DNA of 64,000 nucleotides from an uncultured Thermoplasmata archaeon (GTDB lineage Archaea; Thermoplasmatota; Thermoplasmata; Halarchaeoplasmatales; Halarchaeoplasmataceae): assembly GCA_964394465.1 (NCBI GenBank), contig CAYMXS010000007.1:7086-71085 (forward strand), given 5' to 3'. Below, in pieces: positions 1-64,000 of the stretch. Position 1 is the first letter of the stretch. Each line of letters begins with the position of its first letter. The position numbers and the translations under genes were made by a program. The notes under the pieces are model-generated. The model saw only the letters and a list, made by a program, of their open reading frames with translations. It made no database searches and was not told the origin of the DNA.

Positions 1-672
1 AACGGAAAGATTGTGAACAACACCATCCTCAATAACCAGGGTAATGGTGCTTTTCTAAAAGCTTGCGATCATATCACCCTAGCAGCGAACAATATCTCTT
101 CCAATAATCGCGAGGGTATCAAACTGGCAAAGTCAAATATGAATAGAATTAAAGATAACTTTATATCATCTAATTATAACCCAATTACCCAAGTTAAAAC
201 TGCAGCCAGTATAAGCCTTAAGTCTTCCAATTACAACAAATTTATTGGTAATATTATTTTAGAAAGCGGCGTCGGTTTAAGAATTAAGAGTTCTAATAAT
301 AATAGTGTGAAAAAAAATATAATATCCAATAATTCTATGATCGGAATGGAAATCCGGTCATCTGGAGGTAATGAAATCTTCAAGAATAAAGTCTCGTTTA
401 ATGATGGATTCGGGATTGAAGTACAAAATTCAGCAAACAATAGGATAGAGGATAATGATGTTTCTAATAACGAGATTTGTGGTATATACATAAAAGGGAC
501 TAGTAGATCCAATATAATAAAGAATAACATTGGCTCTGTTTATTCCGACGTTGTTAGAGATGATTTTGATCTTTGGATAAAAATCTTCGTAGCTATTTCA
601 GTCCCAGGGGGCTTGGCAGTAGGCTATTTCGGATTGATGGACTGGTACCAGGAAAGATCTGATAAAGATTGA
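1..672 (+). CDS. Right-handed parallel beta-helix (PbH1) repeat protein, NosD-like or surface-protein type, with a C-terminal hydrophobic anchor. The gene is truncated at its start because the frame is open from base 1.
   Basis: Repeated N-rich ~22-aa beta-helix repeats (IEDNDVSNNEICGIYIKG, NIISNNSMIGMEIRSSGGNEIFKN). C-terminal TM segment IKIFVAISVPGGLAVGYFGLM. No stop codon upstream of position 13 in frame. AT-rich codon usage. Confidence 0.5.
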   Translation, partial: NGKIVNNTILNNQGNGAFLKACDHITLAANNISSNNREGIKLAKSNMNRIKDNFISSNYNPITQVKTAASISLKSSNYNKFIGNIILESGVGLRIKSSNNNSVKKNIISNNSMIGMEIRSSGGNEIFKNKVSFNDGFGIEVQNSANNRIEDNDVSNNEICGIYIKGTSRSNIIKNNIGSVYSDVVRDDFDLWIKIFVAISVPGGLAVGYFGLMDWYQERSDKD

Positions 673-676
673 ACCC

Positions 677-1495
677 CTAGGGATTATTCTCATTCGAAAG
701 GTTCTTTATCTTTTCTAATGTATTCTTCCTCTGCCTAATCGAGATAGTAGTGGCGATAAAACCGAGTCCTAAAGCTGTAGGGAACACTACGGGGAGAGAT
801 CGCCGAACTCCATTCTTAGGTTTTACCACTTGAATAGGTACGCCATTAAAAGGGAGCCAGTAGTCTCCTTCGAGAGGTTTAACCAACATCACTAGACTCC
901 ACCTACCATATCTTTTTATCGAGACTCTCAAGGACGTATGCTCAACTTCTTGCCTTGACCTTACTTTGAATCCTTCACCTTTCAACTCATATACTGATTC
1001 TGTTTTTTCATCTAGGTTAGTATACCAATAATGAATATATTGAACCGGCTTTCTTATCCTATTTCCTTGATGCACTGGTAAACTCGGCTCTTCATAGCCT
1101 AAATTCTCTTGAGCATATTTAAGTTGCTTTGGCATCCATTGTTTCCCTATCACCAAAAATTTACACTTGAAAGGAACAAAATAATCTTTTTCCGATGTGC
1201 ATTTATATCTATAGGATATGTTCACAATTTTAATCTCATATCGATGCATAACTAACCTCCGTGGCTCTGAAAAATTACTAGTGTATGGACTGGGCTTGTA
1301 CTTCCGCATATATGCAACTTTTCCATATAATGTACTGTTATACTCTAAATCAGAAAGATAATCCTCTGCGTATTCATCACCGGGTTTTCCAAAAGTTTCT
1401 TCTCTTCCCTGGCCTTTAGCGTTGATCACCGTTAGATTGGATAACAGTAATATAAGCACCACGAAGATCGCAGACAAAGCCACTTTTCTCATCAT
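677..1495 (-). CDS. Secreted or membrane-anchored hypothetical protein with an N-terminal signal peptide.
   Basis: The ORF track gives 677..1540. Start was re-placed at MMRKVALSAIFVVLILLLSNLTVINA, which gives a 4-bp ATGA overlap with the stop of the upstream permease gene. No recognisable domain. Confidence 0.4.
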   Translation of the reverse strand: MMRKVALSAIFVVLILLLSNLTVINAKGQGREETFGKPGDEYAEDYLSDLEYNSTLYGKVAYMRKYKPSPYTSNFSEPRRLVMHRYEIKIVNISYRYKCTSEKDYFVPFKCKFLVIGKQWMPKQLKYAQENLGYEEPSLPVHQGNRIRKPVQYIHYWYTNLDEKTESVYELKGEGFKVRSRQEVEHTSLRVSIKRYGRWSLVMLVKPLEGDYWLPFNGVPIQVVKPKNGVRRSLPVVFPTALGLGFIATTISIRQRKNTLEKIKNLSNENNP

Positions 1496-2259
1496 AATTT
1501 CACCCTTTTGAATATGAACAAAGAAGCGAGAGAAGCCCATCCAACACTGAATATCGGGACCACAAATATGGACATCTTCACCACACCGAAAGTACCTACT
1601 AAATAATTCATGACACTAAGTGATAGATAAGGCAGAACCAAGAATTTTAGAAATAATCCTAAGTTGATCTTGAAAGTCCCGGTCATTATCTCCATCAGCG
1701 GGAATGAGAGAATCACATAGACGGCTGTGAACAACATACCTGAGAGCGTCCTTTTAGATAGCATACCTATACATGCGGTCAGAAAGAAGACATATAGACT
1801 GGATATGAATCCTAGAAATGCATATCTAGCCATCCATCCAGCTATCAAGCCCGACAGTGAACCCCAGTAGCTCGCCGAGAAAAAGAACTGCAGGAACGAT
1901 AAAAACGCCAGCATGGCCAGTATGAAAAGACCAGCCGTCGCCTTCCCCAGGAACAAGACATCTCTGCTGTTAGGTGTCAGAAGGAAAGATGAGCCGGTTT
2001 TTTCCTCCAGTTCCTTTGTAAAGAATTTATTTCCTAAGTAGCCCCCATATATGGTCCAGAGTGGGATATTAAAATATATGCTCCTGAACATGGTCTTTTG
2101 TATATTTATTCTCTTTCCGAACAGGCCCGTGGAGTCATACAGGACAAAATTCAGTATGAATGTGACGATCACGACTATCGGCAGTGAATAGTCCAAAAAT
2201 GTCCTTTTGATCGAATGATGGGCGATCTTATATACAGTCTTTAATTTCTCTAGATTCAT
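1492..2259 (-). CDS. ABC-2 family transporter permease (NosY-like), about 6 TM segments.
   Basis: Polytopic hydrophobic 255-aa protein. Translationally coupled to the downstream ABC ATPase with a 4-bp overlap. Confidence 0.6.
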   Translation of the reverse strand: MNLEKLKTVYKIAHHSIKRTFLDYSLPIVVIVTFILNFVLYDSTGLFGKRINIQKTMFRSIYFNIPLWTIYGGYLGNKFFTKELEEKTGSSFLLTPNSRDVLFLGKATAGLFILAMLAFLSFLQFFFSASYWGSLSGLIAGWMARYAFLGFISSLYVFFLTACIGMLSKRTLSGMLFTAVYVILSFPLMEIMTGTFKINLGLFLKFLVLPYLSLSVMNYLVGTFGVVKMSIFVVPIFSVGWASLASLFIFKRVKL

Positions 2260-3179
2260 TTGAACACGCTCCTATACATCGAATCTAGAGAACCCTGCTT
2301 CAGGGAAAAATCGATATCCTTTTCTATCATCCACCTCAACACTTTCTTATCAAGGCCCTCTTTGTCAAGACCTTTCACTACTACCGTAGTACCGTTCTGC
2401 TCCACATCCATTACTATCTCGATATCCTCTTTTATTTCAAGCACTTTAGATATGTCTTTCTCATCGACCTTGAAGACGAATTCCTTCGTAGATTTTCTAG
2501 AGTCCGAGACATTCTCAGGAGGCCCATAGTCTATTATCTCTCCATCCCTGACCAGTACAACCCAGTCACATATCTGGTCTATGTCGTTCAGTTGATGAGA
2601 CGAAATCAAAAAAGACCTATCCTCTTCTATTATGTCCTGGATTATATCCAATATCTTCTTCTTTATGAGAGGATCCAATCCAGACAGAGGTTCATCATAT
2701 ATCAGTAAACTGGGCTCGTGAAGCAGTGTTCTCGCAACGCCCAACCTTCTTTTCATCCCATGTGAATAGGACTTGACTAGGTCGTCTTTTCTTTCCGCTA
2801 GCCCAACGAGTTCAAGTTTTTCGTTGACTACTTCTTTACCATCCTTGATATGGTCCAAGTCGGCAAAATACTTAAGATATTCCTCCCCCGTCAACCTGGT
2901 ATAGAAGCCGTCCTCTTCCGGCAGATATCCTATCTCTTTCTTTTTCATACCCTCCGAAACGCCCATCACTTCTATATGACCCTCGTAGCTCAAAAACCCA
3001 GTCATGCACTTTACTAGAGTCGTTTTTCCTGCCCCGTTGGGGCCGACTAGACCGGCCACTTTCCCCTTCGGAACCACGAAACTGGCTTTGTTCAGGGCCT
3101 GTATCTTTCCATAGGATTTGGATACATCTTCGATGTCTAAGACCTTAGATGAGACCATTAACAACACTCTCTTTTTCAA
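2256..3179 (-). CDS. ABC transporter ATP-binding protein (ABC-2, NosF/CcmA-like).
   Basis: Walker A GPNGAGKTT, ABC signature LSGLD..., Walker B LLIYDEP. Start may be the internal Met (MVSSKVLDIEDV). Confidence 0.8.
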   Translation of the reverse strand: MKKRVLLMVSSKVLDIEDVSKSYGKIQALNKASFVVPKGKVAGLVGPNGAGKTTLVKCMTGFLSYEGHIEVMGVSEGMKKKEIGYLPEEDGFYTRLTGEEYLKYFADLDHIKDGKEVVNEKLELVGLAERKDDLVKSYSHGMKRRLGVARTLLHEPSLLIYDEPLSGLDPLIKKKILDIIQDIIEEDRSFLISSHQLNDIDQICDWVVLVRDGEIIDYGPPENVSDSRKSTKEFVFKVDEKDISKVLEIKEDIEIVMDVEQNGTTVVVKGLDKEGLDKKVLRWMIEKDIDFSLKQGSLDSMYRSVFK

Positions 3180-3318
3180 CCAGCCTCTAAGGTTGCGTCG
3201 GATAGATATTATATTTTAATGCAAATTGCTATTTAAATTTTAATATTAGCTATATTTGTATGTAGCCTGCACGTTCATAACAAACTTTTAATTCTTTAGT
3301 GACCGTATCTTTCCATAG

Positions 3319-4464
3319 ATGCCAAACCTCCAAAAACTGCCCAAATGGATAGCTCTAAGCAGCATAGTTGTCAACCTGGTCATATTCGGCATTAAAGCAG
3401 TTTTGGCCCTGAATATAGACAGTCTAGCTTTACTGTCCGATTCAATACATACCCTTTCAGACAGCGCCAGCAGTGTCGCTGTTTACATCGGCCTGAAGAT
3501 CTCGGAAAGACCTCCCGACAAGGGCCATCCCTTCGGACACGGTAGGGCGGAACAGGTTGCACTTCTAGCCGTTGGTCTACTCCTAGCTGTAGCGGCTCTA
3601 AAATTCCTTACCGATGGAATCCTCTCACTTTTCACGGGAACTCGAACGATCCAGGCGAATCTTTTCACCTACGTTCTGATACTTATAACGGCGGTCATGA
3701 AGGAAGCCATGGGCGAGGCCAGCTATCTCGTCGGCAAGAAGACAGAGCTGGATTCGTTGAAGGCCGACGCGTGGCATCATAGAAGTGATGCGATCACTAC
3801 CGTGCTAGTCGTTCTATCGATCTACGGCAGTCAGAGCGGCTACGCTTTTTTAGATCCTCTGGCCGGGATAGCCATAGCCCTCTTACTCGGTTACATAGGT
3901 ATCTCGTACACGAAGAAGGCCACCAACAGGCTGCTCGGGACGGCACCGCCAGAGAGTCTGATAAGCGGTATTGAAAAGATAGCAGATAGATTCGATAGAG
4001 TGAGGGACGTCCACGATATCAAGGTCCACGATTACGGTAAGAAGAAGGCCATATCCCTACACATGAACATGGATTCTGGTACCGTAAGAGCGGCACATGA
4101 AGTCTCTCATCGACTGCAGGAGGTACTGGAAAAGAAATTCAACGCCAACGTCGAGATCCATCTGGACCCGTGGTCGCCCCCGGACGGTGAGATCGAAGGT
4201 GTCATAGACGAGATAGCAGAGTCCTACGACGAGATACAGGAAGTCCATAAGATCCGTTTCACCGACGGGAAGAAAAGGCCGCTGATCTCCATGCACGTCC
4301 TGGTTCCGGGGGAAGAGTCCATCGAGAGGGCCCACGAGGTGGGTACAAGGTTCGAGAGGAGGATAAAGGAAAGACTGGACGAACGATTGGATACAGATAC
4401 GGATATACAGGTGCACATCGAGCCCTACGAAGAGGAGAAGGAACTCAACAGAGATAAAGATTAG
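3319..4464 (+). CDS. Cation diffusion facilitator (CDF) family metal efflux transporter.
   Basis: Six-TM N-terminal region with HTLSDSASS, HGRAEQ and AWHHRSDAIT motifs typical of CzcD/FieF, plus an acidic C-terminal cytoplasmic domain. Confidence 0.8.
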   Translation: MPNLQKLPKWIALSSIVVNLVIFGIKAVLALNIDSLALLSDSIHTLSDSASSVAVYIGLKISERPPDKGHPFGHGRAEQVALLAVGLLLAVAALKFLTDGILSLFTGTRTIQANLFTYVLILITAVMKEAMGEASYLVGKKTELDSLKADAWHHRSDAITTVLVVLSIYGSQSGYAFLDPLAGIAIALLLGYIGISYTKKATNRLLGTAPPESLISGIEKIADRFDRVRDVHDIKVHDYGKKKAISLHMNMDSGTVRAAHEVSHRLQEVLEKKFNANVEIHLDPWSPPDGEIEGVIDEIAESYDEIQEVHKIRFTDGKKRPLISMHVLVPGEESIERAHEVGTRFERRIKERLDERLDTDTDIQVHIEPYEEEKELNRDKD

Positions 4465-4561
4465 ATAAATCGACCAGATATTGGACCCTTTTTAGATATG
4501 GGAAATGTTCTAATACCCCCTCTAAATTCGAGAGGTTGAAGCAGTATATTGGAGGTAAAAA

Positions 4562-5833
4562 ATGGCAAGAACTGACCTTTCAGATGAGCGTGAACTTACC
4601 GAGGAACAGAAACTTTTCAAGGAGAGCATAAATGATTGGGCAGAGAGGAACCTACCGTTAGACCGTGTCATCGAGATGAACAGAGAGGGGCACCCCTTCC
4701 CACAGGATATAGTCGAAGGGCTGGCCGACCTAGGTGTCATAATGGGGGCGGTACCAGAGGATCAAGGTGGGATGGGACTTTCATGGAGCGACCAGGCAGT
4801 CATAGCCGAGCAGATAGGTTACATAGACCCTAGCATAGCAACAGCGGCGGGATTCATGGCCGTTGAGACAGGCTGGGGATTCACCATCAACAGGCATGCC
4901 AACGAGGAGATACGTGAGAAGTACATCAAACCAGCGATGAGAGGAGACAAGTTCGTCGGGATAGCCACGACGGAACCCGGCGGTGGTTCTGATGTAGCCG
5001 GTCATGAATCGACTGGGGAAAAAGACGGAGACGAATGGATATTGAACGGTGAAAAGACGTTCATCAGCGGTATAGAAGAGTGCCAGGACATGGGTGGAGG
5101 ATACTGGGTCAACGTTAGAACAGGACCTCAAGTAGAAGGCGAACCCCACAAAAACATGACCTCTTTCTTCGTACCCATAGACTCCGACGGTCTGGAGCCC
5201 CAGGAACCGTACGACGACGCGGGCAGAGGCTCGCTTTCAACCTCCGGATTCCGGATGGAAGACGTCAGAGTTCCTGAAGAATACATGCTAGGTGAAGAAG
5301 GAAAAGGATTCTATTACACCATGGAAGGGTTCGACAACGCGAGGGTCATGATCGGAGCCAGTGCGGTCGGAGTTACCAGAAGGATACTTGAGGAAGCTGC
5401 GGATTACATAAAGGAGAGAGAGACCTTTGGAAATCCCCTAGCTAAGTACGAAGGCATCCAGTTCCCCTTCGTTGAGAGGTACACTGAGATGGAAGCCAGC
5501 GACCTGATGGTGAAGAAGGTCGCGAAGATGCAGGACAAACGATACGACGAAGCGGGCTGGGGCGAGAAGACTGGAAAACCGAAGACGTACAGCCCAACGG
5601 AGATAGCGAAGTGGATTTCCATGATAAAGTACAAAGTGCCGCATCTCGCCAAAGATACAGCGGATGATGCGATGCACTGGTTGGGCGCCGCGGGCTACAG
5701 CTCCGAGTACATATTTGAAACCGCTTGGAGAGGCGTCATGTCTTACTGCGTCGGTGCAGAAGGCGGGGCCAACATCCAGAAGATCGTCATCGGAAGAGAG
5801 ACCCTCGGAAAGGACTACATCCCGTACAAATAA
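4562..5833 (+). CDS. Acyl-CoA dehydrogenase.
   Basis: 423 aa with ACAD-family motifs (GIATTEPGGGSDVAG, ETFGNPLAKYEGIQF). GGAGG Shine-Dalgarno-like sequence 8 nt upstream. Confidence 0.8.
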   Translation: MARTDLSDERELTEEQKLFKESINDWAERNLPLDRVIEMNREGHPFPQDIVEGLADLGVIMGAVPEDQGGMGLSWSDQAVIAEQIGYIDPSIATAAGFMAVETGWGFTINRHANEEIREKYIKPAMRGDKFVGIATTEPGGGSDVAGHESTGEKDGDEWILNGEKTFISGIEECQDMGGGYWVNVRTGPQVEGEPHKNMTSFFVPIDSDGLEPQEPYDDAGRGSLSTSGFRMEDVRVPEEYMLGEEGKGFYYTMEGFDNARVMIGASAVGVTRRILEEAADYIKERETFGNPLAKYEGIQFPFVERYTEMEASDLMVKKVAKMQDKRYDEAGWGEKTGKPKTYSPTEIAKWISMIKYKVPHLAKDTADDAMHWLGAAGYSSEYIFETAWRGVMSYCVGAEGGANIQKIVIGRETLGKDYIPYK

Positions 5834-5859
5834 TCAAAAGGAACGTAAAAGGAAGTGAG

Positions 5860-6672
5860 ATGTTGCGGTTCTTCGTGTTGGTAAAGCAGGTCCCGGACAC
5901 GACGGAAGTAGAAGTGGACGAGGAAACAGGTACCATAATCAGAGAAGGAGTACCTTCAGTTCTGAACGCCTTCGACGAGTTCGCCCTGAACCTGGCGGTC
6001 GAGTGGAAAGAAGAGATGGACGAGGACGTCGAGATAATCGCTGTGACCATGGGCCCGCCCCAGGCCGAGGAAGATCTCAACAAGTGCCTGGCTATCGGGG
6101 CTGACAAAGGCATACTTCTCACCGATCGAGTCTTCGCCGGAGCCGATACCTGGGCCACGGCTCAGACCCTTGGAAAGGCCATAAAGAAGCTGGGTAAACC
6201 GGATCTGATCTTCGCGGGTCAGGAAGCCTCCGACGGTAACACCGCCCAGGTCGGTCCGGAAGTAGCAGCCCACCTGGGCATACCCCAGGTCACGTTCGTT
6301 GCGGACATAGAAGAGATAGAGAAGAAGTCCAACGGCAAAGGGAGCATCGTCTGCAAGAAGGAGACCGACGAGGGTCATGTAAAGATGAAATCCACCACCC
6401 CCGCTTTGTTGGCGTGCATGCCCAAGCCCGGTTTTGAACCTAAAATTCCAAACGTGAGGGAGATTATGAAGGCTAAAAAGAAGCCCACGGAGGAGTGGAC
6501 ACATGAGGAACTCGGCGGCGATCCCGATGAATACGGTCTAGAGGGCTCGGAGAGCGTCGTCATGGAGACCTATTCGCCTCCGGCCAAGGGCGAAGGCATC
6601 AAGATAGAGGAGGAACCGGAAGTGGCCGTACAGAAACTGCTCGATTACATGGAGGACGAGGGGATAATATGA
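5860..6672 (+). CDS. etfB: Electron transfer flavoprotein beta subunit.
   Basis: Start re-placed at MLRFFVLVKQVPDT; the ORF-track 5' extension overlaps the acd gene end. ETF-beta motifs and a 4-bp overlap with etfA. Confidence 0.8.
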   Translation: MLRFFVLVKQVPDTTEVEVDEETGTIIREGVPSVLNAFDEFALNLAVEWKEEMDEDVEIIAVTMGPPQAEEDLNKCLAIGADKGILLTDRVFAGADTWATAQTLGKAIKKLGKPDLIFAGQEASDGNTAQVGPEVAAHLGIPQVTFVADIEEIEKKSNGKGSIVCKKETDEGHVKMKSTTPALLACMPKPGFEPKIPNVREIMKAKKKPTEEWTHEELGGDPDEYGLEGSESVVMETYSPPAKGEGIKIEEEPEVAVQKLLDYMEDEGII

Positions 6673-7865
6673 TCGAGATAGACGAGGAGAAGTGCACCGG
6701 CTGTGGCAAGTGTGTCAAGGTATGTCCAGAGGACGCTCTCTACATGGAAGACGGTGTTGCAAAACTGGACGAAGACCTGTGTATCTCATGCAGCGCCTGC
6801 GTCGGTGCCTGTCCAGTAGATGCGATAGAGCCGCTTTTAGAGGCCAAAGAGGCGGACTTTTCGGAATACTCCGGCGTTTGGGTCTTTGCGGAGCAGCACG
6901 AAGGTGAGCTGAAGCCCACGGGACCACAGTTGCTAGGAAAGGGAAGAGAACTGGCCGACGAACTGAACGAGGAGCTCTGCGCCGTGGTCCTGGGCGACGA
7001 GGTTGAACATCTGGCCGACGAGCTTGGTACCTACGGAGCGGAGAAGGTGTTCGTGGTTGAACACGAAGCTCTAGAGAACTACTCTACAGAGGCGTACACG
7101 ACCGCGCTCACCACCTTGATCTCGAGGCATAAGCCAGAGATCTTCATCTATGGTGCAACCCACCTTGGAAGGGACTTGGCTCCTTCGGTAGCCGGACACA
7201 TGGGCCTTGGACTGACGGCAGACTGCACCGGTCTTTCCATCGAAGAGGTTGAAGCCAACAAGGTTCTCTTACAAACGAGACCAGCCTTCGGCGGGAACGT
7301 CATGGCGGACATAATATGTCCCAATACCAGGCCGCAGATGGCCACCGTCAGGCCCCATGTTATGAAGCCAATGGAGCCCGAGCCAGAGAAAAAACCAGAG
7401 ATCGTGAAGGAAGACGTCAAGATAGACGAGTCATCCATAAGGACAGAGGTCTTAGAAGTGATGGAGCCGGAAGAGGAAGGCAAGATATCCGTCGAAGAAG
7501 CCGATATCGTAGTCTCCGGCGGTCGAGGCGTCGGCGAAGAAGAGAACTTCGAATTGTTGGAAAAACTGGCTAGGGTCCTCGGCGGTACCGTGGGATGCAG
7601 CAGGCCCATCGTGGAAGAGGACATAATGCCCAAATCACACCAAGTAGGCCAGAGCGGTAAGACCATATCTCCCAACCTGTACATGGTGTGTGGAGTCTCT
7701 GGAGCCATACAGCACAAAGTGGGCATCCGAGGTTCCAAGACGATCATAGCCGTGAACAACGACCCAGATGCACCGATCTTCGACATGGCCGATTTCGGTA
7801 TCGTCGGCGATCTACACGAGATCGTACCCCTGCTGACGGAGAAACTGAAAGAGATGGAAGACTAG
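6669..7865 (+). CDS. etfA: Electron transfer flavoprotein alpha subunit with an N-terminal 2x[4Fe-4S] ferredoxin domain (FixB-like fusion).
   Basis: Two CxxCxxCxxxCP clusters in the first 55 aa, followed by an ETF-alpha Rossmann region and an FAD-binding C-terminal region (VSGAIQHKVG). Confidence 0.8.
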   Translation: MIEIDEEKCTGCGKCVKVCPEDALYMEDGVAKLDEDLCISCSACVGACPVDAIEPLLEAKEADFSEYSGVWVFAEQHEGELKPTGPQLLGKGRELADELNEELCAVVLGDEVEHLADELGTYGAEKVFVVEHEALENYSTEAYTTALTTLISRHKPEIFIYGATHLGRDLAPSVAGHMGLGLTADCTGLSIEEVEANKVLLQTRPAFGGNVMADIICPNTRPQMATVRPHVMKPMEPEPEKKPEIVKEDVKIDESSIRTEVLEVMEPEEEGKISVEEADIVVSGGRGVGEEENFELLEKLARVLGGTVGCSRPIVEEDIMPKSHQVGQSGKTISPNLYMVCGVSGAIQHKVGIRGSKTIIAVNNDPDAPIFDMADFGIVGDLHEIVPLLTEKLKEMED

Positions 7866-7925
7866 GGAAAACAAAAACATTTCTCTTCTATTTTACTTTC
7901 TTACTTTGAAGTAAAAGTCAAAACA

Positions 7926-8026
7926 GGTTGGGGTGGGATTCGAATAGTCAGAAAAGATTTCTAACATTCTCATCCCTACCAAGCTTCTTTCGCTGGGCTC
8001 AAGAAGCTGGGGGTGGGATTCGAAGC
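7926..8026 (-). repeat. Two degenerate tandem copies of the 3' end of the adjacent tRNA-Cys (T-arm plus acceptor 3' strand, about 20 nt), at 7926-7945 and 8005-8026. Each sits in hairpin-rich sequence and neither folds into a complete tRNA.
   Basis: Sequence ggttggggtgggattcgaa at 7926 and agctgggggtgggattcgaagc at 8005, compared with gctgggggtgggattcgaacc at the true tRNA 3' end (8069). Copy spacing 80 and 63 bp. Confidence 0.5.
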
Positions 8027-8068
8027 GTCGGAATCAAAGATTCCAACTATCGACTCCCACAAAAGAAA

Positions 8069-8140
8069 GCTGGGGGTGGGATTCGAACCCACGGAAAACC
8101 GCTCTGCAGGCGGTCACATTAGCCACTCTGTCACCCCAGC
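8069..8140 (-). tRNA. tRNA-Cys (anticodon GCA), 72 nt, no encoded CCA.
   Basis: Hand fold on the minus strand: acceptor GCTGGGG/CCCCAGC, anticodon stem ACCGC/GCGGT with loop CTGCAGA, T-arm GTGGG-TTCGAAT-CCCAC. Confidence 0.8.
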
Positions 8141-8198
8141 AGGGGAAAAAGAAAAGAAAACATCAATGCTATAACTTTTATGGTCTCTGGTTTGGACT

Positions 8199-9041
8199 TC
8201 ACTCTCTCCTTTCGACCGCTGCCTCATACGTATTCTGGAGTAGTGAAAGCACCGTTGTAGGCCCCACGCCTCCAGGCACGGGCGTTATCTTCCTCACCTT
8301 CTCTTTCAATTCTTCGTATTCGGCATCGCCCACCAGTTCACCGTTGTCCAGCCTGTTCATCCCCACATCGATTATCACCGACTCTTCCTTAACCATCTCT
8401 TCCTTAAGCAGATGAGGTACTCCGGCTGCTGTTATAACGATCTCCGCCTCTTTTGTATGCTCTGATATATCATCGGTGAACTCATTAACGATGTCTACCG
8501 TTGCGTCCCTGTTCATCAGCATAACGGCCATGGGCTTGCCCACGACTATACTGTGGCTTACGACACAGACCTCTCTGCCCTTCAGTCCTATACCTTCGTG
8601 TTCCAGCATTGTTATGATGCCTTTCGGGGTGCACGGTGCCCTCCTCTCATCGCCCAAGATCAGGCTGCCCAGATTTATCGGATGAAGCCCTTCGACGTCC
8701 TTAACCGGCTCTATATCCCTTATAAGGTCGTGGGCGTCCATATCGCCCGGGAGTGGCATCTGGATGAGGATACCGTCCACGTGATCATCTTCGTTCAGTT
8801 CCTCCACTTTTTGCCGCAATTCTCCTTCGGTTACTTCCTCTGGATAACGATGGGTCTCCGTCTCTATACCGACTCTTTTACATCCTCTGTTCTTCACGCC
8901 CAGATATACTTTTGAGCCCTCGTCTTCACCGGCGAAGATCGTGTGCAGTACTGGAGGTCTGTTTAAACGCTCTATCTTTTCCTTCAGGACCGCCTCTCCC
9001 TCGTCGGCTATCTTCCTTCCGTCTATCACTTCTTCATCCAT
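8199..9041 (-). CDS. folD: Bifunctional methylene-THF dehydrogenase/methenyl-THF cyclohydrolase.
   Basis: 280 aa. Motifs PGGVGPMT-like (VPGGVGPTTV) and a GRSxxVG-like NAD(P) site (VVSHSIVVGKPMA). Confidence 0.8.
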   Translation of the reverse strand: MDEEVIDGRKIADEGEAVLKEKIERLNRPPVLHTIFAGEDEGSKVYLGVKNRGCKRVGIETETHRYPEEVTEGELRQKVEELNEDDHVDGILIQMPLPGDMDAHDLIRDIEPVKDVEGLHPINLGSLILGDERRAPCTPKGIITMLEHEGIGLKGREVCVVSHSIVVGKPMAVMLMNRDATVDIVNEFTDDISEHTKEAEIVITAAGVPHLLKEEMVKEESVIIDVGMNRLDNGELVGDAEYEELKEKVRKITPVPGGVGPTTVLSLLQNTYEAAVERRE

Positions 9042-9046
9042 CTAGA

Positions 9047-9493
9047 TCACCTTAGGACCCAATCGGGATAGGCTGGATTGTCTATGGCGTACTTCGAAGA
9101 ATAGGACTTGATATCGATTATAGGGGTACCGTTTAAAGCGTCCAGACCCTTCACGTAGAGTTCGTTTTCCTCCCTCTCCTTCAGTTCACAAACGGTGACC
9201 GCTACAGGGTTGGGTCTCACAGGAGACCTAGTTGCGAAGACGCCGGTCAAAGGGTTTTCTGGATCGCCCATAGGATGCACCTGCTTTACCGTCCTGTCGC
9301 TCCTGTCGAACCATGACAATATCGTGATGTGGGAATGCTCCTCTATACCCTTCAAACAGTCCGTGTACTCATCGTAGACTTTTATACAAGAAATCATCTC
9401 TTTGTAGCCGTCCGGTATCTCCTCTTCAAAATCGTTGAAAACCCTCCCTATCGCCTTGACTTGGAAACTTTTTGAGGAAACTTCTTCTTTCAT
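9047..9493 (-). CDS. TsaA/YaeB (TrmO)-family tRNA methyltransferase-like protein.
   Basis: 148 aa with the conserved YaeB-domain core (HSHITILSWFDRSDR...NPVAVTVCEL). Confidence 0.55.
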   Translation of the reverse strand: MKEEVSSKSFQVKAIGRVFNDFEEEIPDGYKEMISCIKVYDEYTDCLKGIEEHSHITILSWFDRSDRTVKQVHPMGDPENPLTGVFATRSPVRPNPVAVTVCELKEREENELYVKGLDALNGTPIIDIKSYSSKYAIDNPAYPDWVLR

Positions 9494-9548
9494 GACATAG
9501 GTTAAAAGAAGAAGGGATAAATCTGTTACGGAAGGACCTCAGGAACGT

Positions 9549-11372
9549 CTAACGTTTATGAACCGTACCAAGCTTTTCCTGTATCTCCTGGATCACCTGC
9601 TGGTTCTCTTCGATGGATGCCCTGAGTTTTTCTAGAGTGCTTTCCTGGTCCTGGGTCAGTTCGGTTCTCTCCAGCTCATCTAGATAGCCCTGGATCATAT
9701 CCTGATTTTGCTTGAATCCCCTCGAGACCAGCTCCTTATACCCCTTATAGAGTTCCTCCCTATCGGATACATCTAACAGGGACGCGACTTCTTGACCAGT
9801 ACCGCTTATCAAGCCAGCAGTCATCAGTATATGTTTCCGACCGCCTTGTTTCGTCTCTATCTGGAGATCGTACTGTCTGGGCGCTTCTACCTTATCTTTC
9901 CTCATCTCTTCCCTGTATCTTTCAACCCTGCTTTTGTCCTGTTCTACCACCAGTTCCAAGAAATTGTTTCCCTCTGCGTCGTCTTCATAATACCCTATCA
10001 GCTTGTCGAACTTTTCATTGGCCAAAGAGATCGTGCCGTCCTCGTCCAATATAGCCATAGCCGTCCCAGTGTTCTCGAAGATGGTCCTATACAGCTTCTC
10101 CTTCTCCTTCAACTCCCGCTCAAATCTTATGTGCTGGATCGTGTTGCTAAGATGTGATATCAGAAGGTCCGCCATCTTCACGTCCTCCTCGTCGAAATAA
10201 TCCGGTTCCTGGGATGTGGCCTGAAATATACCTATCTCATCGATGGGTACACTTATGGCTGACCTCATCTCGGGTTCTTTAGAGATCGGTTCGACATCGT
10301 CTCTGTTCCTCGAATCCTCTACAAGATAGGTCCTTTTATTTTGGTATGTCTTTCTATCGATCCCGCCCTCCTCTACGGCCCTCCTGGTAGAATCGTCTAG
10401 GTCGAGCTTTGAAGACACTGCCTTGGGCTCAAAATAACCCTCTCGTACTTCCTCTATGCTGCAGAAGTCGAAATCGAGGATATTTTCAGCAGCCTCTATG
10501 GCCTGTTGGTAGGCCTCACTTTCATCCTCACATCTACTGAGCTTGGACGCGACCTCGTGAAGCTGCTCTGTTTTATTCTTATTGTATTTAAGGCCCAGCT
10601 TGGCTTGCTTCTTCTCGGTCACATCCATTATTATGCCCTCTAAGGCCTCCAACTCGTCTCCTTCGAAGACGCCTACGCCGTGCTCTCTAACCCACTTAAC
10701 CCCATCATGGGCGGTGTTTATCCTGTACTCCAGCTCGTAGTCTTCTTTTTTCTTCACGGCTTTCTCTATCTTTCTTCTCACCTTTACACGATCATCTTCA
10801 TGTATTATCTCCTTGAATGAAACGGTCTTGTTCTGGATCAAGTCCCAAGGTTGATAACCGGTGAGTTCTATACAGCCTTCGCTTACGAATTCCATGGTCC
10901 AGCTTTCATCGTTTTTACACCTGTAAGCCATACCTGGAAGATTACTGACCAGGGTAGAAAGTGTCCTCTGGCTTTCCTTCAATTCGAGCTCGGTCTCCTT
11001 TCTCTCGTGTTCCTGACGGATCGCCCTGGCTAGAAGATTGTACTGAGATTGAGGCTCTCTTCCCTTTCGAAGATATCTATCCGCTCCCAGGTTGAGGGCC
11101 TCGATGACGACTTCCTCCTTGCCCTTCCCGGTCAAGATGATGAACGGTATATCTAAGCCTCTAGCCCTCAGTTCTTCCAGGAAGTCGATGCCGTCCATTT
11201 CCGGCATCTTGTAATCCGATACGATAACATCATAGGTTTCATCTTCGGTCTTTTCTAGAGCCTTCTCAGCCGACTCAGCAGTCTCCACCTTGAAACTCTC
11301 GTCCTCTTTCTCCAGGTATATCTTTCCCTGCTCACGGGCCCCTTCCTCGTCATCTACAAAAAGTATTTTCAT
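9549..11372 (-). CDS. Response regulator with N-terminal receiver domain followed by PAS/GAF sensor domains; no kinase domain.
   Basis: CheY-like REC (VDDEE...D54-like DYKMPEMDG...K in TGKG), PAS-like segments and a C-terminal helical region. Confidence 0.6.
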   Translation of the reverse strand: MKILFVDDEEGAREQGKIYLEKEDESFKVETAESAEKALEKTEDETYDVIVSDYKMPEMDGIDFLEELRARGLDIPFIILTGKGKEEVVIEALNLGADRYLRKGREPQSQYNLLARAIRQEHERKETELELKESQRTLSTLVSNLPGMAYRCKNDESWTMEFVSEGCIELTGYQPWDLIQNKTVSFKEIIHEDDRVKVRRKIEKAVKKKEDYELEYRINTAHDGVKWVREHGVGVFEGDELEALEGIIMDVTEKKQAKLGLKYNKNKTEQLHEVASKLSRCEDESEAYQQAIEAAENILDFDFCSIEEVREGYFEPKAVSSKLDLDDSTRRAVEEGGIDRKTYQNKRTYLVEDSRNRDDVEPISKEPEMRSAISVPIDEIGIFQATSQEPDYFDEEDVKMADLLISHLSNTIQHIRFERELKEKEKLYRTIFENTGTAMAILDEDGTISLANEKFDKLIGYYEDDAEGNNFLELVVEQDKSRVERYREEMRKDKVEAPRQYDLQIETKQGGRKHILMTAGLISGTGQEVASLLDVSDREELYKGYKELVSRGFKQNQDMIQGYLDELERTELTQDQESTLEKLRASIEENQQVIQEIQEKLGTVHKR

Positions 11373-11589
11373 CTTCTCTCAACCCCATCACATAAGTAAT
11401 AATACCTCAAGAGGTAATATAATTTGCGGATAGCACCAAATGTCTCCGTTTCCTCTGAAACTGCACATAAATTTTTTATGTGAGTTGTGCTTATTAGCAA
11501 TCCAATCCTGAATTAATTCATGGGCCAGTAGATGGTTTCAGAGCGAAGCTCTAAATATCTACATCCCCCACTCACTCACGTTCAATCGT

Positions 11590-11692
11590 GGGCCAGTAGA
11601 TCAGTTGGCAGATCGCCACCTTGGCATCCGTAGGCTGAAAACGTCTACAGCTGAAATGGTGGAGGCCAGGGGTTCAAATCCCCTCTGGTCCA
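11590..11692 (+). tRNA. tRNA-Ala (anticodon GGC) carrying a 30-nt intron (11627-11656) at the canonical 37/38 position; G3:U70 is present.
   Basis: Hand fold: acceptor GGGCCAG/CTGGTCC with the G3:U70 Ala identity pair, D-stem GATC/GATC, anticodon stem CCACC/GGTGG interrupted by tccgtaggctgaaaacgtctacagctgaaa, T-arm AGGGG-TTCAAAT-CCCCT, discriminator A. Confidence 0.8.
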
Positions 11693-11855
11693 TTAAATCA
11701 CGAGTTCTATGAATGAGTGAGCTAAGAAAAGGTGGAACGTTTCCTTTAAATTTGTTTAATGGACTGCGAGGATGCGCCAGCATTCTTGCTGGTCCATTTT
11801 TTCTTTGAAAAATGGTCTATTAGAATCTTTGATTCTGATTGGTCCACTTCTTTTT

Positions 11856-13304
11856 TCATACAGCGACTACCGTCCCTTCGATCTCCGGCTTGACCGGACT
11901 GTTATCCTCTATGTATCGTCTCAGAGCTTCTACCGCATGGATATCAAGATCTCTTCTGTTCTTACCGTATCTAGCTGGGATCCCTTGGGTCGTGACGAAA
12001 CAGGCCTCGTACGTCTTTTCTTTATCCAGTCTTTCGTCCCCAACAAAGAACTCCTGGACCCTCAGACCCTCGGCGTTCTCCACCTTGAAGTAAACGTTTA
12101 TGCCATAGCATCTTTTCACATAGCCCCCCATCTGGTCGTACGGGTCCTTGGCAAAGGTGTTTTCCAGGTTCTCCTCCATCATATCCCACAACTCTTGGCC
12201 AGTAATCTCACAGACTGAGACTGGAGGATTAGTAGGTATTATATTCCATATATCCTCAATGGTTATGTCTCCGGGCGGTACCGCGGAACCGTAGCGCCAG
12301 CCGTTGGAGAACGCCATCTCGGCGCCGCTGGCTTCTATAAGCGCTTTCAGCAGTAGATCGTCCATGGTGGTCTCCATCACTTTATCTCTAGCTAGGCCTA
12401 TCTCCGTCTTCCCGACTTTCTCGTTCAACATCTCTTTATGCGGTTCTACTATGTCGTCGATGATCTCCTGTACTTCTTTGTCCGGCTCGATAGATGCGCT
12501 CATCTCGACCAGTTCGTGCCTATAGTCTATAACACCGTCTTCACCGATGTTCAGGTCCAGCCTTCCTACAAAGGAGCCGTGGCATCCAGATTGTATCAGC
12601 AGGGTATCGTTCACGTCCGCAGGTTCGTACATCCTGTTGTGAGTGTGTCCGCTTATCAGTACATCTATTCCGTCCACTCCCTTGGCCAATTCAACTTCCT
12701 GAGGATAGCCGAGATGTGCGAGCACCCCTATAAGATCCACGTCTTTCTCTCTCAGCTCTTCTATGTACCCAGGTAATTCCTTCCTCCCTAGCGTCAGATA
12801 GATACCCTCGCTGAAGTGGTCCGGCATGGTCTTATCGACTATGGTGTTGGCTATACCGATCAGGCCCACTTTTATCCCATTTTTCTCCACTATCTTATAG
12901 GGCTCGAAAACCAGCTCGTCAGAATCTTCATAGTAACAGTTGATGGCCAAAAGTGGATACTTCAACCTATCGGCGATGTCAATCAACTTTTCAGGCCCAT
13001 AGGCGAAGTCCCAGTGGGCCGTCCAGGCGTCGAATCCCATCCTGTTGAGGATGGGCACCATGTTCTCCCCTTCATTTTTTACGACGGGATAGGTTCCGTG
13101 GATCGTATCTCCATTGTCTAAAGCTAAAACGGACCCTGGATCATCCTTCCTCACCTCATCAAGATAAGTGGTGATCCTTGCATAACCGCCTACTTTTCTA
13201 TACTCCTGCTCTCCGTCTTTCCAGAAATACTCGTGGTGCAGGTCCAAATAGGCGTGGCTGTCGTTCATCTGCAGTATAGTCAGATCATATCCTTCGCTCA
13301 TCAT
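11856..13304 (-). CDS. 5'-nucleotidase/metallophosphoesterase (UshA-like, calcineurin-like N-terminal plus 5'-nucleotidase C-terminal domain).
   Basis: Metallophosphatase motifs (QMNDSHAY, GDTIHG, GHTHNR) and a C-terminal nucleotidase-like domain. Confidence 0.65.
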   Translation of the reverse strand: MMSEGYDLTILQMNDSHAYLDLHHEYFWKDGEQEYRKVGGYARITTYLDEVRKDDPGSVLALDNGDTIHGTYPVVKNEGENMVPILNRMGFDAWTAHWDFAYGPEKLIDIADRLKYPLLAINCYYEDSDELVFEPYKIVEKNGIKVGLIGIANTIVDKTMPDHFSEGIYLTLGRKELPGYIEELREKDVDLIGVLAHLGYPQEVELAKGVDGIDVLISGHTHNRMYEPADVNDTLLIQSGCHGSFVGRLDLNIGEDGVIDYRHELVEMSASIEPDKEVQEIIDDIVEPHKEMLNEKVGKTEIGLARDKVMETTMDDLLLKALIEASGAEMAFSNGWRYGSAVPPGDITIEDIWNIIPTNPPVSVCEITGQELWDMMEENLENTFAKDPYDQMGGYVKRCYGINVYFKVENAEGLRVQEFFVGDERLDKEKTYEACFVTTQGIPARYGKNRRDLDIHAVEALRRYIEDNSPVKPEIEGTVVAV

Positions 13305-13334
13305 ATCACCCTATATCTTTATGTAACTCCATCC

Positions 13335-13652
13335 CTAGCTCTGCTTCTTGACCAATTCTCCTACGCCAGATGGTACAGTCTCTACATCACCTACCAGTTC
13401 CTCTTCACCTATATTCAACCCCTTTAAACTATTGGAACAGACCCTGAATTCAACCCCTTTGTTGATCAGGTATTCTATCTTCCTGGCGTACCCTTCATCT
13501 TCAAGAGTGATCCTCACTCCAGTACCGTTCATCACTAGCTCGATATCCTGGTTTTCCTCCCCCAGATCCTTTATCAGGTTGATCACGTTCGAGAACGCTA
13601 TGGTGCCCTTCTCCTCCTCGTGAAGGTGAAATATCACCCTATATTTTGACAT
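13335..13652 (-). CDS. DsrE/DsrF-like family small protein.
   Basis: 105 aa. C-terminal ...FRVCSNSLKGLNIGEEELVGDVETVP matches the DsrE-family C-terminal pattern. Confidence 0.45.
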   Translation of the reverse strand: MSKYRVIFHLHEEEKGTIAFSNVINLIKDLGEENQDIELVMNGTGVRITLEDEGYARKIEYLINKGVEFRVCSNSLKGLNIGEEELVGDVETVPSGVGELVKKQS

Positions 13653-13698
13653 ATCTTCGACCCTAGACAGGAACTACCGGGTTTTACAAAAACTTTCC

Positions 13699-16482
13699 TT
13701 ATCTTTTCAGTTCTTCGAGCACCAGCTCTTTTCCCCTCTCCAATGCTTTTTCCCTACCTTCTGGTTTCCCTCCGCCGCCCTGGGCGGTTTTCGGTGAACC
13801 ACCGCCTCCACCGTTTATCTCTTTCGCAGCCTCTCTCAGAACATCCGAGATGTCGAGGTCCAAGTTATCGCTCCGTGAAAAGACGAGCTGGACGTTCTCA
13901 CCTTCAGAGGCCAGGAGTACGACCCTATCCTTTTCGGAAGTGAGACTTTCAGCCGTGGACAGCATCTCCTTGGTTTCCATATCCAGCGTATCGATTATGA
14001 ACTCTATGCCCTCCTCCTCTTCACCTGGCACCAGTTCCTCCGCGACCGCTATGGACTTGTACTTCTTCAGTTCCTCCAGCTCTTTACCCCGCTGCTTCCA
14101 CTCGTTGAAGAAGCGTTCTGCGGTATCCGGGAGTTTTTCCGGGTCGACGCTGAATTTGGAAGCGGTGTTCAACAAAAGGTCCTCCTGGTGCTGGACGTTT
14201 TCTACCGTCGCCAAGCCCGCGGAGTAGACCAGTCTTTCAACGCCGTCCTGTATCCTCTGAGTTTTTAGTATCTTTATGGCGCCCACCTCCGAGGTGCGGT
14301 GAACGTGTGTACCTCCGCAGGCCTGCGCGTCGTAATCGTCAACATCCGAGATATGCACAACCCTTATTATATCGCTCTGGGGCACTCCACCTTGATAAAG
14401 CTCGAAACCGAACCTCTTCTCTGCTTCGTCCCTGGTGAGCTCTTCCTTTTCAACGGGTATATCTTCCAGGACCAGTTCGTTAGCCCTTCTCTCTATGGCC
14501 TTTATCTCGTCTCTACCTATCCTCTTGTAGTGCGATATATCCAGACGGGCGTTCTCAACCCCTTTTTGAGCTCCGCTCTGCCAGATATGTTCACCTAGAA
14601 CTTCACGGGCGGCGCTGATTATTATGTGCGTTGCTGTGTGATGCCTGGTCAGCGCCATCCTTCTGTCCCAGTCGATAGAGCCCTGGACCGTCTCTGCCTT
14701 TGGTATTTGCCCTTCGATCTCGTGTACTATAACACCGTCGACCTTTCTAACATGATCAACTGGATAGACCTGATTTTCCGTCGAAAGGACACCCCTATCA
14801 GAAGGCTGGCCGCCACCCTCCGGGTAGAAGAGGGTCTGGTCTAGGACCACTTCGCCGGGCTCGGAGTGTAGAACCACGGCTTCGAAGTTCTGGGCATCTG
14901 GATTATCGTAATATATGGGTCTGGTATCCGGTACGTCATACCTCTCAACGGCTTCCTCTTCCTCCTCTTCTTCTGACGTTTCATGCCTCTCGGCCAGGAG
15001 GGTATTGAAATTCTCAGGGATGTCAACTTCCACATCGAAACCTTCAGCCAGGTCTTTCACTATTGTGGGATGGACCCCGTGGGTGTCGTAGAACTCGATC
15101 AGCATATCGAGCGATATCTTCTCTCCCTCCTCCTTCTTCTCCAGTTCCCTCTTCACCAGCCTTTTACCCTTCTCCAAAGTCTCTTCATACTTCTCTATCT
15201 CGTTATCCAGTATGTCGAAGACCAGCCCTTTTTTGTCCAGGTCCACGATCTCGGAGAACTTCTCCATCTGTTTTTCTACCACCGTCTTGAGAGATATATC
15301 GTTTTTCAGCTGGTCTATCTGCCTCAAGGTCCTTCTTATCATCATCCTGGCTAGATAGCCCTCTTCAACGTTCGACGGGACTATCCCATCCGAAAGCATC
15401 CAGGAGATCGTCCTTGAATGGTCGGCTATGATGTAGACCTTTCTGAGAGTGGCCAGGTGCTCTTGCACCTCTTCCCTTCCCATGTTCAATTCAGAGGAAG
15501 ATGTCCGCTCGATCAATTCATCTAGAAGTCCGTCGTCCCTGTAATCCTTATCGGACGCCCCGGCCAGCTTACTGTATTCCTTCAGCATGCTTCTGTACCC
15601 TTCATCTTCCAGAGGATGTTTCACATCCAGTTCTTCACAGATATATTCGACTATATCGGGATAGACCGAATCGTATATGGTCGGAGAACCTTCGGTGACC
15701 CATGAAAGCCTTTCCAGACCATAACCGGTATCGACCACGTTCAGACGGAGTTTGGAGTATCTATCGCCCTCCAGTTCTATATCTCCATCAGGGTCTTTTT
15801 CAAGGTTCATGAAAACAAGGGTCGCCACTTCCAGACCCAGAACGTTAACCTCAAGGGAAGGTCCTGCGTTGCCGCCTCCTATCCAGGGATGTTCCTTGTA
15901 GGCTATCTTATCTTCTGGTATACCCATCTCCAGCAGCATCTCGTGGCACCACTTCACGGTCTCTTCCTGCCAGTAGACGTAGTTATCTGGACTGTTGAAG
16001 GAGTGGTGGCCCATCATCTCGAAACTGGTCTGATGCTTGCCCGTCCTTCCCACTTCATCGACATCCGGTAAACGGATGCTCGGTTGGGAAACGACCAAGG
16101 GATTGGCCGGGGGGTCCACCTGGCCGGAGGTCACATGAGGTTGAAAATCATATATGCTCGCATGTACGAGGAAGACGTCGTCCCTCCATCTGGCCACAAC
16201 GGGATACCTTTCCAGTGGCGTATGACCCCTTTCAGAGAAGAAGTCGATGAAGAACTGTCTCATCTCCTTGACGTTCAACGTTTTATCTGTTGGCGTATCG
16301 CCTATAAATCCGAACTCGGTACAGGGGGCGTCCTGACAGGTCTCCATGTCCTCGTTCAATGTCCAGAAGTGAGCGCCGCATTCCCTGCACTGCTTCCGGA
16401 CGAAGTTCTTTTTTTGAAAGAACTCCAACTGGTAATCTTCCTCGAACATGTGATACGATTTTTTTGGGGATAAATAAAACAT
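13699..16482 (-). CDS. alaS: Alanine--tRNA ligase (archaeal type).
   Basis: 927 aa. Class II core, editing-domain HxxxH/CxxxH motifs (HTATH...CGGTHV) and a C-terminal DHHA1-like domain. Start may be the internal Met at MFEEDYQLEFF. Confidence 0.9.
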   Translation of the reverse strand: MFYLSPKKSYHMFEEDYQLEFFQKKNFVRKQCRECGAHFWTLNEDMETCQDAPCTEFGFIGDTPTDKTLNVKEMRQFFIDFFSERGHTPLERYPVVARWRDDVFLVHASIYDFQPHVTSGQVDPPANPLVVSQPSIRLPDVDEVGRTGKHQTSFEMMGHHSFNSPDNYVYWQEETVKWCHEMLLEMGIPEDKIAYKEHPWIGGGNAGPSLEVNVLGLEVATLVFMNLEKDPDGDIELEGDRYSKLRLNVVDTGYGLERLSWVTEGSPTIYDSVYPDIVEYICEELDVKHPLEDEGYRSMLKEYSKLAGASDKDYRDDGLLDELIERTSSSELNMGREEVQEHLATLRKVYIIADHSRTISWMLSDGIVPSNVEEGYLARMMIRRTLRQIDQLKNDISLKTVVEKQMEKFSEIVDLDKKGLVFDILDNEIEKYEETLEKGKRLVKRELEKKEEGEKISLDMLIEFYDTHGVHPTIVKDLAEGFDVEVDIPENFNTLLAERHETSEEEEEEEAVERYDVPDTRPIYYDNPDAQNFEAVVLHSEPGEVVLDQTLFYPEGGGQPSDRGVLSTENQVYPVDHVRKVDGVIVHEIEGQIPKAETVQGSIDWDRRMALTRHHTATHIIISAAREVLGEHIWQSGAQKGVENARLDISHYKRIGRDEIKAIERRANELVLEDIPVEKEELTRDEAEKRFGFELYQGGVPQSDIIRVVHISDVDDYDAQACGGTHVHRTSEVGAIKILKTQRIQDGVERLVYSAGLATVENVQHQEDLLLNTASKFSVDPEKLPDTAERFFNEWKQRGKELEELKKYKSIAVAEELVPGEEEEGIEFIIDTLDMETKEMLSTAESLTSEKDRVVLLASEGENVQLVFSRSDNLDLDISDVLREAAKEINGGGGGSPKTAQGGGGKPEGREKALERGKELVLEELKR

Positions 16483-16609
16483 TCGGCTGAACCTCTCAAG
16501 TGGAAAAGTTATAAATTACTATGGGACTGTGTTGTTTTAAAGTATTACGTCTGGAGGTCTAAAACTGGAGAAAAACCAACTGATCACGTTAGCCATACTC
16601 CTCGCGCTG

Positions 16610-17521
16610 ATGGCGGCCTGGGCATTGGGTAATATGATGTCACTGATGGCCGGCGGGGGTGCTCAAGACCTGGGCGGAAGCGGAAACATCAATTTTATGC
16701 TCATCGCCGTTGTCTTACTGGTTTCTCTAGGTGTTCTAGCGCTGGTACTTACCAGGAATTGGACCACCCTGGTGGTCGTTCTGATCATGTTGGGAACTGT
16801 TATGGGGGCAGCGTCTCCAGCCTATATAGCAAGTCTAGGGTTGGGAATGGTGATCGTTCCTTTAGTGGTGATCCCCGTTGTGTTCGCTAGTCTTTTCATA
16901 TTGACCGATAAGATGCCGGCACGTCGTACTGTAGCAATAGGATCGTCTCTCATCGGGGCCTATCTTGCTTACATATTCATGAGCAGTATGGGCTTTCCAA
17001 GTGTATCCAATCCGAGTTCGGATAGTGGAGGTTCTGCCCCAGGAGGCGGTATACCTGGAAGGGAAGTATTCGGACCTTTAAATCAAAGCTCAGATCTTCC
17101 CATACTCGTGATACTTATACTATCTATCATCGCTCTTTTGATCTGGGCAAGAACGCATCAGTGGATGGAGGCTAGAGGGCAAGAGGATACAAAAGAAGAG
17201 ATAGAGGAGGATATCTCATCCACGGTTGATACGGCCATCAAAGACCTACATACAGGAAAGGACGTTCGATCGAGCATAATGAGATGCTACCAGAAGATGT
17301 GCAATATATTGGAGGAGAGCGGGATTTCGAATGAAAAATCGATGACCCCACGAGAGTTCCGTACCCATGCAGATGAAAAACTGGGGGTTTCAACGTCCAG
17401 GATAGACGACCTTACGGACCTCTTCGAGGAGGCGAGATACAGTTCGCACTCCTTGAGCGAGAGGGACAGGGATAGAGCGTTGAACAATCTCAAGGCCTTG
17501 AAAAAGGGGTTGGGTGATTAG
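16610..17521 (+). CDS. Polytopic membrane protein with a C-terminal DUF4129-like domain, often found associated with MoxR.
   Basis: Multiple TMs. The C-terminal region TPREFRTHADEKLGVSTSRIDDLTDLFEEARYS resembles the DUF4129 signature. Confidence 0.4.
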   Translation: MAAWALGNMMSLMAGGGAQDLGGSGNINFMLIAVVLLVSLGVLALVLTRNWTTLVVVLIMLGTVMGAASPAYIASLGLGMVIVPLVVIPVVFASLFILTDKMPARRTVAIGSSLIGAYLAYIFMSSMGFPSVSNPSSDSGGSAPGGGIPGREVFGPLNQSSDLPILVILILSIIALLIWARTHQWMEARGQEDTKEEIEEDISSTVDTAIKDLHTGKDVRSSIMRCYQKMCNILEESGISNEKSMTPREFRTHADEKLGVSTSRIDDLTDLFEEARYSSHSLSERDRDRALNNLKALKKGLGD

Positions 17522-18142
17522 ATGGAGGGAGATTTCTCGATCAAAGACAAGATATCTGGATTCGATATACTCAGTTTTATCGTCCTGCTCGTCCTGGTCT
17601 CATTCATGATGTCCGTCAGTGGTTATCTCCGACTTACCCTGGGCGTAGCCGTTATAGGTGCCTTCAGTCTGTTCGTTGTTATAACACTCTTTCAAAGGAG
17701 TCGTCCTGTTGAAACATGGACTAGAGAGAGCAAGATAGACGAGATAATCAGTCGGTCCATGTTGAAGGAGGAGAGTGAACTGGTCAGACGAGCGTATAGA
17801 GGAAGGAAATTGAGCCAGGCACTTCTAGAGGAGGAACTCAAAGAGAATTTTTTGGGTAAGATGAAGAGGGAAAAAAACCTGAATGACGATGAGGTGGAGG
17901 CTCTCCTAGATAAACCCAAGAGACTCCGTGATATGATAGATGACGAAATGATCTTTAAATTTATAATCAATCATAAAACGTATAAGGGAGTGGTTAGGAA
18001 TAAAAAGGAGGAGTCTGATAAGGGCAAAGATGAAGGGCGCTCCCTACTCTCTAAACTGTTTGGAGAAGACTTTAGCCAGATAGACGATAGGTACAAAAAA
18101 AGGATGGAAAGTTTGATAGATAGAATGGAGGAATGGAATTGA
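17522..18142 (+). CDS. Small membrane protein (2 TM) with a charged, coiled C-terminal region.
   Basis: Directly follows the previous gene and overlaps the start of moxR (18133). Confidence 0.35.
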   Translation: MEGDFSIKDKISGFDILSFIVLLVLVSFMMSVSGYLRLTLGVAVIGAFSLFVVITLFQRSRPVETWTRESKIDEIISRSMLKEESELVRRAYRGRKLSQALLEEELKENFLGKMKREKNLNDDEVEALLDKPKRLRDMIDDEMIFKFIINHKTYKGVVRNKKEESDKGKDEGRSLLSKLFGEDFSQIDDRYKKRMESLIDRMEEWN

Positions 18143-19089
18143 ATATAGAAGATGTATCTGCCTTGAGTAAAGAGTTGATAGATGAAGTCAGTACGGCCAT
18201 TGTCGGCAAGAAGAGTGTGCTGCAGAAAACGCTGCTTGGGATACTCGCGAAGGGTAACATCCTGTTCGAAGATTACCCTGGTCTGGCTAAGACCCTGCTC
18301 TCTAACTGTTTTGCCGACGCATTGGGATGTGATTTTAAAAGGATACAGTTCACCCCAGATCTCCTCCCGGCTGATATCACGGGTTCCTATATCTACGACA
18401 GGAACACCGGAGACTTCAAGATGAGGAAGGGTCCCATATTCACCAATCTTTTACTAGCAGATGAGGTCAATAGGGCCCCTCCCAAGACACAAGCGGCGCT
18501 TCTTGAGGCCATGCAGGAGAAGCAGACCACGATAGAAGGGGAGACTTACAAGTTGGACGACCCTTTCATAGTCATAGCGACCCAGAACCCCATAGAGTAC
18601 GAAGGTACCTATCCTCTTCCGGAGGCACAGGTTGACCGTTTCCTTCTGAGGCTGCAGGTAGGCTATCCAAAGGCAAAGGAAGAGGTCGAGATTCTCAGGA
18701 GGAGGAAGGAAAGAAAGGAGGACGATGTAAATATCAAAAAGGTCACCGGGCCCGAACGCCTTTTGAAGATGCAGAGGAAGATAGAGGACGTCCATCTGGA
18801 TGACGATATAAAGAGGTACATCGTTCAGATAGTGCAGAAGACCAGGGACAATAAGGATGTTGAAGTAGGTTCAAGCCCCAGAGGAAGTCTCGCCTTGATG
18901 AAGCTCTCCATGGCCAACGCTGCCATGAGAGGAAGAGATTACGTGGTTCCTGACGACGTTAAATTCATCGTGAAAGAGGCCCTTTCACACCGGCTCGTCC
19001 TAAAACCTGGACCCGCTATCAAGGGCGTAGATGAGAGAGACATAATAGAAGAGACGATAAAGAAGGTCCCCGTACCGAAGGTGGACTGA
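18133..19089 (+). CDS. MoxR-family AAA+ ATPase.
   Basis: 318 aa. Walker A-like GLAKT, Walker B LLADEVNRAPPKTQ and the MoxR-specific C-terminal region. Confidence 0.8.
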   Translation: MELNIEDVSALSKELIDEVSTAIVGKKSVLQKTLLGILAKGNILFEDYPGLAKTLLSNCFADALGCDFKRIQFTPDLLPADITGSYIYDRNTGDFKMRKGPIFTNLLLADEVNRAPPKTQAALLEAMQEKQTTIEGETYKLDDPFIVIATQNPIEYEGTYPLPEAQVDRFLLRLQVGYPKAKEEVEILRRRKERKEDDVNIKKVTGPERLLKMQRKIEDVHLDDDIKRYIVQIVQKTRDNKDVEVGSSPRGSLALMKLSMANAAMRGRDYVVPDDVKFIVKEALSHRLVLKPGPAIKGVDERDIIEETIKKVPVPKVD

Positions 19090-19100
19090 TCTACGTATCA

Positions 19101-19514
19101 ATGCGTATAAGAAGATGTGAGGAAGAGGATCTCGAAAGAGTCATCGAGATAGAGAGGCTGAGTTTCGACAACCCTTACAGCCCTTTTATCTTCGAGTCCT
19201 ATCTGGGAAGTGAACTCTTTCTGGTGGCTTTAGAGCAAAAGATACAGGGCTATGTGATAGGTGAGATAAAAGACGAGAGACTTTGGATAATATCTATCGC
19301 AGTCGCCCCTGGCGAAAGACTTAGGGGTGTAGGAAGTCTCCTTCTAGATGGGGCCATCGAAAGAAGCGAAAGGGATAGTGTAGTATTGACCGTACGGGTG
19401 ACCAATAGGGGCGCTATAAAGTTCTACGAACAAAATGGCTTCGATAGGTTGAATCGTATCGATCACTACTACCAAAACGGAGATGACGCTTTCATGATGG
19501 GAAAAACAGTTTAA
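19101..19514 (+). CDS. GNAT N-acetyltransferase (RimI-like).
   Basis: 137 aa with an acetyl-CoA binding motif (RLRGVGSLLL). Confidence 0.65.
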   Translation: MRIRRCEEEDLERVIEIERLSFDNPYSPFIFESYLGSELFLVALEQKIQGYVIGEIKDERLWIISIAVAPGERLRGVGSLLLDGAIERSERDSVVLTVRVTNRGAIKFYEQNGFDRLNRIDHYYQNGDDAFMMGKTV

Positions 19515-19579
19515 TCCTGATAGATAATATATGGTGGAAGACGGAAACAAGTTTAAAAAAGGTAGGTCTTTGACTATAA

Positions 19580-20158
19580 ATGGTAAAAATGGAGAAGAAG
19601 TATATCGGTCTGAGCAAGTACCTCTCTTATATACTAAGACATGATCCAGACCGGGCTGATCTTGATCCAGACGAAAAAGGTTTCGTCTCTCTAGATAAGG
19701 TCTTGGATTCTTTGGTGGATACGAAACACTCGTGGGCCTCTAAAGATGATATAGAATATCTTATAGAAAAAAGCGAAAAGAGACGTTTCGAGATAAAGGG
19801 GGATCGTATCCGTGCACTCTATGGTCATTCTTACCGCATCGAGATCGAGGAGAAAATAAAGCCCCTAGAGTTTTTGTATCATGGTACTTCGCCAGACTCT
19901 TTAGGACCCATATTTAAAGATGGACTGAAACCGATGGAAAGGGAATATGTCCACCTCTCAAAGTCTGTAAAAGAGGCGCGGAAGGTCGGTAAAAGGCACC
20001 ATCCAAAACCTCAGATCCTGAAGATCGAAGCCCTCGATGCGCATAAAGACGGTCTAGAATTCTATGATAGAGGCGATGTCATCCTATCTGAAGCGGTCCC
20101 TCCGAAGTATATTTCAGAAGGGATTAATCGAGGGATACAAATAAGATGTACAAGATAA
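19580..20158 (+). CDS. kptA: RNA 2'-phosphotransferase (Tpt1/KptA family).
   Basis: Conserved LSKYLSYILRHDP, ...GHS and HGTS motifs. Confidence 0.7.
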   Translation: MVKMEKKYIGLSKYLSYILRHDPDRADLDPDEKGFVSLDKVLDSLVDTKHSWASKDDIEYLIEKSEKRRFEIKGDRIRALYGHSYRIEIEEKIKPLEFLYHGTSPDSLGPIFKDGLKPMEREYVHLSKSVKEARKVGKRHHPKPQILKIEALDAHKDGLEFYDRGDVILSEAVPPKYISEGINRGIQIRCTR

Positions 20159-20167
20159 GGTGATCAT

Positions 20168-21805
20168 ATGGCTGAAAGTGAAGACCAGGAGGACTCCAGT
20201 ACGAAAGAGGCCGATCGTATATTTGAACAGGTATTGGACCTACACGAACAGAAAGAGTTTGAAAGGGCCCTAGATCTGTGCGAGCCCATCAGGGAGGTCT
20301 ACGAACAGAACGAGAAGCTGGAAGAGATGGCCAGGTGCGACGAACAGATGGCGAAGGAAGCTAGAGCTTTAGAAAGATATGAGAAAGCATTGGGACTTTA
20401 CGAGTCTGCTAGGGACATACATGAAGACCTCATCAACATGGAGAAAGTTGCGGATTACGAGACGGAGATAGCCATCGTCTACGAGGCCATGAACGAATAT
20501 GAGAAGGCTTTGGATAAGTACGAGGATGCCTTAGAGATATACGAGGATAAAAGGATGGACCTGGCCAGCGCGGGCTGCTACAGGAACGTGGCGGACGTGC
20601 ACGAGGAACTCGACGAGTATCAGGAAGCTCTAGATATGTACAAGAAGGCTAGAGATATATACAAGGATAAGGGGAAGATGGAGGAGTTGGCTGACTGTGC
20701 AAACGAGATAGCCAGCATATACAAGACCCTGGGCCGTTTCGACGAGGCCCTCAACCTTTACAAATCAACCGGGGAGATCTACAGAGATAAGGAGAGGGAG
20801 GTAAGAGTGGCTGACTGCCTGAAGAACATGGCGGATATATTCAAGGAAAAAAGGGAGTACTCAAAGGCGTTGGAGAGGTACAAAACCGCTAGAAAACTAT
20901 ACGAGAAGAACGAGGAACCCATGGGGGTGTCTGACTGCCTCAGGAACAAAGCGAGGATATACAAGGCTAGAGGTGAATACACCGAAGCCTTGGATCTATT
21001 CCAGGCAGAGAAAGAGATATATGAAGAGAAAGAAGACCTCGAAAAGTTGGCAGATACAGAACTGGAGATAGCCACTGTATGCAGTTCGTTGGACCTGCCC
21101 AAGAAGGCGCTCGAACTCTATAAATCCGCTAGAAATCTTTACCAGGAGATCGGTTTGGAGGTCGCTGCTGCGACCACAGAGATGAACATAGGAGGAATGT
21201 ACGAAGACCTGGAGGAGTATGAAAAAGCCCTCGATAGTTACGAGAAGGCTAGAGATATATGTAAATATGAAGATAAAATTCTCGCCACCGCATCCTGTGA
21301 AAAGGACATGGCCAGCGTCTACATAAAATTGAAACGGTATGAAGACGCTCTTGAAAAATACGAGCGAGTAAAGGAGATCTACGAGAAAAAAGGAAAGAAA
21401 GTGGGTGTAGCTGCTACCTATCTCAGGATGGGTGACATATATAGAAAATTGGAAAACATGGAGGACGCCTACTATTTCTACTCTTCCTCACTCAGAGTCG
21501 CAAGGAACAACGAGATCCATGAATTGATATGGAGAAACCTCTGGAACCTAGGTAGGATCGAAAGATCGAACAGCGAGTATGAGGAGGCTTTGGAACATTT
21601 CATGGACGCCATAGATATCATCGAAGAGACCAAATCTGAAATTGGATCCGAGGATGAAAGAGAGGAGTATTTCAAAGGAAAAGAGAATGTCTACGCCGAC
21701 GGGATAAAGACTGCCCTAGACCTACAGAAGAGAAAAAAAGCCGTCGAGATATCGAATATGGGGCAGACGGAGAGACTGCAGAAGTTATTGAGAGAATACA
21801 AGTAG
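20168..21805 (+). CDS. TPR-repeat protein (about 12 tandem ~40-aa repeats).
   Basis: Regular repeat pattern (YEKALDxYEDALEIYEDK...A.C..N.A.IYK). Confidence 0.6.
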   Translation: MAESEDQEDSSTKEADRIFEQVLDLHEQKEFERALDLCEPIREVYEQNEKLEEMARCDEQMAKEARALERYEKALGLYESARDIHEDLINMEKVADYETEIAIVYEAMNEYEKALDKYEDALEIYEDKRMDLASAGCYRNVADVHEELDEYQEALDMYKKARDIYKDKGKMEELADCANEIASIYKTLGRFDEALNLYKSTGEIYRDKEREVRVADCLKNMADIFKEKREYSKALERYKTARKLYEKNEEPMGVSDCLRNKARIYKARGEYTEALDLFQAEKEIYEEKEDLEKLADTELEIATVCSSLDLPKKALELYKSARNLYQEIGLEVAAATTEMNIGGMYEDLEEYEKALDSYEKARDICKYEDKILATASCEKDMASVYIKLKRYEDALEKYERVKEIYEKKGKKVGVAATYLRMGDIYRKLENMEDAYYFYSSSLRVARNNEIHELIWRNLWNLGRIERSNSEYEEALEHFMDAIDIIEETKSEIGSEDEREEYFKGKENVYADGIKTALDLQKRKKAVEISNMGQTERLQKLLREYK

Positions 21806-21922
21806 CACATGTGATCTGGGACTTTTCAGAGGACGGAATTGATATCGATAATTAAAAGTGATTTTTGGGAGTGGTTTTCGGTAGAGAATATGGTATCTAA
21901 AACCATTTAAGTTTAGTAGGAC

Positions 21923-22285
21923 ATGTTAAGGGTGATGAAATCAGAGGAAGTCGAGGAGAAGCTTGAGATCCTAGCCGATAGTTACGCAAAACGCATCCTT
22001 GTAGGTTGTTACCATAAACCAAAACCCGTTCAAGAACTCAGCTGGCAGTACAACATCCCTATAGCGGCGGCGTACCGAAAAGTCCACGCTCTAGAGAAGG
22101 CTGGTTTCCTGAAGGTGGAAAAGAAGGAGAGCAGCCGCAGAGGCAAAAAAACGAAGCTGTACAAAACCGTGTTGAGAAGCGCCGTGATCAGGTTCGAGGA
22201 CGGTGAGTTCATGATCGACTTGGACTACAGCGGCTCCGAGAAGGAGAAGGCCAGGCTGGACTTTCAGGAACAAGAACGTGAATAA
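21923..22285 (+). CDS. Winged-helix transcriptional regulator (ArsR-like).
   Basis: 120 aa. HTH-like segment VQELSWQYNIPIAAAYRKVHALEKAGFL. Confidence 0.4.
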   Translation: MLRVMKSEEVEEKLEILADSYAKRILVGCYHKPKPVQELSWQYNIPIAAAYRKVHALEKAGFLKVEKKESSRRGKKTKLYKTVLRSAVIRFEDGEFMIDLDYSGSEKEKARLDFQEQERE

Positions 22286-22382
22286 AAGTGAACTAGGAGG
22301 AAAAGATTTACAGCCCAAGCGATAGGCAACAAAAACTATTTCTAGTGACGACTACCTTGGGGTTCCTAGAGGTGAGCAAGAG

Positions 22383-23066
22383 ATGGGCTTCTTCACAGGA
22401 ACAGCCTACTTCATAGGTATCCCACTGGTATTCGTTATCTTGCTCTGGGAGATCAAGAACGAAAAGACCTACCTCAGGTTCGTAAAGAAGGAGAAGATGG
22501 ATCAGGACAACAGGAAGTACGGTTACACAGATAAAGGATTGGAGATGATCAGGGAAAAGAACCTGAAAGATTATAAGGATTCCCTCAAGAGGTTGAAGAG
22601 GCTTCAGATATATACTATGATCGCGATGCTCATCCTGCTTCCAACTTGGAACTTCGCTGCTGCGGAACATGCATATTCTAATATACACACCGAACGAGTG
22701 GGTCCCATGGGTATCTACTCAACACCCTTAGATCCAGTAGTCTATCAGGTGGGTCCAACGTTCAACGTCGAATTTGTTAAAGAGCAGATAGAGAAGGAAC
22801 CGGATAAATATCGACCGGACCTCATCGACGACGTGGTAGATCTAGACAAGTTGACCCGGATACCTGGAGAACTCGGGATATACAGGTTGCAGGGAGAAAA
22901 GATAGTCATAACCTACGCCTACGTATCACCCTATCCCATAATGAAGACCTATGTTTTCCGGTTCCTCGAGTCGCCCAAAGGACAGGATCCCATATACGAG
23001 CAGACAAGCCATACGATCATATACCCCATGAACCCAGCAGATGCTTCGAAACTAGAGGAATTGTGA
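22383..23066 (+). CDS. Hypothetical membrane protein (2 TM).
   Basis: ORF with N-terminal TM helices; no recognised domain. Confidence 0.3.
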   Translation: MGFFTGTAYFIGIPLVFVILLWEIKNEKTYLRFVKKEKMDQDNRKYGYTDKGLEMIREKNLKDYKDSLKRLKRLQIYTMIAMLILLPTWNFAAAEHAYSNIHTERVGPMGIYSTPLDPVVYQVGPTFNVEFVKEQIEKEPDKYRPDLIDDVVDLDKLTRIPGELGIYRLQGEKIVITYAYVSPYPIMKTYVFRFLESPKGQDPIYEQTSHTIIYPMNPADASKLEEL

Positions 23067-23069
23067 GCC

Positions 23070-23795
23070 ATGGTCAGAACAACGGTGGTCCTTTTAGGGC
23101 CTAAATTCGGCGGCAACGTAGGAGCTATAGCTAGACTCATGAGAAACTTTGATAGCCATGAGCTCCATATCATCGGAGCCCCTAAAATAGTAGAAGAGGA
23201 GGAAACGAGAGCTAGAGCCGTCCATGCCCAGGACGTTTTAGACGGGGTAAAATCCCACGAAACCTTGGAGGAGATCATCGACGATTTCGACCTCGTGGTA
23301 GGGACCACAGGGATAACGACCGAGAAGGAGAAGAAATTTCTCCGCAAGGCAGAGAAACCGGAGGAACTGGCGGATTCGGTAAAAGACCTGGAGGGCCACA
23401 TAGCATTCCTCTTCGGTAGGGAAGACCAAGGCCTCTACAATGAAGAACTGAAACACTGCGATAGATTGGTGAAGATACCCACCTCGGACGATTACCCAGT
23501 AATGAACCTCTCACATTCCGTGGCTGTGATCCTCTACGAGATATATAGGTCTAGAGAGGACACGGAGAGCAGAGGGCTAGATAGAGAAGAAGCTCTGGCT
23601 GACCAGAACGAAAGGGAAAGGCTGAATCAGTACTTCGAGGATACACTTGAACTCCTAGACTACCCGGAGCACAAAAAGGAGAAAACCAAGGTCATGTTCC
23701 GGAAGATACTGGGTAGGGCAACACCCACTAGATGGGAGTACCACCGACTGATGGGAGTTTTCAAATGGATAAAAAGAGGGCTAGATAAAGAATAA
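23070..23795 (+). CDS. SpoU/TrmH-class RNA 2'-O-methyltransferase (TrmJ-like).
   Basis: SPOUT motifs (LLGPKFGGNVGAIARLMRNF; LFGREDQGL; NLSHSVAV). Confidence 0.7.
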   Translation: MVRTTVVLLGPKFGGNVGAIARLMRNFDSHELHIIGAPKIVEEEETRARAVHAQDVLDGVKSHETLEEIIDDFDLVVGTTGITTEKEKKFLRKAEKPEELADSVKDLEGHIAFLFGREDQGLYNEELKHCDRLVKIPTSDDYPVMNLSHSVAVILYEIYRSREDTESRGLDREEALADQNERERLNQYFEDTLELLDYPEHKKEKTKVMFRKILGRATPTRWEYHRLMGVFKWIKRGLDKE

Positions 23796-23801
23796 TAGCT
23801 A

Positions 23802-24440
23802 TCAGAAAGTCTCTTCCTCGGTGCCTATACCGACCTTCTCGGCCATTATCTTCTTCAGCTCGTTTCTATCCTGGGCCTCCAGTCCAAAGTATTCCTGAAA
23901 TTTAGGGCTGGTCCTTAAAGAGTAGGTCCTACCGTCGTCGTCCGCCAGTATAAGGCCCATGTCCTTCAGCTTGTCCACTTGGTCGTATACCTTTGAGCCC
24001 ACCATGGTCTTGAGCTCGCTCTGCTTGATGGGCTGATAGTAGGCGATCAGAGCGGCCGTTTTCAACAAAGGCTTGCCTATCTCCTCGTCCATCATCTCCA
24101 TGCCGTACTTGTTATAATTGGATTTGAGCTGAAGGGAGAACTTTCTGCCTATCTTGCTTATCTCGAGACACGTTTTACGGTTTTGGTACATCCTTCTTAG
24201 CTTCTTCACGGCCTGTCTGACTTCGTCTCTAGGTCTTCCTATGGACTGCTCTATCTCCGGCACGGTCAGGGGGCGTCCCGCAGAAAAGAGTACGGCCTCG
24301 ACTATCTGAACCAGGTCTTCCTCCTCTTGAAACTCCTGGGCGAACCTCTCCTGCATCTCCTCTTGGCTGTCTTCGTCCATCCTCTCCCCGAGCTTTTCGT
24401 CCGTAACTTCATCCTTCTCGTCTTCAATCTCTTCATCCAT
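23802..24440 (-). CDS. scpB: Segregation and condensation protein B.
   Basis: Tandem winged-helix ScpB pattern (VEAVLFSAGRPLTVPEI...). Confidence 0.65.
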   Translation of the reverse strand: MDEEIEDEKDEVTDEKLGERMDEDSQEEMQERFAQEFQEEEDLVQIVEAVLFSAGRPLTVPEIEQSIGRPRDEVRQAVKKLRRMYQNRKTCLEISKIGRKFSLQLKSNYNKYGMEMMDEEIGKPLLKTAALIAYYQPIKQSELKTMVGSKVYDQVDKLKDMGLILADDDGRTYSLRTSPKFQEYFGLEAQDRNELKKIMAEKVGIGTEEETF

Positions 24441-24526
24441 TGCGATATCAAATAATGGGAAAGCCTATATTAAACTACCGAAAGCCATCCAAAAAATCAA
24501 ATAACGCCGTATAACTTCACTCAACC

Positions 24527-26209
24527 ATGCCTGTGATCTCAGTAGATTCGGAGGAGCTTCTAGACCTAACTGGAGCGGACGAGATAACCCTGATGGACGT
24601 ACTGCCTAAATTGGCCATGGAGATAGAAGCCATAGAGGAGGATTCATGGGACATCGAGGTCTTCCCCGACAGATGCGACATGTTATCCGTGGAGGGCATA
24701 TCCAGAGCCGTGAAAGGCTTCACCGGAAAGGAGACCGGTCTCATAGAGTATAAGACGAAAAGGAGCGATGTCGAGACGAAGGTGGAACCCAGTGTGAGCG
24801 GGGTGAGACCATACATAGTCACCGCCGTCATAAAGAACGTAGATTTGAATGAAGAAGTGGTTCAGTCACTGATGGAACTGCAGGAAAAGCTCCATCTTAC
24901 GCTGGGGAGGAACAGAGAAAAGGTGGCCATAGGAGTGCACGACTTCAAGAACATAAAGCCGCCCTTCGTGTATAAAGCCGTAGAACCAAGGTCCGTCAGC
25001 TTCAGACCTTTAGAGAAAAGGGCCGAGATGGACCTCGAACAGATACTAGAGAGGCATGAAAAGGGGAAGGAGTTCGCCTTCATCTTAGAGGATGCAGAAA
25101 GATATCCACTCATCGTGGATTCGCATGAAAACGTCCTTTCCTTCCCGCCGGTCATCAACGGGCAGCTAACCCAGGTAACGGAAGAGACCACGGAACTGTT
25201 CATAGATATGACGGGAACGGACAAAGAGACACTGGAACGGGCACTGAACATACTGTGCACCATGCTGGCCGATCGGGGGGCAGAGATATACACGACGGAA
25301 GTAGTGTATCCTGAAGAAGAACGTCACACGTATCCCGAACTTTCAACAGATAGCATGGAGATATCGGGAGAGGAATGTAGAGAACTGCTGGGCAAGGGGA
25401 TGGATAACGAAGAGATAGTGAAGGCGTTGAAGAAGATGAGGTTCGACGCCGATGTTTTAGATGAAGATGAGGAAGACAGGATAGAAGTGACCATCCCTCC
25501 GTACAGGCACGATATAATACATCCATGGGACATAATCGAGGACGTAGCTATAGGGGTCGATTTCGATAGCTTTGAGGGTGAGCTGCCTCGGCAGGTCACC
25601 TTCGGACAAAGGGAAGAACTGGACGGTCTCAAGGAGGACCTGTCTCAGATCCTAACGGGATATGGATTCCTGGAGGTCATGAACTATTCCTTGAGCAGTC
25701 CGGAGCGAGAGTACGAGATGATGAGCCTTGAAGAGAGGGACGATCTAGCTATTATAGAGAATCCAGTCACCAAAGATGATACGTGTCTTCGCTCACATCT
25801 ACTGCCCTCGCTGATGTCGAACCTGAAGGATAACAGGAATAAACCGCTCCCTCAAAAGCTCTTCGAGATCGGGGACGTTGTAAAGGGCGGAGAGCAGAGC
25901 ACGAGAGTAGGTGCCGTGGTGAAAGCACCCGATGCGGGGTTCTCTGGTATGAAATCCATGGTCAAGGGGATCATCTCACAGCTAGGTCTTCAAGTGGAGT
26001 TCGAAGCGAAGAGTCATGCCTCCTTCATCAAGGGCAGGTGCGCCTCTATCAGTCTCAAGAGAGATGGACAAGAGAAAGAGGGGGAGATAGGATATTACGG
26101 GGAGATACATCCCAAGGTTCTAGACAACTTCCGGTTGGAGTATCCCGTGATCGCCCTGGAGATAAGCCTGGATAGTGTATTTGGAATCAAGGAAGATGAA
26201 GAGCCTTGA
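24527..26209 (+). CDS. pheT: Phenylalanine--tRNA ligase beta subunit (archaeal).
   Basis: 560 aa with B3/B4 and B5 domains and archaeal PheT C-terminal layout. Confidence 0.85.
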   Translation: MPVISVDSEELLDLTGADEITLMDVLPKLAMEIEAIEEDSWDIEVFPDRCDMLSVEGISRAVKGFTGKETGLIEYKTKRSDVETKVEPSVSGVRPYIVTAVIKNVDLNEEVVQSLMELQEKLHLTLGRNREKVAIGVHDFKNIKPPFVYKAVEPRSVSFRPLEKRAEMDLEQILERHEKGKEFAFILEDAERYPLIVDSHENVLSFPPVINGQLTQVTEETTELFIDMTGTDKETLERALNILCTMLADRGAEIYTTEVVYPEEERHTYPELSTDSMEISGEECRELLGKGMDNEEIVKALKKMRFDADVLDEDEEDRIEVTIPPYRHDIIHPWDIIEDVAIGVDFDSFEGELPRQVTFGQREELDGLKEDLSQILTGYGFLEVMNYSLSSPEREYEMMSLEERDDLAIIENPVTKDDTCLRSHLLPSLMSNLKDNRNKPLPQKLFEIGDVVKGGEQSTRVGAVVKAPDAGFSGMKSMVKGIISQLGLQVEFEAKSHASFIKGRCASISLKRDGQEKEGEIGYYGEIHPKVLDNFRLEYPVIALEISLDSVFGIKEDEEP

Positions 26210-26317
26210 ACCGGGAGAACAGGGGAAAAGATAAATAAGGGCACTCTGATGAAACCGTGCCGTGTTCCTTTTGGGCACTGGCAGATAAAATAGAAATAAA
26301 TTAGAGGTGTTAAGTAT

Positions 26318-26632
26318 ATGGAATCTGGAGTTGCAGTTTCTCCCCCTGTTGAAGAGGGAGAAAAATACAACGTAGAGATAGAAGATATCGGGAAGGAAGG
26401 CGACGGCGTCGCCAAGATAGACAATTTCGTCATATTCGTTCCCGATACGGAAGTAGGAGACGAAGTTGAGATCGAGATTACTAGAGTACTCCGAACCCTA
26501 GCCTTCGGGGAGGTAGTCGGCGAAGGTAGCACAGAAGAGTCGGAGGAAATAGAGACCGAGACCGAATCTGAATCCGAGGAAGAGTCAGAAGAAGTTGAAG
26601 AGATTTCTGTAGACGAGATAGAATTAGAGTGA
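26318..26632 (+). CDS. TRAM-domain protein with an acidic C-terminal tail.
   Basis: YNVEIEDIGKEGDGVAKIDNFVIFVPDTEVGDEVEIEITRV is a TRAM beta-barrel; poly-E/S tail. Confidence 0.6.
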   Translation: MESGVAVSPPVEEGEKYNVEIEDIGKEGDGVAKIDNFVIFVPDTEVGDEVEIEITRVLRTLAFGEVVGEGSTEESEEIETETESESEEESEEVEEISVDEIELE

Positions 26633-26696
26633 TCATGGGCCCTCGCTCGGGCTCAAAACCCAAAATCTTTTTATCTTTTCTATCGATTTATTTTTT

Positions 26697-27638
26697 ATGT
26701 CATGTCCCAGAGATAATTATCTCGGTGTCTTCGGCCATACTGCTTTAGATGTGATCCTGAAGGTGGATTCACTACCAGTTCCTAACTCTTCCACAGCTCT
26801 GAAGAACAAGGTCATTCGTTTTGGAGGGACTGCAGCCAACATCGCTAGAGCATCACAGACCATGGGTATCGATACGGCCCTGGCTTCCTTTGTAGGAGAT
26901 GATATGGATCCAGGATATACAGAGGCGTTGAAATCATCAAACGTAGATATAACGGACTTGGATGAGAAAGAGGGCTATCGGACCCCAAAATGCTGGATAG
27001 TCACCAGTGAAGAAGAGGACCAGATGGCTATCGTTGACCAAGGGGCCATGGAGTACGGTGAAGAGTTCGATCTTCAGACACACACCGTCGATTCCTCAGA
27101 GTTCATACACATAGGGACCGGGCGGCCCCGTTATCATCTACGTGTAGCGGAGATGGCCAAAAAGAAGGATAAAAAGTTGGGGTTCGATCCGGCTCAGGAG
27201 TTGAAGTACGTTTACACACCTGAGATATTCAAGGAACTCTTAGAAAAATCCGATATCTATTTCTGTAACCAGACCGAGTTCGAAACCTCCTTGGACTACC
27301 TCTCTGCGGGATCGGAAACAGATATGCTGGATTGGGTCGACTCGGTCATCGTAACCAAGGGCTCAGAAGGCTGCACTTTATACAAAAGTGACGGAGGAAA
27401 TGTGAAAGTAATAGACATCCCGGCGTTCATGCCAGAAAAAGTAGTAGAACCTACAGGAGCCGGAGACGCGTTCAGAGCAGGGTTCTATTTCGGGCTGAGC
27501 CGGGACTTCAATATTGAAAGAAACTGTGAGATAGCATGTGCTAGGGCAAGTTTCGCGGTGGAACACGCCGGCCCACAGGAAGGTCTTGTGGGCAGGGAAG
27601 AAGTGATGGAAAGACTGGAAGACGGGAAAAGATTATGA
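26697..27638 (+). CDS. PfkB/ribokinase-family carbohydrate or nucleoside kinase.
   Basis: N-terminal GG motif (FGGTAANIA) and C-terminal PTGAGDAFRAG anion hole. Confidence 0.7.
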   Translation: MSCPRDNYLGVFGHTALDVILKVDSLPVPNSSTALKNKVIRFGGTAANIARASQTMGIDTALASFVGDDMDPGYTEALKSSNVDITDLDEKEGYRTPKCWIVTSEEEDQMAIVDQGAMEYGEEFDLQTHTVDSSEFIHIGTGRPRYHLRVAEMAKKKDKKLGFDPAQELKYVYTPEIFKELLEKSDIYFCNQTEFETSLDYLSAGSETDMLDWVDSVIVTKGSEGCTLYKSDGGNVKVIDIPAFMPEKVVEPTGAGDAFRAGFYFGLSRDFNIERNCEIACARASFAVEHAGPQEGLVGREEVMERLEDGKRL

Positions 27639-27717
27639 ATGCTACAGTGGGCACAATATATTAATATATGTCTATTTATAATCATTACGTGGCTAGGACA
27701 TCTCAGAAGGTGAGTTT

Positions 27718-30678
27718 TTGTTGGATGAAAAGGACGCGCTGGACGCCCTTGAGATAATGAGCGAGGAGAAGTTTAGACATACCTGTATAAACCTCCTCGA
27801 GAACATGGGTTTCAGTATATCTTCTGTCAAGACCAGCGCAGGGGACATCCTTTTGGAGGGGAGCATAGAGAGGAAGGAAGGAGCCGAAGACTACGTTATC
27901 AAATGTTCAAGGTCGGGGGCCGAGCCTTCGGATGATATCCAGGAACTGAGGGAACTGTTATCTCCCCAGGTGAACGGCCTGTATATAGCTACAGATGATA
28001 GGGCAGAATATCTTCAGACGAGCGAAGTCGAGGTGGCTCCTCCATCGAAGTTATATCGACTGCTCAAGAAGTTCGATATGCTTTCACACTTACGCCCTGA
28101 AGAGGAGGGAGAAACGGTAGAATACAGGGCCGAGCAGATACTCGAAAGGGGCGACGATTACAGACAGAAGGGGCACACCAAGAAGGCTCTACAGATGTAT
28201 GATAAGGCGATCCAGCGGTCTTCCGAGTCCGGGCAGGCATACATGAAAAAGGGAAATTTACTTTTGGATACCGGAGAAGTAAAGAAGGCTGTAGAATCCC
28301 TAGAGAGAGCTATCGAACTGATACCGGATTCGCCGAAAGCGTGGGTAGAACTTGGTAAATCCTACCAGCAAGCAGGGGAGTTAGAGAAGAGCAAAGAGGC
28401 GTATAATAAAGCGCTGGATATAAATGAAGATTACTTGGAGGCCTGGAAGTTAAGGGGGAAGATACTATACGAAGAGGGAAACTACGACAGAGCCATCTCC
28501 TCCTTCGAACGTATCCTGGAGATAGAGCCCCAAGATGAGATCGCCTGGAACAACTTGGGATTATGTCATCTCAAGAGGGGGGACCTGAAGAAGGCCCAGA
28601 ACTCTATCGAGAACGCCATCTCCATCAGATCTGATTTTGAGGAAGCCAATCTGAACAAGGCTTTGGTACTGGAGAAACGGGGGAAGATAAATAAAGCTCT
28701 AGATGTGGCCGAACGTTTGATCGAACTCGACCCTAAAAGCGCGGAGTACCATTATATCAAAGCAGCCTACGAGAAAGAGTTGAACCAGTTCGAAGATGCC
28801 TGGGGATCAGTACAGAGGGCAATACAGTTAGATCCAGAGTACGAGAAGGCAAGGAACCTGAGTTTCGAGATAAGAGAGAGACTTGACGAGATGGAGGTAA
28901 GAGAAAAAAGGATGGAAGCCGCTGAGATAGAGACCGTTGGAGAGGCCAAAGAGAAGGCGTTATCAGAGGACGAACTTGAGGATGGGAAAGAAAAAGAGGG
29001 GGAGAAAAAGGAGGAGAAACATGAAGAGAAAGAAACTCAAATTATAAAGGAACAGGGGCGCTACGTGGAGAGATTTGAGACAGAAAGAGAAGCTGAAAAA
29101 GGTCTGCTTCAGGAACAGCTGGAGGAGACTGGGTCGGAGATAGATAAGCTACGAAAGGAGAAGAAGGGACTGGAAGATAGGGTAGAGGAACTGGAGGAGA
29201 ATTTGGCAGATATAGATGATAGTAAGCTTGCAGGTAAGACAGAAGATATAGAAAGTATCAAGGAAGATCTAGAAGAAAAGGAAAGACAGTTACAAGAGCT
29301 CCAAGTGAAGAAAGAGGAGCTGAAGAAAAAAGAGGCTACACGGAAAGAAGAGATCGAAAGATTAAGGAAGGAAAAAAGTGCGCTAGAAGATGAACTTTCC
29401 AAAAAAGAAGAGGAGGTCGGTGTCCAAGCGGAAAAAGAAATCGAGCGGAGAGAGCAGATTATAGATGAGCTGAAGCAGGAGAGAAATAGGCTGAGTAAAG
29501 AAAAAGAAGAGTTGGAGTCAAAGATCGATGAGTTAAAGGAGGAGAACGAAGATCTCAAAGAAAAGATCGAGCAGCATACAGAGGTAGGAGGTGAGTCAAA
29601 AAAACTCAAGGAGGAGCTAGAGGATAAAAAGGAGGAGCTCGAAAGGGTAAAGAAAGAGAACGAAGAGCTGAGAATGGAGCTCTCCACGCTTCAGGAGGAA
29701 AGGGAGAGGAAGGACCGGCTCGAGAGAGAGAGAGAAGCACTAGAAGAGTCCGAAGATATCCTGGATAGGGAAGAAAACTATCATGAGAGCCTATTACTAT
29801 GGCAGATCGATGATATCGAAGAAGCCTTGGAGCACATCCCCGATGACGCCCAAGACGATGAACTTTTAAACCTGGCCGGATGCTGCCTTTACGAGGACGA
29901 TAATTTCTACTCAGCGGAGGTGATGTTCAACAAGGCCGGCGAAGATATACTCGCTAGGTACAATCAAGAGGAGCTCTACTATCAAACCGAACAGTTCGAG
30001 AAGAGCATAGAGGTCTCTGAGAAGATAATCAACGACGGTCCCGATATGGTGGTCAGCTGGTTGAAGAGAGGGGAGAGTCTCCGGACCATGGAACAGTTCG
30101 AACCCGCCATCAACTCCTATCTGGTTGCTGAAGAATTCAGTGAAGGTGATTTGATCGATTTTACACAGGCAAAGGCTAGGTGTAGAGTCGAGATAGAGGA
30201 TTGGAAGAGCGGCCTAGGTGATCTTAGAGCCATCTTTACCGGTTCGTGTGAATATGCTGTCAACCTAGAGGCTATATTCCTGTACAAGTGTAGGGAGTAC
30301 AGTGAGAGTTTGGAGACCCTCAAGAAAGTCGTTTCTAAGGACGGAAGCACCGCCCATAACAATAACCTGGGCTGTGTAGCCCATGACCTTGAAAGGTATG
30401 GAGAAGCACTCTCCGCCTTCGATAGAGCACTGGAGGAGGAACCAGAGAACACTGTATTCCTGAATAACCTAGGGTTCTGTCAGCTAGAACGTAATCTGGT
30501 GGACGCTTCACTGGAGACCTTCAACCGAGCACTTGATATCGATGAGAATGATCCGGTGAGTTGGTATAACAAAGGGATCGCATTGAAAAGATTGGACGAG
30601 GATAACTGGAGGGACATGATAGACAAGGCCCTCGACCTCGAGCCTGATTTCAGTGCAGCGAAAGAGATGCTCAGATAG
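27718..30678 (+). CDS. Large TPR/coiled-coil protein with a degenerate N-terminal Mrr-like (restriction-endonuclease fold) domain.
   Basis: N-terminal FRHTCINLLENMGF...AGDILLEG...VIKCSRSG resembles the Mrr_cat layout, but the catalytic D/E-K is not conserved. TPRs at 150-400 and 680-980. A roughly 250-aa E/K-rich heptad coiled coil lies in the middle. TTG start in the track; an ATG at 27757 is an alternative. Confidence 0.55.
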   Translation: MLDEKDALDALEIMSEEKFRHTCINLLENMGFSISSVKTSAGDILLEGSIERKEGAEDYVIKCSRSGAEPSDDIQELRELLSPQVNGLYIATDDRAEYLQTSEVEVAPPSKLYRLLKKFDMLSHLRPEEEGETVEYRAEQILERGDDYRQKGHTKKALQMYDKAIQRSSESGQAYMKKGNLLLDTGEVKKAVESLERAIELIPDSPKAWVELGKSYQQAGELEKSKEAYNKALDINEDYLEAWKLRGKILYEEGNYDRAISSFERILEIEPQDEIAWNNLGLCHLKRGDLKKAQNSIENAISIRSDFEEANLNKALVLEKRGKINKALDVAERLIELDPKSAEYHYIKAAYEKELNQFEDAWGSVQRAIQLDPEYEKARNLSFEIRERLDEMEVREKRMEAAEIETVGEAKEKALSEDELEDGKEKEGEKKEEKHEEKETQIIKEQGRYVERFETEREAEKGLLQEQLEETGSEIDKLRKEKKGLEDRVEELEENLADIDDSKLAGKTEDIESIKEDLEEKERQLQELQVKKEELKKKEATRKEEIERLRKEKSALEDELSKKEEEVGVQAEKEIERREQIIDELKQERNRLSKEKEELESKIDELKEENEDLKEKIEQHTEVGGESKKLKEELEDKKEELERVKKENEELRMELSTLQEERERKDRLEREREALEESEDILDREENYHESLLLWQIDDIEEALEHIPDDAQDDELLNLAGCCLYEDDNFYSAEVMFNKAGEDILARYNQEELYYQTEQFEKSIEVSEKIINDGPDMVVSWLKRGESLRTMEQFEPAINSYLVAEEFSEGDLIDFTQAKARCRVEIEDWKSGLGDLRAIFTGSCEYAVNLEAIFLYKCREYSESLETLKKVVSKDGSTAHNNNLGCVAHDLERYGEALSAFDRALEEEPENTVFLNNLGFCQLERNLVDASLETFNRALDIDENDPVSWYNKGIALKRLDEDNWRDMIDKALDLEPDFSAAKEMLR

Positions 30679-30694
30679 TTTCTAGAGAATCGGA

Positions 30695-30768
30695 TGCGGC
30701 TGCCGGGATTCGAACCCGGGCCACAAGCTTGGGAAGCTTGGGTCCTAACCAGTCTAGACCACAGCCGC
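30695..30768 (-). tRNA. tRNA-Gly (anticodon CCC).
   Basis: Hand fold on the minus strand: acceptor GCGGCTG/CAGCCGC, anticodon stem CAAGC/GCTTG with loop TTCCCAA, T-arm CCGGG-TTCGAAT-CCCGG, discriminator A. Confidence 0.8.
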
Positions 30769-30776
30769 GACGGGAT

Positions 30777-30803
30777 GAGGGGGACCCCTTTGTTTCAAGT
30801 GGA
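30777..30803 (+). repeat. Left copy of a perfect 27-bp inverted repeat (gagggggacccctttgtttcaagtgga). It contains a GC hairpin (AGGGG-ga-CCCCT) followed by a T-tract.
   Basis: Exact reverse complement found at 33939-33965. Confidence 0.8.
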
Positions 30804-30844
30804 GACGGAGGAAGATAAGGCGGTGTAAGAAGTCACTTTTTAGA

Positions 30845-31243
30845 TCAACGATCCAAACCGTACTCCTCTTCCTTCTCTATGACCTTATCCTCGTATTCGG
30901 GACCTAAAGTCAAGGCGAGGGTCTCTATCCTAGCGATGTTCTTCCTGAACTTGCTCTTGCTCTTCGTCTCGTAGAGTTCCTTGAACTCTTTCATCTTTCT
31001 GTATCTATCGAAGATGAACCAACCAAATATGATAAGAAGGAACGCACCTATGACCAGGAGCCAGTACTTCCAGTTACCTATCAGACTGGTCATATCCTTT
31101 ATGAACTGGGGTGAGTACTTCTGAAGGAATACCCCGAACAACCCGATTATGAACATATAAGCAGCTCCTATCAGTATCAGGATAGAGATGAGAATTTGAT
31201 GCTTACGGAACTTGGTTTTTAGACTCATAGAGATGAAAATCAA
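30845..31243 (-). CDS. Small membrane protein (3 TM) with a charged C-terminal tail.
   Basis: 132 aa. Lies downstream of lpd on the same strand. Confidence 0.4.
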   Translation of the reverse strand: MIFISMSLKTKFRKHQILISILILIGAAYMFIIGLFGVFLQKYSPQFIKDMTSLIGNWKYWLLVIGAFLLIIFGWFIFDRYRKMKEFKELYETKSKSKFRKNIARIETLALTLGPEYEDKVIEKEEEYGLDR

Positions 31244-31305
31244 AGTGTTTTACTTAAATTTTTTCTTGAGTGGATATGATTTTATTATATTATGACGTTG
31301 TGATC

Positions 31306-32712
31306 CTAGTGTTGATGTCCTCCTTGCCCATGGGTGCGTGAATGGGAGTGAAGGTTTTTAAAAGCCCTATCCACGACTTCACTCAGAGATGGATGTATGT
31401 GCATGCCACGATAGATGGGGACGAAACTCTGTGTGTTGGTATACATCAGGTTTATTATCTCGTGGATCAGCACCGAGGCCTGTGGCCCCACTATATGTGC
31501 CCCTAGAATCCTGTGGGTTCGTTTATCCACTATTACTTTCACGAAGTAGTCCTCTATATCCATGGCCGAGGCCTTTGCCGTGCTCTCGAAGGGAGCATAG
31601 CCAACCAAGATGTCGTACTTTTCTTCTGCTTCCTCCTCGGTCATACCGACGGAAGCCACCTCAGGATATGTAAAGACAGCATGTGGAACCGCATGGTAGT
31701 CCGCTTCTACCGTCTCATCGGTGAAGGCATTCTGATAGACCACTTGAGCTTCATAGTTGGCCACATGCTTGAACATGTGTTCTCCCGTGGCGTCTCCCAA
31801 GGCGTATATACCGCTCTTCGTGGTCCCCAATGTTTTATCTACCTTTATCCATCCTTTATCGGTCGTTTCCACTCCACTTTTCTCCGGCTCTAGTAGATCC
31901 GCGTTCGAACGTCTCCCCGCTGCGATAAGGATCTCCTGGGAATCGACCGTTGCTTTTTTCCCTTCTTTGTTCCTAGCGATCAATCTTTTCTTGCCACCTT
32001 TTTTTTCTGCCTTTACAACCTCATATCCAGTATGTATATCCATACTTTCAGACAGCTTGTTCTTCAGAACCGTAGAGACCGCTTTCTCCTCTGACGGTAC
32101 GAACTGTGTATTCCTGCCTATTATGGTCACATCAGCCCCCATCATGGAGAGGAAATAACCGTACTCCGCCGCGATATAACCCCCACCTATTATGGAAACG
32201 CTAGTAGGAAGATATTCTAGATCCAGTATGGTCTTGCTGGTAAGATAACCTACATCCTCTATATTCTCTATGGGGGGTATCCCGATTCTTGAGCCTATCC
32301 CCAGTATTATCTTGTCTCCTTTTATGGTCTCTCCTCCCACCTTCATGGTATAGTCATCGACGAACTGTGCCGTATCCTGATAGAAATCTAGATCATCGGT
32401 ATCGTTTAGATTTTGACCTATCTGTTTACTCTCTGGCCTGACGTGATTCCTCATCCTCTCCATGACGTACTGAAAATCTATATCTTCTATCTCCGAGTCG
32501 ATGCCGAACCTTCCCGAATCCTTTATAGTGTTAACCACCTCAGCTGGATACAGCAGCATCTTGGAAGGGATACAGCCCCTCGTCAAGCAGATTCCACCGG
32601 GGGCCTCGTTCTCTATAACCGCTATGTCCAAAGAGGGCTCTTCCTGGAGCACTTGAGTCACGATGCTCATGGCAGAGCCTGTACCTATCGATATAACATC
32701 ATATTCTTTCAT
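31306..32712 (-). CDS. lpd: Dihydrolipoyl dehydrogenase (class I pyridine nucleotide-disulfide oxidoreductase), likely the L-protein partner of the divergently transcribed gcvT.
   Basis: FAD-binding GxGxxG (ISIGTGSAM), redox disulfide GGICLTRGCIPSK, NAD-binding GGGYIAAE, and C-terminal HIHPSLSE dimerisation/His-Glu motif. Confidence 0.7.
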   Translation of the reverse strand: MKEYDVISIGTGSAMSIVTQVLQEEPSLDIAVIENEAPGGICLTRGCIPSKMLLYPAEVVNTIKDSGRFGIDSEIEDIDFQYVMERMRNHVRPESKQIGQNLNDTDDLDFYQDTAQFVDDYTMKVGGETIKGDKIILGIGSRIGIPPIENIEDVGYLTSKTILDLEYLPTSVSIIGGGYIAAEYGYFLSMMGADVTIIGRNTQFVPSEEKAVSTVLKNKLSESMDIHTGYEVVKAEKKGGKKRLIARNKEGKKATVDSQEILIAAGRRSNADLLEPEKSGVETTDKGWIKVDKTLGTTKSGIYALGDATGEHMFKHVANYEAQVVYQNAFTDETVEADYHAVPHAVFTYPEVASVGMTEEEAEEKYDILVGYAPFESTAKASAMDIEDYFVKVIVDKRTHRILGAHIVGPQASVLIHEIINLMYTNTQSFVPIYRGMHIHPSLSEVVDRAFKNLHSHSRTHGQGGHQH

Positions 32713-32835
32713 GATTACCCTCTTAATACTTCCTAATTTTCAGTACATTACGGGGTTATACCCTATTAAATTTGTTGTAAACCTCTCTTTCTACATTAAA
32801 GATAAAAACTTTAAACTAGAATCTAATACCGGAGA

Positions 32836-33937
32836 TATGAAAGAAACAGCTCTTCATTCAAAACATAAAGAAGCCGGAGCCAAGATGACGAACTTCGGCG
32901 GTTGGGAGATGCCACTGAAGTTCACCAGTATAACCGAGGAACATCAAGCAGTCAGGAACCAGGTCGGTGTCTTCGACGTATCGCACATGGGTGAGATTTA
33001 TCTGGAAGGGGACGGAGCCATAGAGTTCATGAGCGAGCACTGTACCCAGGACATAGTCTCTTCAGAGGTGGACCAGATCAAATATGCCCATATGCTGAAC
33101 GAAGACGGAGGTATCTTGGACGACACGTTGGTCAACAAATTGTCCGAGGATTCATGCTATATCGTCCCCAACGCGGGAAATAACGAAAAGATATACGATT
33201 GGTTTGCAGAGGAAGGAGGAGAGGAATACATAATCGATATAACAGAGGAGACGGTCATGCTGGCCATCCAGGGACCAGATGCGGAGAAACTTCTTTCGGA
33301 TATGTGTAAAGAAGACATATCCGATATAGAGTTCTTCTGGGGCAAGAAGATGGAGATGAACGATGAGATCATGGACGCCTTCGACGAAGAATGGCCCATG
33401 GCCGATAAACCCATAGTGCAAAGAACTGGTTATACCGGGGAAGACGGCTTCGAAGTGGCCTTACCCAATGAGAGCGGTGTAGTACTCTGGGAACAGTTAC
33501 TAACGGCTTCCATCCCTCCCACCAAATGCGGTCTAGGCTCAAGGGATACCCTTAGATTGGAGTATGGGTTCCTTCTGTCTGGACAGGACTTCGATGAAGA
33601 GAGAACGACCATCGAAACGGGATGGGAAGAACAGTCCATCGATTGGGACCACGATTTCGTGGGAAAAGAAGCCCTTGAAGAGGTAAAAAAGAAGGACCAT
33701 CAGATGCTGAAGGGCATCAAGATGATAGACAAGGGCATACCCAGGCATGGTTATGATGTTTACGACGAGGATGAGAAGATAGGAACGATAACCAGCGGGA
33801 CGCGTTCTCCGACGCTGAAAGAAGGTGTTGCTTTGGGCTATCTAGACCCGGGGTACCATGAGGAAGGAACGACTATACAGGTAGAGATAAGAGGAGAAAA
33901 AAGAGAAGCTGAGGTAACGAACCCACCCTTCGTATGA
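32836..33937 (+). CDS. gcvT: Glycine cleavage system T protein (aminomethyltransferase).
   Basis: Start re-placed at MKETALHSKHKEAGAKM with GGAG 6 nt upstream; the track's 32663 start overlaps lpd. GcvT motifs (FGGWEMPLKF...VFDVSHMG...). Confidence 0.75.
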
Positions 33938-33938
33938 T

Positions 33939-33965
33939 TCCACTTGAAACAAAGGGGTCCCCCTC
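33939..33965 (-). repeat. Right copy of the 27-bp inverted repeat (reverse complement of 30777-30803).
   Basis: tccacttgaaacaaaggggtccccctc. Sits between the gcvT stop and the start of the M42 peptidase gene. Confidence 0.8.
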
Positions 33966-33968
33966 GAG

Positions 33969-35057
33969 GTGAGAATCATGGACAAAGGAATAAAAGAACA
34001 GGGTAAATTAAAAGGTCTAGACGTGTTCAGCGAGGTCCTGAAAACGCCGGGTGTCTCAGGCTACGAGGGTCCCATACGGGAGAAGATTAGAGGCCTTCTA
34101 GCCGATCACGTAAAGGTAGAAAGACCGGAAACCATACGAGAGGACAACATAGGCAACCTCATATACTCCATAGAAAACGAAGGTCCTTCCATCGGTCTGG
34201 TAGCACACATGGACGAGATAGGCCTGGTCGTTTCAAACATAGAGGAGGACGGTTACCTCAGGATAAAGAAGATCGGAGGCGTCCCAGATCCGCTTTTACC
34301 GGGAAGACACGTGAACATACACACGGAGGAAGGCCCCATCAACGGCGTGATAGGCCACAAGCCGCCCCACTTGACAACGGACAAGGATAAGAAAGACGAA
34401 GTGAGTCCATGGACAAGCATAAGGGTTGACGTCGGCGCCTCCTCTGCTGAAGAGGTCAAGGAGTTGGGGATAGACGTTCCGGACCCCATCACGTTCCAGA
34501 AGAACCTGAAGAGGTTGAACGGTACGATGATCTCTGGCCGGGCCTTGGACAACCGTATAGGCTCCTTCGCGCTCCTTGAATCACTGAGAAGGCTGAAGGA
34601 CGAAGATCTCAACGTCAACGCATCCTATGTCTGGAGCGTCCAGGAAGAGATCGGACTAAGGGGAGCTAAAGTCGTCGCCAACACGCTAAAACCGGATTAC
34701 GTCATAGCTTTAGATACCTACACGACCACGGACATGCCCGGTATAGAAGAGTTCTATAAGCCCATAAAGTTCGGTCAGGGGCCCGTTTTGAGGATGGTGG
34801 ACGACAGGGCCATATCATCGCCTCGACTGGTGGATTATTTCAAGGACTTGGCCCAAGAAAAGGATATACCGGTACAGTACGGAGTTACTGGCGGAACGAC
34901 CGACGGCATGGCGCTCCAGGAGTCCGGATGTCTGGCCATATCCATAGGCGTTCCCGTAAGGTACTCACATTCGACCGTAGAGTGTGGTGACTGGTCCGAC
35001 ATCAGGAACCTGATAGAACTGATCACAGAGGGAGTTAAAGAACTCCCCCTGGGATGA
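33969..35057 (+). CDS. M42-family aminopeptidase/endoglucanase-like (FrvX/TET-type).
   Basis: 362 aa. M42 metal-binding motifs (HMDEIG, ALDNR, EEIGLRGA, HS). Confidence 0.7.
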   Translation: MRIMDKGIKEQGKLKGLDVFSEVLKTPGVSGYEGPIREKIRGLLADHVKVERPETIREDNIGNLIYSIENEGPSIGLVAHMDEIGLVVSNIEEDGYLRIKKIGGVPDPLLPGRHVNIHTEEGPINGVIGHKPPHLTTDKDKKDEVSPWTSIRVDVGASSAEEVKELGIDVPDPITFQKNLKRLNGTMISGRALDNRIGSFALLESLRRLKDEDLNVNASYVWSVQEEIGLRGAKVVANTLKPDYVIALDTYTTTDMPGIEEFYKPIKFGQGPVLRMVDDRAISSPRLVDYFKDLAQEKDIPVQYGVTGGTTDGMALQESGCLAISIGVPVRYSHSTVECGDWSDIRNLIELITEGVKELPLG

Positions 35058-35091
35058 TCTTTTTTTACCTTCCTTTTTTGTCTTTTGGTTT

Positions 35092-36456
35092 CTAGAACTC
35101 CGTAGCACCGGTGAAGTTGAACTCGGACAGATGCAGGGCCGGCGTAACTACATAGGCGGGATAATAGCCCAGTGAGAACAGTTCTCTTTCCTTTCCGATG
35201 CTCTTGACGGAGCTCAACGCTTCCAATAGATTCTGTGTGAACCGCAGGTTCTTCAACGGTCTTGTAACCTCTCCGTCCTCTATCAGCCAGGTACCGTCTC
35301 TAGTGAGACCGGTGAGTATACTCTTTACCGGATGCACTGGCCTGCAGTAGTTGAACCTTGTCACAAGTATTCCTTTTTCGGTGTCTTCTATCATCTCGTT
35401 GATATCTCCTGAACCGGCGCCCATCAGCATGTTCATAGGCATGGGGCTCTGAGCGCTCGGCATGGGGAGCGCATGTCCAGTAGACTCCCTCCCTTCCTCT
35501 TTTCCGGCGGTGTAGGAATCGTAAACCACTTCGTTCGCGATGCCGTCTTTTATCATGTCGACCCTTTTCTTCCCCACGCCTTCATAATCGAAGGGGAATC
35601 CGATGGTCTCATCGTGCAGCGCGTCATCGTAGATGTTTATCCGCTCATCAACGATCTGTTCTCCGAATCGGTCCTTCATGAAGCTCATACCTTCCTGGAC
35701 ACTCCGGGCGCTGAAGCCCATGAAGCCCAGATACATCAGGATACTCTTCACGGCCAGCGGCTCCAGTACCACTTCGTACTCTCCGGGCTCTATATTCTGG
35801 GTATTCAAGTTGTTCAGTCCTTTCTGGACAGCCTTTTCGGCCACCTCCAGATGATCTATATCGTTAACGTCCGCAGAGTAAAATTCACCTCGTCCGAAGC
35901 CCTGGTCGTTGTCCCAGTCCGCTATGGCCGTGGTGCTGAGATTCGCCTTCGTGAGAGACTTGGATTTCCTTATTCCGTTGCTGTTAGCCACGGTCAGTGA
36001 GATGACGTCAGTCTCGAAGGAGCCGTACATCCTATCCACTTTTTTATCCCTGCCGTACTCAACGATCTCCTTCACTTTTTCGGCGCGCTGATCAGGGGTG
36101 TATTCAGCTGTGTCTTCGAAGTAGCTCTCCTTTACCCCTCTTTTTTGCCCACCTTCTTTTTCTTCTGGCAGTCCTTTGAAATGCTCGTCCTCTCTCTGAT
36201 GACCCGCTATGGTCTCCGCCTTTCTCAGGCATCTTTTGAGCGAATCCTCATCTAAGCGGTTCGTCGTGGAGGAACCCACTTTCTTTCCATCTACGGCCCT
36301 TATGGAGACCTTCTGGTCCTCTCTTGCTATGTTCTGATGGATCCGTGAGTTGGCGAAACGTGTCAACGAGGTCTCGTTCTCAGTTATCACTATCTCGACC
36401 TCGTCGACTTCTTTGTTGTCCAGTATCGTTTCTACAGCCTCTTCTTCTCCTACCAT
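35092..36456 (-). CDS. TldD/PmbA (U62) family protein, PmbA/TldE-like partner lacking the HExxxH motif.
   Basis: 454 aa with PmbA_TldD-family C-terminal domain. 7-bp overlap with the upstream tldD gene. Confidence 0.7.
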   Translation of the reverse strand: MVGEEEAVETILDNKEVDEVEIVITENETSLTRFANSRIHQNIAREDQKVSIRAVDGKKVGSSTTNRLDEDSLKRCLRKAETIAGHQREDEHFKGLPEEKEGGQKRGVKESYFEDTAEYTPDQRAEKVKEIVEYGRDKKVDRMYGSFETDVISLTVANSNGIRKSKSLTKANLSTTAIADWDNDQGFGRGEFYSADVNDIDHLEVAEKAVQKGLNNLNTQNIEPGEYEVVLEPLAVKSILMYLGFMGFSARSVQEGMSFMKDRFGEQIVDERINIYDDALHDETIGFPFDYEGVGKKRVDMIKDGIANEVVYDSYTAGKEEGRESTGHALPMPSAQSPMPMNMLMGAGSGDINEMIEDTEKGILVTRFNYCRPVHPVKSILTGLTRDGTWLIEDGEVTRPLKNLRFTQNLLEALSSVKSIGKERELFSLGYYPAYVVTPALHLSEFNFTGATEF

Positions 36457-37910
36457 TTTCCCACCCCCACCTTGATGTCGGTGAACCGAGTGGGCGCACA
36501 GCCGTGTCCTACCTGCATGGTTTGAGGTGGCTCTCCCTTACCGCAGTTGGGAACACCGTGGAGTATCCAGTCGTCTTCTCCCGCTATGGCATCACAGTTA
36601 CGCCAGAAGTCGTACGTTATCCCGGTATAGGTCGGATTCTTCAGCAGTTTCACTATCTCGCCGTCCTCTATGAGGTATCCGGCCTCGGTACCGAACAGGA
36701 AGTTCAACCTCTTATCGTCGATGCTCCAGCTCTTTATCGTGTCGAAGAGGATGCCTTTATCCGTCTCCTCGATTATCTCCTCTCTCGACCAGTCTCCGGG
36801 CTCCAGATTTATGTTTGTCATCCTAACGAGAGGTATGTTCTGCCAACCATCGGCTCTCATGTTACCGCTGGGCTCTACGCCGACCTCGGCGGCCCCTTCT
36901 CTTGAAGCCTGATAGCCGACGAACTGGCCGTCTTTGACCAGGTCCACTTTTTTGGCCTTGACACCTTCGTCGTCGTATCCGAAGGTACCCATCCCACCTT
37001 CAGCAGTAGCATCTGCGGTAAGATTCACTATGTCAGAGCCGTATCTCAACTCGTTCAGCTTGTCTGGTGTCAGGAAGCTGGTCCCGGCGTAGTTCGCTTC
37101 CGTTCCGAGGACTCTGTCCAATTCCGTAGCGTGTCCACAGCTCTCGTGTATCTGTAGTGCCAGTTGAGAGGTATCCAGTATTATATCCATCTCGCCCTCT
37201 GGGCACTGATCCGCCTCCAGCAGTTCGAGGCTCTCCTCGGCTGTGGACTCAGCGTTCTCTAGAAGGTCCAATCCTTCGAAGAACTCATAACCGTCGGAGT
37301 GGAAGTCCCCTCCGAAGGAGTTCGGATAACTCCTCTTCTGGGTGTCGTCCCCGTCGGAGGCGTTGACGCTCATACCTCCACCTGTCTGGACTATCTCCTG
37401 ATCGATCCTGGCCCCTTCGGTGGATGCGAACTCTTTATCGAACCTCCATGCGTAGAAGTTTATCTGCCGCATCTTGATCCTGTCGTCTATGTCCAGTCTG
37501 GAATCCACCTCGGTCATCAGGTCCAGTTTTTCCTCCAAGCTGACCTCGAAGGGGTCTGTTTTGTAATCGTTCTTATAACTGTCCTGATGCACCTCTATAT
37601 CTTTGAAGGCCACCTTTCCCGATACTTTCGAGGAAGCTCTAGCTATCTTCGCGGCCTTCTTGACCGTTCTTTTGACTCCGGCTTTGCTCATGTCCGAGGA
37701 AGATGCGAACCCCCATCCATCTCCCCTCAGTATCCTTATGCCGTAGCCTCTACTCTCTTCATCCTTTATGGCCTCTACAGAACCGTTCTTTACGACGATC
37801 CTCTCCGTGTTTATGTTCGATAAGCGGATATCTCCGTATCTAGAATCCTGTTTCTCTAATTCTTTGATTGCAAAATCTACGAGATCGCTCATGTTTGCAC
37901 CGTCATGCAA
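36450..37910 (-). CDS. tldD: TldD-family metallopeptidase.
   Basis: 486 aa. HESCGH (HExxxH) motif present, plus GxC...GGG C-terminal motifs. Confidence 0.7.
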   Translation of the reverse strand: MHDGANMSDLVDFAIKELEKQDSRYGDIRLSNINTERIVVKNGSVEAIKDEESRGYGIRILRGDGWGFASSSDMSKAGVKRTVKKAAKIARASSKVSGKVAFKDIEVHQDSYKNDYKTDPFEVSLEEKLDLMTEVDSRLDIDDRIKMRQINFYAWRFDKEFASTEGARIDQEIVQTGGGMSVNASDGDDTQKRSYPNSFGGDFHSDGYEFFEGLDLLENAESTAEESLELLEADQCPEGEMDIILDTSQLALQIHESCGHATELDRVLGTEANYAGTSFLTPDKLNELRYGSDIVNLTADATAEGGMGTFGYDDEGVKAKKVDLVKDGQFVGYQASREGAAEVGVEPSGNMRADGWQNIPLVRMTNINLEPGDWSREEIIEETDKGILFDTIKSWSIDDKRLNFLFGTEAGYLIEDGEIVKLLKNPTYTGITYDFWRNCDAIAGEDDWILHGVPNCGKGEPPQTMQVGHGCAPTRFTDIKVGVGKW

Positions 37911-37997
37911 ATCGTTCTGCCCTATTTATATATTATGCCCTCGTCCTAGAAAACAAGGGGACGGGTAAGAGAATAAATATATATAATCTATAACTAT

Positions 37998-38549
37998 GTG
38001 ATAAGGGAGGAGAATGATATAATGTACGAAGCATTAGATGAATTGAGTCTCAAAGAGCTGATTGGCTATTCCATAAGGTCCGAGAAGAAGGCCAACAAGT
38101 TCTACAACCAGATAGCCGATGAACTCCCGGAACTCATGTCAAATCGGTTCAAGAGCCTGGCTGATGACGAAGAGATGCACAAAAGGCATCTACTGAAACT
38201 CCACAAGAAATTGTTCGGCGATACAGATTACGTGGTCCCGGAAAAGGAAGGACTGCCCCCTCACGAGGGAGATGTGAAGTTGGATTCAGTATCGAACCTT
38301 TTGGAATCGTTGGATAAGGCCATGGATAACGAAAGAAACGCCTACAGGATATACAAGTATCTAGCCGAGAACCATGAGGAACATCAGAACCTGTTCGAGT
38401 ATCTAGCTATCATGGAGCACGGCCATCTTGAGTCTCTGAAGAAGGAGAAGGAGATGCTAGAGGGAAGGGTGACCAGCAGACCAGATGCTAGGAACCAGGC
38501 ACCCGATAGTTTCTTCAGTTTCGAATTCGAGAAAAGACAGACCCAGTGA
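37998..38549 (+). CDS. Ferritin-like diiron-carboxylate protein (rubrerythrin-like four-helix bundle), paralog 1 of 4.
   Basis: E...E-x2-H...E...E-x2-H ligand pattern (SEK..; DDEEMH; ENERNAYRIY; MEHGHLE). Conserved C-terminal tail SFFSFEFEKRQTQ. Start may be the Met at 38022 (MYEALDEL). Confidence 0.6.
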   Translation: MIREENDIMYEALDELSLKELIGYSIRSEKKANKFYNQIADELPELMSNRFKSLADDEEMHKRHLLKLHKKLFGDTDYVVPEKEGLPPHEGDVKLDSVSNLLESLDKAMDNERNAYRIYKYLAENHEEHQNLFEYLAIMEHGHLESLKKEKEMLEGRVTSRPDARNQAPDSFFSFEFEKRQTQ

Positions 38550-38681
38550 TATAACTGGACAAGACCTTCATCAAAAACTTTTATCCCTCTTTTTAACTTT
38601 TTGCCCTGTAGATTGATTATGAAGATGATACATAAGTATTTATAATCTGACTCACATATCCATAAATTGGAGGGATGAAAT

Positions 38682-39212
38682 ATGTATGAAGCTTTAGATA
38701 GATTGAGTCTAAAGGAGATAATCGGATACTGTATAGAATCGGAAAAGAACACCGCCCAGATCTACAGGAAGATCTCTAAAGACCTTCCTGAACTGATGTC
38801 CAACAGATTCAAGAGCTTGGCCGATGATGAAGACCTGCAGAGAGAACAGTTACTAAAGATCCATAAAATATTATTTGGAGACAAGAAGTACGTGGTCCCC
38901 AAAAAGGAAGGCCTGCCCCGACTCCAGAGTGATGTTACCTCGAAATCGGTCGGTAACCTTTTGGACGCTCTAGCCAAGGCGATCGATCATGAAAACAACG
39001 TGTACAAGGTCTACAAGTATATATCGGAGAACCACGAGGAACAAAAAGACCTGTTCGAGTATCTAGCAATGATGGAGCACGGCCATCTCGAGTCGCTGAA
39101 GAAGGAGAAGGAGATGCTGGAGGGAAAGGTGTCAGGTGCTAAATCCGGGACAGAAGATCGTGATTCCGAGACACTACTCACTTTTTCCTTTGAGAAAAGA
39201 CAGACCCAATGA
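38682..39212 (+). CDS. Ferritin-like diiron protein, paralog 2.
   Basis: About 60% identical to paralog 1. GGAGG Shine-Dalgarno-like sequence. Conserved upstream box aagtatttataatct. C-terminal TFSFEKRQTQ. Confidence 0.6.
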   Translation: MYEALDRLSLKEIIGYCIESEKNTAQIYRKISKDLPELMSNRFKSLADDEDLQREQLLKIHKILFGDKKYVVPKKEGLPRLQSDVTSKSVGNLLDALAKAIDHENNVYKVYKYISENHEEQKDLFEYLAMMEHGHLESLKKEKEMLEGKVSGAKSGTEDRDSETLLTFSFEKRQTQ

Positions 39213-39321
39213 GGATCCTAAGTATACAAAGCCAAAGATACAAAGTTCAATCCACCTCAATGCTTGATAAATAAGTATTTATAATCTAAGTATCATATGA
39301 CTATTAGGGAAGAGATGAGAT

Positions 39322-39846
39322 ATGAACAGATCGTTTGAGAAATTGAGTCTCAAGGAGTTGATAGGCTATTCAATAGAGGCCGAAAAGAATACTAGAGATA
39401 TATACACTCAGATATCCAAAAGTCTTCCTGAACTGATGTCCAACAGGTTCAAGAGTCTGGCGGATGAGGAAGATATGCACAGACAGCAGTTACTCAAGAT
39501 GTATGAAAAACTGTTTGGTGATAGAGAATATATGGTTCAACTTGACGATATGCCGGCCCTTGAGAGCGAAGTCACGTCGAAGTCAATCGGTGACCTGTTG
39601 GAGGCTCTAGGTACGGCAATCGAGAACGAGAAGAATTCGTACCAGTTATATAAGCATGCGTCGAAACGCTACAAAAAGCATAGAATCTATTTCGAGTATC
39701 TAGCGGTGATGGAGCACGGTCATCTCGAGTCCTTGATGAAGGAGAAGAAATTGATAGAGGGCGAGATCGTCAGCCGTTCTAGGGCCATGGAGAGGACACC
39801 AGAATCCTTCTTCAACTTCGAGTTCGAGAAAAGACAGATACAGTGA
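39322..39846 (+). CDS. Ferritin-like diiron protein, paralog 3.
   Basis: Same architecture. Upstream box aagtatttataatct. C-terminal SFFNFEFEKRQIQ. Confidence 0.6.
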   Translation: MNRSFEKLSLKELIGYSIEAEKNTRDIYTQISKSLPELMSNRFKSLADEEDMHRQQLLKMYEKLFGDREYMVQLDDMPALESEVTSKSIGDLLEALGTAIENEKNSYQLYKHASKRYKKHRIYFEYLAVMEHGHLESLMKEKKLIEGEIVSRSRAMERTPESFFNFEFEKRQIQ

Positions 39847-39917
39847 TCAGATATATAAATAGAAAAGATAAGATGATGCAGGCCGCTCAGCCTACATCTT
39901 TTGTTTTTTTTGACCTT

Positions 39918-40718
39918 TTATTCTTCATCAGGATTTTTCAGACCTTGTTCCTCTTCTGCTGATAGCGGTTGCTGCTCTTTTGGAGGCGGTCTGTACTGCT
40001 GTTGCTGTTGATGTCTGCCTTCACTTTCTTCTTCACTCTTCAGCACCTTCAGTAGAACCACCACTATTATCACTATTATCACGATGGGCACGATTATCGC
40101 GAGAGCCAGCAGGATCATGCTCCCCGCCCATATACTCTGGAAGATCGCTTCGTCGCTGACATCGGATCCCGAACCAGACCCGGTACCGGATCCCCCACTG
40201 CTCCCTGAGCTCGTTTCAGTCCAGGAGTAAAGGTAGTCTACGGACCCCCCTCCGCTCTGTAAGTCCGAGTGCACGCAGTAGGCCCAAAAGTAGAAGTCGT
40301 CCATATTTGAGAAGACCGAATCGGGGATACTCATATCGAGTGTACCACCCGAGATCGAGAATTCCGAAATGCCGGCGTTGGTCGCCTGACCGGAATAATC
40401 AACCCAATTCGCTTCTCCGTCCGAATAGGCAATCCATACGTTCTGATTCTCCGATTTCATCTCCGTTATATATATCCAATATCCGTATTCGTTGTACTCG
40501 TCGTGGTCCTTTATCTCTCCCGAGACATCTATAGTGAAGACGATCTCATCACCGGATTTCCTCGAAGAGACCTTGGTTATATCCACGTCGGGATTGGTCA
40601 CGTCATTAGCTACATCGTTTACAGTTTTGGTAAAATCGATGGCAGATACCGTCCCAGAGATAGCTAGTAGTATTATCGCTATTACAGCTACTGAGGCTAA
40701 CAGTCTTTTCTCGTTCAA
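39918..40718 (-). CDS. Type-I membrane or surface protein: signal peptide, extracellular domain, Gly/Ser linker, C-terminal TM and Q/P-rich tail.
   Basis: MNEKRLLASVAVIAIILLAISGTVSA signal. GSSGGSGTGSGSGS linker. C-terminal TM AGSMILLALAIIVPIVIIVIIVVVLL. Confidence 0.45.
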   Translation of the reverse strand: MNEKRLLASVAVIAIILLAISGTVSAIDFTKTVNDVANDVTNPDVDITKVSSRKSGDEIVFTIDVSGEIKDHDEYNEYGYWIYITEMKSENQNVWIAYSDGEANWVDYSGQATNAGISEFSISGGTLDMSIPDSVFSNMDDFYFWAYCVHSDLQSGGGSVDYLYSWTETSSGSSGGSGTGSGSGSDVSDEAIFQSIWAGSMILLALAIIVPIVIIVIIVVVLLKVLKSEEESEGRHQQQQQYRPPPKEQQPLSAEEEQGLKNPDEE

Positions 40719-40837
40719 TATTTCACCCGGTTACCTATCAGATTTGAAGTATATAGAATTATCTATCCTTTTTGTGAAAATATCAAAGGGGTATGTTGTC
40801 ACGAAAATGTTTAATATTCTACTGAACGTGAAGAGTA

Positions 40838-41383
40838 TTGAAGAACATGTATAAGCATCTAGAGAACTTCAGTTTGAAGGAACTGATAGGGTACTCTATA
40901 GAATCTGAAGAGGCCTCGGCTAGGTTCTACAGCGATTTCGCTGAAACCTCGGTAGAGGAGATAATGAAAGAGCGTTTCAAGAGCCTTGCTAGGGATGAGA
41001 GGATACATAAAAAGGCACTCCTAGATATCCATGAAAAGGAGTTCGGGACCAGGGATTATACGATACCGGAATCTGAGGGACTTCCACCTCACGAGAGTTC
41101 CCATGATTTCGATGACGTAGTCAATCTGATAGATACCTTGGAGAAGGCCATGGAAAACGAGCGCAACGCCTTTAGGATCTATCAGTACCTGGCAAAGAGA
41201 TATGACGACCACAGGCCCATATTTCAATACCTAGCTATCATGGAGAAAGGTCACTACGAATCCATCAAGGCAGAGAGAGATATGCTGGAGGACGAGACCA
41301 TAGAGAGTACGGAACTGGATGAGAAGTCCATCTCGAACCTCTGGGCCGAACATCCCCTGTGCAGTAGAGCCGATAAAGATTAG
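40838..41383 (+). CDS. Ferritin-like diiron protein, divergent paralog 4, lacking the conserved C-terminal tail.
   Basis: Same E/H ligand pattern (ESEE; RDERIH; ENERNAFRIY; MEKGHYES). About 45% identical to paralogs 1-3. Different C-terminus and different promoter region. Confidence 0.55.
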   Translation: MKNMYKHLENFSLKELIGYSIESEEASARFYSDFAETSVEEIMKERFKSLARDERIHKKALLDIHEKEFGTRDYTIPESEGLPPHESSHDFDDVVNLIDTLEKAMENERNAFRIYQYLAKRYDDHRPIFQYLAIMEKGHYESIKAERDMLEDETIESTELDEKSISNLWAEHPLCSRADKD

Positions 41384-41384
41384 A

Positions 41385-42074
41385 CTAATCATCATCGGGA
41401 ACTAGCTCTTTAACCCGGTATACGCCCCTCCTACCGTCCCACTCCTTCTCCTCCCTCAGTACTTTGAAAGCCTCCTGATAGTTCGGTGCGTCAAGGACGA
41501 GCGTCTCGTATTCACCGCCCTCGCCGGAGGGATTTATCCCATACTCCACTTCTAGTTCCAATAGCTCATCAATGCAGTCTTGATCCATCTGCCTCCCGAG
41601 CCATCCTTGATCCAGACCCATGGCCGAGACGCTGACCATTATGGCCTTAAAACCGTTCTCGACCAGTTCATCCAGTAACTCTTTTTGATCCATGTTCCAG
41701 AGGGGGGCGTAAATCTCTAACGAAAATTCAGAGCCCAGTCTCTCAACTCTATCCATCTGATAACTGGATGCTACGGCCCCTACGATCAGGCCGTCTATTT
41801 CATCGCCGAGTTCTTCAAGGGCCTTCCTCAGATCGTTCAGTTCCTTCTCTTTCTTACCCTCTGTCTTCACTTTGATCAAATCGATATCCATGGAATCAGC
41901 CAGTTGTGGGACTAGATGGAGGTTGGGCTTGTGGAACATATAGGAATCCTCCTTCTCTGGCACCACGGTGATAAGAACATCTACGTCTATACGTTCACGC
42001 TGTGCCAGCCAAAGGGCTAGAGAAGAGTCCTTTCCTCCGGAATAAAGTGCTGCGAAGCCCATGAAATCCTCCAT
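41385..42074 (-). CDS. PP-loop ATP pyrophosphatase, diphthine--ammonia ligase (Dph6)-like, MJ0570 family.
   Basis: N-terminal SGGKDS PP-loop and alpha/beta ATP-binding domain. 229 aa. Confidence 0.6.
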   Translation of the reverse strand: MEDFMGFAALYSGGKDSSLALWLAQRERIDVDVLITVVPEKEDSYMFHKPNLHLVPQLADSMDIDLIKVKTEGKKEKELNDLRKALEELGDEIDGLIVGAVASSYQMDRVERLGSEFSLEIYAPLWNMDQKELLDELVENGFKAIMVSVSAMGLDQGWLGRQMDQDCIDELLELEVEYGINPSGEGGEYETLVLDAPNYQEAFKVLREEKEWDGRRGVYRVKELVPDDD

Positions 42075-42120
42075 AAGATGTTAGATGATGTCAGAAAGCA
42101 AATTAGGAAAGAAAAGGTTT

Positions 42121-43266
42121 TTAGATATACTTCGGATGTTTCTTGTTATCGACCCATTTCTCCTTCTGCTCGAAGACCTCTCTCTCCAGGTTGTCAAGTC
42201 CTTCGTCCAGAGCCTTCATTATGTTCCAGTCGAACTCCTTTGAATAGAACATGCCGTAGTCCGTTGAGAGTCTCAATCTTATGCTGTACTTGGCCTGGTT
42301 GCCTTCCTTCTGGTGTGAGACCACATGTATGTTCAGTACCAGTGGCTTCATCACCTTGTTGATCTTCCGCAGGTATTTCTGCACCAGGTCGTACATCTGG
42401 TCGTACATCTCAGCGTCCTCTTCCAAACCTGTTATCTGCACGTAGACCTGGTCTGCTTCTCTGAAGCTTGTGATCATCTCTATGAGGTCGAACTCGGTCA
42501 GTATCCCCTTTATATCGTCGTCGTCCACGGCTACCAATGTAGAGATACCGTTCTCGCTCATCTTCTTTGCAGCTTCTGGTATAGAATCCGTTGGAGACGC
42601 AGTTATGGGTGGGTTGACCATGACGCTCCTGACCTCGAGGCCGGTATATGGAGAATCACGCTCTCCGGTCCTGTCTCCTTTCTCCTCCCTCTTCACGGGC
42701 CGCGCCTCTTCTAGTATATCGCTGATGCCGACCATGCCGGTCAGTCTTTCGTGCTTGTCCACAACCGGTAAGACCCTGACGTCCAGCTTCTTCATCATGG
42801 CTTTGGCTTTACCTACGCTCTCGTGTTCCTTTATCGTGGAAGGCGAGGGTGTCATGAACTCACTGACCTTCGTGTTCTTGAGCTCGTCTATCTCGGGAAC
42901 GATCTTTGTTATGTCCTTCCTGGAGATAAAACCTGTATAGCTGCTGTTCCCAGAAGTTACCGGTATCCCCCTATAATTGGAGGACAGCAGCATCTCGCTC
43001 ACATCGACGATGGAGTCCTGTTCCCTGACGTGCGGCGGCTTGCTCATCACGTGCTCGAGCTTCGTCGAGAAAGGTAGGTTCCTTTTGTCTATGAAGGTCC
43101 CGTCGCTTATTATCCCGATAACGTCCCCCTCTTCAACGATGGGGACCTCGCTTATCTCGTGTTTCTTCATCAACCCGATGGCATCAGAAACGGTGTCCTC
43201 GGGATGGGCGGACACCGACTTATCTCTCATTATCTCCTTGGCCGTAACATCATCTATCTTAGCCAT
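42121..43266 (-). CDS. Four CBS domains fused to a C-terminal ribosome hibernation-promoting-factor/RaiA (S30AE)-like domain.
   Basis: Two CBS pairs (residues ~1-270). The C-terminal ~100 aa align along the whole bacterial HPF core: VYVQITG...VLNIHVV...RLRLSTDYGMFYSKEFDWNIMKALDEGLDNLEREVFEQKEK compared with E. coli HPF LNITG...VLKVEK...[38 protein letters not shown]. Confidence 0.55.
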   Translation of the reverse strand: MAKIDDVTAKEIMRDKSVSAHPEDTVSDAIGLMKKHEISEVPIVEEGDVIGIISDGTFIDKRNLPFSTKLEHVMSKPPHVREQDSIVDVSEMLLSSNYRGIPVTSGNSSYTGFISRKDITKIVPEIDELKNTKVSEFMTPSPSTIKEHESVGKAKAMMKKLDVRVLPVVDKHERLTGMVGISDILEEARPVKREEKGDRTGERDSPYTGLEVRSVMVNPPITASPTDSIPEAAKKMSENGISTLVAVDDDDIKGILTEFDLIEMITSFREADQVYVQITGLEEDAEMYDQMYDLVQKYLRKINKVMKPLVLNIHVVSHQKEGNQAKYSIRLRLSTDYGMFYSKEFDWNIMKALDEGLDNLEREVFEQKEKWVDNKKHPKYI

Positions 43267-43459
43267 TTTAGATCATCTCGATTCCTTTTTCTGAGGGCAA
43301 TAAAGACATGATTAAAGGCTTTTTCCCCCCTATATAAAGATAAGGTTTTGAACCTATAAAAAAATTCTCCCTCTCGGGCCTTATCCATCAGATAAAGACA
43401 GTTACGAGACAAAAATGATTTAATATTCGAGGTAATATCCCCTCTCGACAGGTGTTAAA

Positions 43460-44755
43460 ATGGATGAGAGTGCAAGATATATATACGAGCAGGCGAAGAA
43501 GCACACCGAGTGGTTCGCTGAATGCCTGCCGATGATAGCTTCAGAGAACATAATCAGCCCCCTAGCCAGGGAATTAATGTTATCAGAGTTCCAGGACAAG
43601 TACGCGGAGGGACCGCCTGGGGACAGGTACTACGAAGGCAACAAATACGTGGATAACGTAGAGGTGAAGGTACAGGAGATGGCCAAGGACCTCTTCGGCG
43701 TGGATTACGCCGACGTTCGGCCCATATCCGGGACGAACGCGAATCAAGCCGTACTGATGGCACTGGGAGGACCAGACAAGTCGATAACCTCTGTAGACGT
43801 CTCAGACGGTGCCCACATCTCCAGCGCCAAGTTCGGTTCCGTCGGTATGAGAGGCATGGAGCCCAAGACCTATCCCTTCGACGTGGACGAGATGAACATC
43901 GATCTGGAAGGTACGAAGGAACTGATCCGAGAAGAAGAGCCCGACATAGCGCTTTTCGGACGTTCGGTCTACCTCTTCCCGCCGCCGCTTGACGAGCTGC
44001 AGGACGTCTTCGAAGAGGTCGGATGCCACGTCTGGTATGACGGTGCCCACGTTCTGGGTCTGATAGCCGGGAACAATTTCCAGCAGCCCATGGATAACGG
44101 CGTAGAAGTCATGACCGGAAGTACACATAAAACTCTACCGGGTCCTCAGAGAGGGATAATCCTGGCCAACCCGAGGGACGAGAAGACCGAGGAAGGCCTC
44201 TTCTACGGCATGTTCCCAGGGGTAGTTTCGAACCATCATCTTCATTCCATGGCCGCTCTAGGTATATCTCTAGCGGAACATAGGAAGTTCGGAGAAGAAT
44301 ATACAGATCAGATAATAAAGAACGCCCAAGCCTTAGGCCAGGCCCTCTCAGAGAGAGGTATAAACGTGCTGTGCGAGCACAAGGGCTTCACGGAGTCGCA
44401 CACTCTAGCGATAGACGTCCAGGACCAGGGTGGCGGTGAGACTTTAGTGGAAGCCATGGAAGACGCAAACATGATAGCCAACAAGAACCTGATGCCCTGG
44501 GACGACGTGGACAGTGCCAACGAGCCGAGCGGCATAAGGCTGGGCAGCCAGGCTCTTACAAGATTGGGCATGAAGGAGCGGCACATGGACGAAGTGGCGG
44601 AGTTCATAAAGCGCATAATCTTAGACGATGAAGATCCTGAGAGCGTGAAGGAAGACGTCAAGGCGTTCAGGAACGATTTCCAGGAGATACACTACTGCTT
44701 CCACGAGGGTTTGCCCGCCCACGAGCACTTCACGTTCCTGGACAAGTACGAGTAG
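43460..44755 (+). CDS. glyA: Serine hydroxymethyltransferase.
   Basis: 431 aa. PLP-lysine region TGSTHKTLPGPQRG. Archaeal-type SHMT. Confidence 0.85.
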   Translation: MDESARYIYEQAKKHTEWFAECLPMIASENIISPLARELMLSEFQDKYAEGPPGDRYYEGNKYVDNVEVKVQEMAKDLFGVDYADVRPISGTNANQAVLMALGGPDKSITSVDVSDGAHISSAKFGSVGMRGMEPKTYPFDVDEMNIDLEGTKELIREEEPDIALFGRSVYLFPPPLDELQDVFEEVGCHVWYDGAHVLGLIAGNNFQQPMDNGVEVMTGSTHKTLPGPQRGIILANPRDEKTEEGLFYGMFPGVVSNHHLHSMAALGISLAEHRKFGEEYTDQIIKNAQALGQALSERGINVLCEHKGFTESHTLAIDVQDQGGGETLVEAMEDANMIANKNLMPWDDVDSANEPSGIRLGSQALTRLGMKERHMDEVAEFIKRIILDDEDPESVKEDVKAFRNDFQEIHYCFHEGLPAHEHFTFLDKYE

Positions 44756-44825
44756 GGACCAAAAAAGAGATAGAAAAGAATAGAAAAGAAAAAACGAGGG
44801 TAACCCCCTCTCTTTTAAACCTTTT

Positions 44826-47800
44826 TTAGTAGTTCAGTTTTATACTCTTCTTCTGGAAGTAGAGTCCTATTCCAATTATGGAAACGACACCTACTAGTAT
44901 CAGCAGATACATCTTAAGGGAGTTCAGCCGGGCATCTTTTTCTCCAGACGTCAAGATATCGAGCCCTTCCTCCTCTTCCGTATCCTGTTTTTCAGGCCAT
45001 CTAGAACTGACCGCTTTGTCCTGGTATACCGTGTCCTGTTCATTGGTAGAGACCTGCTCTTCAACCGTAACATCGTCTATATACCATCCTCTGTAGTCGT
45101 TGTCGTAATCGTCTACCGAGTCGAATATGAACTTGACTTGTATGGTTTGACCAGCATAACCGGAGATATCGATCGTTTCTTTCACGAAGTTGTTCTCAGA
45201 GCCAACGTTGTCGTCACTCGTATCTCTGTAGTAGACCTGGTCACCATTCACCGTTACCTTACACCAGTCGTATTCACCTTCGTGATCTTCAGTCTTGAAC
45301 CAGTGTTCGAAGCTCAAAGTAGCTCCTGAGACACCGTTAAGATCTATTGTCGGTGATGTCAATATCCCGGTCGTGTGTGAACCTGTGTCGTAGTTTCCCG
45401 TGGAATCCTGGCCGTACCACATCGCCTTGGAACCGCTGCTGCTGTCTCCGTACTGATCGCTATCTTGCGTTAGATGCCACAGGCCGCTCGTGTTCCATGG
45501 GTTACCATTTTCGAAGTCTTCGTAGAATATTGTATCACTACTGCCGCCTCCATCGACGACCTGTGGGTCCGGTTGACTCACGATCCAGTCTTCAACGGTG
45601 TCTGTATCCTCCGAAGTATCTTCTCTTCTGATGACCTCTCCTGTAGAAGCCGATAGTTCACTCCAAGCATCTTGTTCCCAGCCCACTTCATCGACCGTCT
45701 GACCGTCTGTATCGTACAGTGTGAGTGTATCCCCGCCGTTGTTCAGTGAAAGGGGCAGGTCCCAAGCATCTGGAGTTTTACCATATTCACTCTCGAAGGT
45801 GTCTTTGTCCCTGCAGACAGTAAGATGAGTGCCTCCAGGTATCGAGATAGAGTCGTCGAAGGAGTAACTCGAGGACGAATCGTCCTTTATACTCCATCCC
45901 GAAAGCTCAACTGGATCTGAACCAGGGTTGAACAGCTCGATGTATTCCCCCTCTGAATCTGTACCTTCCACGTCGTAATATACCTCGGAAAGCAGTACTG
46001 TTTCAGAGGAAGGAGCGCTTCCTTCGTCGGCTTTCACACTCACATCGTCCACGTACCACCCTCGGTAGGCGTTATCATAATCGTCAAGGGTATCGAAACA
46101 GAACTTTATATTCACCGTTTGGCCAGCGTACTCTGATATATCTATCGTCTCTTTGACAAAGTTGTTTTCCGATCCGACGTTCTCGTCCGAGGTGTCTCTG
46201 AAGTACACCTTTTCGTCGTTTATCTTCACCTTTACATGGTCATAGCTGTCTTCATGGTCCTCCGTCTTGAACCAGTGCCTGAAGGAAAGTTCAGCTTGAG
46301 AAGCCTGAGTCATATCTATGGACTCGGAGACGAGTTGGCCCTTGGTTCTAGAGCCGGTGTCGTAGTCACCTGTCGAGTCCTGCCCATACCACATCGAGTG
46401 AGATGAACTGTAACTGTCACCGTACTGGTCGGATTCATCCACTCTATGCCACAGTCCGCTTGTGCTCCAGCCTGAAGAACTCTCGAAGTCATCCTCAAAT
46501 ATAGTGGTCATTTCTTCTCCATCTTCGCTTACATCTATCGTTTTAGATACTGTATCCGTGGCTCCATCGTCGTCCTCAACGGACAAAGAAACGGTGTAGG
46601 TACCAGGGGAGCCGTAAGGATGGCTTGGATCCTGCTGACTTGAAGTCGTGCCATCACCGAAGTCCCATGAGTAGGAAGCGATATCACCATCGTCGTCCGT
46701 GGAAGAATCGCTGAACTGTACAGTTTCACCTACGGTTGGACTAGCCGGTGAGAAGCTGAAGGAGGCAGAGGGTGCCGTGTTGCTCTCTCCGTCGGAATCG
46801 GCTTTGACCGTTATATCGTCAACGTACCAGCCCCTATAGGCGTTATCGTAATCGTCCACTGAATCGAATATGAACTTCAGCTCTACCGTCTGTCCTGTAA
46901 GAGCAGAAAGGTCGATGGTTTCCTTCACGAAGCTGTTCTCCGAACCGACGTTTTCATCCTTTGTGTTCCTGTAGTATACACGATTATTGTTCACCTTTAC
47001 TATCACCTTGTCGTACTCCCCTTCATCGCAGTTCTCAGTCTTGAACCAATGCTCGAAGGAAAGTTCAGCTTGAGAAGCCTGAGTCAGATCTATGCATGGA
47101 GAAGTGAGCTGGCCAGTCGTATGCGAACCTGTATCGTAGTTCCCTGTTGAATCCTGCCCATACCACATGGAGTGAGATGAACTGTAACTGTCACCGTACT
47201 GGTCGGATTCATCCACTCTATGCCAGAGTCCGCTGGTGCTCCAGGCTGAATCCCCTTCAAAATCCTCGTCTAATAATGTGTTGAGGTCTCCTCCACTGCC
47301 GCTCACGTCTACTGTTTTAGAGATAGAGTCCGAAGCGCCTTCGTTATCCGTCACGATCAACTCAACCGTGTAGGTTCCAGAAGAGGAGTAAGTGTGATAG
47401 GGACTTTCTTCTGTAGAACTTGAACCGTCTCCGAAGTACCATGAGTAGGAAGCGATGCTTCCGTCACTGTCTGAGGAACTATCGGTGAACTGTATGGCTT
47501 CTCCCTCGGTTGGATCCGCAGGAGTAAAGCTGAAGTCCGCCGTCGGTGCTTCATTCTGCTCCTCATCTTCTCCTATCGTAACGGTGTAATCCTCTGTTTC
47601 ACCGTACTCCTGGTTCGAAGTCGGATCGGTATGATAACCATCGTATTCCTGCATCACTCTCATCCTTGTCTCTCCGTTTGAAGCGTCGCTTGGGACCGTT
47701 ATGTCCTTCGTAACCGTTAATGGCTCACTGTTACCGTTTCCGACCTCTACAACTGTATCATCGCTAAGATCAAAGTTCTGGCCCCAGTCTATGACCGCTG

Positions 47801-50800
47801 TTACATACTCTGAATAACCACCGGTGCTTAGGGTGACAGACAACTCGTAGGATTGGCCGGGTGCACATGTCTCGGACACACTTCCTGTATGATCTGCGTA
47901 TCCTCCATCGTCACCGGAGTCTTTGTTGATCCCGTTGAAGTTTACGTTCGTTATATATTCATCATAACTAGTATCTCCACCTTCAACGGTGCTGTATCCC
48001 TGAGTGTCGGATTGAACCGAGATATCCTGAGTCTTTGAGTCCGTCGCTCCGTCGTCATCGGTTACGGTCAACTCTACCGTATAGGTGCCCGAAGAGGAAT
48101 AAGTGTGAGATGGACTCGCTTCCGTTGAACTTGAACCGTCTCCGAAGTTCCATGAGTAAGAGCTTATGCTACCGTCTAAGTCCTCCGAGGTATCGGTGAA
48201 CTGTATCGTTTCTCCAGAAGTCGGCTCGGTAGGATCATAGCTGAAGTCAGCCGTGGGTACCGTGTTCTCCTCACTGCTCTGGACTGTTATGTTCTTTGTA
48301 GTAGTGTCCGTCGCCCCTTCGTTATCCGTTACGGTCAACTCTACCGTGTAAGTTCCGGATGAGGAATAACTGTGTGCTGGGTCAGCTTGCGTTGAAGTCG
48401 AACTGTCACCGAAGTTCCAGTTCCATGAAACAATATCGTTCTCAGGCGTTGAACCGTCCTGGAATTGAACCGTATCTTCAGTGGTAGGGTTTGAAGGCGT
48501 GTAATCGAAGCTCGCCGTCGGTCCCTCGTCATCTGACCCTGTAGTCGAGAATGAGAAACTGTAATCTTCTCCCATGGTGTTCCCGACCTGGTCGCTTATG
48601 CTTCCTGAAACAGTAACTTGATAATCCGTATCGGACTGTAACCTGTCGTCCTTCATCTGATAGGCGAAACATGTGTCATAGCCGTCCAGATCGTTCCATT
48701 TATCGTTCTCTGGATCATATTGTGACAGATATCCTTTGTCGTAGCTATTGTCCGTCAGGCTCAACCTGTAACGATCTTCCTCGCTACCAGCGTCTTCCAT
48801 GCTGCATCTTATCCCGTACTGGGCTCCAGCGTCCACTTGGATAGGATCTTCAAGGTTCAAGCTTATCCAAGAGGCTTCTTCTGAACCGGTACCGACATCG
48901 GAAGGTTCGATATATTTAGTCATTAAAGCCTGACCTTCTGGTGCCCCATCTATCAATTGAACCTTTAGATCCTCTGGGGGATTTCCTAACTTGAACATAT
49001 TGAGCTTTAAGGAGCTTATCTCACCGCTGGTCTGAGGCTCGAAACCCTGGACGCACACGTATCCCTTGTAACAGGAAGCGGCATAATCTCCATCCTGGTA
49101 GTTCCCGTCGGTGTACAGTGGCACATCCATCTTCGAACTGTTCTGATCCAGTAGGAGGCCATGTCCAACATCGGGAGTTATATCTATAGTAGAACCGTCA
49201 ACGGTCGAAGTGTCTATGTTCTCCGAGAAATCCACCGTTATTCTTTCTGTGTCTATGGGAACGCTCTGTTCGTTGTCGAAGGGCTCGGTAGAAGTAACTT
49301 GAGGCGATTCCGCGTCAACATGAGCTGAATCCGTCTTCAACTGTGAACTCCCGTCTCCAACGTTATCATCTTCGTAGTAAACTGTTATCGTATCGCCGTG
49401 TGATATTATCAAATCATTAACACCCGATTTCGAGATGTCTATAGACCCTGTGAACTTCCCGGGACTATCATCGCTTTCGGAGAGTTGCACCGTTTCGTTT
49501 GAACCCTCTGTATCGCTGTATATATCAACGTTCTGACTACCAGTACCGGCTACATCTGAATCGAATAATTCTATCTGGACGGTATCCTGAGCGGGATAAA
49601 CGTCTTTGTTAAGCGTTATCTCGCCGTCGGAGCCTTCATCACCGGTGAATTCGACTTCTACTGTACTAGGGATCGTGGATGGGACGTCAGGTGAATTCTC
49701 TGATTCGAAGGTCGGCGCCCCGATCTCGTAACCAGAATCGTAATACTCTACATCGAAAGAGGATATGGTGGTCTCACCGGAGCTCTGCCCCATCTCGAGG
49801 TAGAAGTTCGTTTCTCCCTGACCCTCGTTCCAATCGTCTGCGAACTTGGTCATATCTACAGCCATGAAATCTGGATAGGGATGATCTCCGCCGTCGGAAG
49901 AGTATAATGGATCTCTAGATTCGACTGGGTTATTCGATGGACCTATACCCACTTCAGTACTGGCCGTTCTACTACCCGTCTCTGAGAACCCCCACGTGCC
50001 GAGTAGCTTTGGATGTTCCTGCTCTCCCTCGTAATAGGGGTCTATTAAACGATAGGCCGATTTGTATCCCCCTACGATCTCTCCGAAGCAGTCGTATGTC
50101 ATCCAATAGGTACCGTCATCGTTAGGTCCCCAGTAGGAGCCCCAGGAGTTGGCTACCTTGAACGCGCCGGTCTCACCGTCCTGAGATATGGAATCGTTGT
50201 ATCCCACTATAGTGTTCACGTGGTTGGTCTCATTCTCCACGTACTCCTCGCTTGTCATCACGTTATCGTCTCCGAAATAGCCGAACGCATCTTCATACTC
50301 GTTGGCATCCAAAGCGAGATTGACCAGGTGTTCGTCCTGGAGCCATGTTTTGACCACGTCGACTGAAGAAGTGGATTCGAAGTCACCCGTTCTGAACTGA
50401 GGCGCGCATCTCCAGGCGTCCTCATCGCCCCATGCTGTGACGTTGCTGGCATCATATGGCATAGTTTCAAGGTTCGCACAGCCCAGATCATCTAAAACGT
50501 CTGAAAGCGAATATATGTGGGAGCCTCCGTCCTCACCGCCGTTTACCTTGTTGTAGGCCCAGGCCGGGCTCATAAGGTACTCTTCGTTCCCTGTAGAGGC
50601 GTTTAAGCCGTGTGCTTTTGCCTGCAGAAACGTGTTGGAGTAATATACTATACCCCATGCGGCACAGGAACCCTGCTGTCCCTGATTACCTATGGGTGGG
50701 AAATATTTCCTCTCTGTTAGATCCAGATCGCTATCGGAAAGTATCTGGTCTGTAGGCCCCTTCACGTCTTCGACCACTTTCATGTCGTCGGCCATATCTT

Positions 50801-51086
50801 CGTACGTCTCTTCTGATGGGGGTGCGTAACCGGTTCCGTGGCCGTTGATTATCTCGTTGTAGTCCTTTCCAGTTTCTTTAACACCGAGTTCTGCTTTCAT
50901 CCTCTTCATCTCCGAGGCGCTCAGTTCTCTGGAAACGAACGTGATCTTCTCATCCGCTCTGGTTTTCCCTTTATCATTCACACCCAGACCGTGCTCTATA
51001 TCCTTTATCGCTATCGTCAGACCAGCACTGATCAGTAGGACCGCTACGAAAAGTGCCGCCAATCTGTAGTATCTCTTATCTATCAT
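44826..51086 (-). CDS. Giant acidic cell-surface protein (2086 aa): signal peptide, papain-like C1 cysteine peptidase domain, a ~470-aa uncharacterized region, 3 PKD domains alternating with 3 copies of an unassigned ~165-aa jelly-roll-like repeat, a lamin-tail domain, and a C-terminal TM anchor.
   Basis: C1 motifs QGQQGSCAAWG (Cys), HVNTIVGY (His), NSWGSYWG (Asn). PKD signature WNFGDSS...HSYSSSGTYTVELTVTD. Repeat signature GLWHRVDESDQYGDS..MWYGQDSTGNYDTG...HWFKTE...YRGWYVDD. LTD region EVYYDVEGTDSEGEYIELFNPGSDPVELSGWSI. Starts 19 bp after the stop of the upstream 1011-aa gene, so likely co-transcribed with it. Confidence 0.6.
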   Translation of the reverse strand: MIDKRYYRLAALFVAVLLISAGLTIAIKDIEHGLGVNDKGKTRADEKITFVSRELSASEMKRMKAELGVKETGKDYNEIINGHGTGYAPPSEETYEDMADDMKVVEDVKGPTDQILSDSDLDLTERKYFPPIGNQGQQGSCAAWGIVYYSNTFLQAKAHGLNASTGNEEYLMSPAWAYNKVNGGEDGGSHIYSLSDVLDDLGCANLETMPYDASNVTAWGDEDAWRCAPQFRTGDFESTSSVDVVKTWLQDEHLVNLALDANEYEDAFGYFGDDNVMTSEEYVENETNHVNTIVGYNDSISQDGETGAFKVANSWGSYWGPNDDGTYWMTYDCFGEIVGGYKSAYRLIDPYYEGEQEHPKLLGTWGFSETGSRTASTEVGIGPSNNPVESRDPLYSSDGGDHPYPDFMAVDMTKFADDWNEGQGETNFYLEMGQSSGETTISSFDVEYYDSGYEIGAPTFESENSPDVPSTIPSTVEVEFTGDEGSDGEITLNKDVYPAQDTVQIELFDSDVAGTGSQNVDIYSDTEGSNETVQLSESDDSPGKFTGSIDISKSGVNDLIISHGDTITVYYEDDNVGDGSSQLKTDSAHVDAESPQVTSTEPFDNEQSVPIDTERITVDFSENIDTSTVDGSTIDITPDVGHGLLLDQNSSKMDVPLYTDGNYQDGDYAASCYKGYVCVQGFEPQTSGEISSLKLNMFKLGNPPEDLKVQLIDGAPEGQALMTKYIEPSDVGTGSEEASWISLNLEDPIQVDAGAQYGIRCSMEDAGSEEDRYRLSLTDNSYDKGYLSQYDPENDKWNDLDGYDTCFAYQMKDDRLQSDTDYQVTVSGSISDQVGNTMGEDYSFSFSTTGSDDEGPTASFDYTPSNPTTEDTVQFQDGSTPENDIVSWNWNFGDSSTSTQADPAHSYSSSGTYTVELTVTDNEGATDTTTKNITVQSSEENTVPTADFSYDPTEPTSGETIQFTDTSEDLDGSISSYSWNFGDGSSSTEASPSHTYSSSGTYTVELTVTDDDGATDSKTQDISVQSDTQGYSTVEGGDTSYDEYITNVNFNGINKDSGDDGGYADHTGSVSETCAPGQSYELSVTLSTGGYSEYVTAVIDWGQNFDLSDDTVVEVGNGNSEPLTVTKDITVPSDASNGETRMRVMQEYDGYHTDPTSNQEYGETEDYTVTIGEDEEQNEAPTADFSFTPADPTEGEAIQFTDSSSDSDGSIASYSWYFGDGSSSTEESPYHTYSSSGTYTVELIVTDNEGASDSISKTVDVSGSGGDLNTLLDEDFEGDSAWSTSGLWHRVDESDQYGDSYSSSHSMWYGQDSTGNYDTGSHTTGQLTSPCIDLTQASQAELSFEHWFKTENCDEGEYDKVIVKVNNNRVYYRNTKDENVGSENSFVKETIDLSALTGQTVELKFIFDSVDDYDNAYRGWYVDDITVKADSDGESNTAPSASFSFSPASPTVGETVQFSDSSTDDDGDIASYSWDFGDGTTSSQQDPSHPYGSPGTYTVSLSVEDDDGATDTVSKTIDVSEDGEEMTTIFEDDFESSSGWSTSGLWHRVDESDQYGDSYSSSHSMWYGQDSTGDYDTGSRTKGQLVSESIDMTQASQAELSFRHWFKTEDHEDSYDHVKVKINDEKVYFRDTSDENVGSENNFVKETIDISEYAGQTVNIKFCFDTLDDYDNAYRGWYVDDVSVKADEGSAPSSETVLLSEVYYDVEGTDSEGEYIELFNPGSDPVELSGWSIKDDSSSSYSFDDSISIPGGTHLTVCRDKDTFESEYGKTPDAWDLPLSLNNGGDTLTLYDTDGQTVDEVGWEQDAWSELSASTGEVIRREDTSEDTDTVEDWIVSQPDPQVVDGGGSSDTIFYEDFENGNPWNTSGLWHLTQDSDQYGDSSSGSKAMWYGQDSTGNYDTGSHTTGILTSPTIDLNGVSGATLSFEHWFKTEDHEGEYDWCKVTVNGDQVYYRDTSDDNVGSENNFVKETIDISGYAGQTIQVKFIFDSVDDYDNDYRGWYIDDVTVEEQVSTNEQDTVYQDKAVSSRWPEKQDTEEEEGLDILTSGEKDARLNSLKMYLLILVGVVSIIGIGLYFQKKSIKLNY

Positions 51087-51105
51087 CTTCGTTCTCTCCT
51101 TTTAT

Positions 51106-54100
51106 TTATCTCCTTTTTGTTTTGGTCTCATCTCGTTCTTTTTTTCTGCTTCTAAGTGAGTAGACACCTCCGCCTACAAGACAGAAAGATGTGCATACTA
51201 GTAAGAAAATGGTTTTCAGGCCCACTCCGGTCAACATGTTCGGAGCGAGCGAGCTACTCTCTTCGTTCTCTTTCGTTGCTTCTCCTCGCGTTGGAGCGTT
51301 TTCATAGGAAGCGCCACCGAAATCCTCAGCAGCCTCTGAGGTACTTGTGACCTGACCGGCGTCGGCCTTGACCTCTATATCGTCCACGTACCAGCCCCGA
51401 TAACCGTTGTCATAATCGTCTATGGAATCGAAGATGAACTTGATCGTAACCGTTTGACCGGTATAAGAGGACAAGTCTATGGTCTCCTTCACGAAATCAT
51501 CTTCTGAACCAACGTTGTCGTCACTCGTGTCTCTGTAGTAGACCTGTTCTCCGTTGACCGTCACCTTGACCTGGTCGAATTCATCGTCGTAATCTTCGGT
51601 TCTAAACCAGTGTGAGAAGCTCAACTCTGCCTGCGCTGCCTCTAACAGGTCGATAGTCGGAAGAGTAAGAACCCCTCTAGTATGTGAACCGGTATCGTAA
51701 GTTCCCGTGGAATCCTGACCGTACCATATAGCGTTTGATCCATCGTTGGCGTCTCCGTACTGGTCGTTCTCATCCACTGTATGCCATAGACCAGTTGTAC
51801 TGTATCCCGAGGGATCGCCTTCGAAGCCCTGCGTGTATATTGAATTTAGACCGTCATTACCACCGTCATCGTTATCATCATCATCCCCGTCACCTTCTGA
51901 CCCACTGGAAACTTTCACATCGTCTACATACCAACCGCGATAGTCATTGTTGTAATCGTCTATGGAATCGAAGGTGAACTCGATCTCTACCGTTTGACCC
52001 GCATAAGATGAGATATCGATGGTCTCTTCGACGAAGTTGTCTTCTGAGCCAACATCATCGTCTGTCGTGTCTCTGTAATACACCTTCTCTCCGTTCACCG
52101 TGACTTTCACCTTGTCATAGTTACCGTCGTCGTAGTTCTCCGTCTCGTACCAGTGCTGAAAGCTCAACGAAGCCTCAGCAGCAGAGCTCAGGTCTACCGA
52201 TTTGCTCAACGAACCGGTCGTATGTGAACCGGTATCGTAATCTCCTGAGGAATCCTGACCGTACCACATGGCGTTGGTTCCACTGCTGCTGTCTCCGTAC
52301 TGATCGTTTTCTGAAACGAGGTGCCATAATCCGTTGGTCGACCATGCTGATGATCCGTCCTCGAAATCCTCGTCTATCGTACTGGTTTCACCACCATCGT
52401 TTCCGCTGCTCACCGATACATCTCTCGTAGATGTGGATGAAGAACCGTCGTTATCTTCGACGGTCAGTGAAACAGTGTAAGTGCCTTCAGAATCAAAGTC
52501 GTGTGTAGGGTCCTGTTCGTTACTGTTGGTACCGTCGCCGAAGTCCCAGGACCACGAAGTTATAGAGCCATCTGGGTCAGAAGACACGTCGGTGAATTCT
52601 ACATTCAACTCGTTCACTTGATGCTCGAAGGAAGACTCAGGGCCTTCATTCTCGTCGTTTCCGCCTGACGATGTAGAAGTAACCTTCACATCGTCCATAT
52701 GCCAGTTATCCGACCATTCAGGGTCTCCGTCCGTCTGCCTGTACATTACCTTGAAGTCTGAATGGAACGCTTCTGAAGGCAGCTCTACATTCATCTGGAT
52801 GATCTCTCCTGCTGTTCCTCCGCCGGCATACGTTTTTAGGTGATCCCAGTTTCCTTCATTGTCTTTGTACGAAACGACCAGATCTTCTCCCTCGTCTGGA
52901 TTTTCACTGAAACTGTCCTTACCTCTGCGTATCCACGTTTTCAACCTTGCATCTTGAACTCCGTTGATATCTATAGTGGGGGAAACGACACTGGCGGTTC
53001 CACCGCAGGTGTAAAGCGAGTAGGAGCCAGAACCGGTACTCTCCGATCCATAATTCGAAGTGATGCCTGCATGACTTCCGTCGTTAGTGTTGGTAGACCA
53101 GTCGTTCAGTGAACCGTCTTCGAAGTCGTCCTCGAATATCGTCGTCGGGCCACCAATTACTTCTGCGTTCAGTTCGTAAGTCCCGTCGCCGCCGTCCGAA
53201 TGTACCATGATTATGTAAGTTCCGGCTTCCGGGTTATCTATAGTCAAGGATTCGTCTGTATCAGACCAGCCGTCGCTCTTTTTGTCATGGTCCGAAAGGG
53301 TCGGCTCCTCTCCTTTACTCACATAGAGATCGAAATCGGTGAACCACCCTCCGGAACCGTCCAAGTCTAAGGTCAGCTCGTCACGGGCCTGGTCTAACTC
53401 CAACGTGTAATACTGTCTATAATCGTCCTCTTTTAATTCCCCCGAGACTTCGTTCTGCGTGTTCAGTTCATGATAACCGTTATCTCCGTCCTGCATGTGC
53501 AGGAACGTGTACGTCTCGTCGTCACTCAGTTCCCAGTCAGCTCCGAAATTACATGACGAATGATAAGATATCTCGCCGTTACCCAGGTAAAGTGCGTTAT
53601 GCTGTATATGACCGTCTCCATTATGATCGTAAGCTATCACATCACCGACATGTAATTGATCTACACTTGAGACCTCTTCAGCATATCCTTCCTCTAAGAG
53701 AAAATCGACGAAGTTCTGAGCTCCGGGTTCTCCATATGTAGGCGGAACTCTTGAAGGAACGGGGATTCCTCCACCCTTCTGGTTTTCCTCGTCACCGACA
53801 CAGCATGAGATAAAATGCGTACAGTCCCATCCTCCCGAGACTTCCGTGCCTTGGTCCAGTTCTACGTAATCCGTCTGGGTCTCCCAGAAGTACCCATCGC
53901 TGGGTACCACGTCCCAGTACTCGTAGGCGTATTCATAGGCTGATCTACGGTCGTAGAAGGAAGCAGGTTCATCCATGAGTGAATCATCATCTGATGTTTT
54001 ATCCGAGCTGCCCGCTAGTTGTTCATGGCCTTCACCTATAGAGGCGAAACTGACCATGAACGCTGAGAACAGCAGGACCAGCACCACACCTACTCCTACC

Positions 54101-54141
54101 AACTTGACCCCTTTACTATCTTTATCTTCTTTTTTTATCAT
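51106..54141 (-). CDS. Giant surface protein (1011 aa): N-terminal TM, NlpC/P60-superfamily amidase-like (Amidase_6-like) Cys/His domain, PPC (pre-peptidase C-terminal) domain, 3 copies of the ~165-aa repeat (the first divergent), PKD domain, Asp-rich linker, C-terminal TM.
   Basis: Amidase-like SGGWDCTHFISCCV...GDVIAYDHNGDGHIQHNALYLG. PPC region DLYVSKGEEPTL...GTYIIMVHS. Repeats with GLWH..ENDQYGD..WYGQDS.G.YDTG. Confidence 0.55.
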   Translation of the reverse strand: MIKKEDKDSKGVKLVGVGVVLVLLFSAFMVSFASIGEGHEQLAGSSDKTSDDDSLMDEPASFYDRRSAYEYAYEYWDVVPSDGYFWETQTDYVELDQGTEVSGGWDCTHFISCCVGDEENQKGGGIPVPSRVPPTYGEPGAQNFVDFLLEEGYAEEVSSVDQLHVGDVIAYDHNGDGHIQHNALYLGNGEISYHSSCNFGADWELSDDETYTFLHMQDGDNGYHELNTQNEVSGELKEDDYRQYYTLELDQARDELTLDLDGSGGWFTDFDLYVSKGEEPTLSDHDKKSDGWSDTDESLTIDNPEAGTYIIMVHSDGGDGTYELNAEVIGGPTTIFEDDFEDGSLNDWSTNTNDGSHAGITSNYGSESTGSGSYSLYTCGGTASVVSPTIDINGVQDARLKTWIRRGKDSFSENPDEGEDLVVSYKDNEGNWDHLKTYAGGGTAGEIIQMNVELPSEAFHSDFKVMYRQTDGDPEWSDNWHMDDVKVTSTSSGGNDENEGPESSFEHQVNELNVEFTDVSSDPDGSITSWSWDFGDGTNSNEQDPTHDFDSEGTYTVSLTVEDNDGSSSTSTRDVSVSSGNDGGETSTIDEDFEDGSSAWSTNGLWHLVSENDQYGDSSSGTNAMWYGQDSSGDYDTGSHTTGSLSKSVDLSSAAEASLSFQHWYETENYDDGNYDKVKVTVNGEKVYYRDTTDDDVGSEDNFVEETIDISSYAGQTVEIEFTFDSIDDYNNDYRGWYVDDVKVSSGSEGDGDDDDNDDGGNDGLNSIYTQGFEGDPSGYSTTGLWHTVDENDQYGDANDGSNAIWYGQDSTGTYDTGSHTRGVLTLPTIDLLEAAQAELSFSHWFRTEDYDDEFDQVKVTVNGEQVYYRDTSDDNVGSEDDFVKETIDLSSYTGQTVTIKFIFDSIDDYDNGYRGWYVDDIEVKADAGQVTSTSEAAEDFGGASYENAPTRGEATKENEESSSLAPNMLTGVGLKTIFLLVCTSFCLVGGGVYSLRSRKKERDETKTKRR

Positions 54142-54211
54142 CTTTTTCCTCCTGATGAGATAGCTCTTTTCTTCTGTTTCCGGCTACCCCCTGCTTATAT
54201 AAAAAGAGAAT

Positions 54212-54244
54212 CCGCATATATGCAGGAATCTAGGGATTATGCGC
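54212..54244 (-). promoter_or_regulatory. Conserved palindromic element CCGCATATATGC-N12-ATTATGCG, about 70-100 bp upstream of the 1011-aa surface-protein gene; putative promoter (TATA-like ATATAT) or operator.
   Basis: Same element with identical 12-nt spacing at 59046-59077, upstream of the 1551-aa gene. The GCATATATGC core is a perfect palindrome. Confidence 0.45.
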
Positions 54245-54327
54245 ACCCGTCATCGGGACAAAATTTAGAACTCTAGACAAGTGCAAAAAAGGTGTAAAAA
54301 AGAGGGAGTTAACGGGTTTTTATCTAG

Positions 54328-57300
54328 CTATCCTAGAAGGGATGACCTTCCCTTCGTTTTGACCGGATGATCCCTTCCTTCGTTCTTAGAGTCGAGTTCT
54401 GTTCTCGTACCTCTTCTACTCCTAGCGTCCGCAAATTCCTCTTCATCGTCGTCTCTCAGTATTATAGCGCCGAAAACACCGCTTATCGTCACTATCAGGA
54501 GGGACCCGATTATCCCTATGACGGAGACGAACCCAACTGGACTTTCATCCTCTTCTTTCTCATCAATGGACCTCGAATCCCCGCTGTTCCTCAGGTCTTT
54601 ACAGGTCATGCCGTCTTTCAAGGTCGTGAGGACCTCGTTTGACCCGTCTTTATCCTGGTCGAGTTTCATAGTCACTTTCGGATTTCGGTCGTTCCTCAGT
54701 GAACTCCAACTTTTACTCGATAGTGTGTGGATAGAACCTCTGTTGTAGCCTATCTCGCTTACCAGCACTTTGCTCTCTTTACCTTTGGGTTTTACATGTT
54801 TCGCCCCCATGTTATACGTCTGATCGGTAGAGCTCTGGACCGAGACCGTCATGTTGGAATAGATGTTTATAGTCGTCGTCTCACCCTGCTCGGTTTCAAA
54901 ACCGGTCATGTTGACGAAGTCTGCGCCGGACTCGTTGAAGTCTCCCAGGTCCATGGAGAACGTGCCGTCTTCCTGTCCCGTTACCGTAACTGTATAGTTC
55001 CTCTCGTCGTGTGGCAGCTTGAAGCTCTTGTGTTCTCCATACACCGCGCTCGAGTCCGAGATCTCGTTGTCAACGCCGTCTCCACCCAGTGATATCGTGT
55101 TCCCATAGGAATCCTCCACCGTCACGTTCACGGGGCAGTTGATGGACAATCCGAAGTTGTCCAGTATGGCGTCCCATATGATCGAGGCGTCGAAGTGTGA
55201 AAGGAAGTAATCCATCACATCTGGGTAGGAAGTAGGCTCGGAGCACTCGTAGCTCTCCATGAACTCACCGCCGTAGTAGACTCCGCCGGAACTATCGTAG
55301 GTCTGGAACCTCATCCCGGACATCGCCAGTTGGATACCGAAGACCGTAGCACCGAGATCTATGTTGAAGCCTGTGCTCTGCATCTTCTGCGATTTGACCG
55401 AGTAGTATATGGGTAGTTTTCCTTCCGCGACGCCTTCAGCTATACCCTTTATCAGGTTCATGTCCACCTGCCCCTCTTCTGTATTATCTGCGAAGATGTC
55501 TTCCCATCTCTCCTCGTATTGGCTCACTGGAAGGTTGAATGTGATCTTGTAGCCGGACTCACTGGTACTAGAAACCTGCTGAAGCGGTGAAAGGAGGTTG
55601 AAGTATCCGTTGACTATCGGAGTGAGCGTTCCAGAACCATCGACGCTCAACTCCAGATTGACCATCTCTGGGAAGCACTGAGGATCGTCTCCGCCTGAAA
55701 GTATGAAATCAGTCATCGTCTCTAGGTCGCTGAACCTGCTTTTCAGTGTGATCTCGCCCTTACCTTCAAACGAACTTCCGCCCAGGAAGGCGCATTCAGA
55801 TGCAAAGCTTCCGGAGAACCTTGCCTTAGTCGCGAGTGTGACGCTTCCATCGAAGTTGAAGTTCACGTACGCCTTACCTCTGAACATGCCGTTCAAGGCG
55901 GCGTTGAAAAGACTGAAGTCCGCTCCCGAGTCATAGTCCTCTCCATCGTGGTTACCTGAAAGACCTATCTGTGGATCCAATGTAGCGCTCCCACTGGCCT
56001 CGCCGTATACTCCCGCATGTATATTTCCGACCGGGTCTGTATCATCTACATCTGGATAGAGCGAGGACTCCAGCAATCCTATCGCCGCATCCGAGAGCAT
56101 GGAGAGCGGGGGTCCTGAAACGTGCATGCCGTAGAGTGCCAGTTTCGTCGAGATGTATGTCGCGACCAGATCTTTCTCCTCTTCCGTCAGGTCCTGAAAG
56201 CCCATGTATCCACCGAACAGAAGGCCACCCACCAAGGATGATTGAAGTGAAGCCTCAGCAGAACCTATCTGTGCCTTGTATCCCGGCTCTATACCTATGC
56301 CGGCCCATGCCTCTCCGAACAGTGAAGGGTTCCCGAGATTGTCCAGTGATAACATCCCGAAGACGTTGGCTTCGCCGTGCAGTCCATATTCTCCACCGAC
56401 CTGACCGTATATACCCAATTTCGTATTCTTCTTCTGTTCCTTCAGTTCAAATGTGAACGGCTCGGATGTTGTCTCGTATTCGACCTGATTCCCGTCGATA
56501 CTCAACGAATCTACACTGACCGAAAGTTCTTCATCTGATATTTCACTCAGATCCAACCAGATCTCCGCCATGCCGTGGTTGGTTCCTACCTGATGTGTGG
56601 TTACTGGGTTATCTGAGATCACCTGAACGTCCCAGGGTGAAACCGAGTAAGATACGTCCACGTTGTCGACCCCGTTGTTCGCCGTGTTCCTCACCTGAAG
56701 GTAGACTGAACAGTTGTATCCTTTCTTTATGTGGTCTTTCTGGAAGGCTCTAGCCACGTATAACGAGCTGCTTCCTTCATCCGCTTCTATAGAGACATCG
56801 TCTACATACCAACCTCTGTAATCGTTAGCGTTGCCATCTACTGAATCGAAGACGAACTTGACCTGTAATTGTTGACCCGCATATTCAGATATATCTATCG
56901 TTTTCTTTACGAAGTCGTTCTCGGAGCCGACGTTTGGATCCGACGTATCTTTGTAGTAAACCTCTTCGCCGTTTATTATCACCTTGACCTGGTCGTACTC
57001 TCCGTCGTAGCTTTCGGTCTTGAACCAGTGCTGGAAAGTCAGTTGTGCCTCACTCGAAGGAGGAACGTAAACCGAAGGGCTGGTCAAAGCTCCGTTGGTC
57101 CTTTCGCCTGTATTGTAATCTCCACTGCCTGCCTGTCCATACCACATCGATTTAGAACCGCTTTTACTGTCACCGTACTGATCGCTTTCTGAAGTGAGGT
57201 GCCATAGACCGGAACTTGTCCATGAAGAAGCGCCGCCTTCAAAGTCCTCCGAAAGTAGAGATTCCATGCCGTCGTCGGCTTCGTTTATCGTCACTGTTGT

Positions 57301-58983
57301 AGAGTAAGAATCGCTCGCCCCTTCGTCGTCCTGTACGGTCAAAGTGACATCATATGTTCCAGGGGAACCGTATGTGTGTGAAGGGCTCTGTTCTGAGGAA
57401 GTAGCTCCATCTCCGAACTCCCAGGAGTAAGAAGCGATGTTTCCATCGTCGTCGTATGAATCATCCTGGAACTGGACCGTATCTTCCGTTGTAGGGTTCG
57501 AGGGTGTAAAACCGAAGGAAGCGCTGGGAGGGGAGTTCGTTTCACTCTCATCCATATCCGCTTTGATCATAACGTCGTCTATATACCAGCCGCGGTAATC
57601 GTTGTAAGAGCCGTCCATGGAGTCGAACTTGAACTCAAGGTCTATCGTCTGTCCCGCGTGATCAGATATATCTATCGTCTCTTTGACAAAGTTGTTTTCC
57701 GATCCGACGTTCGGGTCTGAAGTGTCCCTATAGTAAACCTGGTCGCCGTTGACTAGAACAGTGATCTGATCGTACTCTCCGTCGTAATTTTCCGTTTCGA
57801 ACCAGTGCTCGAAGGAGAGTTCAGCCTGAGTTGCCCCGTTCAAATCTATAGATGACGAGGCTAAGGAACCGGAGGTCCGTGACCCTGTATCGTAGTCTCC
57901 CGAGGAATCCTGGCCGTACCACATGGAATTCGAACCGCTGCTGCTGTCACCATACTGATCACTCTCGGAAGTAAGGTGCCACAGACCACCGGTACCCCAG
58001 CCTAAAGGCCCCTCTTCAAAGTTGTCGGAGAATACGGTGTTCATATCTCCTTGATCTTGACTTATCGATAGATCTTTAGAATAGGTATCGGTCGAACCGT
58101 CGTTGTCTTCGACCTCTAACGAAACCGTGTAAGTTCCCGCTGAACCGTAGGTATGTGAAGGATCCTGTTCTGAAGAAGTCGAGCCGTCACCGAACTCCCA
58201 TGAACAAGAGACTATGTTTCCATCTGAATCGGACGACTCATCGGTGAATTGAATGGTTTCACCGACTTCAGGACTGCTCGGTGAATATGTGAAGGAGGCC
58301 GAAGGGTTATTTCCGCCGTCGTTCGAATCCGTCTGTACACTCACATCGTCCACGTACCAGCCGCGATGATCGTTTGAATATTTATCTAGTGAATCGAAGA
58401 TGAAGTCGATCTCTATTTCTTGTCCTGCAAAGGAAGAGATATCGATCTCTTCTTCAACAAAGTTGTTTTCCGAGCCGACGTTAGGATCCGAGCAATCCCT
58501 GTAATAAACCTGCTGTCCGTTGACGTTCACTTTCACCTGGTCGTAATCTCCTGAGTAACTCTCGGTTTCGAACCAGTGCTGAAAAGTGAGTTCCGCGTCG
58601 GAAACACCGCTAAGGTCTATCGAAGGTGAGCCCAAAGAACCACCCGTCTGTGAACCAGTGGCGTAATTTCCTGTCGAATCCTCACCGTACCACATCGATT
58701 TAGAACCGCTGTGACTGTCACCGTACTGATCGCCTTCTGACGTGATATGCCAGAGACCGGAAGTACTCCAGCCCGTTCCGCCGTTTTCGAACTCCGTCGA
58801 GTAGACCACGTTTGAGTTTTCTAACTCTTGAGTGTTGGAATCAGCTGTTCTCTCAGGATCATCAGCTTTTACCGACCTTACGAAGCCCGTGAGTCCACTG
58901 GCTAAAAGAAGTATCACCGCAGAGACACAGACTATCTTCAACGCCCTGCTCTTCAAAACCTTTTTAGGTAATCTTTCATTCAT
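54328..58983 (-). CDS. Giant surface protein (1551 aa): signal peptide, 3 copies of the ~165-aa repeat alternating with PKD domains, a ~800-aa non-repetitive G/S-rich beta-rich region, and a C-terminal TM plus charged cytoplasmic tail.
   Basis: Repeats GLWHITSEGDQYGDS...; PKD signatures WEFGDGSTSSEQDPSHTYGSAGTYTVSLEVED; C-terminal TM VGFVSVIGIIGSLLIVTISGVFGAIIL. Confidence 0.55.
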   Translation of the reverse strand: MNERLPKKVLKSRALKIVCVSAVILLLASGLTGFVRSVKADDPERTADSNTQELENSNVVYSTEFENGGTGWSTSGLWHITSEGDQYGDSHSGSKSMWYGEDSTGNYATGSQTGGSLGSPSIDLSGVSDAELTFQHWFETESYSGDYDQVKVNVNGQQVYYRDCSDPNVGSENNFVEEEIDISSFAGQEIEIDFIFDSLDKYSNDHRGWYVDDVSVQTDSNDGGNNPSASFTYSPSSPEVGETIQFTDESSDSDGNIVSCSWEFGDGSTSSEQDPSHTYGSAGTYTVSLEVEDNDGSTDTYSKDLSISQDQGDMNTVFSDNFEEGPLGWGTGGLWHLTSESDQYGDSSSGSNSMWYGQDSSGDYDTGSRTSGSLASSSIDLNGATQAELSFEHWFETENYDGEYDQITVLVNGDQVYYRDTSDPNVGSENNFVKETIDISDHAGQTIDLEFKFDSMDGSYNDYRGWYIDDVMIKADMDESETNSPPSASFGFTPSNPTTEDTVQFQDDSYDDDGNIASYSWEFGDGATSSEQSPSHTYGSPGTYDVTLTVQDDEGASDSYSTTVTINEADDGMESLLSEDFEGGASSWTSSGLWHLTSESDQYGDSKSGSKSMWYGQAGSGDYNTGERTNGALTSPSVYVPPSSEAQLTFQHWFKTESYDGEYDQVKVIINGEEVYYKDTSDPNVGSENDFVKKTIDISEYAGQQLQVKFVFDSVDGNANDYRGWYVDDVSIEADEGSSSLYVARAFQKDHIKKGYNCSVYLQVRNTANNGVDNVDVSYSVSPWDVQVISDNPVTTHQVGTNHGMAEIWLDLSEISDEELSVSVDSLSIDGNQVEYETTSEPFTFELKEQKKNTKLGIYGQVGGEYGLHGEANVFGMLSLDNLGNPSLFGEAWAGIGIEPGYKAQIGSAEASLQSSLVGGLLFGGYMGFQDLTEEEKDLVATYISTKLALYGMHVSGPPLSMLSDAAIGLLESSLYPDVDDTDPVGNIHAGVYGEASGSATLDPQIGLSGNHDGEDYDSGADFSLFNAALNGMFRGKAYVNFNFDGSVTLATKARFSGSFASECAFLGGSSFEGKGEITLKSRFSDLETMTDFILSGGDDPQCFPEMVNLELSVDGSGTLTPIVNGYFNLLSPLQQVSSTSESGYKITFNLPVSQYEERWEDIFADNTEEGQVDMNLIKGIAEGVAEGKLPIYYSVKSQKMQSTGFNIDLGATVFGIQLAMSGMRFQTYDSSGGVYYGGEFMESYECSEPTSYPDVMDYFLSHFDASIIWDAILDNFGLSINCPVNVTVEDSYGNTISLGGDGVDNEISDSSAVYGEHKSFKLPHDERNYTVTVTGQEDGTFSMDLGDFNESGADFVNMTGFETEQGETTTINIYSNMTVSVQSSTDQTYNMGAKHVKPKGKESKVLVSEIGYNRGSIHTLSSKSWSSLRNDRNPKVTMKLDQDKDGSNEVLTTLKDGMTCKDLRNSGDSRSIDEKEEDESPVGFVSVIGIIGSLLIVTISGVFGAIILRDDDEEEFADARSRRGTRTELDSKNEGRDHPVKTKGRSSLLG

Positions 58984-59045
58984 ATTAGCCCCTTCCTTTG
59001 CTTCTTCTTGTGGTAAAAAGGTCCCTATGATTATTTAAAGAGACT

Positions 59046-59077
59046 CCGCATATATGCGAAAAGTTTCTAATTATGCG
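59046..59077 (-). promoter_or_regulatory. Second copy of the CCGCATATATGCG-N12-ATTATGCG element, 63-94 bp upstream of the 1551-aa surface-protein gene.
   Basis: Near-identical to the 54212-54244 element in sequence, spacing and position relative to the start codon. Confidence 0.45.
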
Positions 59078-59123
59078 GGGCCAAAGAAGGAGGTAAAATA
59101 GAAGATAAAAGCGGTAAAATTAG

Positions 59124-60323
59124 CTAAACCCTATCTTCTGGCGTGAGTGCAGAGGCGTCTATGCCCGTATGTAATGTATGTCTAGGTCTTACTTTACAAA
59201 GCTGTAATTTCCTCGTTCTATCGTCGAACAGCATGGCAAGACCCCGTTTATACTCCATGTTGCCAACTATTTCATCTAAACTCTCTTTCATGTAGGACTG
59301 TTTCGCCGCTTTCAAGGCGTCCAGATCGTCTTTGGAAGTCAGATTATGCGCCAGGATGATGTCTGCCTGCCTGATAGCGCTTACATGCAGTGCGGAAGGT
59401 TCTTGAGTCGCTAGGATCAAGGAAAGACCGGGGTGCCTTCCAAGTTTGATCCAGTCTATCAAAGAAGGCGTAGCAAGGGTTTCCTCTCCGGACGGGAGGA
59501 AGAGATGTGCCTCGTCTATCAGCATGTAGATTATGGGATATTCTTCCGTTATATCTTTTGTAGTTTCACTCTCTATCAGGCGTGACTGGGCCTGCATCTC
59601 TACAGTGGTGTAGAGTGTCCTTTTGGCCATCTGTTCTCTAGCGAATATCGAAACGATAAGGTTCCTCAAGGAGTACTTACCCACTCTGCCCAGGTATGAT
59701 ATGTCCAGAACGGTTATCTTACCGCTGACCGCAAACCCTTCCTGAAGACCGTCTTTAGAGAATATATCCAGTCTATCTATCATCCTGAACAGGTTCTTCA
59801 AAGACTCTTTTTTACCCTCGTCTTCACCGATCGTATCTATCTTCTTGTAAACATCCTGAAAAGAAAATTTCTTCTCTTCCTTGAGCTCGGAGATGACCTT
59901 GCTGAGCAGTGCCCCTATGGGTTCCGTCAGTTCAAGATCGAACAGCTTGAGCCACTCGTGGACCTCCACCTTATGTAGAGGCAGTTCTAACACGTCGTCA
60001 TGGAATATCTTTTCTCCGGACTTCTCCGTTTCTCTTAGAGCCGCTTTTGGGACCAAAATACGGACTTTATCTTCCCAGCTATCCGGTTCTATATCAAAGT
60101 CGTCCATCCTTTTCAGCTCATCGTATCTATCGTTCTCCTTCTTGAGGCTGTGGAAGACGGACATCGTGTCTACTAAAATCAAAGCTAGTCTGTCGGAGTG
60201 TTTCTCTTCGAGCTTAGCGAATTCCTCGGCTATGACTCCAAGGGTGTATGACTTCCCGGTGCCTCTTTTACCGACCACCAGCATACAGTGAGGAGAAACG
60301 ATATCGAGGTAGGTCTTACCCAT
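59124..60323 (-). CDS. HerA/FtsK-superfamily (DUF87-type) P-loop ATPase.
   Basis: Walker A VVGKRGTGKSYT and Walker B IYMLIDEAHLF; C-terminal LILATQEPSAL. No adjacent NurA gene. Confidence 0.5.
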   Translation of the reverse strand: MGKTYLDIVSPHCMLVVGKRGTGKSYTLGVIAEEFAKLEEKHSDRLALILVDTMSVFHSLKKENDRYDELKRMDDFDIEPDSWEDKVRILVPKAALRETEKSGEKIFHDDVLELPLHKVEVHEWLKLFDLELTEPIGALLSKVISELKEEKKFSFQDVYKKIDTIGEDEGKKESLKNLFRMIDRLDIFSKDGLQEGFAVSGKITVLDISYLGRVGKYSLRNLIVSIFAREQMAKRTLYTTVEMQAQSRLIESETTKDITEEYPIIYMLIDEAHLFLPSGEETLATPSLIDWIKLGRHPGLSLILATQEPSALHVSAIRQADIILAHNLTSKDDLDALKAAKQSYMKESLDEIVGNMEYKRGLAMLFDDRTRKLQLCKVRPRHTLHTGIDASALTPEDRV

Positions 60324-60453
60324 CTCCTCGTACTTCCCTCCGGGATAAGAGACGTTCTTGCCGAGGTAGCAGCATCCTACGGTACCTAGTTCTTCCGCAG
60401 CTTTCTCCGACCGTCCGAAGATCTCGTGGGTCTCTAACAGCTGATCAGCAACC

Positions 60454-60924
60454 TTATCCTTTTACGGGGATCGTGCCCTGCTTCTCCTTCGTCATGTCTC
60501 CAGTGTACTTTACGGTGACCTGTATCTCGCCGAAGTTCTCGTTGGAGGGCAGATCCGCTTTGTTCTCTAAGTCCGTGAAGGTGGCCTCGCCGTCCGAATT
60601 CGTCTTCTTTATCTCGCTGACGCCACATCCTTCTAACGTGACTGTAGCCCCTTCTAATCCGTTACCATTCTGGTCATAAGCGGTTATGGTGACTTCTTCA
60701 CTATCTCCTCCGATCGAGACCGTGTCATCACTTCCAGCACCTTCGATCTCTATATGGTCCAGTTCAGTGGACTCGGCGCCCATCATCCAGCCGGCTATTA
60801 TCGCGGTCCCTATACCCGCTATGACTACGAGGATGATCAGGTAAAGAGGTAAACCCTCTAAGGCGCCTTTACAGTCAATTTTCCTTCTGTTTAATACTCT
60901 ATCTTTCATTTTATCCTTAGGCAA
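60454..60924 (-). CDS. Small secreted or membrane protein with a possible class III (type IV pilin-like) signal peptide and an Ig/CarboxypepD_reg-like beta domain.
   Basis: N-terminal basic region then KGALEGLPLYLIILVVIAGIGTAIIAGW. Beta-rich DQNGNGLEGATVTLEG...TNSDGEATFTDL. Confidence 0.35.
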   Translation of the reverse strand: MPKDKMKDRVLNRRKIDCKGALEGLPLYLIILVVIAGIGTAIIAGWMMGAESTELDHIEIEGAGSDDTVSIGGDSEEVTITAYDQNGNGLEGATVTLEGCGVSEIKKTNSDGEATFTDLENKADLPSNENFGEIQVTVKYTGDMTKEKQGTIPVKG

Positions 60925-60991
60925 TTTAAAACATGATATTTATCTCTTACGATTAAAATTATATAATAAAAGATAGAAATAAACCCTTTCT

Positions 60992-61837
60992 CTATATGCC
61001 TTCGACCGTGTATATGTTGTGGCCGTCTTTGTATATGCGGATGGCCCCTTCGGAGGAAGCGACTATAGCTATGGCCCTGGTCTGATGGGTTATGTATGAG
61101 GCGGCCAGATGTCTTCCTCCTAGCCCCTCCTCAACCAGACCGTTCAGGTCCACATCGTCTTTGAACATGACGTATCTGCCCGCTGCCCTGGGATTACCGT
61201 ACCTGTCAACGACCAGAGCGCCGTCCAGCATGGAATACTCGATGATAGTGTTCTGCTTCTCTTCGTCCAGTATGTTCAGGTCCTCTTTGGAGCACCCCTT
61301 GAAGGGATTACGAACGGACTCGTTCGTTCTTTTCAAGACCTGGTTCACGTCTCCGAGTATCATCAGGCCTCCGACCGGCAGGCCCTCTTTACCCTCTCTG
61401 ACTATCGTCGTACCGATATTGAAGGCCGCTTCCAGGATCTCGAGGTCCAATCGGTCCTCTATCTCCTCTTTGAGGTTGATCACGCCTATATCTTCCATGC
61501 TGAAAGTCAATATGGTGTCTATATCCGTGGAGATGACCACCATGACCCTTTCATCTCTATCTAGGGTACCTTCGGCGGCGCATGACAGGACGATCTGCTT
61601 GCCCTGTTCCAGCACGTCCAGACCGACCGATGGTTTGTTCTTCGTCTTCCTTATCCGTATATTGTCTCTGCCTAAGAATGATGAAAGTGCCGGATGCTGG
61701 GTGAATATGATCAACGGAATGTCTCTTATCCTTTCCGAGAGGTCTTCCATAAAATCCTTAGAATCGGTGTAAAGTATGACGGTAGAAGGGTCTATATCCT
61801 CCTTCATGTTCAGTGTATGCTCTATAAAGTCTGACAT
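60992..61837 (-). CDS. dacZ: Diadenylate cyclase (archaeal DacZ-type: N-terminal pyruvate-kinase-like domain plus C-terminal DAC domain).
   Basis: DAC motifs LDGALVVD...GNPRAAG and GGRHLAASYITHQTRAIAIVASSEGAIRIY (DGA / RHRAA-like). Confidence 0.7.
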   Translation of the reverse strand: MSDFIEHTLNMKEDIDPSTVILYTDSKDFMEDLSERIRDIPLIIFTQHPALSSFLGRDNIRIRKTKNKPSVGLDVLEQGKQIVLSCAAEGTLDRDERVMVVISTDIDTILTFSMEDIGVINLKEEIEDRLDLEILEAAFNIGTTIVREGKEGLPVGGLMILGDVNQVLKRTNESVRNPFKGCSKEDLNILDEEKQNTIIEYSMLDGALVVDRYGNPRAAGRYVMFKDDVDLNGLVEEGLGGRHLAASYITHQTRAIAIVASSEGAIRIYKDGHNIYTVEGI

Positions 61838-61918
61838 GTCTGTGGTCCCAGATTGTACCTCTTACTTTTTATCATTTTCGGGTATATCCGTCAGAAAAGA
61901 GGACTTTTCTCATCGACT

Positions 61919-62824
61919 TCAGAGCTCGTACTCCTCCAGATCACTTGGGATCGAACTGTCTTCGAAGATCGTTCTAGCCTTCTTCTCCAGTTCTTCTTCT
62001 TCACCGGGATGATACCTCGGACTTATGTGTACGAGGAAGAGTTTACCCACGCCGCAGCTTTTGGCCAGTTCTGCTACCTCTTCCATAGATGAATGGCCGT
62101 GCTCCGAGGCCCTTTCAGAGAGTTCCGGTCCGAAGGTGGCTTCGTGTACCAGTACATCTGCGTTCCTGGCTTCTTCCCTTAGTGCCGTAGAGGGCTTTGT
62201 ATCTCCGCTGTAAACTACCTTTTTCCCCTGACGTAGGGGACCGACCACCTGACTGGATCTGATCTTTTCTCCGTTGACTTCTACCGTTTTCCCTTCGTGC
62301 AGTCTGCTGAATAACGGCCCCTCTGGAACCCCCAGTTCTAACGCCTTCGGCTTATCGAACCTCCCTTTCCTGTCCTTCTCCTTGAATGAATACGCCAGAG
62401 AGGGAACGTTGTGGTTGGGCTTTACGGCTTTTATCGAGACATCGTCCCATCTTAGGACCGCACCGGGATACAATTCACGTATCTTTATGGGGAACCCAGG
62501 CCGGAAGTGTCCTACGGTGGCCATTGTCCTGACCGCTTCTTTGGTAGGACCCACCGGGCCGTATATCTCTAACGGTTCCTTCCGGTCGTTGAGGTTCATG
62601 CTCTGTATCAGTCCCGCTAGACCCAAAAAGTGGTCGCCGTGGAAATGCGTGATGAATATCTTCTTGATCTTCATGAAGGATAGAGAAGAGCCCATGAGCT
62701 GTCTCTGTGTGCCTTCACCGCAGTCGAAGAGATACACGTCGCCCTGATACTTCAAGGCTAGAGCGGAAACGTTCCTGTTGATCGTGGGATGACTTCCACC
62801 CGTTCCTAAGAACACGAGTTTCAT
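61919..62824 (-). CDS. rnz: Ribonuclease Z (tRNA 3' endonuclease, metallo-beta-lactamase fold).
   Basis: 301 aa. HFHGDH motif, FLGTGGS N-terminus, C-terminal H...D and HIS motifs. Confidence 0.85.
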   Translation of the reverse strand: MKLVFLGTGGSHPTINRNVSALALKYQGDVYLFDCGEGTQRQLMGSSLSFMKIKKIFITHFHGDHFLGLAGLIQSMNLNDRKEPLEIYGPVGPTKEAVRTMATVGHFRPGFPIKIRELYPGAVLRWDDVSIKAVKPNHNVPSLAYSFKEKDRKGRFDKPKALELGVPEGPLFSRLHEGKTVEVNGEKIRSSQVVGPLRQGKKVVYSGDTKPSTALREEARNADVLVHEATFGPELSERASEHGHSSMEEVAELAKSCGVGKLFLVHISPRYHPGEEEELEKKARTIFEDSSIPSDLEEYEL

Positions 62825-62929
62825 CGTTCCATGAACCCATCGAGCGTATAAAACATTTTGTGGTGTCTCTATTTATGAGGATGATTTAAATACCTCGTGT
62901 GAATTTATGAGGCAAAAGGTGGTTTACTG

Positions 62930-63262
62930 GTGGAGCAGACAGACGATGCAGGTATAGACCTCGAAGACGTTGAAGACATGGAGATGGACGAGGAGATGAA
63001 AGAGAAGCTTCTATCCAGCATCCTGGAAGGGAAGAGGATGGAGGCCTATGCGGAGCACAGAACGAAGGATATGCACTACTGCCACTTCTGCGAGAGGATA
63101 ATCTATAAAGAAGTGCCGGGTAAAGAGGTCGGGGAGAAATGGATCTGTATAGACTGTCTCAAGAAGCTGAAGGAGATCCTAGACACGTTAGACCAATGGG
63201 AGGAAGAGATCGCCCTAGGCAGCGAGATGGAGGAGAAACTGGACAAGGACCTAGGTATATAA
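62930..63262 (+). CDS. Small acidic protein with a C4 zinc ribbon.
   Basis: CHFC...CIDC. 110 aa, E/D-rich. Confidence 0.3.
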   Translation: MEQTDDAGIDLEDVEDMEMDEEMKEKLLSSILEGKRMEAYAEHRTKDMHYCHFCERIIYKEVPGKEVGEKWICIDCLKKLKEILDTLDQWEEEIALGSEMEEKLDKDLGI

Positions 63263-63307
63263 AAAGATAAAGATCTCTAGACCCGTAATATCTCGAGGGT
63301 ATTTGAT

Positions 63308-64000
63308 GTGACTTACCAACACCCATTCATACAAGAAGGAGCCGTAGAGGAAAGGGAGTATCAGATAAATATAGCCCAGGCTGTCGAACGTGACTCCACC
63401 CTAGTCGTGCTGCCGACCGGCATGGGCAAGACGATAATTGCTTTACTGGTCATAGCGAAGGTCTATGAAAAAAGACCGGATGGAAAGGTACTGTTTTTAG
63501 CTCCGACGAAGCCCCTGGTGAGCCAGCACGCTTCCGATCTAGAAGAGATATTGGATATAGAAGATATCGGGAAAAAAACGGAGGTGTTCACCGGTGAAGT
63601 AAGACCGGATAAGAGAGAGGAACTCTGGGACGAAAAGAAGTTCATCGTCTCGACCCCCCAGGTCATAAGGAACGACCTGATGAGCCAGAGGATAGATCTC
63701 AACGATTTATCACTCCTGATATTCGACGAGGCCCACAGGGCCGTCGGCGATTACGCCTACGTGTACATAGGGGAAAGGTACCGGGAAGTGAACCCAGAAG
63801 GGATGTCATTGGGTCTCACCGCTTCACCGGGCAGCGAGACCGAGGATATCCTCTCCGTTTGTGAAAAACTCGGCTTCGAGCACGTCGAGATAAGGACGAA
63901 GTACGACCCAGACGTGGTGAAGTATACCAACTACCTGCAGAAGAAATGGATCGACGTCCAACTTTCAAAGGAGCAGAGAGCCATAGTGAACAAACTCAAG
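63308..64000 (+). CDS. hef: Hef/FANCM-family helicase-nuclease, N-terminal DEAH helicase part (truncated at its end by the window edge).
   Basis: Hand-translated frame from the GTG at 63308: ...REYQINIAQAVERDSTLVVLPTGMGKTIIALLV (motif I), ...LLIFDEAHRAVGDYAY (motif II). Frame is open to the window end. Not in the ORF track because no stop codon is reached. Confidence 0.65.
   Translation, partial: MTYQHPFIQEGAVEEREYQINIAQAVERDSTLVVLPTGMGKTIIALLVIAKVYEKRPDGKVLFLAPTKPLVSQHASDLEEILDIEDIGKKTEVFTGEVRPDKREELWDEKKFIVSTPQVIRNDLMSQRIDLNDLSLLIFDEAHRAVGDYAYVYIGERYREVNPEGMSLGLTASPGSETEDILSVCEKLGFEHVEIRTKYDPDVVKYTNYLQKKWIDVQLSKEQRAIVNKLK

Follow-up and report, generated by a model that had tools for sequence, protein, structure and literature searches.

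Three genes for large surface proteins follow one another on the minus strand of the window, by which is meant the whole 64-kb stretch of DNA that was analysed, and two intergenic regions among and before them carry copies of one composite element, here called A and B (Table 1). All the genes tied to the two elements lie on the minus strand. The 2086-aa gene is probably co-transcribed with the 1011-aa gene; the preliminary description had given a 19-nt gap between the two and, for the 2086-aa gene, an AGGAG that lies 9 nt before the ATG, and both are correct. The stop codon of the upstream gene is separated from the element by runs of T, which in archaea signal termination; this indicates that the element belongs with the downstream promoter.

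Table 1. Features of the two window loci, and the intragenic copies (positions are those of the window)
Feature	Position	Strand	Remarks
Copy A, perfect 12-nt palindrome CGCATATATGCG	59047..59058	-	Before the 1551-aa gene; weak hairpin in the terminator scan
Copy A, upstream half-site CGCATAAT (ATTATGCG on the plus strand)	59070..59077	-	12 nt before GCATATATGC
Copy A, TATA-box-like TTTAAATA	59032..59039	-	7 nt past the palindrome, 48 nt before the ATG at 58983; predicted function, from the archaeal TATA consensus
Three T4 tracts, likely terminator of the upstream gene	59096..59119	-	Between the stop of a HerA-like gene (59124) and copy A; predicted function
Copy B, TGCATATATGCG (minus strand)	54213..54224	-	Perfect 10-nt palindrome at 54214-54223; before the 1011-aa gene
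Copy B, upstream half-site CGCATAAT	54236..54243	-	12-nt spacing as in copy A
Copy B, TATA-box-like TTTATATA	54196..54203	-	9 nt past the palindrome, 54 nt before the ATG at 54141
Two T6 tracts, likely terminator of the 1551-aa gene	54285..54301	-	Between the stop of the 1551-aa gene (54328) and copy B; predicted function
1551-aa secreted, C-terminally anchored PKD/MAM-like surface protein	54328..58983	-	Downstream of copy A
1011-aa surface protein (Amidase_6, PPC, PKD, MAM-like)	51106..54141	-	Downstream of copy B
2086-aa surface protein (PKD, LTD, GEVED, MAM-like)	44826..51086	-	19 nt past the 1011-aa gene; without an element of its own
Intragenic copy TGCATATATGCGG	1304..1316	-	In a secreted-protein gene (called at 272 aa); no TATA box after it, no upstream arm
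Intragenic near-copy ACCATATATGGGGG	2042..2055	-	In an ABC-2 permease gene; has a 13-mer in common with the CCCATATATGGG variant of the second cluster

Composition and occurrence of the element in the window

Read in the direction of the genes, both window copies show the same layout: CGCATAAT-N12-GCATATATGCGG is followed after 7–9 nt by a TATA box of the canonical archaeal type (TTTATATA or TTTAAATA) and, 48–54 nt later, by the ATG. On the plus strand the composite reads CCGCATATATGC-N12-ATTATGCG, and exactly two sites in the window match it without a mismatch, 54212–54243 and 59046–59077, while shuffled versions of the window yielded no match even when two mismatches were allowed. The second pair of coordinates and the identical spacing agree with the preliminary description, in which the first site had been drawn one base too long (to 54244). 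The distance to the start codons was given there as 63–103 bp; measured to the edges of the element, it is 63–94 nt for the 1551-aa gene and 71–102 nt for the 1011-aa gene. What the two copies have in common extends, in gene direction, to CGCATAAT-N12-GCATATATGCGGA-N-TCTCTTT and then the TATA box; elsewhere the intergenic DNA is dissimilar, as are the N-terminal coding sequences, and the signal peptides are not alignable. Dyad symmetry that continues past the palindrome of 12–16 nt is notable in copy A only (11 of 20 positions) and is not a general property. An Rfam search of the window returned three tRNAs only, with no match at the element.

The plus-strand sequence CCGCATATATGC taken alone occurs exactly at 1304, 54212 and 59046. 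With up to one mismatch it is found five times in the window, against 0.13 expected, and none of the shuffles reached five. It had been claimed that three copies are well above chance, and these counts bear this out for the element as such, but the copy at 1304 is suggestive only, because a match of at least 13 nt to the 54212 element arose in 3 of 100 shuffles; the two copies have a 14-mer in common. The site at 1304 is present inside the secreted-protein gene where it had been placed, and the coding sequence there is real (its codons read VAYMRK), but it does not stand as a regulatory copy, having neither the N12 arm nor a TATA box, and is an intragenic copy and not a promoter element. Both intragenic copies lie in an ABC-transporter operon that looks unrelated.

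A second cluster and the palindrome-plus-TATA module

A homologue search with the 1551-aa protein led to a second cluster of surface-protein genes in the same MAG (contig CAJOVN010000002.1; proteins of 1242, 1277 and 2844 aa); the search with the 1011-aa protein gave no full-length orthologues. The 1277-aa gene is preceded by CCCATATATGGG and then TTTATATA, and the 2844-aa gene by CGCATATATGCG and then the TATA box TTATATAT. Both palindromes and both TATA boxes are kept in a diverged copy of this cluster (protein 69% identical). In the orthologous promoters conservation runs from the palindrome, or from about 20 nt before it, through to the ATG; 5' of this block the DNA has diverged and differs by indels of 46 and 19 nt. 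Near the second cluster there is a MarR gene, which is paired with a MatE pump. Among relatives of the organism, Ca. Natronoplasma, Ca. Saliniplasma and other Thermoplasmatota have an AlaRS that is 70–76% identical.

The sequence common to the two clusters amounts to 12–16 nt only, and the promoter features that survive between them are the palindrome and the TATA box, with the spacing of the two. Taken earlier as part of the motif, the N12-ATTATGCG arm is present in both window copies but is limited to them, the second cluster having in its place AATATGCC or nothing recognisable. Given that the arm is confined to the window pair and that the module recurs, the conserved unit is a palindrome set at a constant distance from the TATA box.

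The palindrome, of 12–16 nt, has the consensus (C/T)(G/C)CATATATG(C/G)G, then G, and the module as a whole can be written as YSCATATATGSGG with a TATA box 7–9 nt later. This distance between the end of the palindrome and the TATA-like octamer is found in all six copies (four promoters and two orthologous ones), and so is dyad symmetry, with palindromes of 10–16 nt, a feature compatible with a dimeric DNA-binding protein. The combination of the CATATATG core and the TATA-like octamer occurs four times in 112 kb of same-species DNA and in none of 300 dinucleotide shuffles; the core alone occurs seven times there, compared with 1.3 ± 1.1 expected.

The carriers of the module are four PKD/MAM surface-protein promoters in the two clusters. 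In about 120 kb of same-species DNA the module was absent before some 100 other genes, among them those for tRNA synthetases, folate enzymes and ETF; a motif widespread before housekeeping genes, the outcome that the preliminary description had named as speaking against its proposal, is not what this DNA contains. No further copy was found in the 8.5 kb to the left of the window. In the same genome, three genes for surface proteins of 1242, 1830 and 1870 aa are without the element, and four other PKD proteins taken from the homologue matches in other MAGs are without the palindrome and serve as negative examples. The spacers between palindrome and TATA box (GAGTCTC, GATTCTCTT, GCTGAGCG and GGTACGC) do not have the ...TA that precedes most other TATA boxes of the window, which, in this small sample, would fit a weak BRE that needs an activator.

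Possible roles of the palindrome

The reading that we favour, with a probability of roughly 0.55, is that the palindrome is an operator or an upstream activating site, bound by a homodimeric regulator of the PKD/MAM surface-protein genes. A dimeric regulator had already been proposed for the window promoters, and the proposal is supported and extended by the presence of the palindrome before two further PKD/MAM genes and by its retention in the diverged copy of the cluster. A homodimeric factor bound beside BRE/TATA would help or hinder the recruitment of TBP and TFB. The centre of the palindrome is about 17–19 bp from that of the TATA box, which would place it at roughly -45 from the predicted start site; this is the position from which archaeal activators recruit TBP or TFB. 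Several surface-protein transcription units could be co-regulated through a factor at the palindrome, and the extra half-site CGCATAAT, found 12 nt further upstream in the window promoters only, may bind a second subunit or dimer. Among the genes adjoining the clusters of the window, Pfam assignments revealed no transcription-factor gene, either of the HTH type or of another regulator type. The evidence consists of four independent promoters plus two orthologous copies, from paralogous genes of one species complex, so that shared ancestry of the promoters explains part of their similarity.

Another way of looking at the palindrome, which we consider unlikely, is to regard it as part of the core promoter, that is, as an alternative or second TATA box or as an unusual BRE for a particular TBP/TFB paralogue, with TTTATATA acting as a proximal element near -10. 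The core of the palindrome is (AT)3, the distance to the downstream A/T box is fixed in every copy, a start site just past the downstream A/T block would be geometrically possible, and CCATATATAG stands 26 nt before the probable ATG in the promoter of the 1242-aa gene. However, TTTATATA and TTTAAATA resemble the other TATA boxes of the window far better than CATATATG does, and a G/C-clamped ATATAT occurs in no other promoter of the approximately 120 kb. With the archaeal core promoter (TTTAWATA plus BRE) the element shares the A/T-rich core and the location in the promoter region; it differs from it in the separate TATA box 7–9 nt downstream, in its G/C arms and in its dyad symmetry, and we know of no archaeal TATA or BRE element with G/C-rich dyad arms. 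Compared with TTTAWATA, the palindrome probably does not qualify as an archaeal TATA/BRE, CATATATG being flanked by G/C and followed in each case by a better TATA box. The earlier suggestion that it might be the TATA box itself is unlikely, as a better one (TTTATATA, TTTAAATA or TTATATAT) follows in six of six copies.

The palindrome exists in two symmetric flavours, CGCATATATGCG and CCCATATATGGG, each of which is kept in the orthologous promoter, and both arms always change together. For a base-specific dimer, the symmetric arm change in CCCATATATGGG should weaken both half-sites, and a role based on structure fits this change at least as well. Such a role would be that of a G/C-clamped (AT)3 site that acts through melting or a small cruciform and is read by shape or through the minor groove; equally, a pair of paralogous regulators with swapped specificity could split the surface-protein genes into two sub-regulons. 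These readings of the two flavours are improbable as they stand; if true, they would point to an uncultured archaeon that may switch between variants of its surface coat.

A comparably small probability is given to a role at the end of the upstream gene, where the element, as a hairpin or a protein roadblock, would terminate, insulate or stabilise the preceding transcript. All four copies are located between tandem co-directional genes, three of the four upstream genes encode surface proteins, and in a terminator scan both window copies were picked out as short G+C stems with T-rich sequence after them. The symmetric change from CGC/GCG to CCC/GGG preserves base pairing, and the T of copy B gives a U-G pair in the sense transcript only. 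Against this, the stems are of 4–6 bp, with folding energies of -5.7 to -11.8 kcal/mol and z-scores of -2.3 to +1.1 relative to shuffles, and the T-run, which is part of the TATA box, starts 6–9 nt past the stem; with folding this weak and the T-run not directly after the stem, an intrinsic terminator (hairpin plus U-tract) was rejected. Each of the four intergenic regions has better terminator tracts, of T5–T7, upstream of the element, so that most transcripts should stop short of it, and in the orthologues the palindrome is contiguous with the conserved block of promoter and 5'UTR and not with the 3' part of the upstream gene, which has diverged.

Least probable of all is an inherited remnant, a piece of ancestral promoter retained by tandem-duplicated paralogues without a specific regulatory role: near-identical MAM-like modules do recur across the proteins, the window promoters have more than the palindrome in common (CGCATAAT, GGAnTCTCTTT) and paralogous rubrerythrin genes of the same window also have common promoter sequence, but neither the signal peptides nor the N-terminal coding regions can be aligned and other intergenic DNA has diverged, the survival of palindrome, TATA box and spacing alone between the clusters is a signature of constraint, the dyad symmetry is kept despite the arm change, and the element persists at 69% protein identity while the adjacent DNA took indels.

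Wider searches and known regulatory systems

A scan of 185,579 reference genomes, a collection without the source genome, for GCATATATGCGG-N0-12-TTTWWATA produced 84 matches, against about 57 expected by our own estimate, all of them in unrelated organisms and mostly in bacteria. The matches in Nostocales are conserved coding sequence, which we take to be PhoH from its translation (AYMRG). In the JGI metagenomes, CGCATAWT-N11-13-GCATATATGCG gave 26 matches, about the chance level by our own estimate, and no relative of the element; one unrelated locus is represented among them in nine samples. A widespread repeat or MITE-like element was rejected, given that the clusters have 12–16 nt in common and that the matches in the collections are unrelated and near chance. 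A literature search on the assembly and run accessions found no paper.

Upstream activating sites are known in archaea for Ptr2 of Methanocaldococcus jannaschii, for TFB-RF1 of Pyrococcus furiosus and, in archaellum operons, for EarA and ArnR/ArnR1. Like these sites, the palindrome is a short site directly upstream of BRE/TATA in a subset of promoters and, as in the case of EarA and ArnR, the promoters are those of cell-surface structures; unlike them, it has an unrelated sequence and a putative regulator, which may activate or repress, and it comes from an uncultured Thermoplasmatota archaeon. The glycolytic motif of TrmB/TrmBL1 in Thermococcales, TATCAC-N5-GTGATA, is likewise dyad-symmetric and located before functionally related genes, and in both cases the outcome would depend on where the site lies relative to the TATA box. 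The arms of that motif are separated by a spacer, whereas the present palindrome is contiguous, its G/C arms flanking an (AT)3 centre; it also has two symmetric arm variants and precedes genes for surface proteins and not for sugar metabolism.

To our knowledge, the regulation of transcription in uncultured Thermoplasmatota is essentially unstudied, and the way in which archaea control large, fast-evolving surface proteins is poorly known. The element offers a testable cis-regulatory candidate: its consensus and its place beside the TATA box are defined, and at least four promoters, spread over two gene clusters, are its targets. It could be used as bait for the regulator and, combined with a genome-wide scan, could delimit a cell-envelope regulon. 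On its own, it is a further predicted operator, fairly ordinary, and not a new principle.

A literature search for the sequence of the palindrome returned synthetic test oligonucleotides only, and no natural regulatory site was described among them. The synthetic dodecamer d(CGCATATATGCG) is a test duplex for minor-groove binders and for the AT-hook-like binding of H-NS, Lsr2 and MvaT (e.g. PMC4466236, PMC6906086). Copy A and the copy that precedes the 2844-aa gene have exactly the sequence of the dodecamer; the published duplexes are in vitro model oligonucleotides from bacterial work, whereas the element described here is a natural promoter sequence. This work shows that the narrow minor groove of (AT)3 in the context of CGCATATATGCG is a good target for minor-groove readers.

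Occurrence of the element in the window

The 12-mer CCGCATATATGC is found exactly at 1304, 54212 and 59046 of the window, and five matches with at most one mismatch are present where 0.13 are expected. The composite CCGCATATATGC-N12-ATTATGCG, which the preliminary description had reported twice, does occur in both places, although one of its ends has to be moved from 54244 to 54243, and it is absent from all shuffles of the window, even at two or fewer mismatches; the observation is therefore real. The finding also reaches past the window, to a second gene cluster and to the diverged copy of that cluster.

Genes and palindromic elements of the surface-protein clusters (window positions; elements read along transcription)
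Feature	Position	Strand	Arrangement
HerA-like ATPase	59124-60323	minus	
1551-aa protein	54328-58983	minus	
1011-aa protein	51106-54141	minus	
2086-aa protein	44826-51086	minus	
Copy A, 5' of 1551-aa gene	59046-59077	minus	CGCATAAT-tagaaacttttc-GCATATATGCG-gagtctc-TTTAAATA; ATG 48 nt on
Copy B, 5' of 1011-aa gene	54212-54243	minus	CGCATAAT-ccctagattcct-GCATATATGCG-gattctctt-TTTATATA; ATG 54 nt on
Copy C, 5' of 2844-aa gene (second cluster)			CGCATATATGCG-gctgagcg-TTATATAT
Copy D, 5' of 1277-aa gene (second cluster)			CCCATATATGGG-ggtacgc-TTTATATA, inside 16-nt palindrome CCCCCATATATGGGGG

The palindrome of copy A is the perfect 12-mer CGCATATATGCG, and the octamers 3' of copies A and B match the TATA boxes of other window genes (for example TTTATAAT and TTTAAATA), which lie 33-45 nt 5' of the start codons. 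Palindrome and TATA box are here called the module, and the half-site 12 nt further upstream the arm. The likeness between the two copies is confined to a block of approximately 60 nt, while the remaining intergenic DNA and the N-terminal coding sequences differ. All three large proteins (1551, 1011 and 2086 aa) have signal peptides, C-terminal membrane anchors and PKD and InhA-like MAM modules, with LTD, GEVED, PPC and Amidase_6 in some; the 2086-aa gene follows the 1011-aa gene after a gap of 19 nt and has AGGAG 9 nt 5' of its ATG, just as had been described.

The copy at 1304-1316 lies, again as described, inside a secreted-protein gene (272 aa; the site codes for VAYMRK), and no TATA box follows it. 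A second intragenic site, ACCATATATGGGGG (2042-2055), is located in the neighbouring ABC-2 permease gene. Copy B has a 14-mer in common with these sites and copy D a 13-mer; matches of at least 13 nt to copies B and D turned up in 3/100 and 2/100 shuffles. The two sites may be real additional binding sites or a coincidence. Positions 1-4000, which contain both intragenic palindromes, are A+T-rich (38-44% G+C vs about 48-50% elsewhere) and hold genes for a NosD/beta-helix protein, the secreted 272-aa protein, an ABC transporter and cation efflux; this stretch could be an island that was acquired or that is related to the envelope.

The second cluster and the specificity of the module

A protein search with the 1551-aa protein identified paralogues in the same MAG, one of them in a second cluster of three tandem PKD/MAM proteins (1242, 1277 and 2844 aa; contig CAJOVN010000002.1), in which the module is present in both internal intergenic regions. 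A diverged copy of this cluster (protein 69% identical), obtained from MAG GCA_905333415.1 and run ERR5414701, retains both modules (CCCCCATATATGGGGG, CCGCATATATGCGG) with their TATA boxes. In pairwise alignments of the two, the sequences 5' of the palindrome have drifted apart and are interrupted by indels of 46 and 19 nt; conservation above 90% starts at the palindrome (D) or approximately 20 nt upstream, at AATATGCCCC (C), and extends to the ATG. The palindrome thus marks where the constrained promoter block begins on its 5' side.

A hairpin, CCGAGG-N9-CCTCGG, is also present in the 5'UTR of the 2844-aa gene, immediately 5' of the ribosome-binding region (13940-13980 of L120 and 3967-4007 of L124, pieces of DNA outside the window). 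Its stem is kept in the diverged copy and its loop has changed (ATACCCCCT vs ACACCACCT); it may serve to control translation. Genes for a small Ras/Roc/Arf-like GTPase (713-1519 of the outside piece L116) and a Roadblock/LC7 protein (7285-7704 of L115) lie near the surface-protein clusters of this genome.

The search for the module covered 112 kb of non-redundant DNA of the same species (the window together with L120, L116 and a portion of L118) and a further 8.5 kb left of the window. The CATATATG core with a TATA-like octamer within 7-12 nt occurs four times in the 112 kb vs none in 300 dinucleotide shuffles, and the core alone seven times (1.3 ± 1.1 expected); the module precedes none of roughly 100 other genes examined, and the 8.5 kb contain none. 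It is also absent at three other surface-protein genes of the same genome (1242, 1830 and 1870 aa); hence not every member of the family has it. The window also contains four closely spaced rubrerythrin paralogues (37998-41383; genes at 37998-38549, 38682-39212, 39322-39846 and 40838-41383), two of which have an identical promoter stretch, ATAAGTATTTATAATCT, approximately 43 nt 5' of the ATG; promoter sharing between paralogues is therefore not peculiar to surface-protein genes.

The six promoter copies (A to D and the two orthologous ones) all have (C/T)(G/C)CATATATG(C/G)G, then G, and a palindrome-to-TATA spacing of 7-9 nt. The arm, counted as part of the element when it was first described, does stand at N12 as CGCATAAT in both window copies, but only there: copy C has AATATGCC near this position, inversely oriented and shifted by 3 nt, and in copy D the position holds no recognisable sequence.

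In public genome and metagenome collections, from which the source species is absent, only unrelated matches to the element were found, in numbers near chance, the chance number being our own estimate. Two conserved sequences of Nostocales genomes matched the scan pattern (outside pieces L007, L047, L048, L050, L081; L029, L032); one looks like PhoH coding sequence from its translation, APLAYMRGRTLNNAF, and both are unrelated to the archaeal element.

Proposed role of the palindrome

We know of no described archaeal regulator motif that matches the palindrome, and the published work found contains its sequence only in a synthetic dodecamer with which minor-groove ligands and H-NS, Lsr2 and MvaT domains were tested. 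Judged from sequence, the element is best filed as a predicted promoter-proximal palindromic operator in an archaeon. The palindrome would serve as the operator or upstream activating site of a homodimeric regulator (probability roughly 0.55), because its dyad symmetry fits, its recurrence is confined to a restricted set of related genes, it is conserved between the diverged cluster copies, and its position is fixed, directly 5' of the BRE/TATA region. The distance between palindrome and TATA centres is about 17-19 bp, and the palindrome centre would fall at roughly -45 from the expected start site, the same location as the sites of Ptr2, TFB-RF1, EarA and ArnR, archaeal activators that act at about -45.

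At the BRE position of the module, the 7-9 nt are rich in G/C or in pyrimidines and do not have the ...TA that stands before most other TATA boxes here, which, in these few cases, would suit an activator-dependent promoter. It is unlikely that the palindrome itself belongs to the core promoter, where a special TBP/TFB pair would use it as BRE or alternative TATA box. Even less probable is that it acts on the co-directional gene upstream of it, as a 3'-end element, insulator or hairpin. T-tracts, the archaeal termination signal, lie between the upstream stop codon and the element (two T6 runs at 54285-54301 for copy B, three T4 runs at 59096-59119 for copy A), from which we infer the order stop codon, terminator, element, TATA box, 5'UTR with Shine-Dalgarno, ATG. 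The T-tracts thus come before the element, the folding energies are poor, and the conservation pattern also speaks against such a role. A mere paralogous remnant is the most doubtful reading, given that palindrome, TATA box and spacing survived selectively.

As regards the homodimeric regulator, a simple base-specific dimer does not account for the symmetric arm change, CGC/GCG to CCC/GGG, of which each form is retained in the respective orthologue; this leaves some probability to a structure-based or two-regulator reading. The genes flanking the window cluster include no regulator. As for the second cluster, a MarR gene in its vicinity is paired with a MatE pump and makes an unconvincing candidate.

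Host organism

The host is an archaeon. One clue is a tRNA of 103 nt (11590-11692, plus strand; Rfam match of 56.7 bits, missed by ARAGORN), which probably contains an intron; others are a diphthamide synthase gene and, on a different contig of this genome, an Orc1/Cdc6 gene. Among named organisms, Candidatus Thermoplasmatota, Ca. Natronoplasma and Ca. Saliniplasma have the closest alanyl-tRNA synthetases (70-76% identity), and window genes are also found in MAGs GCA_905333785.1 and GCA_905333475.1. Two independent MAG assemblies have contigs that break off within the HerA-like gene, shortly 5' of copy A (at approximately 59340 and 59975, the ends of L002 and L001), which suggests strain variation or an assembly problem there. 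The window also encodes an acyl-CoA dehydrogenase followed by ETF beta and ferredoxin-fused ETF alpha, as well as the folate-dependent C1 enzymes FolD, GcvT and SHMT (4562-7865, 8199-9041, 32663-33937, 43460-44755), and this gene content hints at the metabolism of the host.
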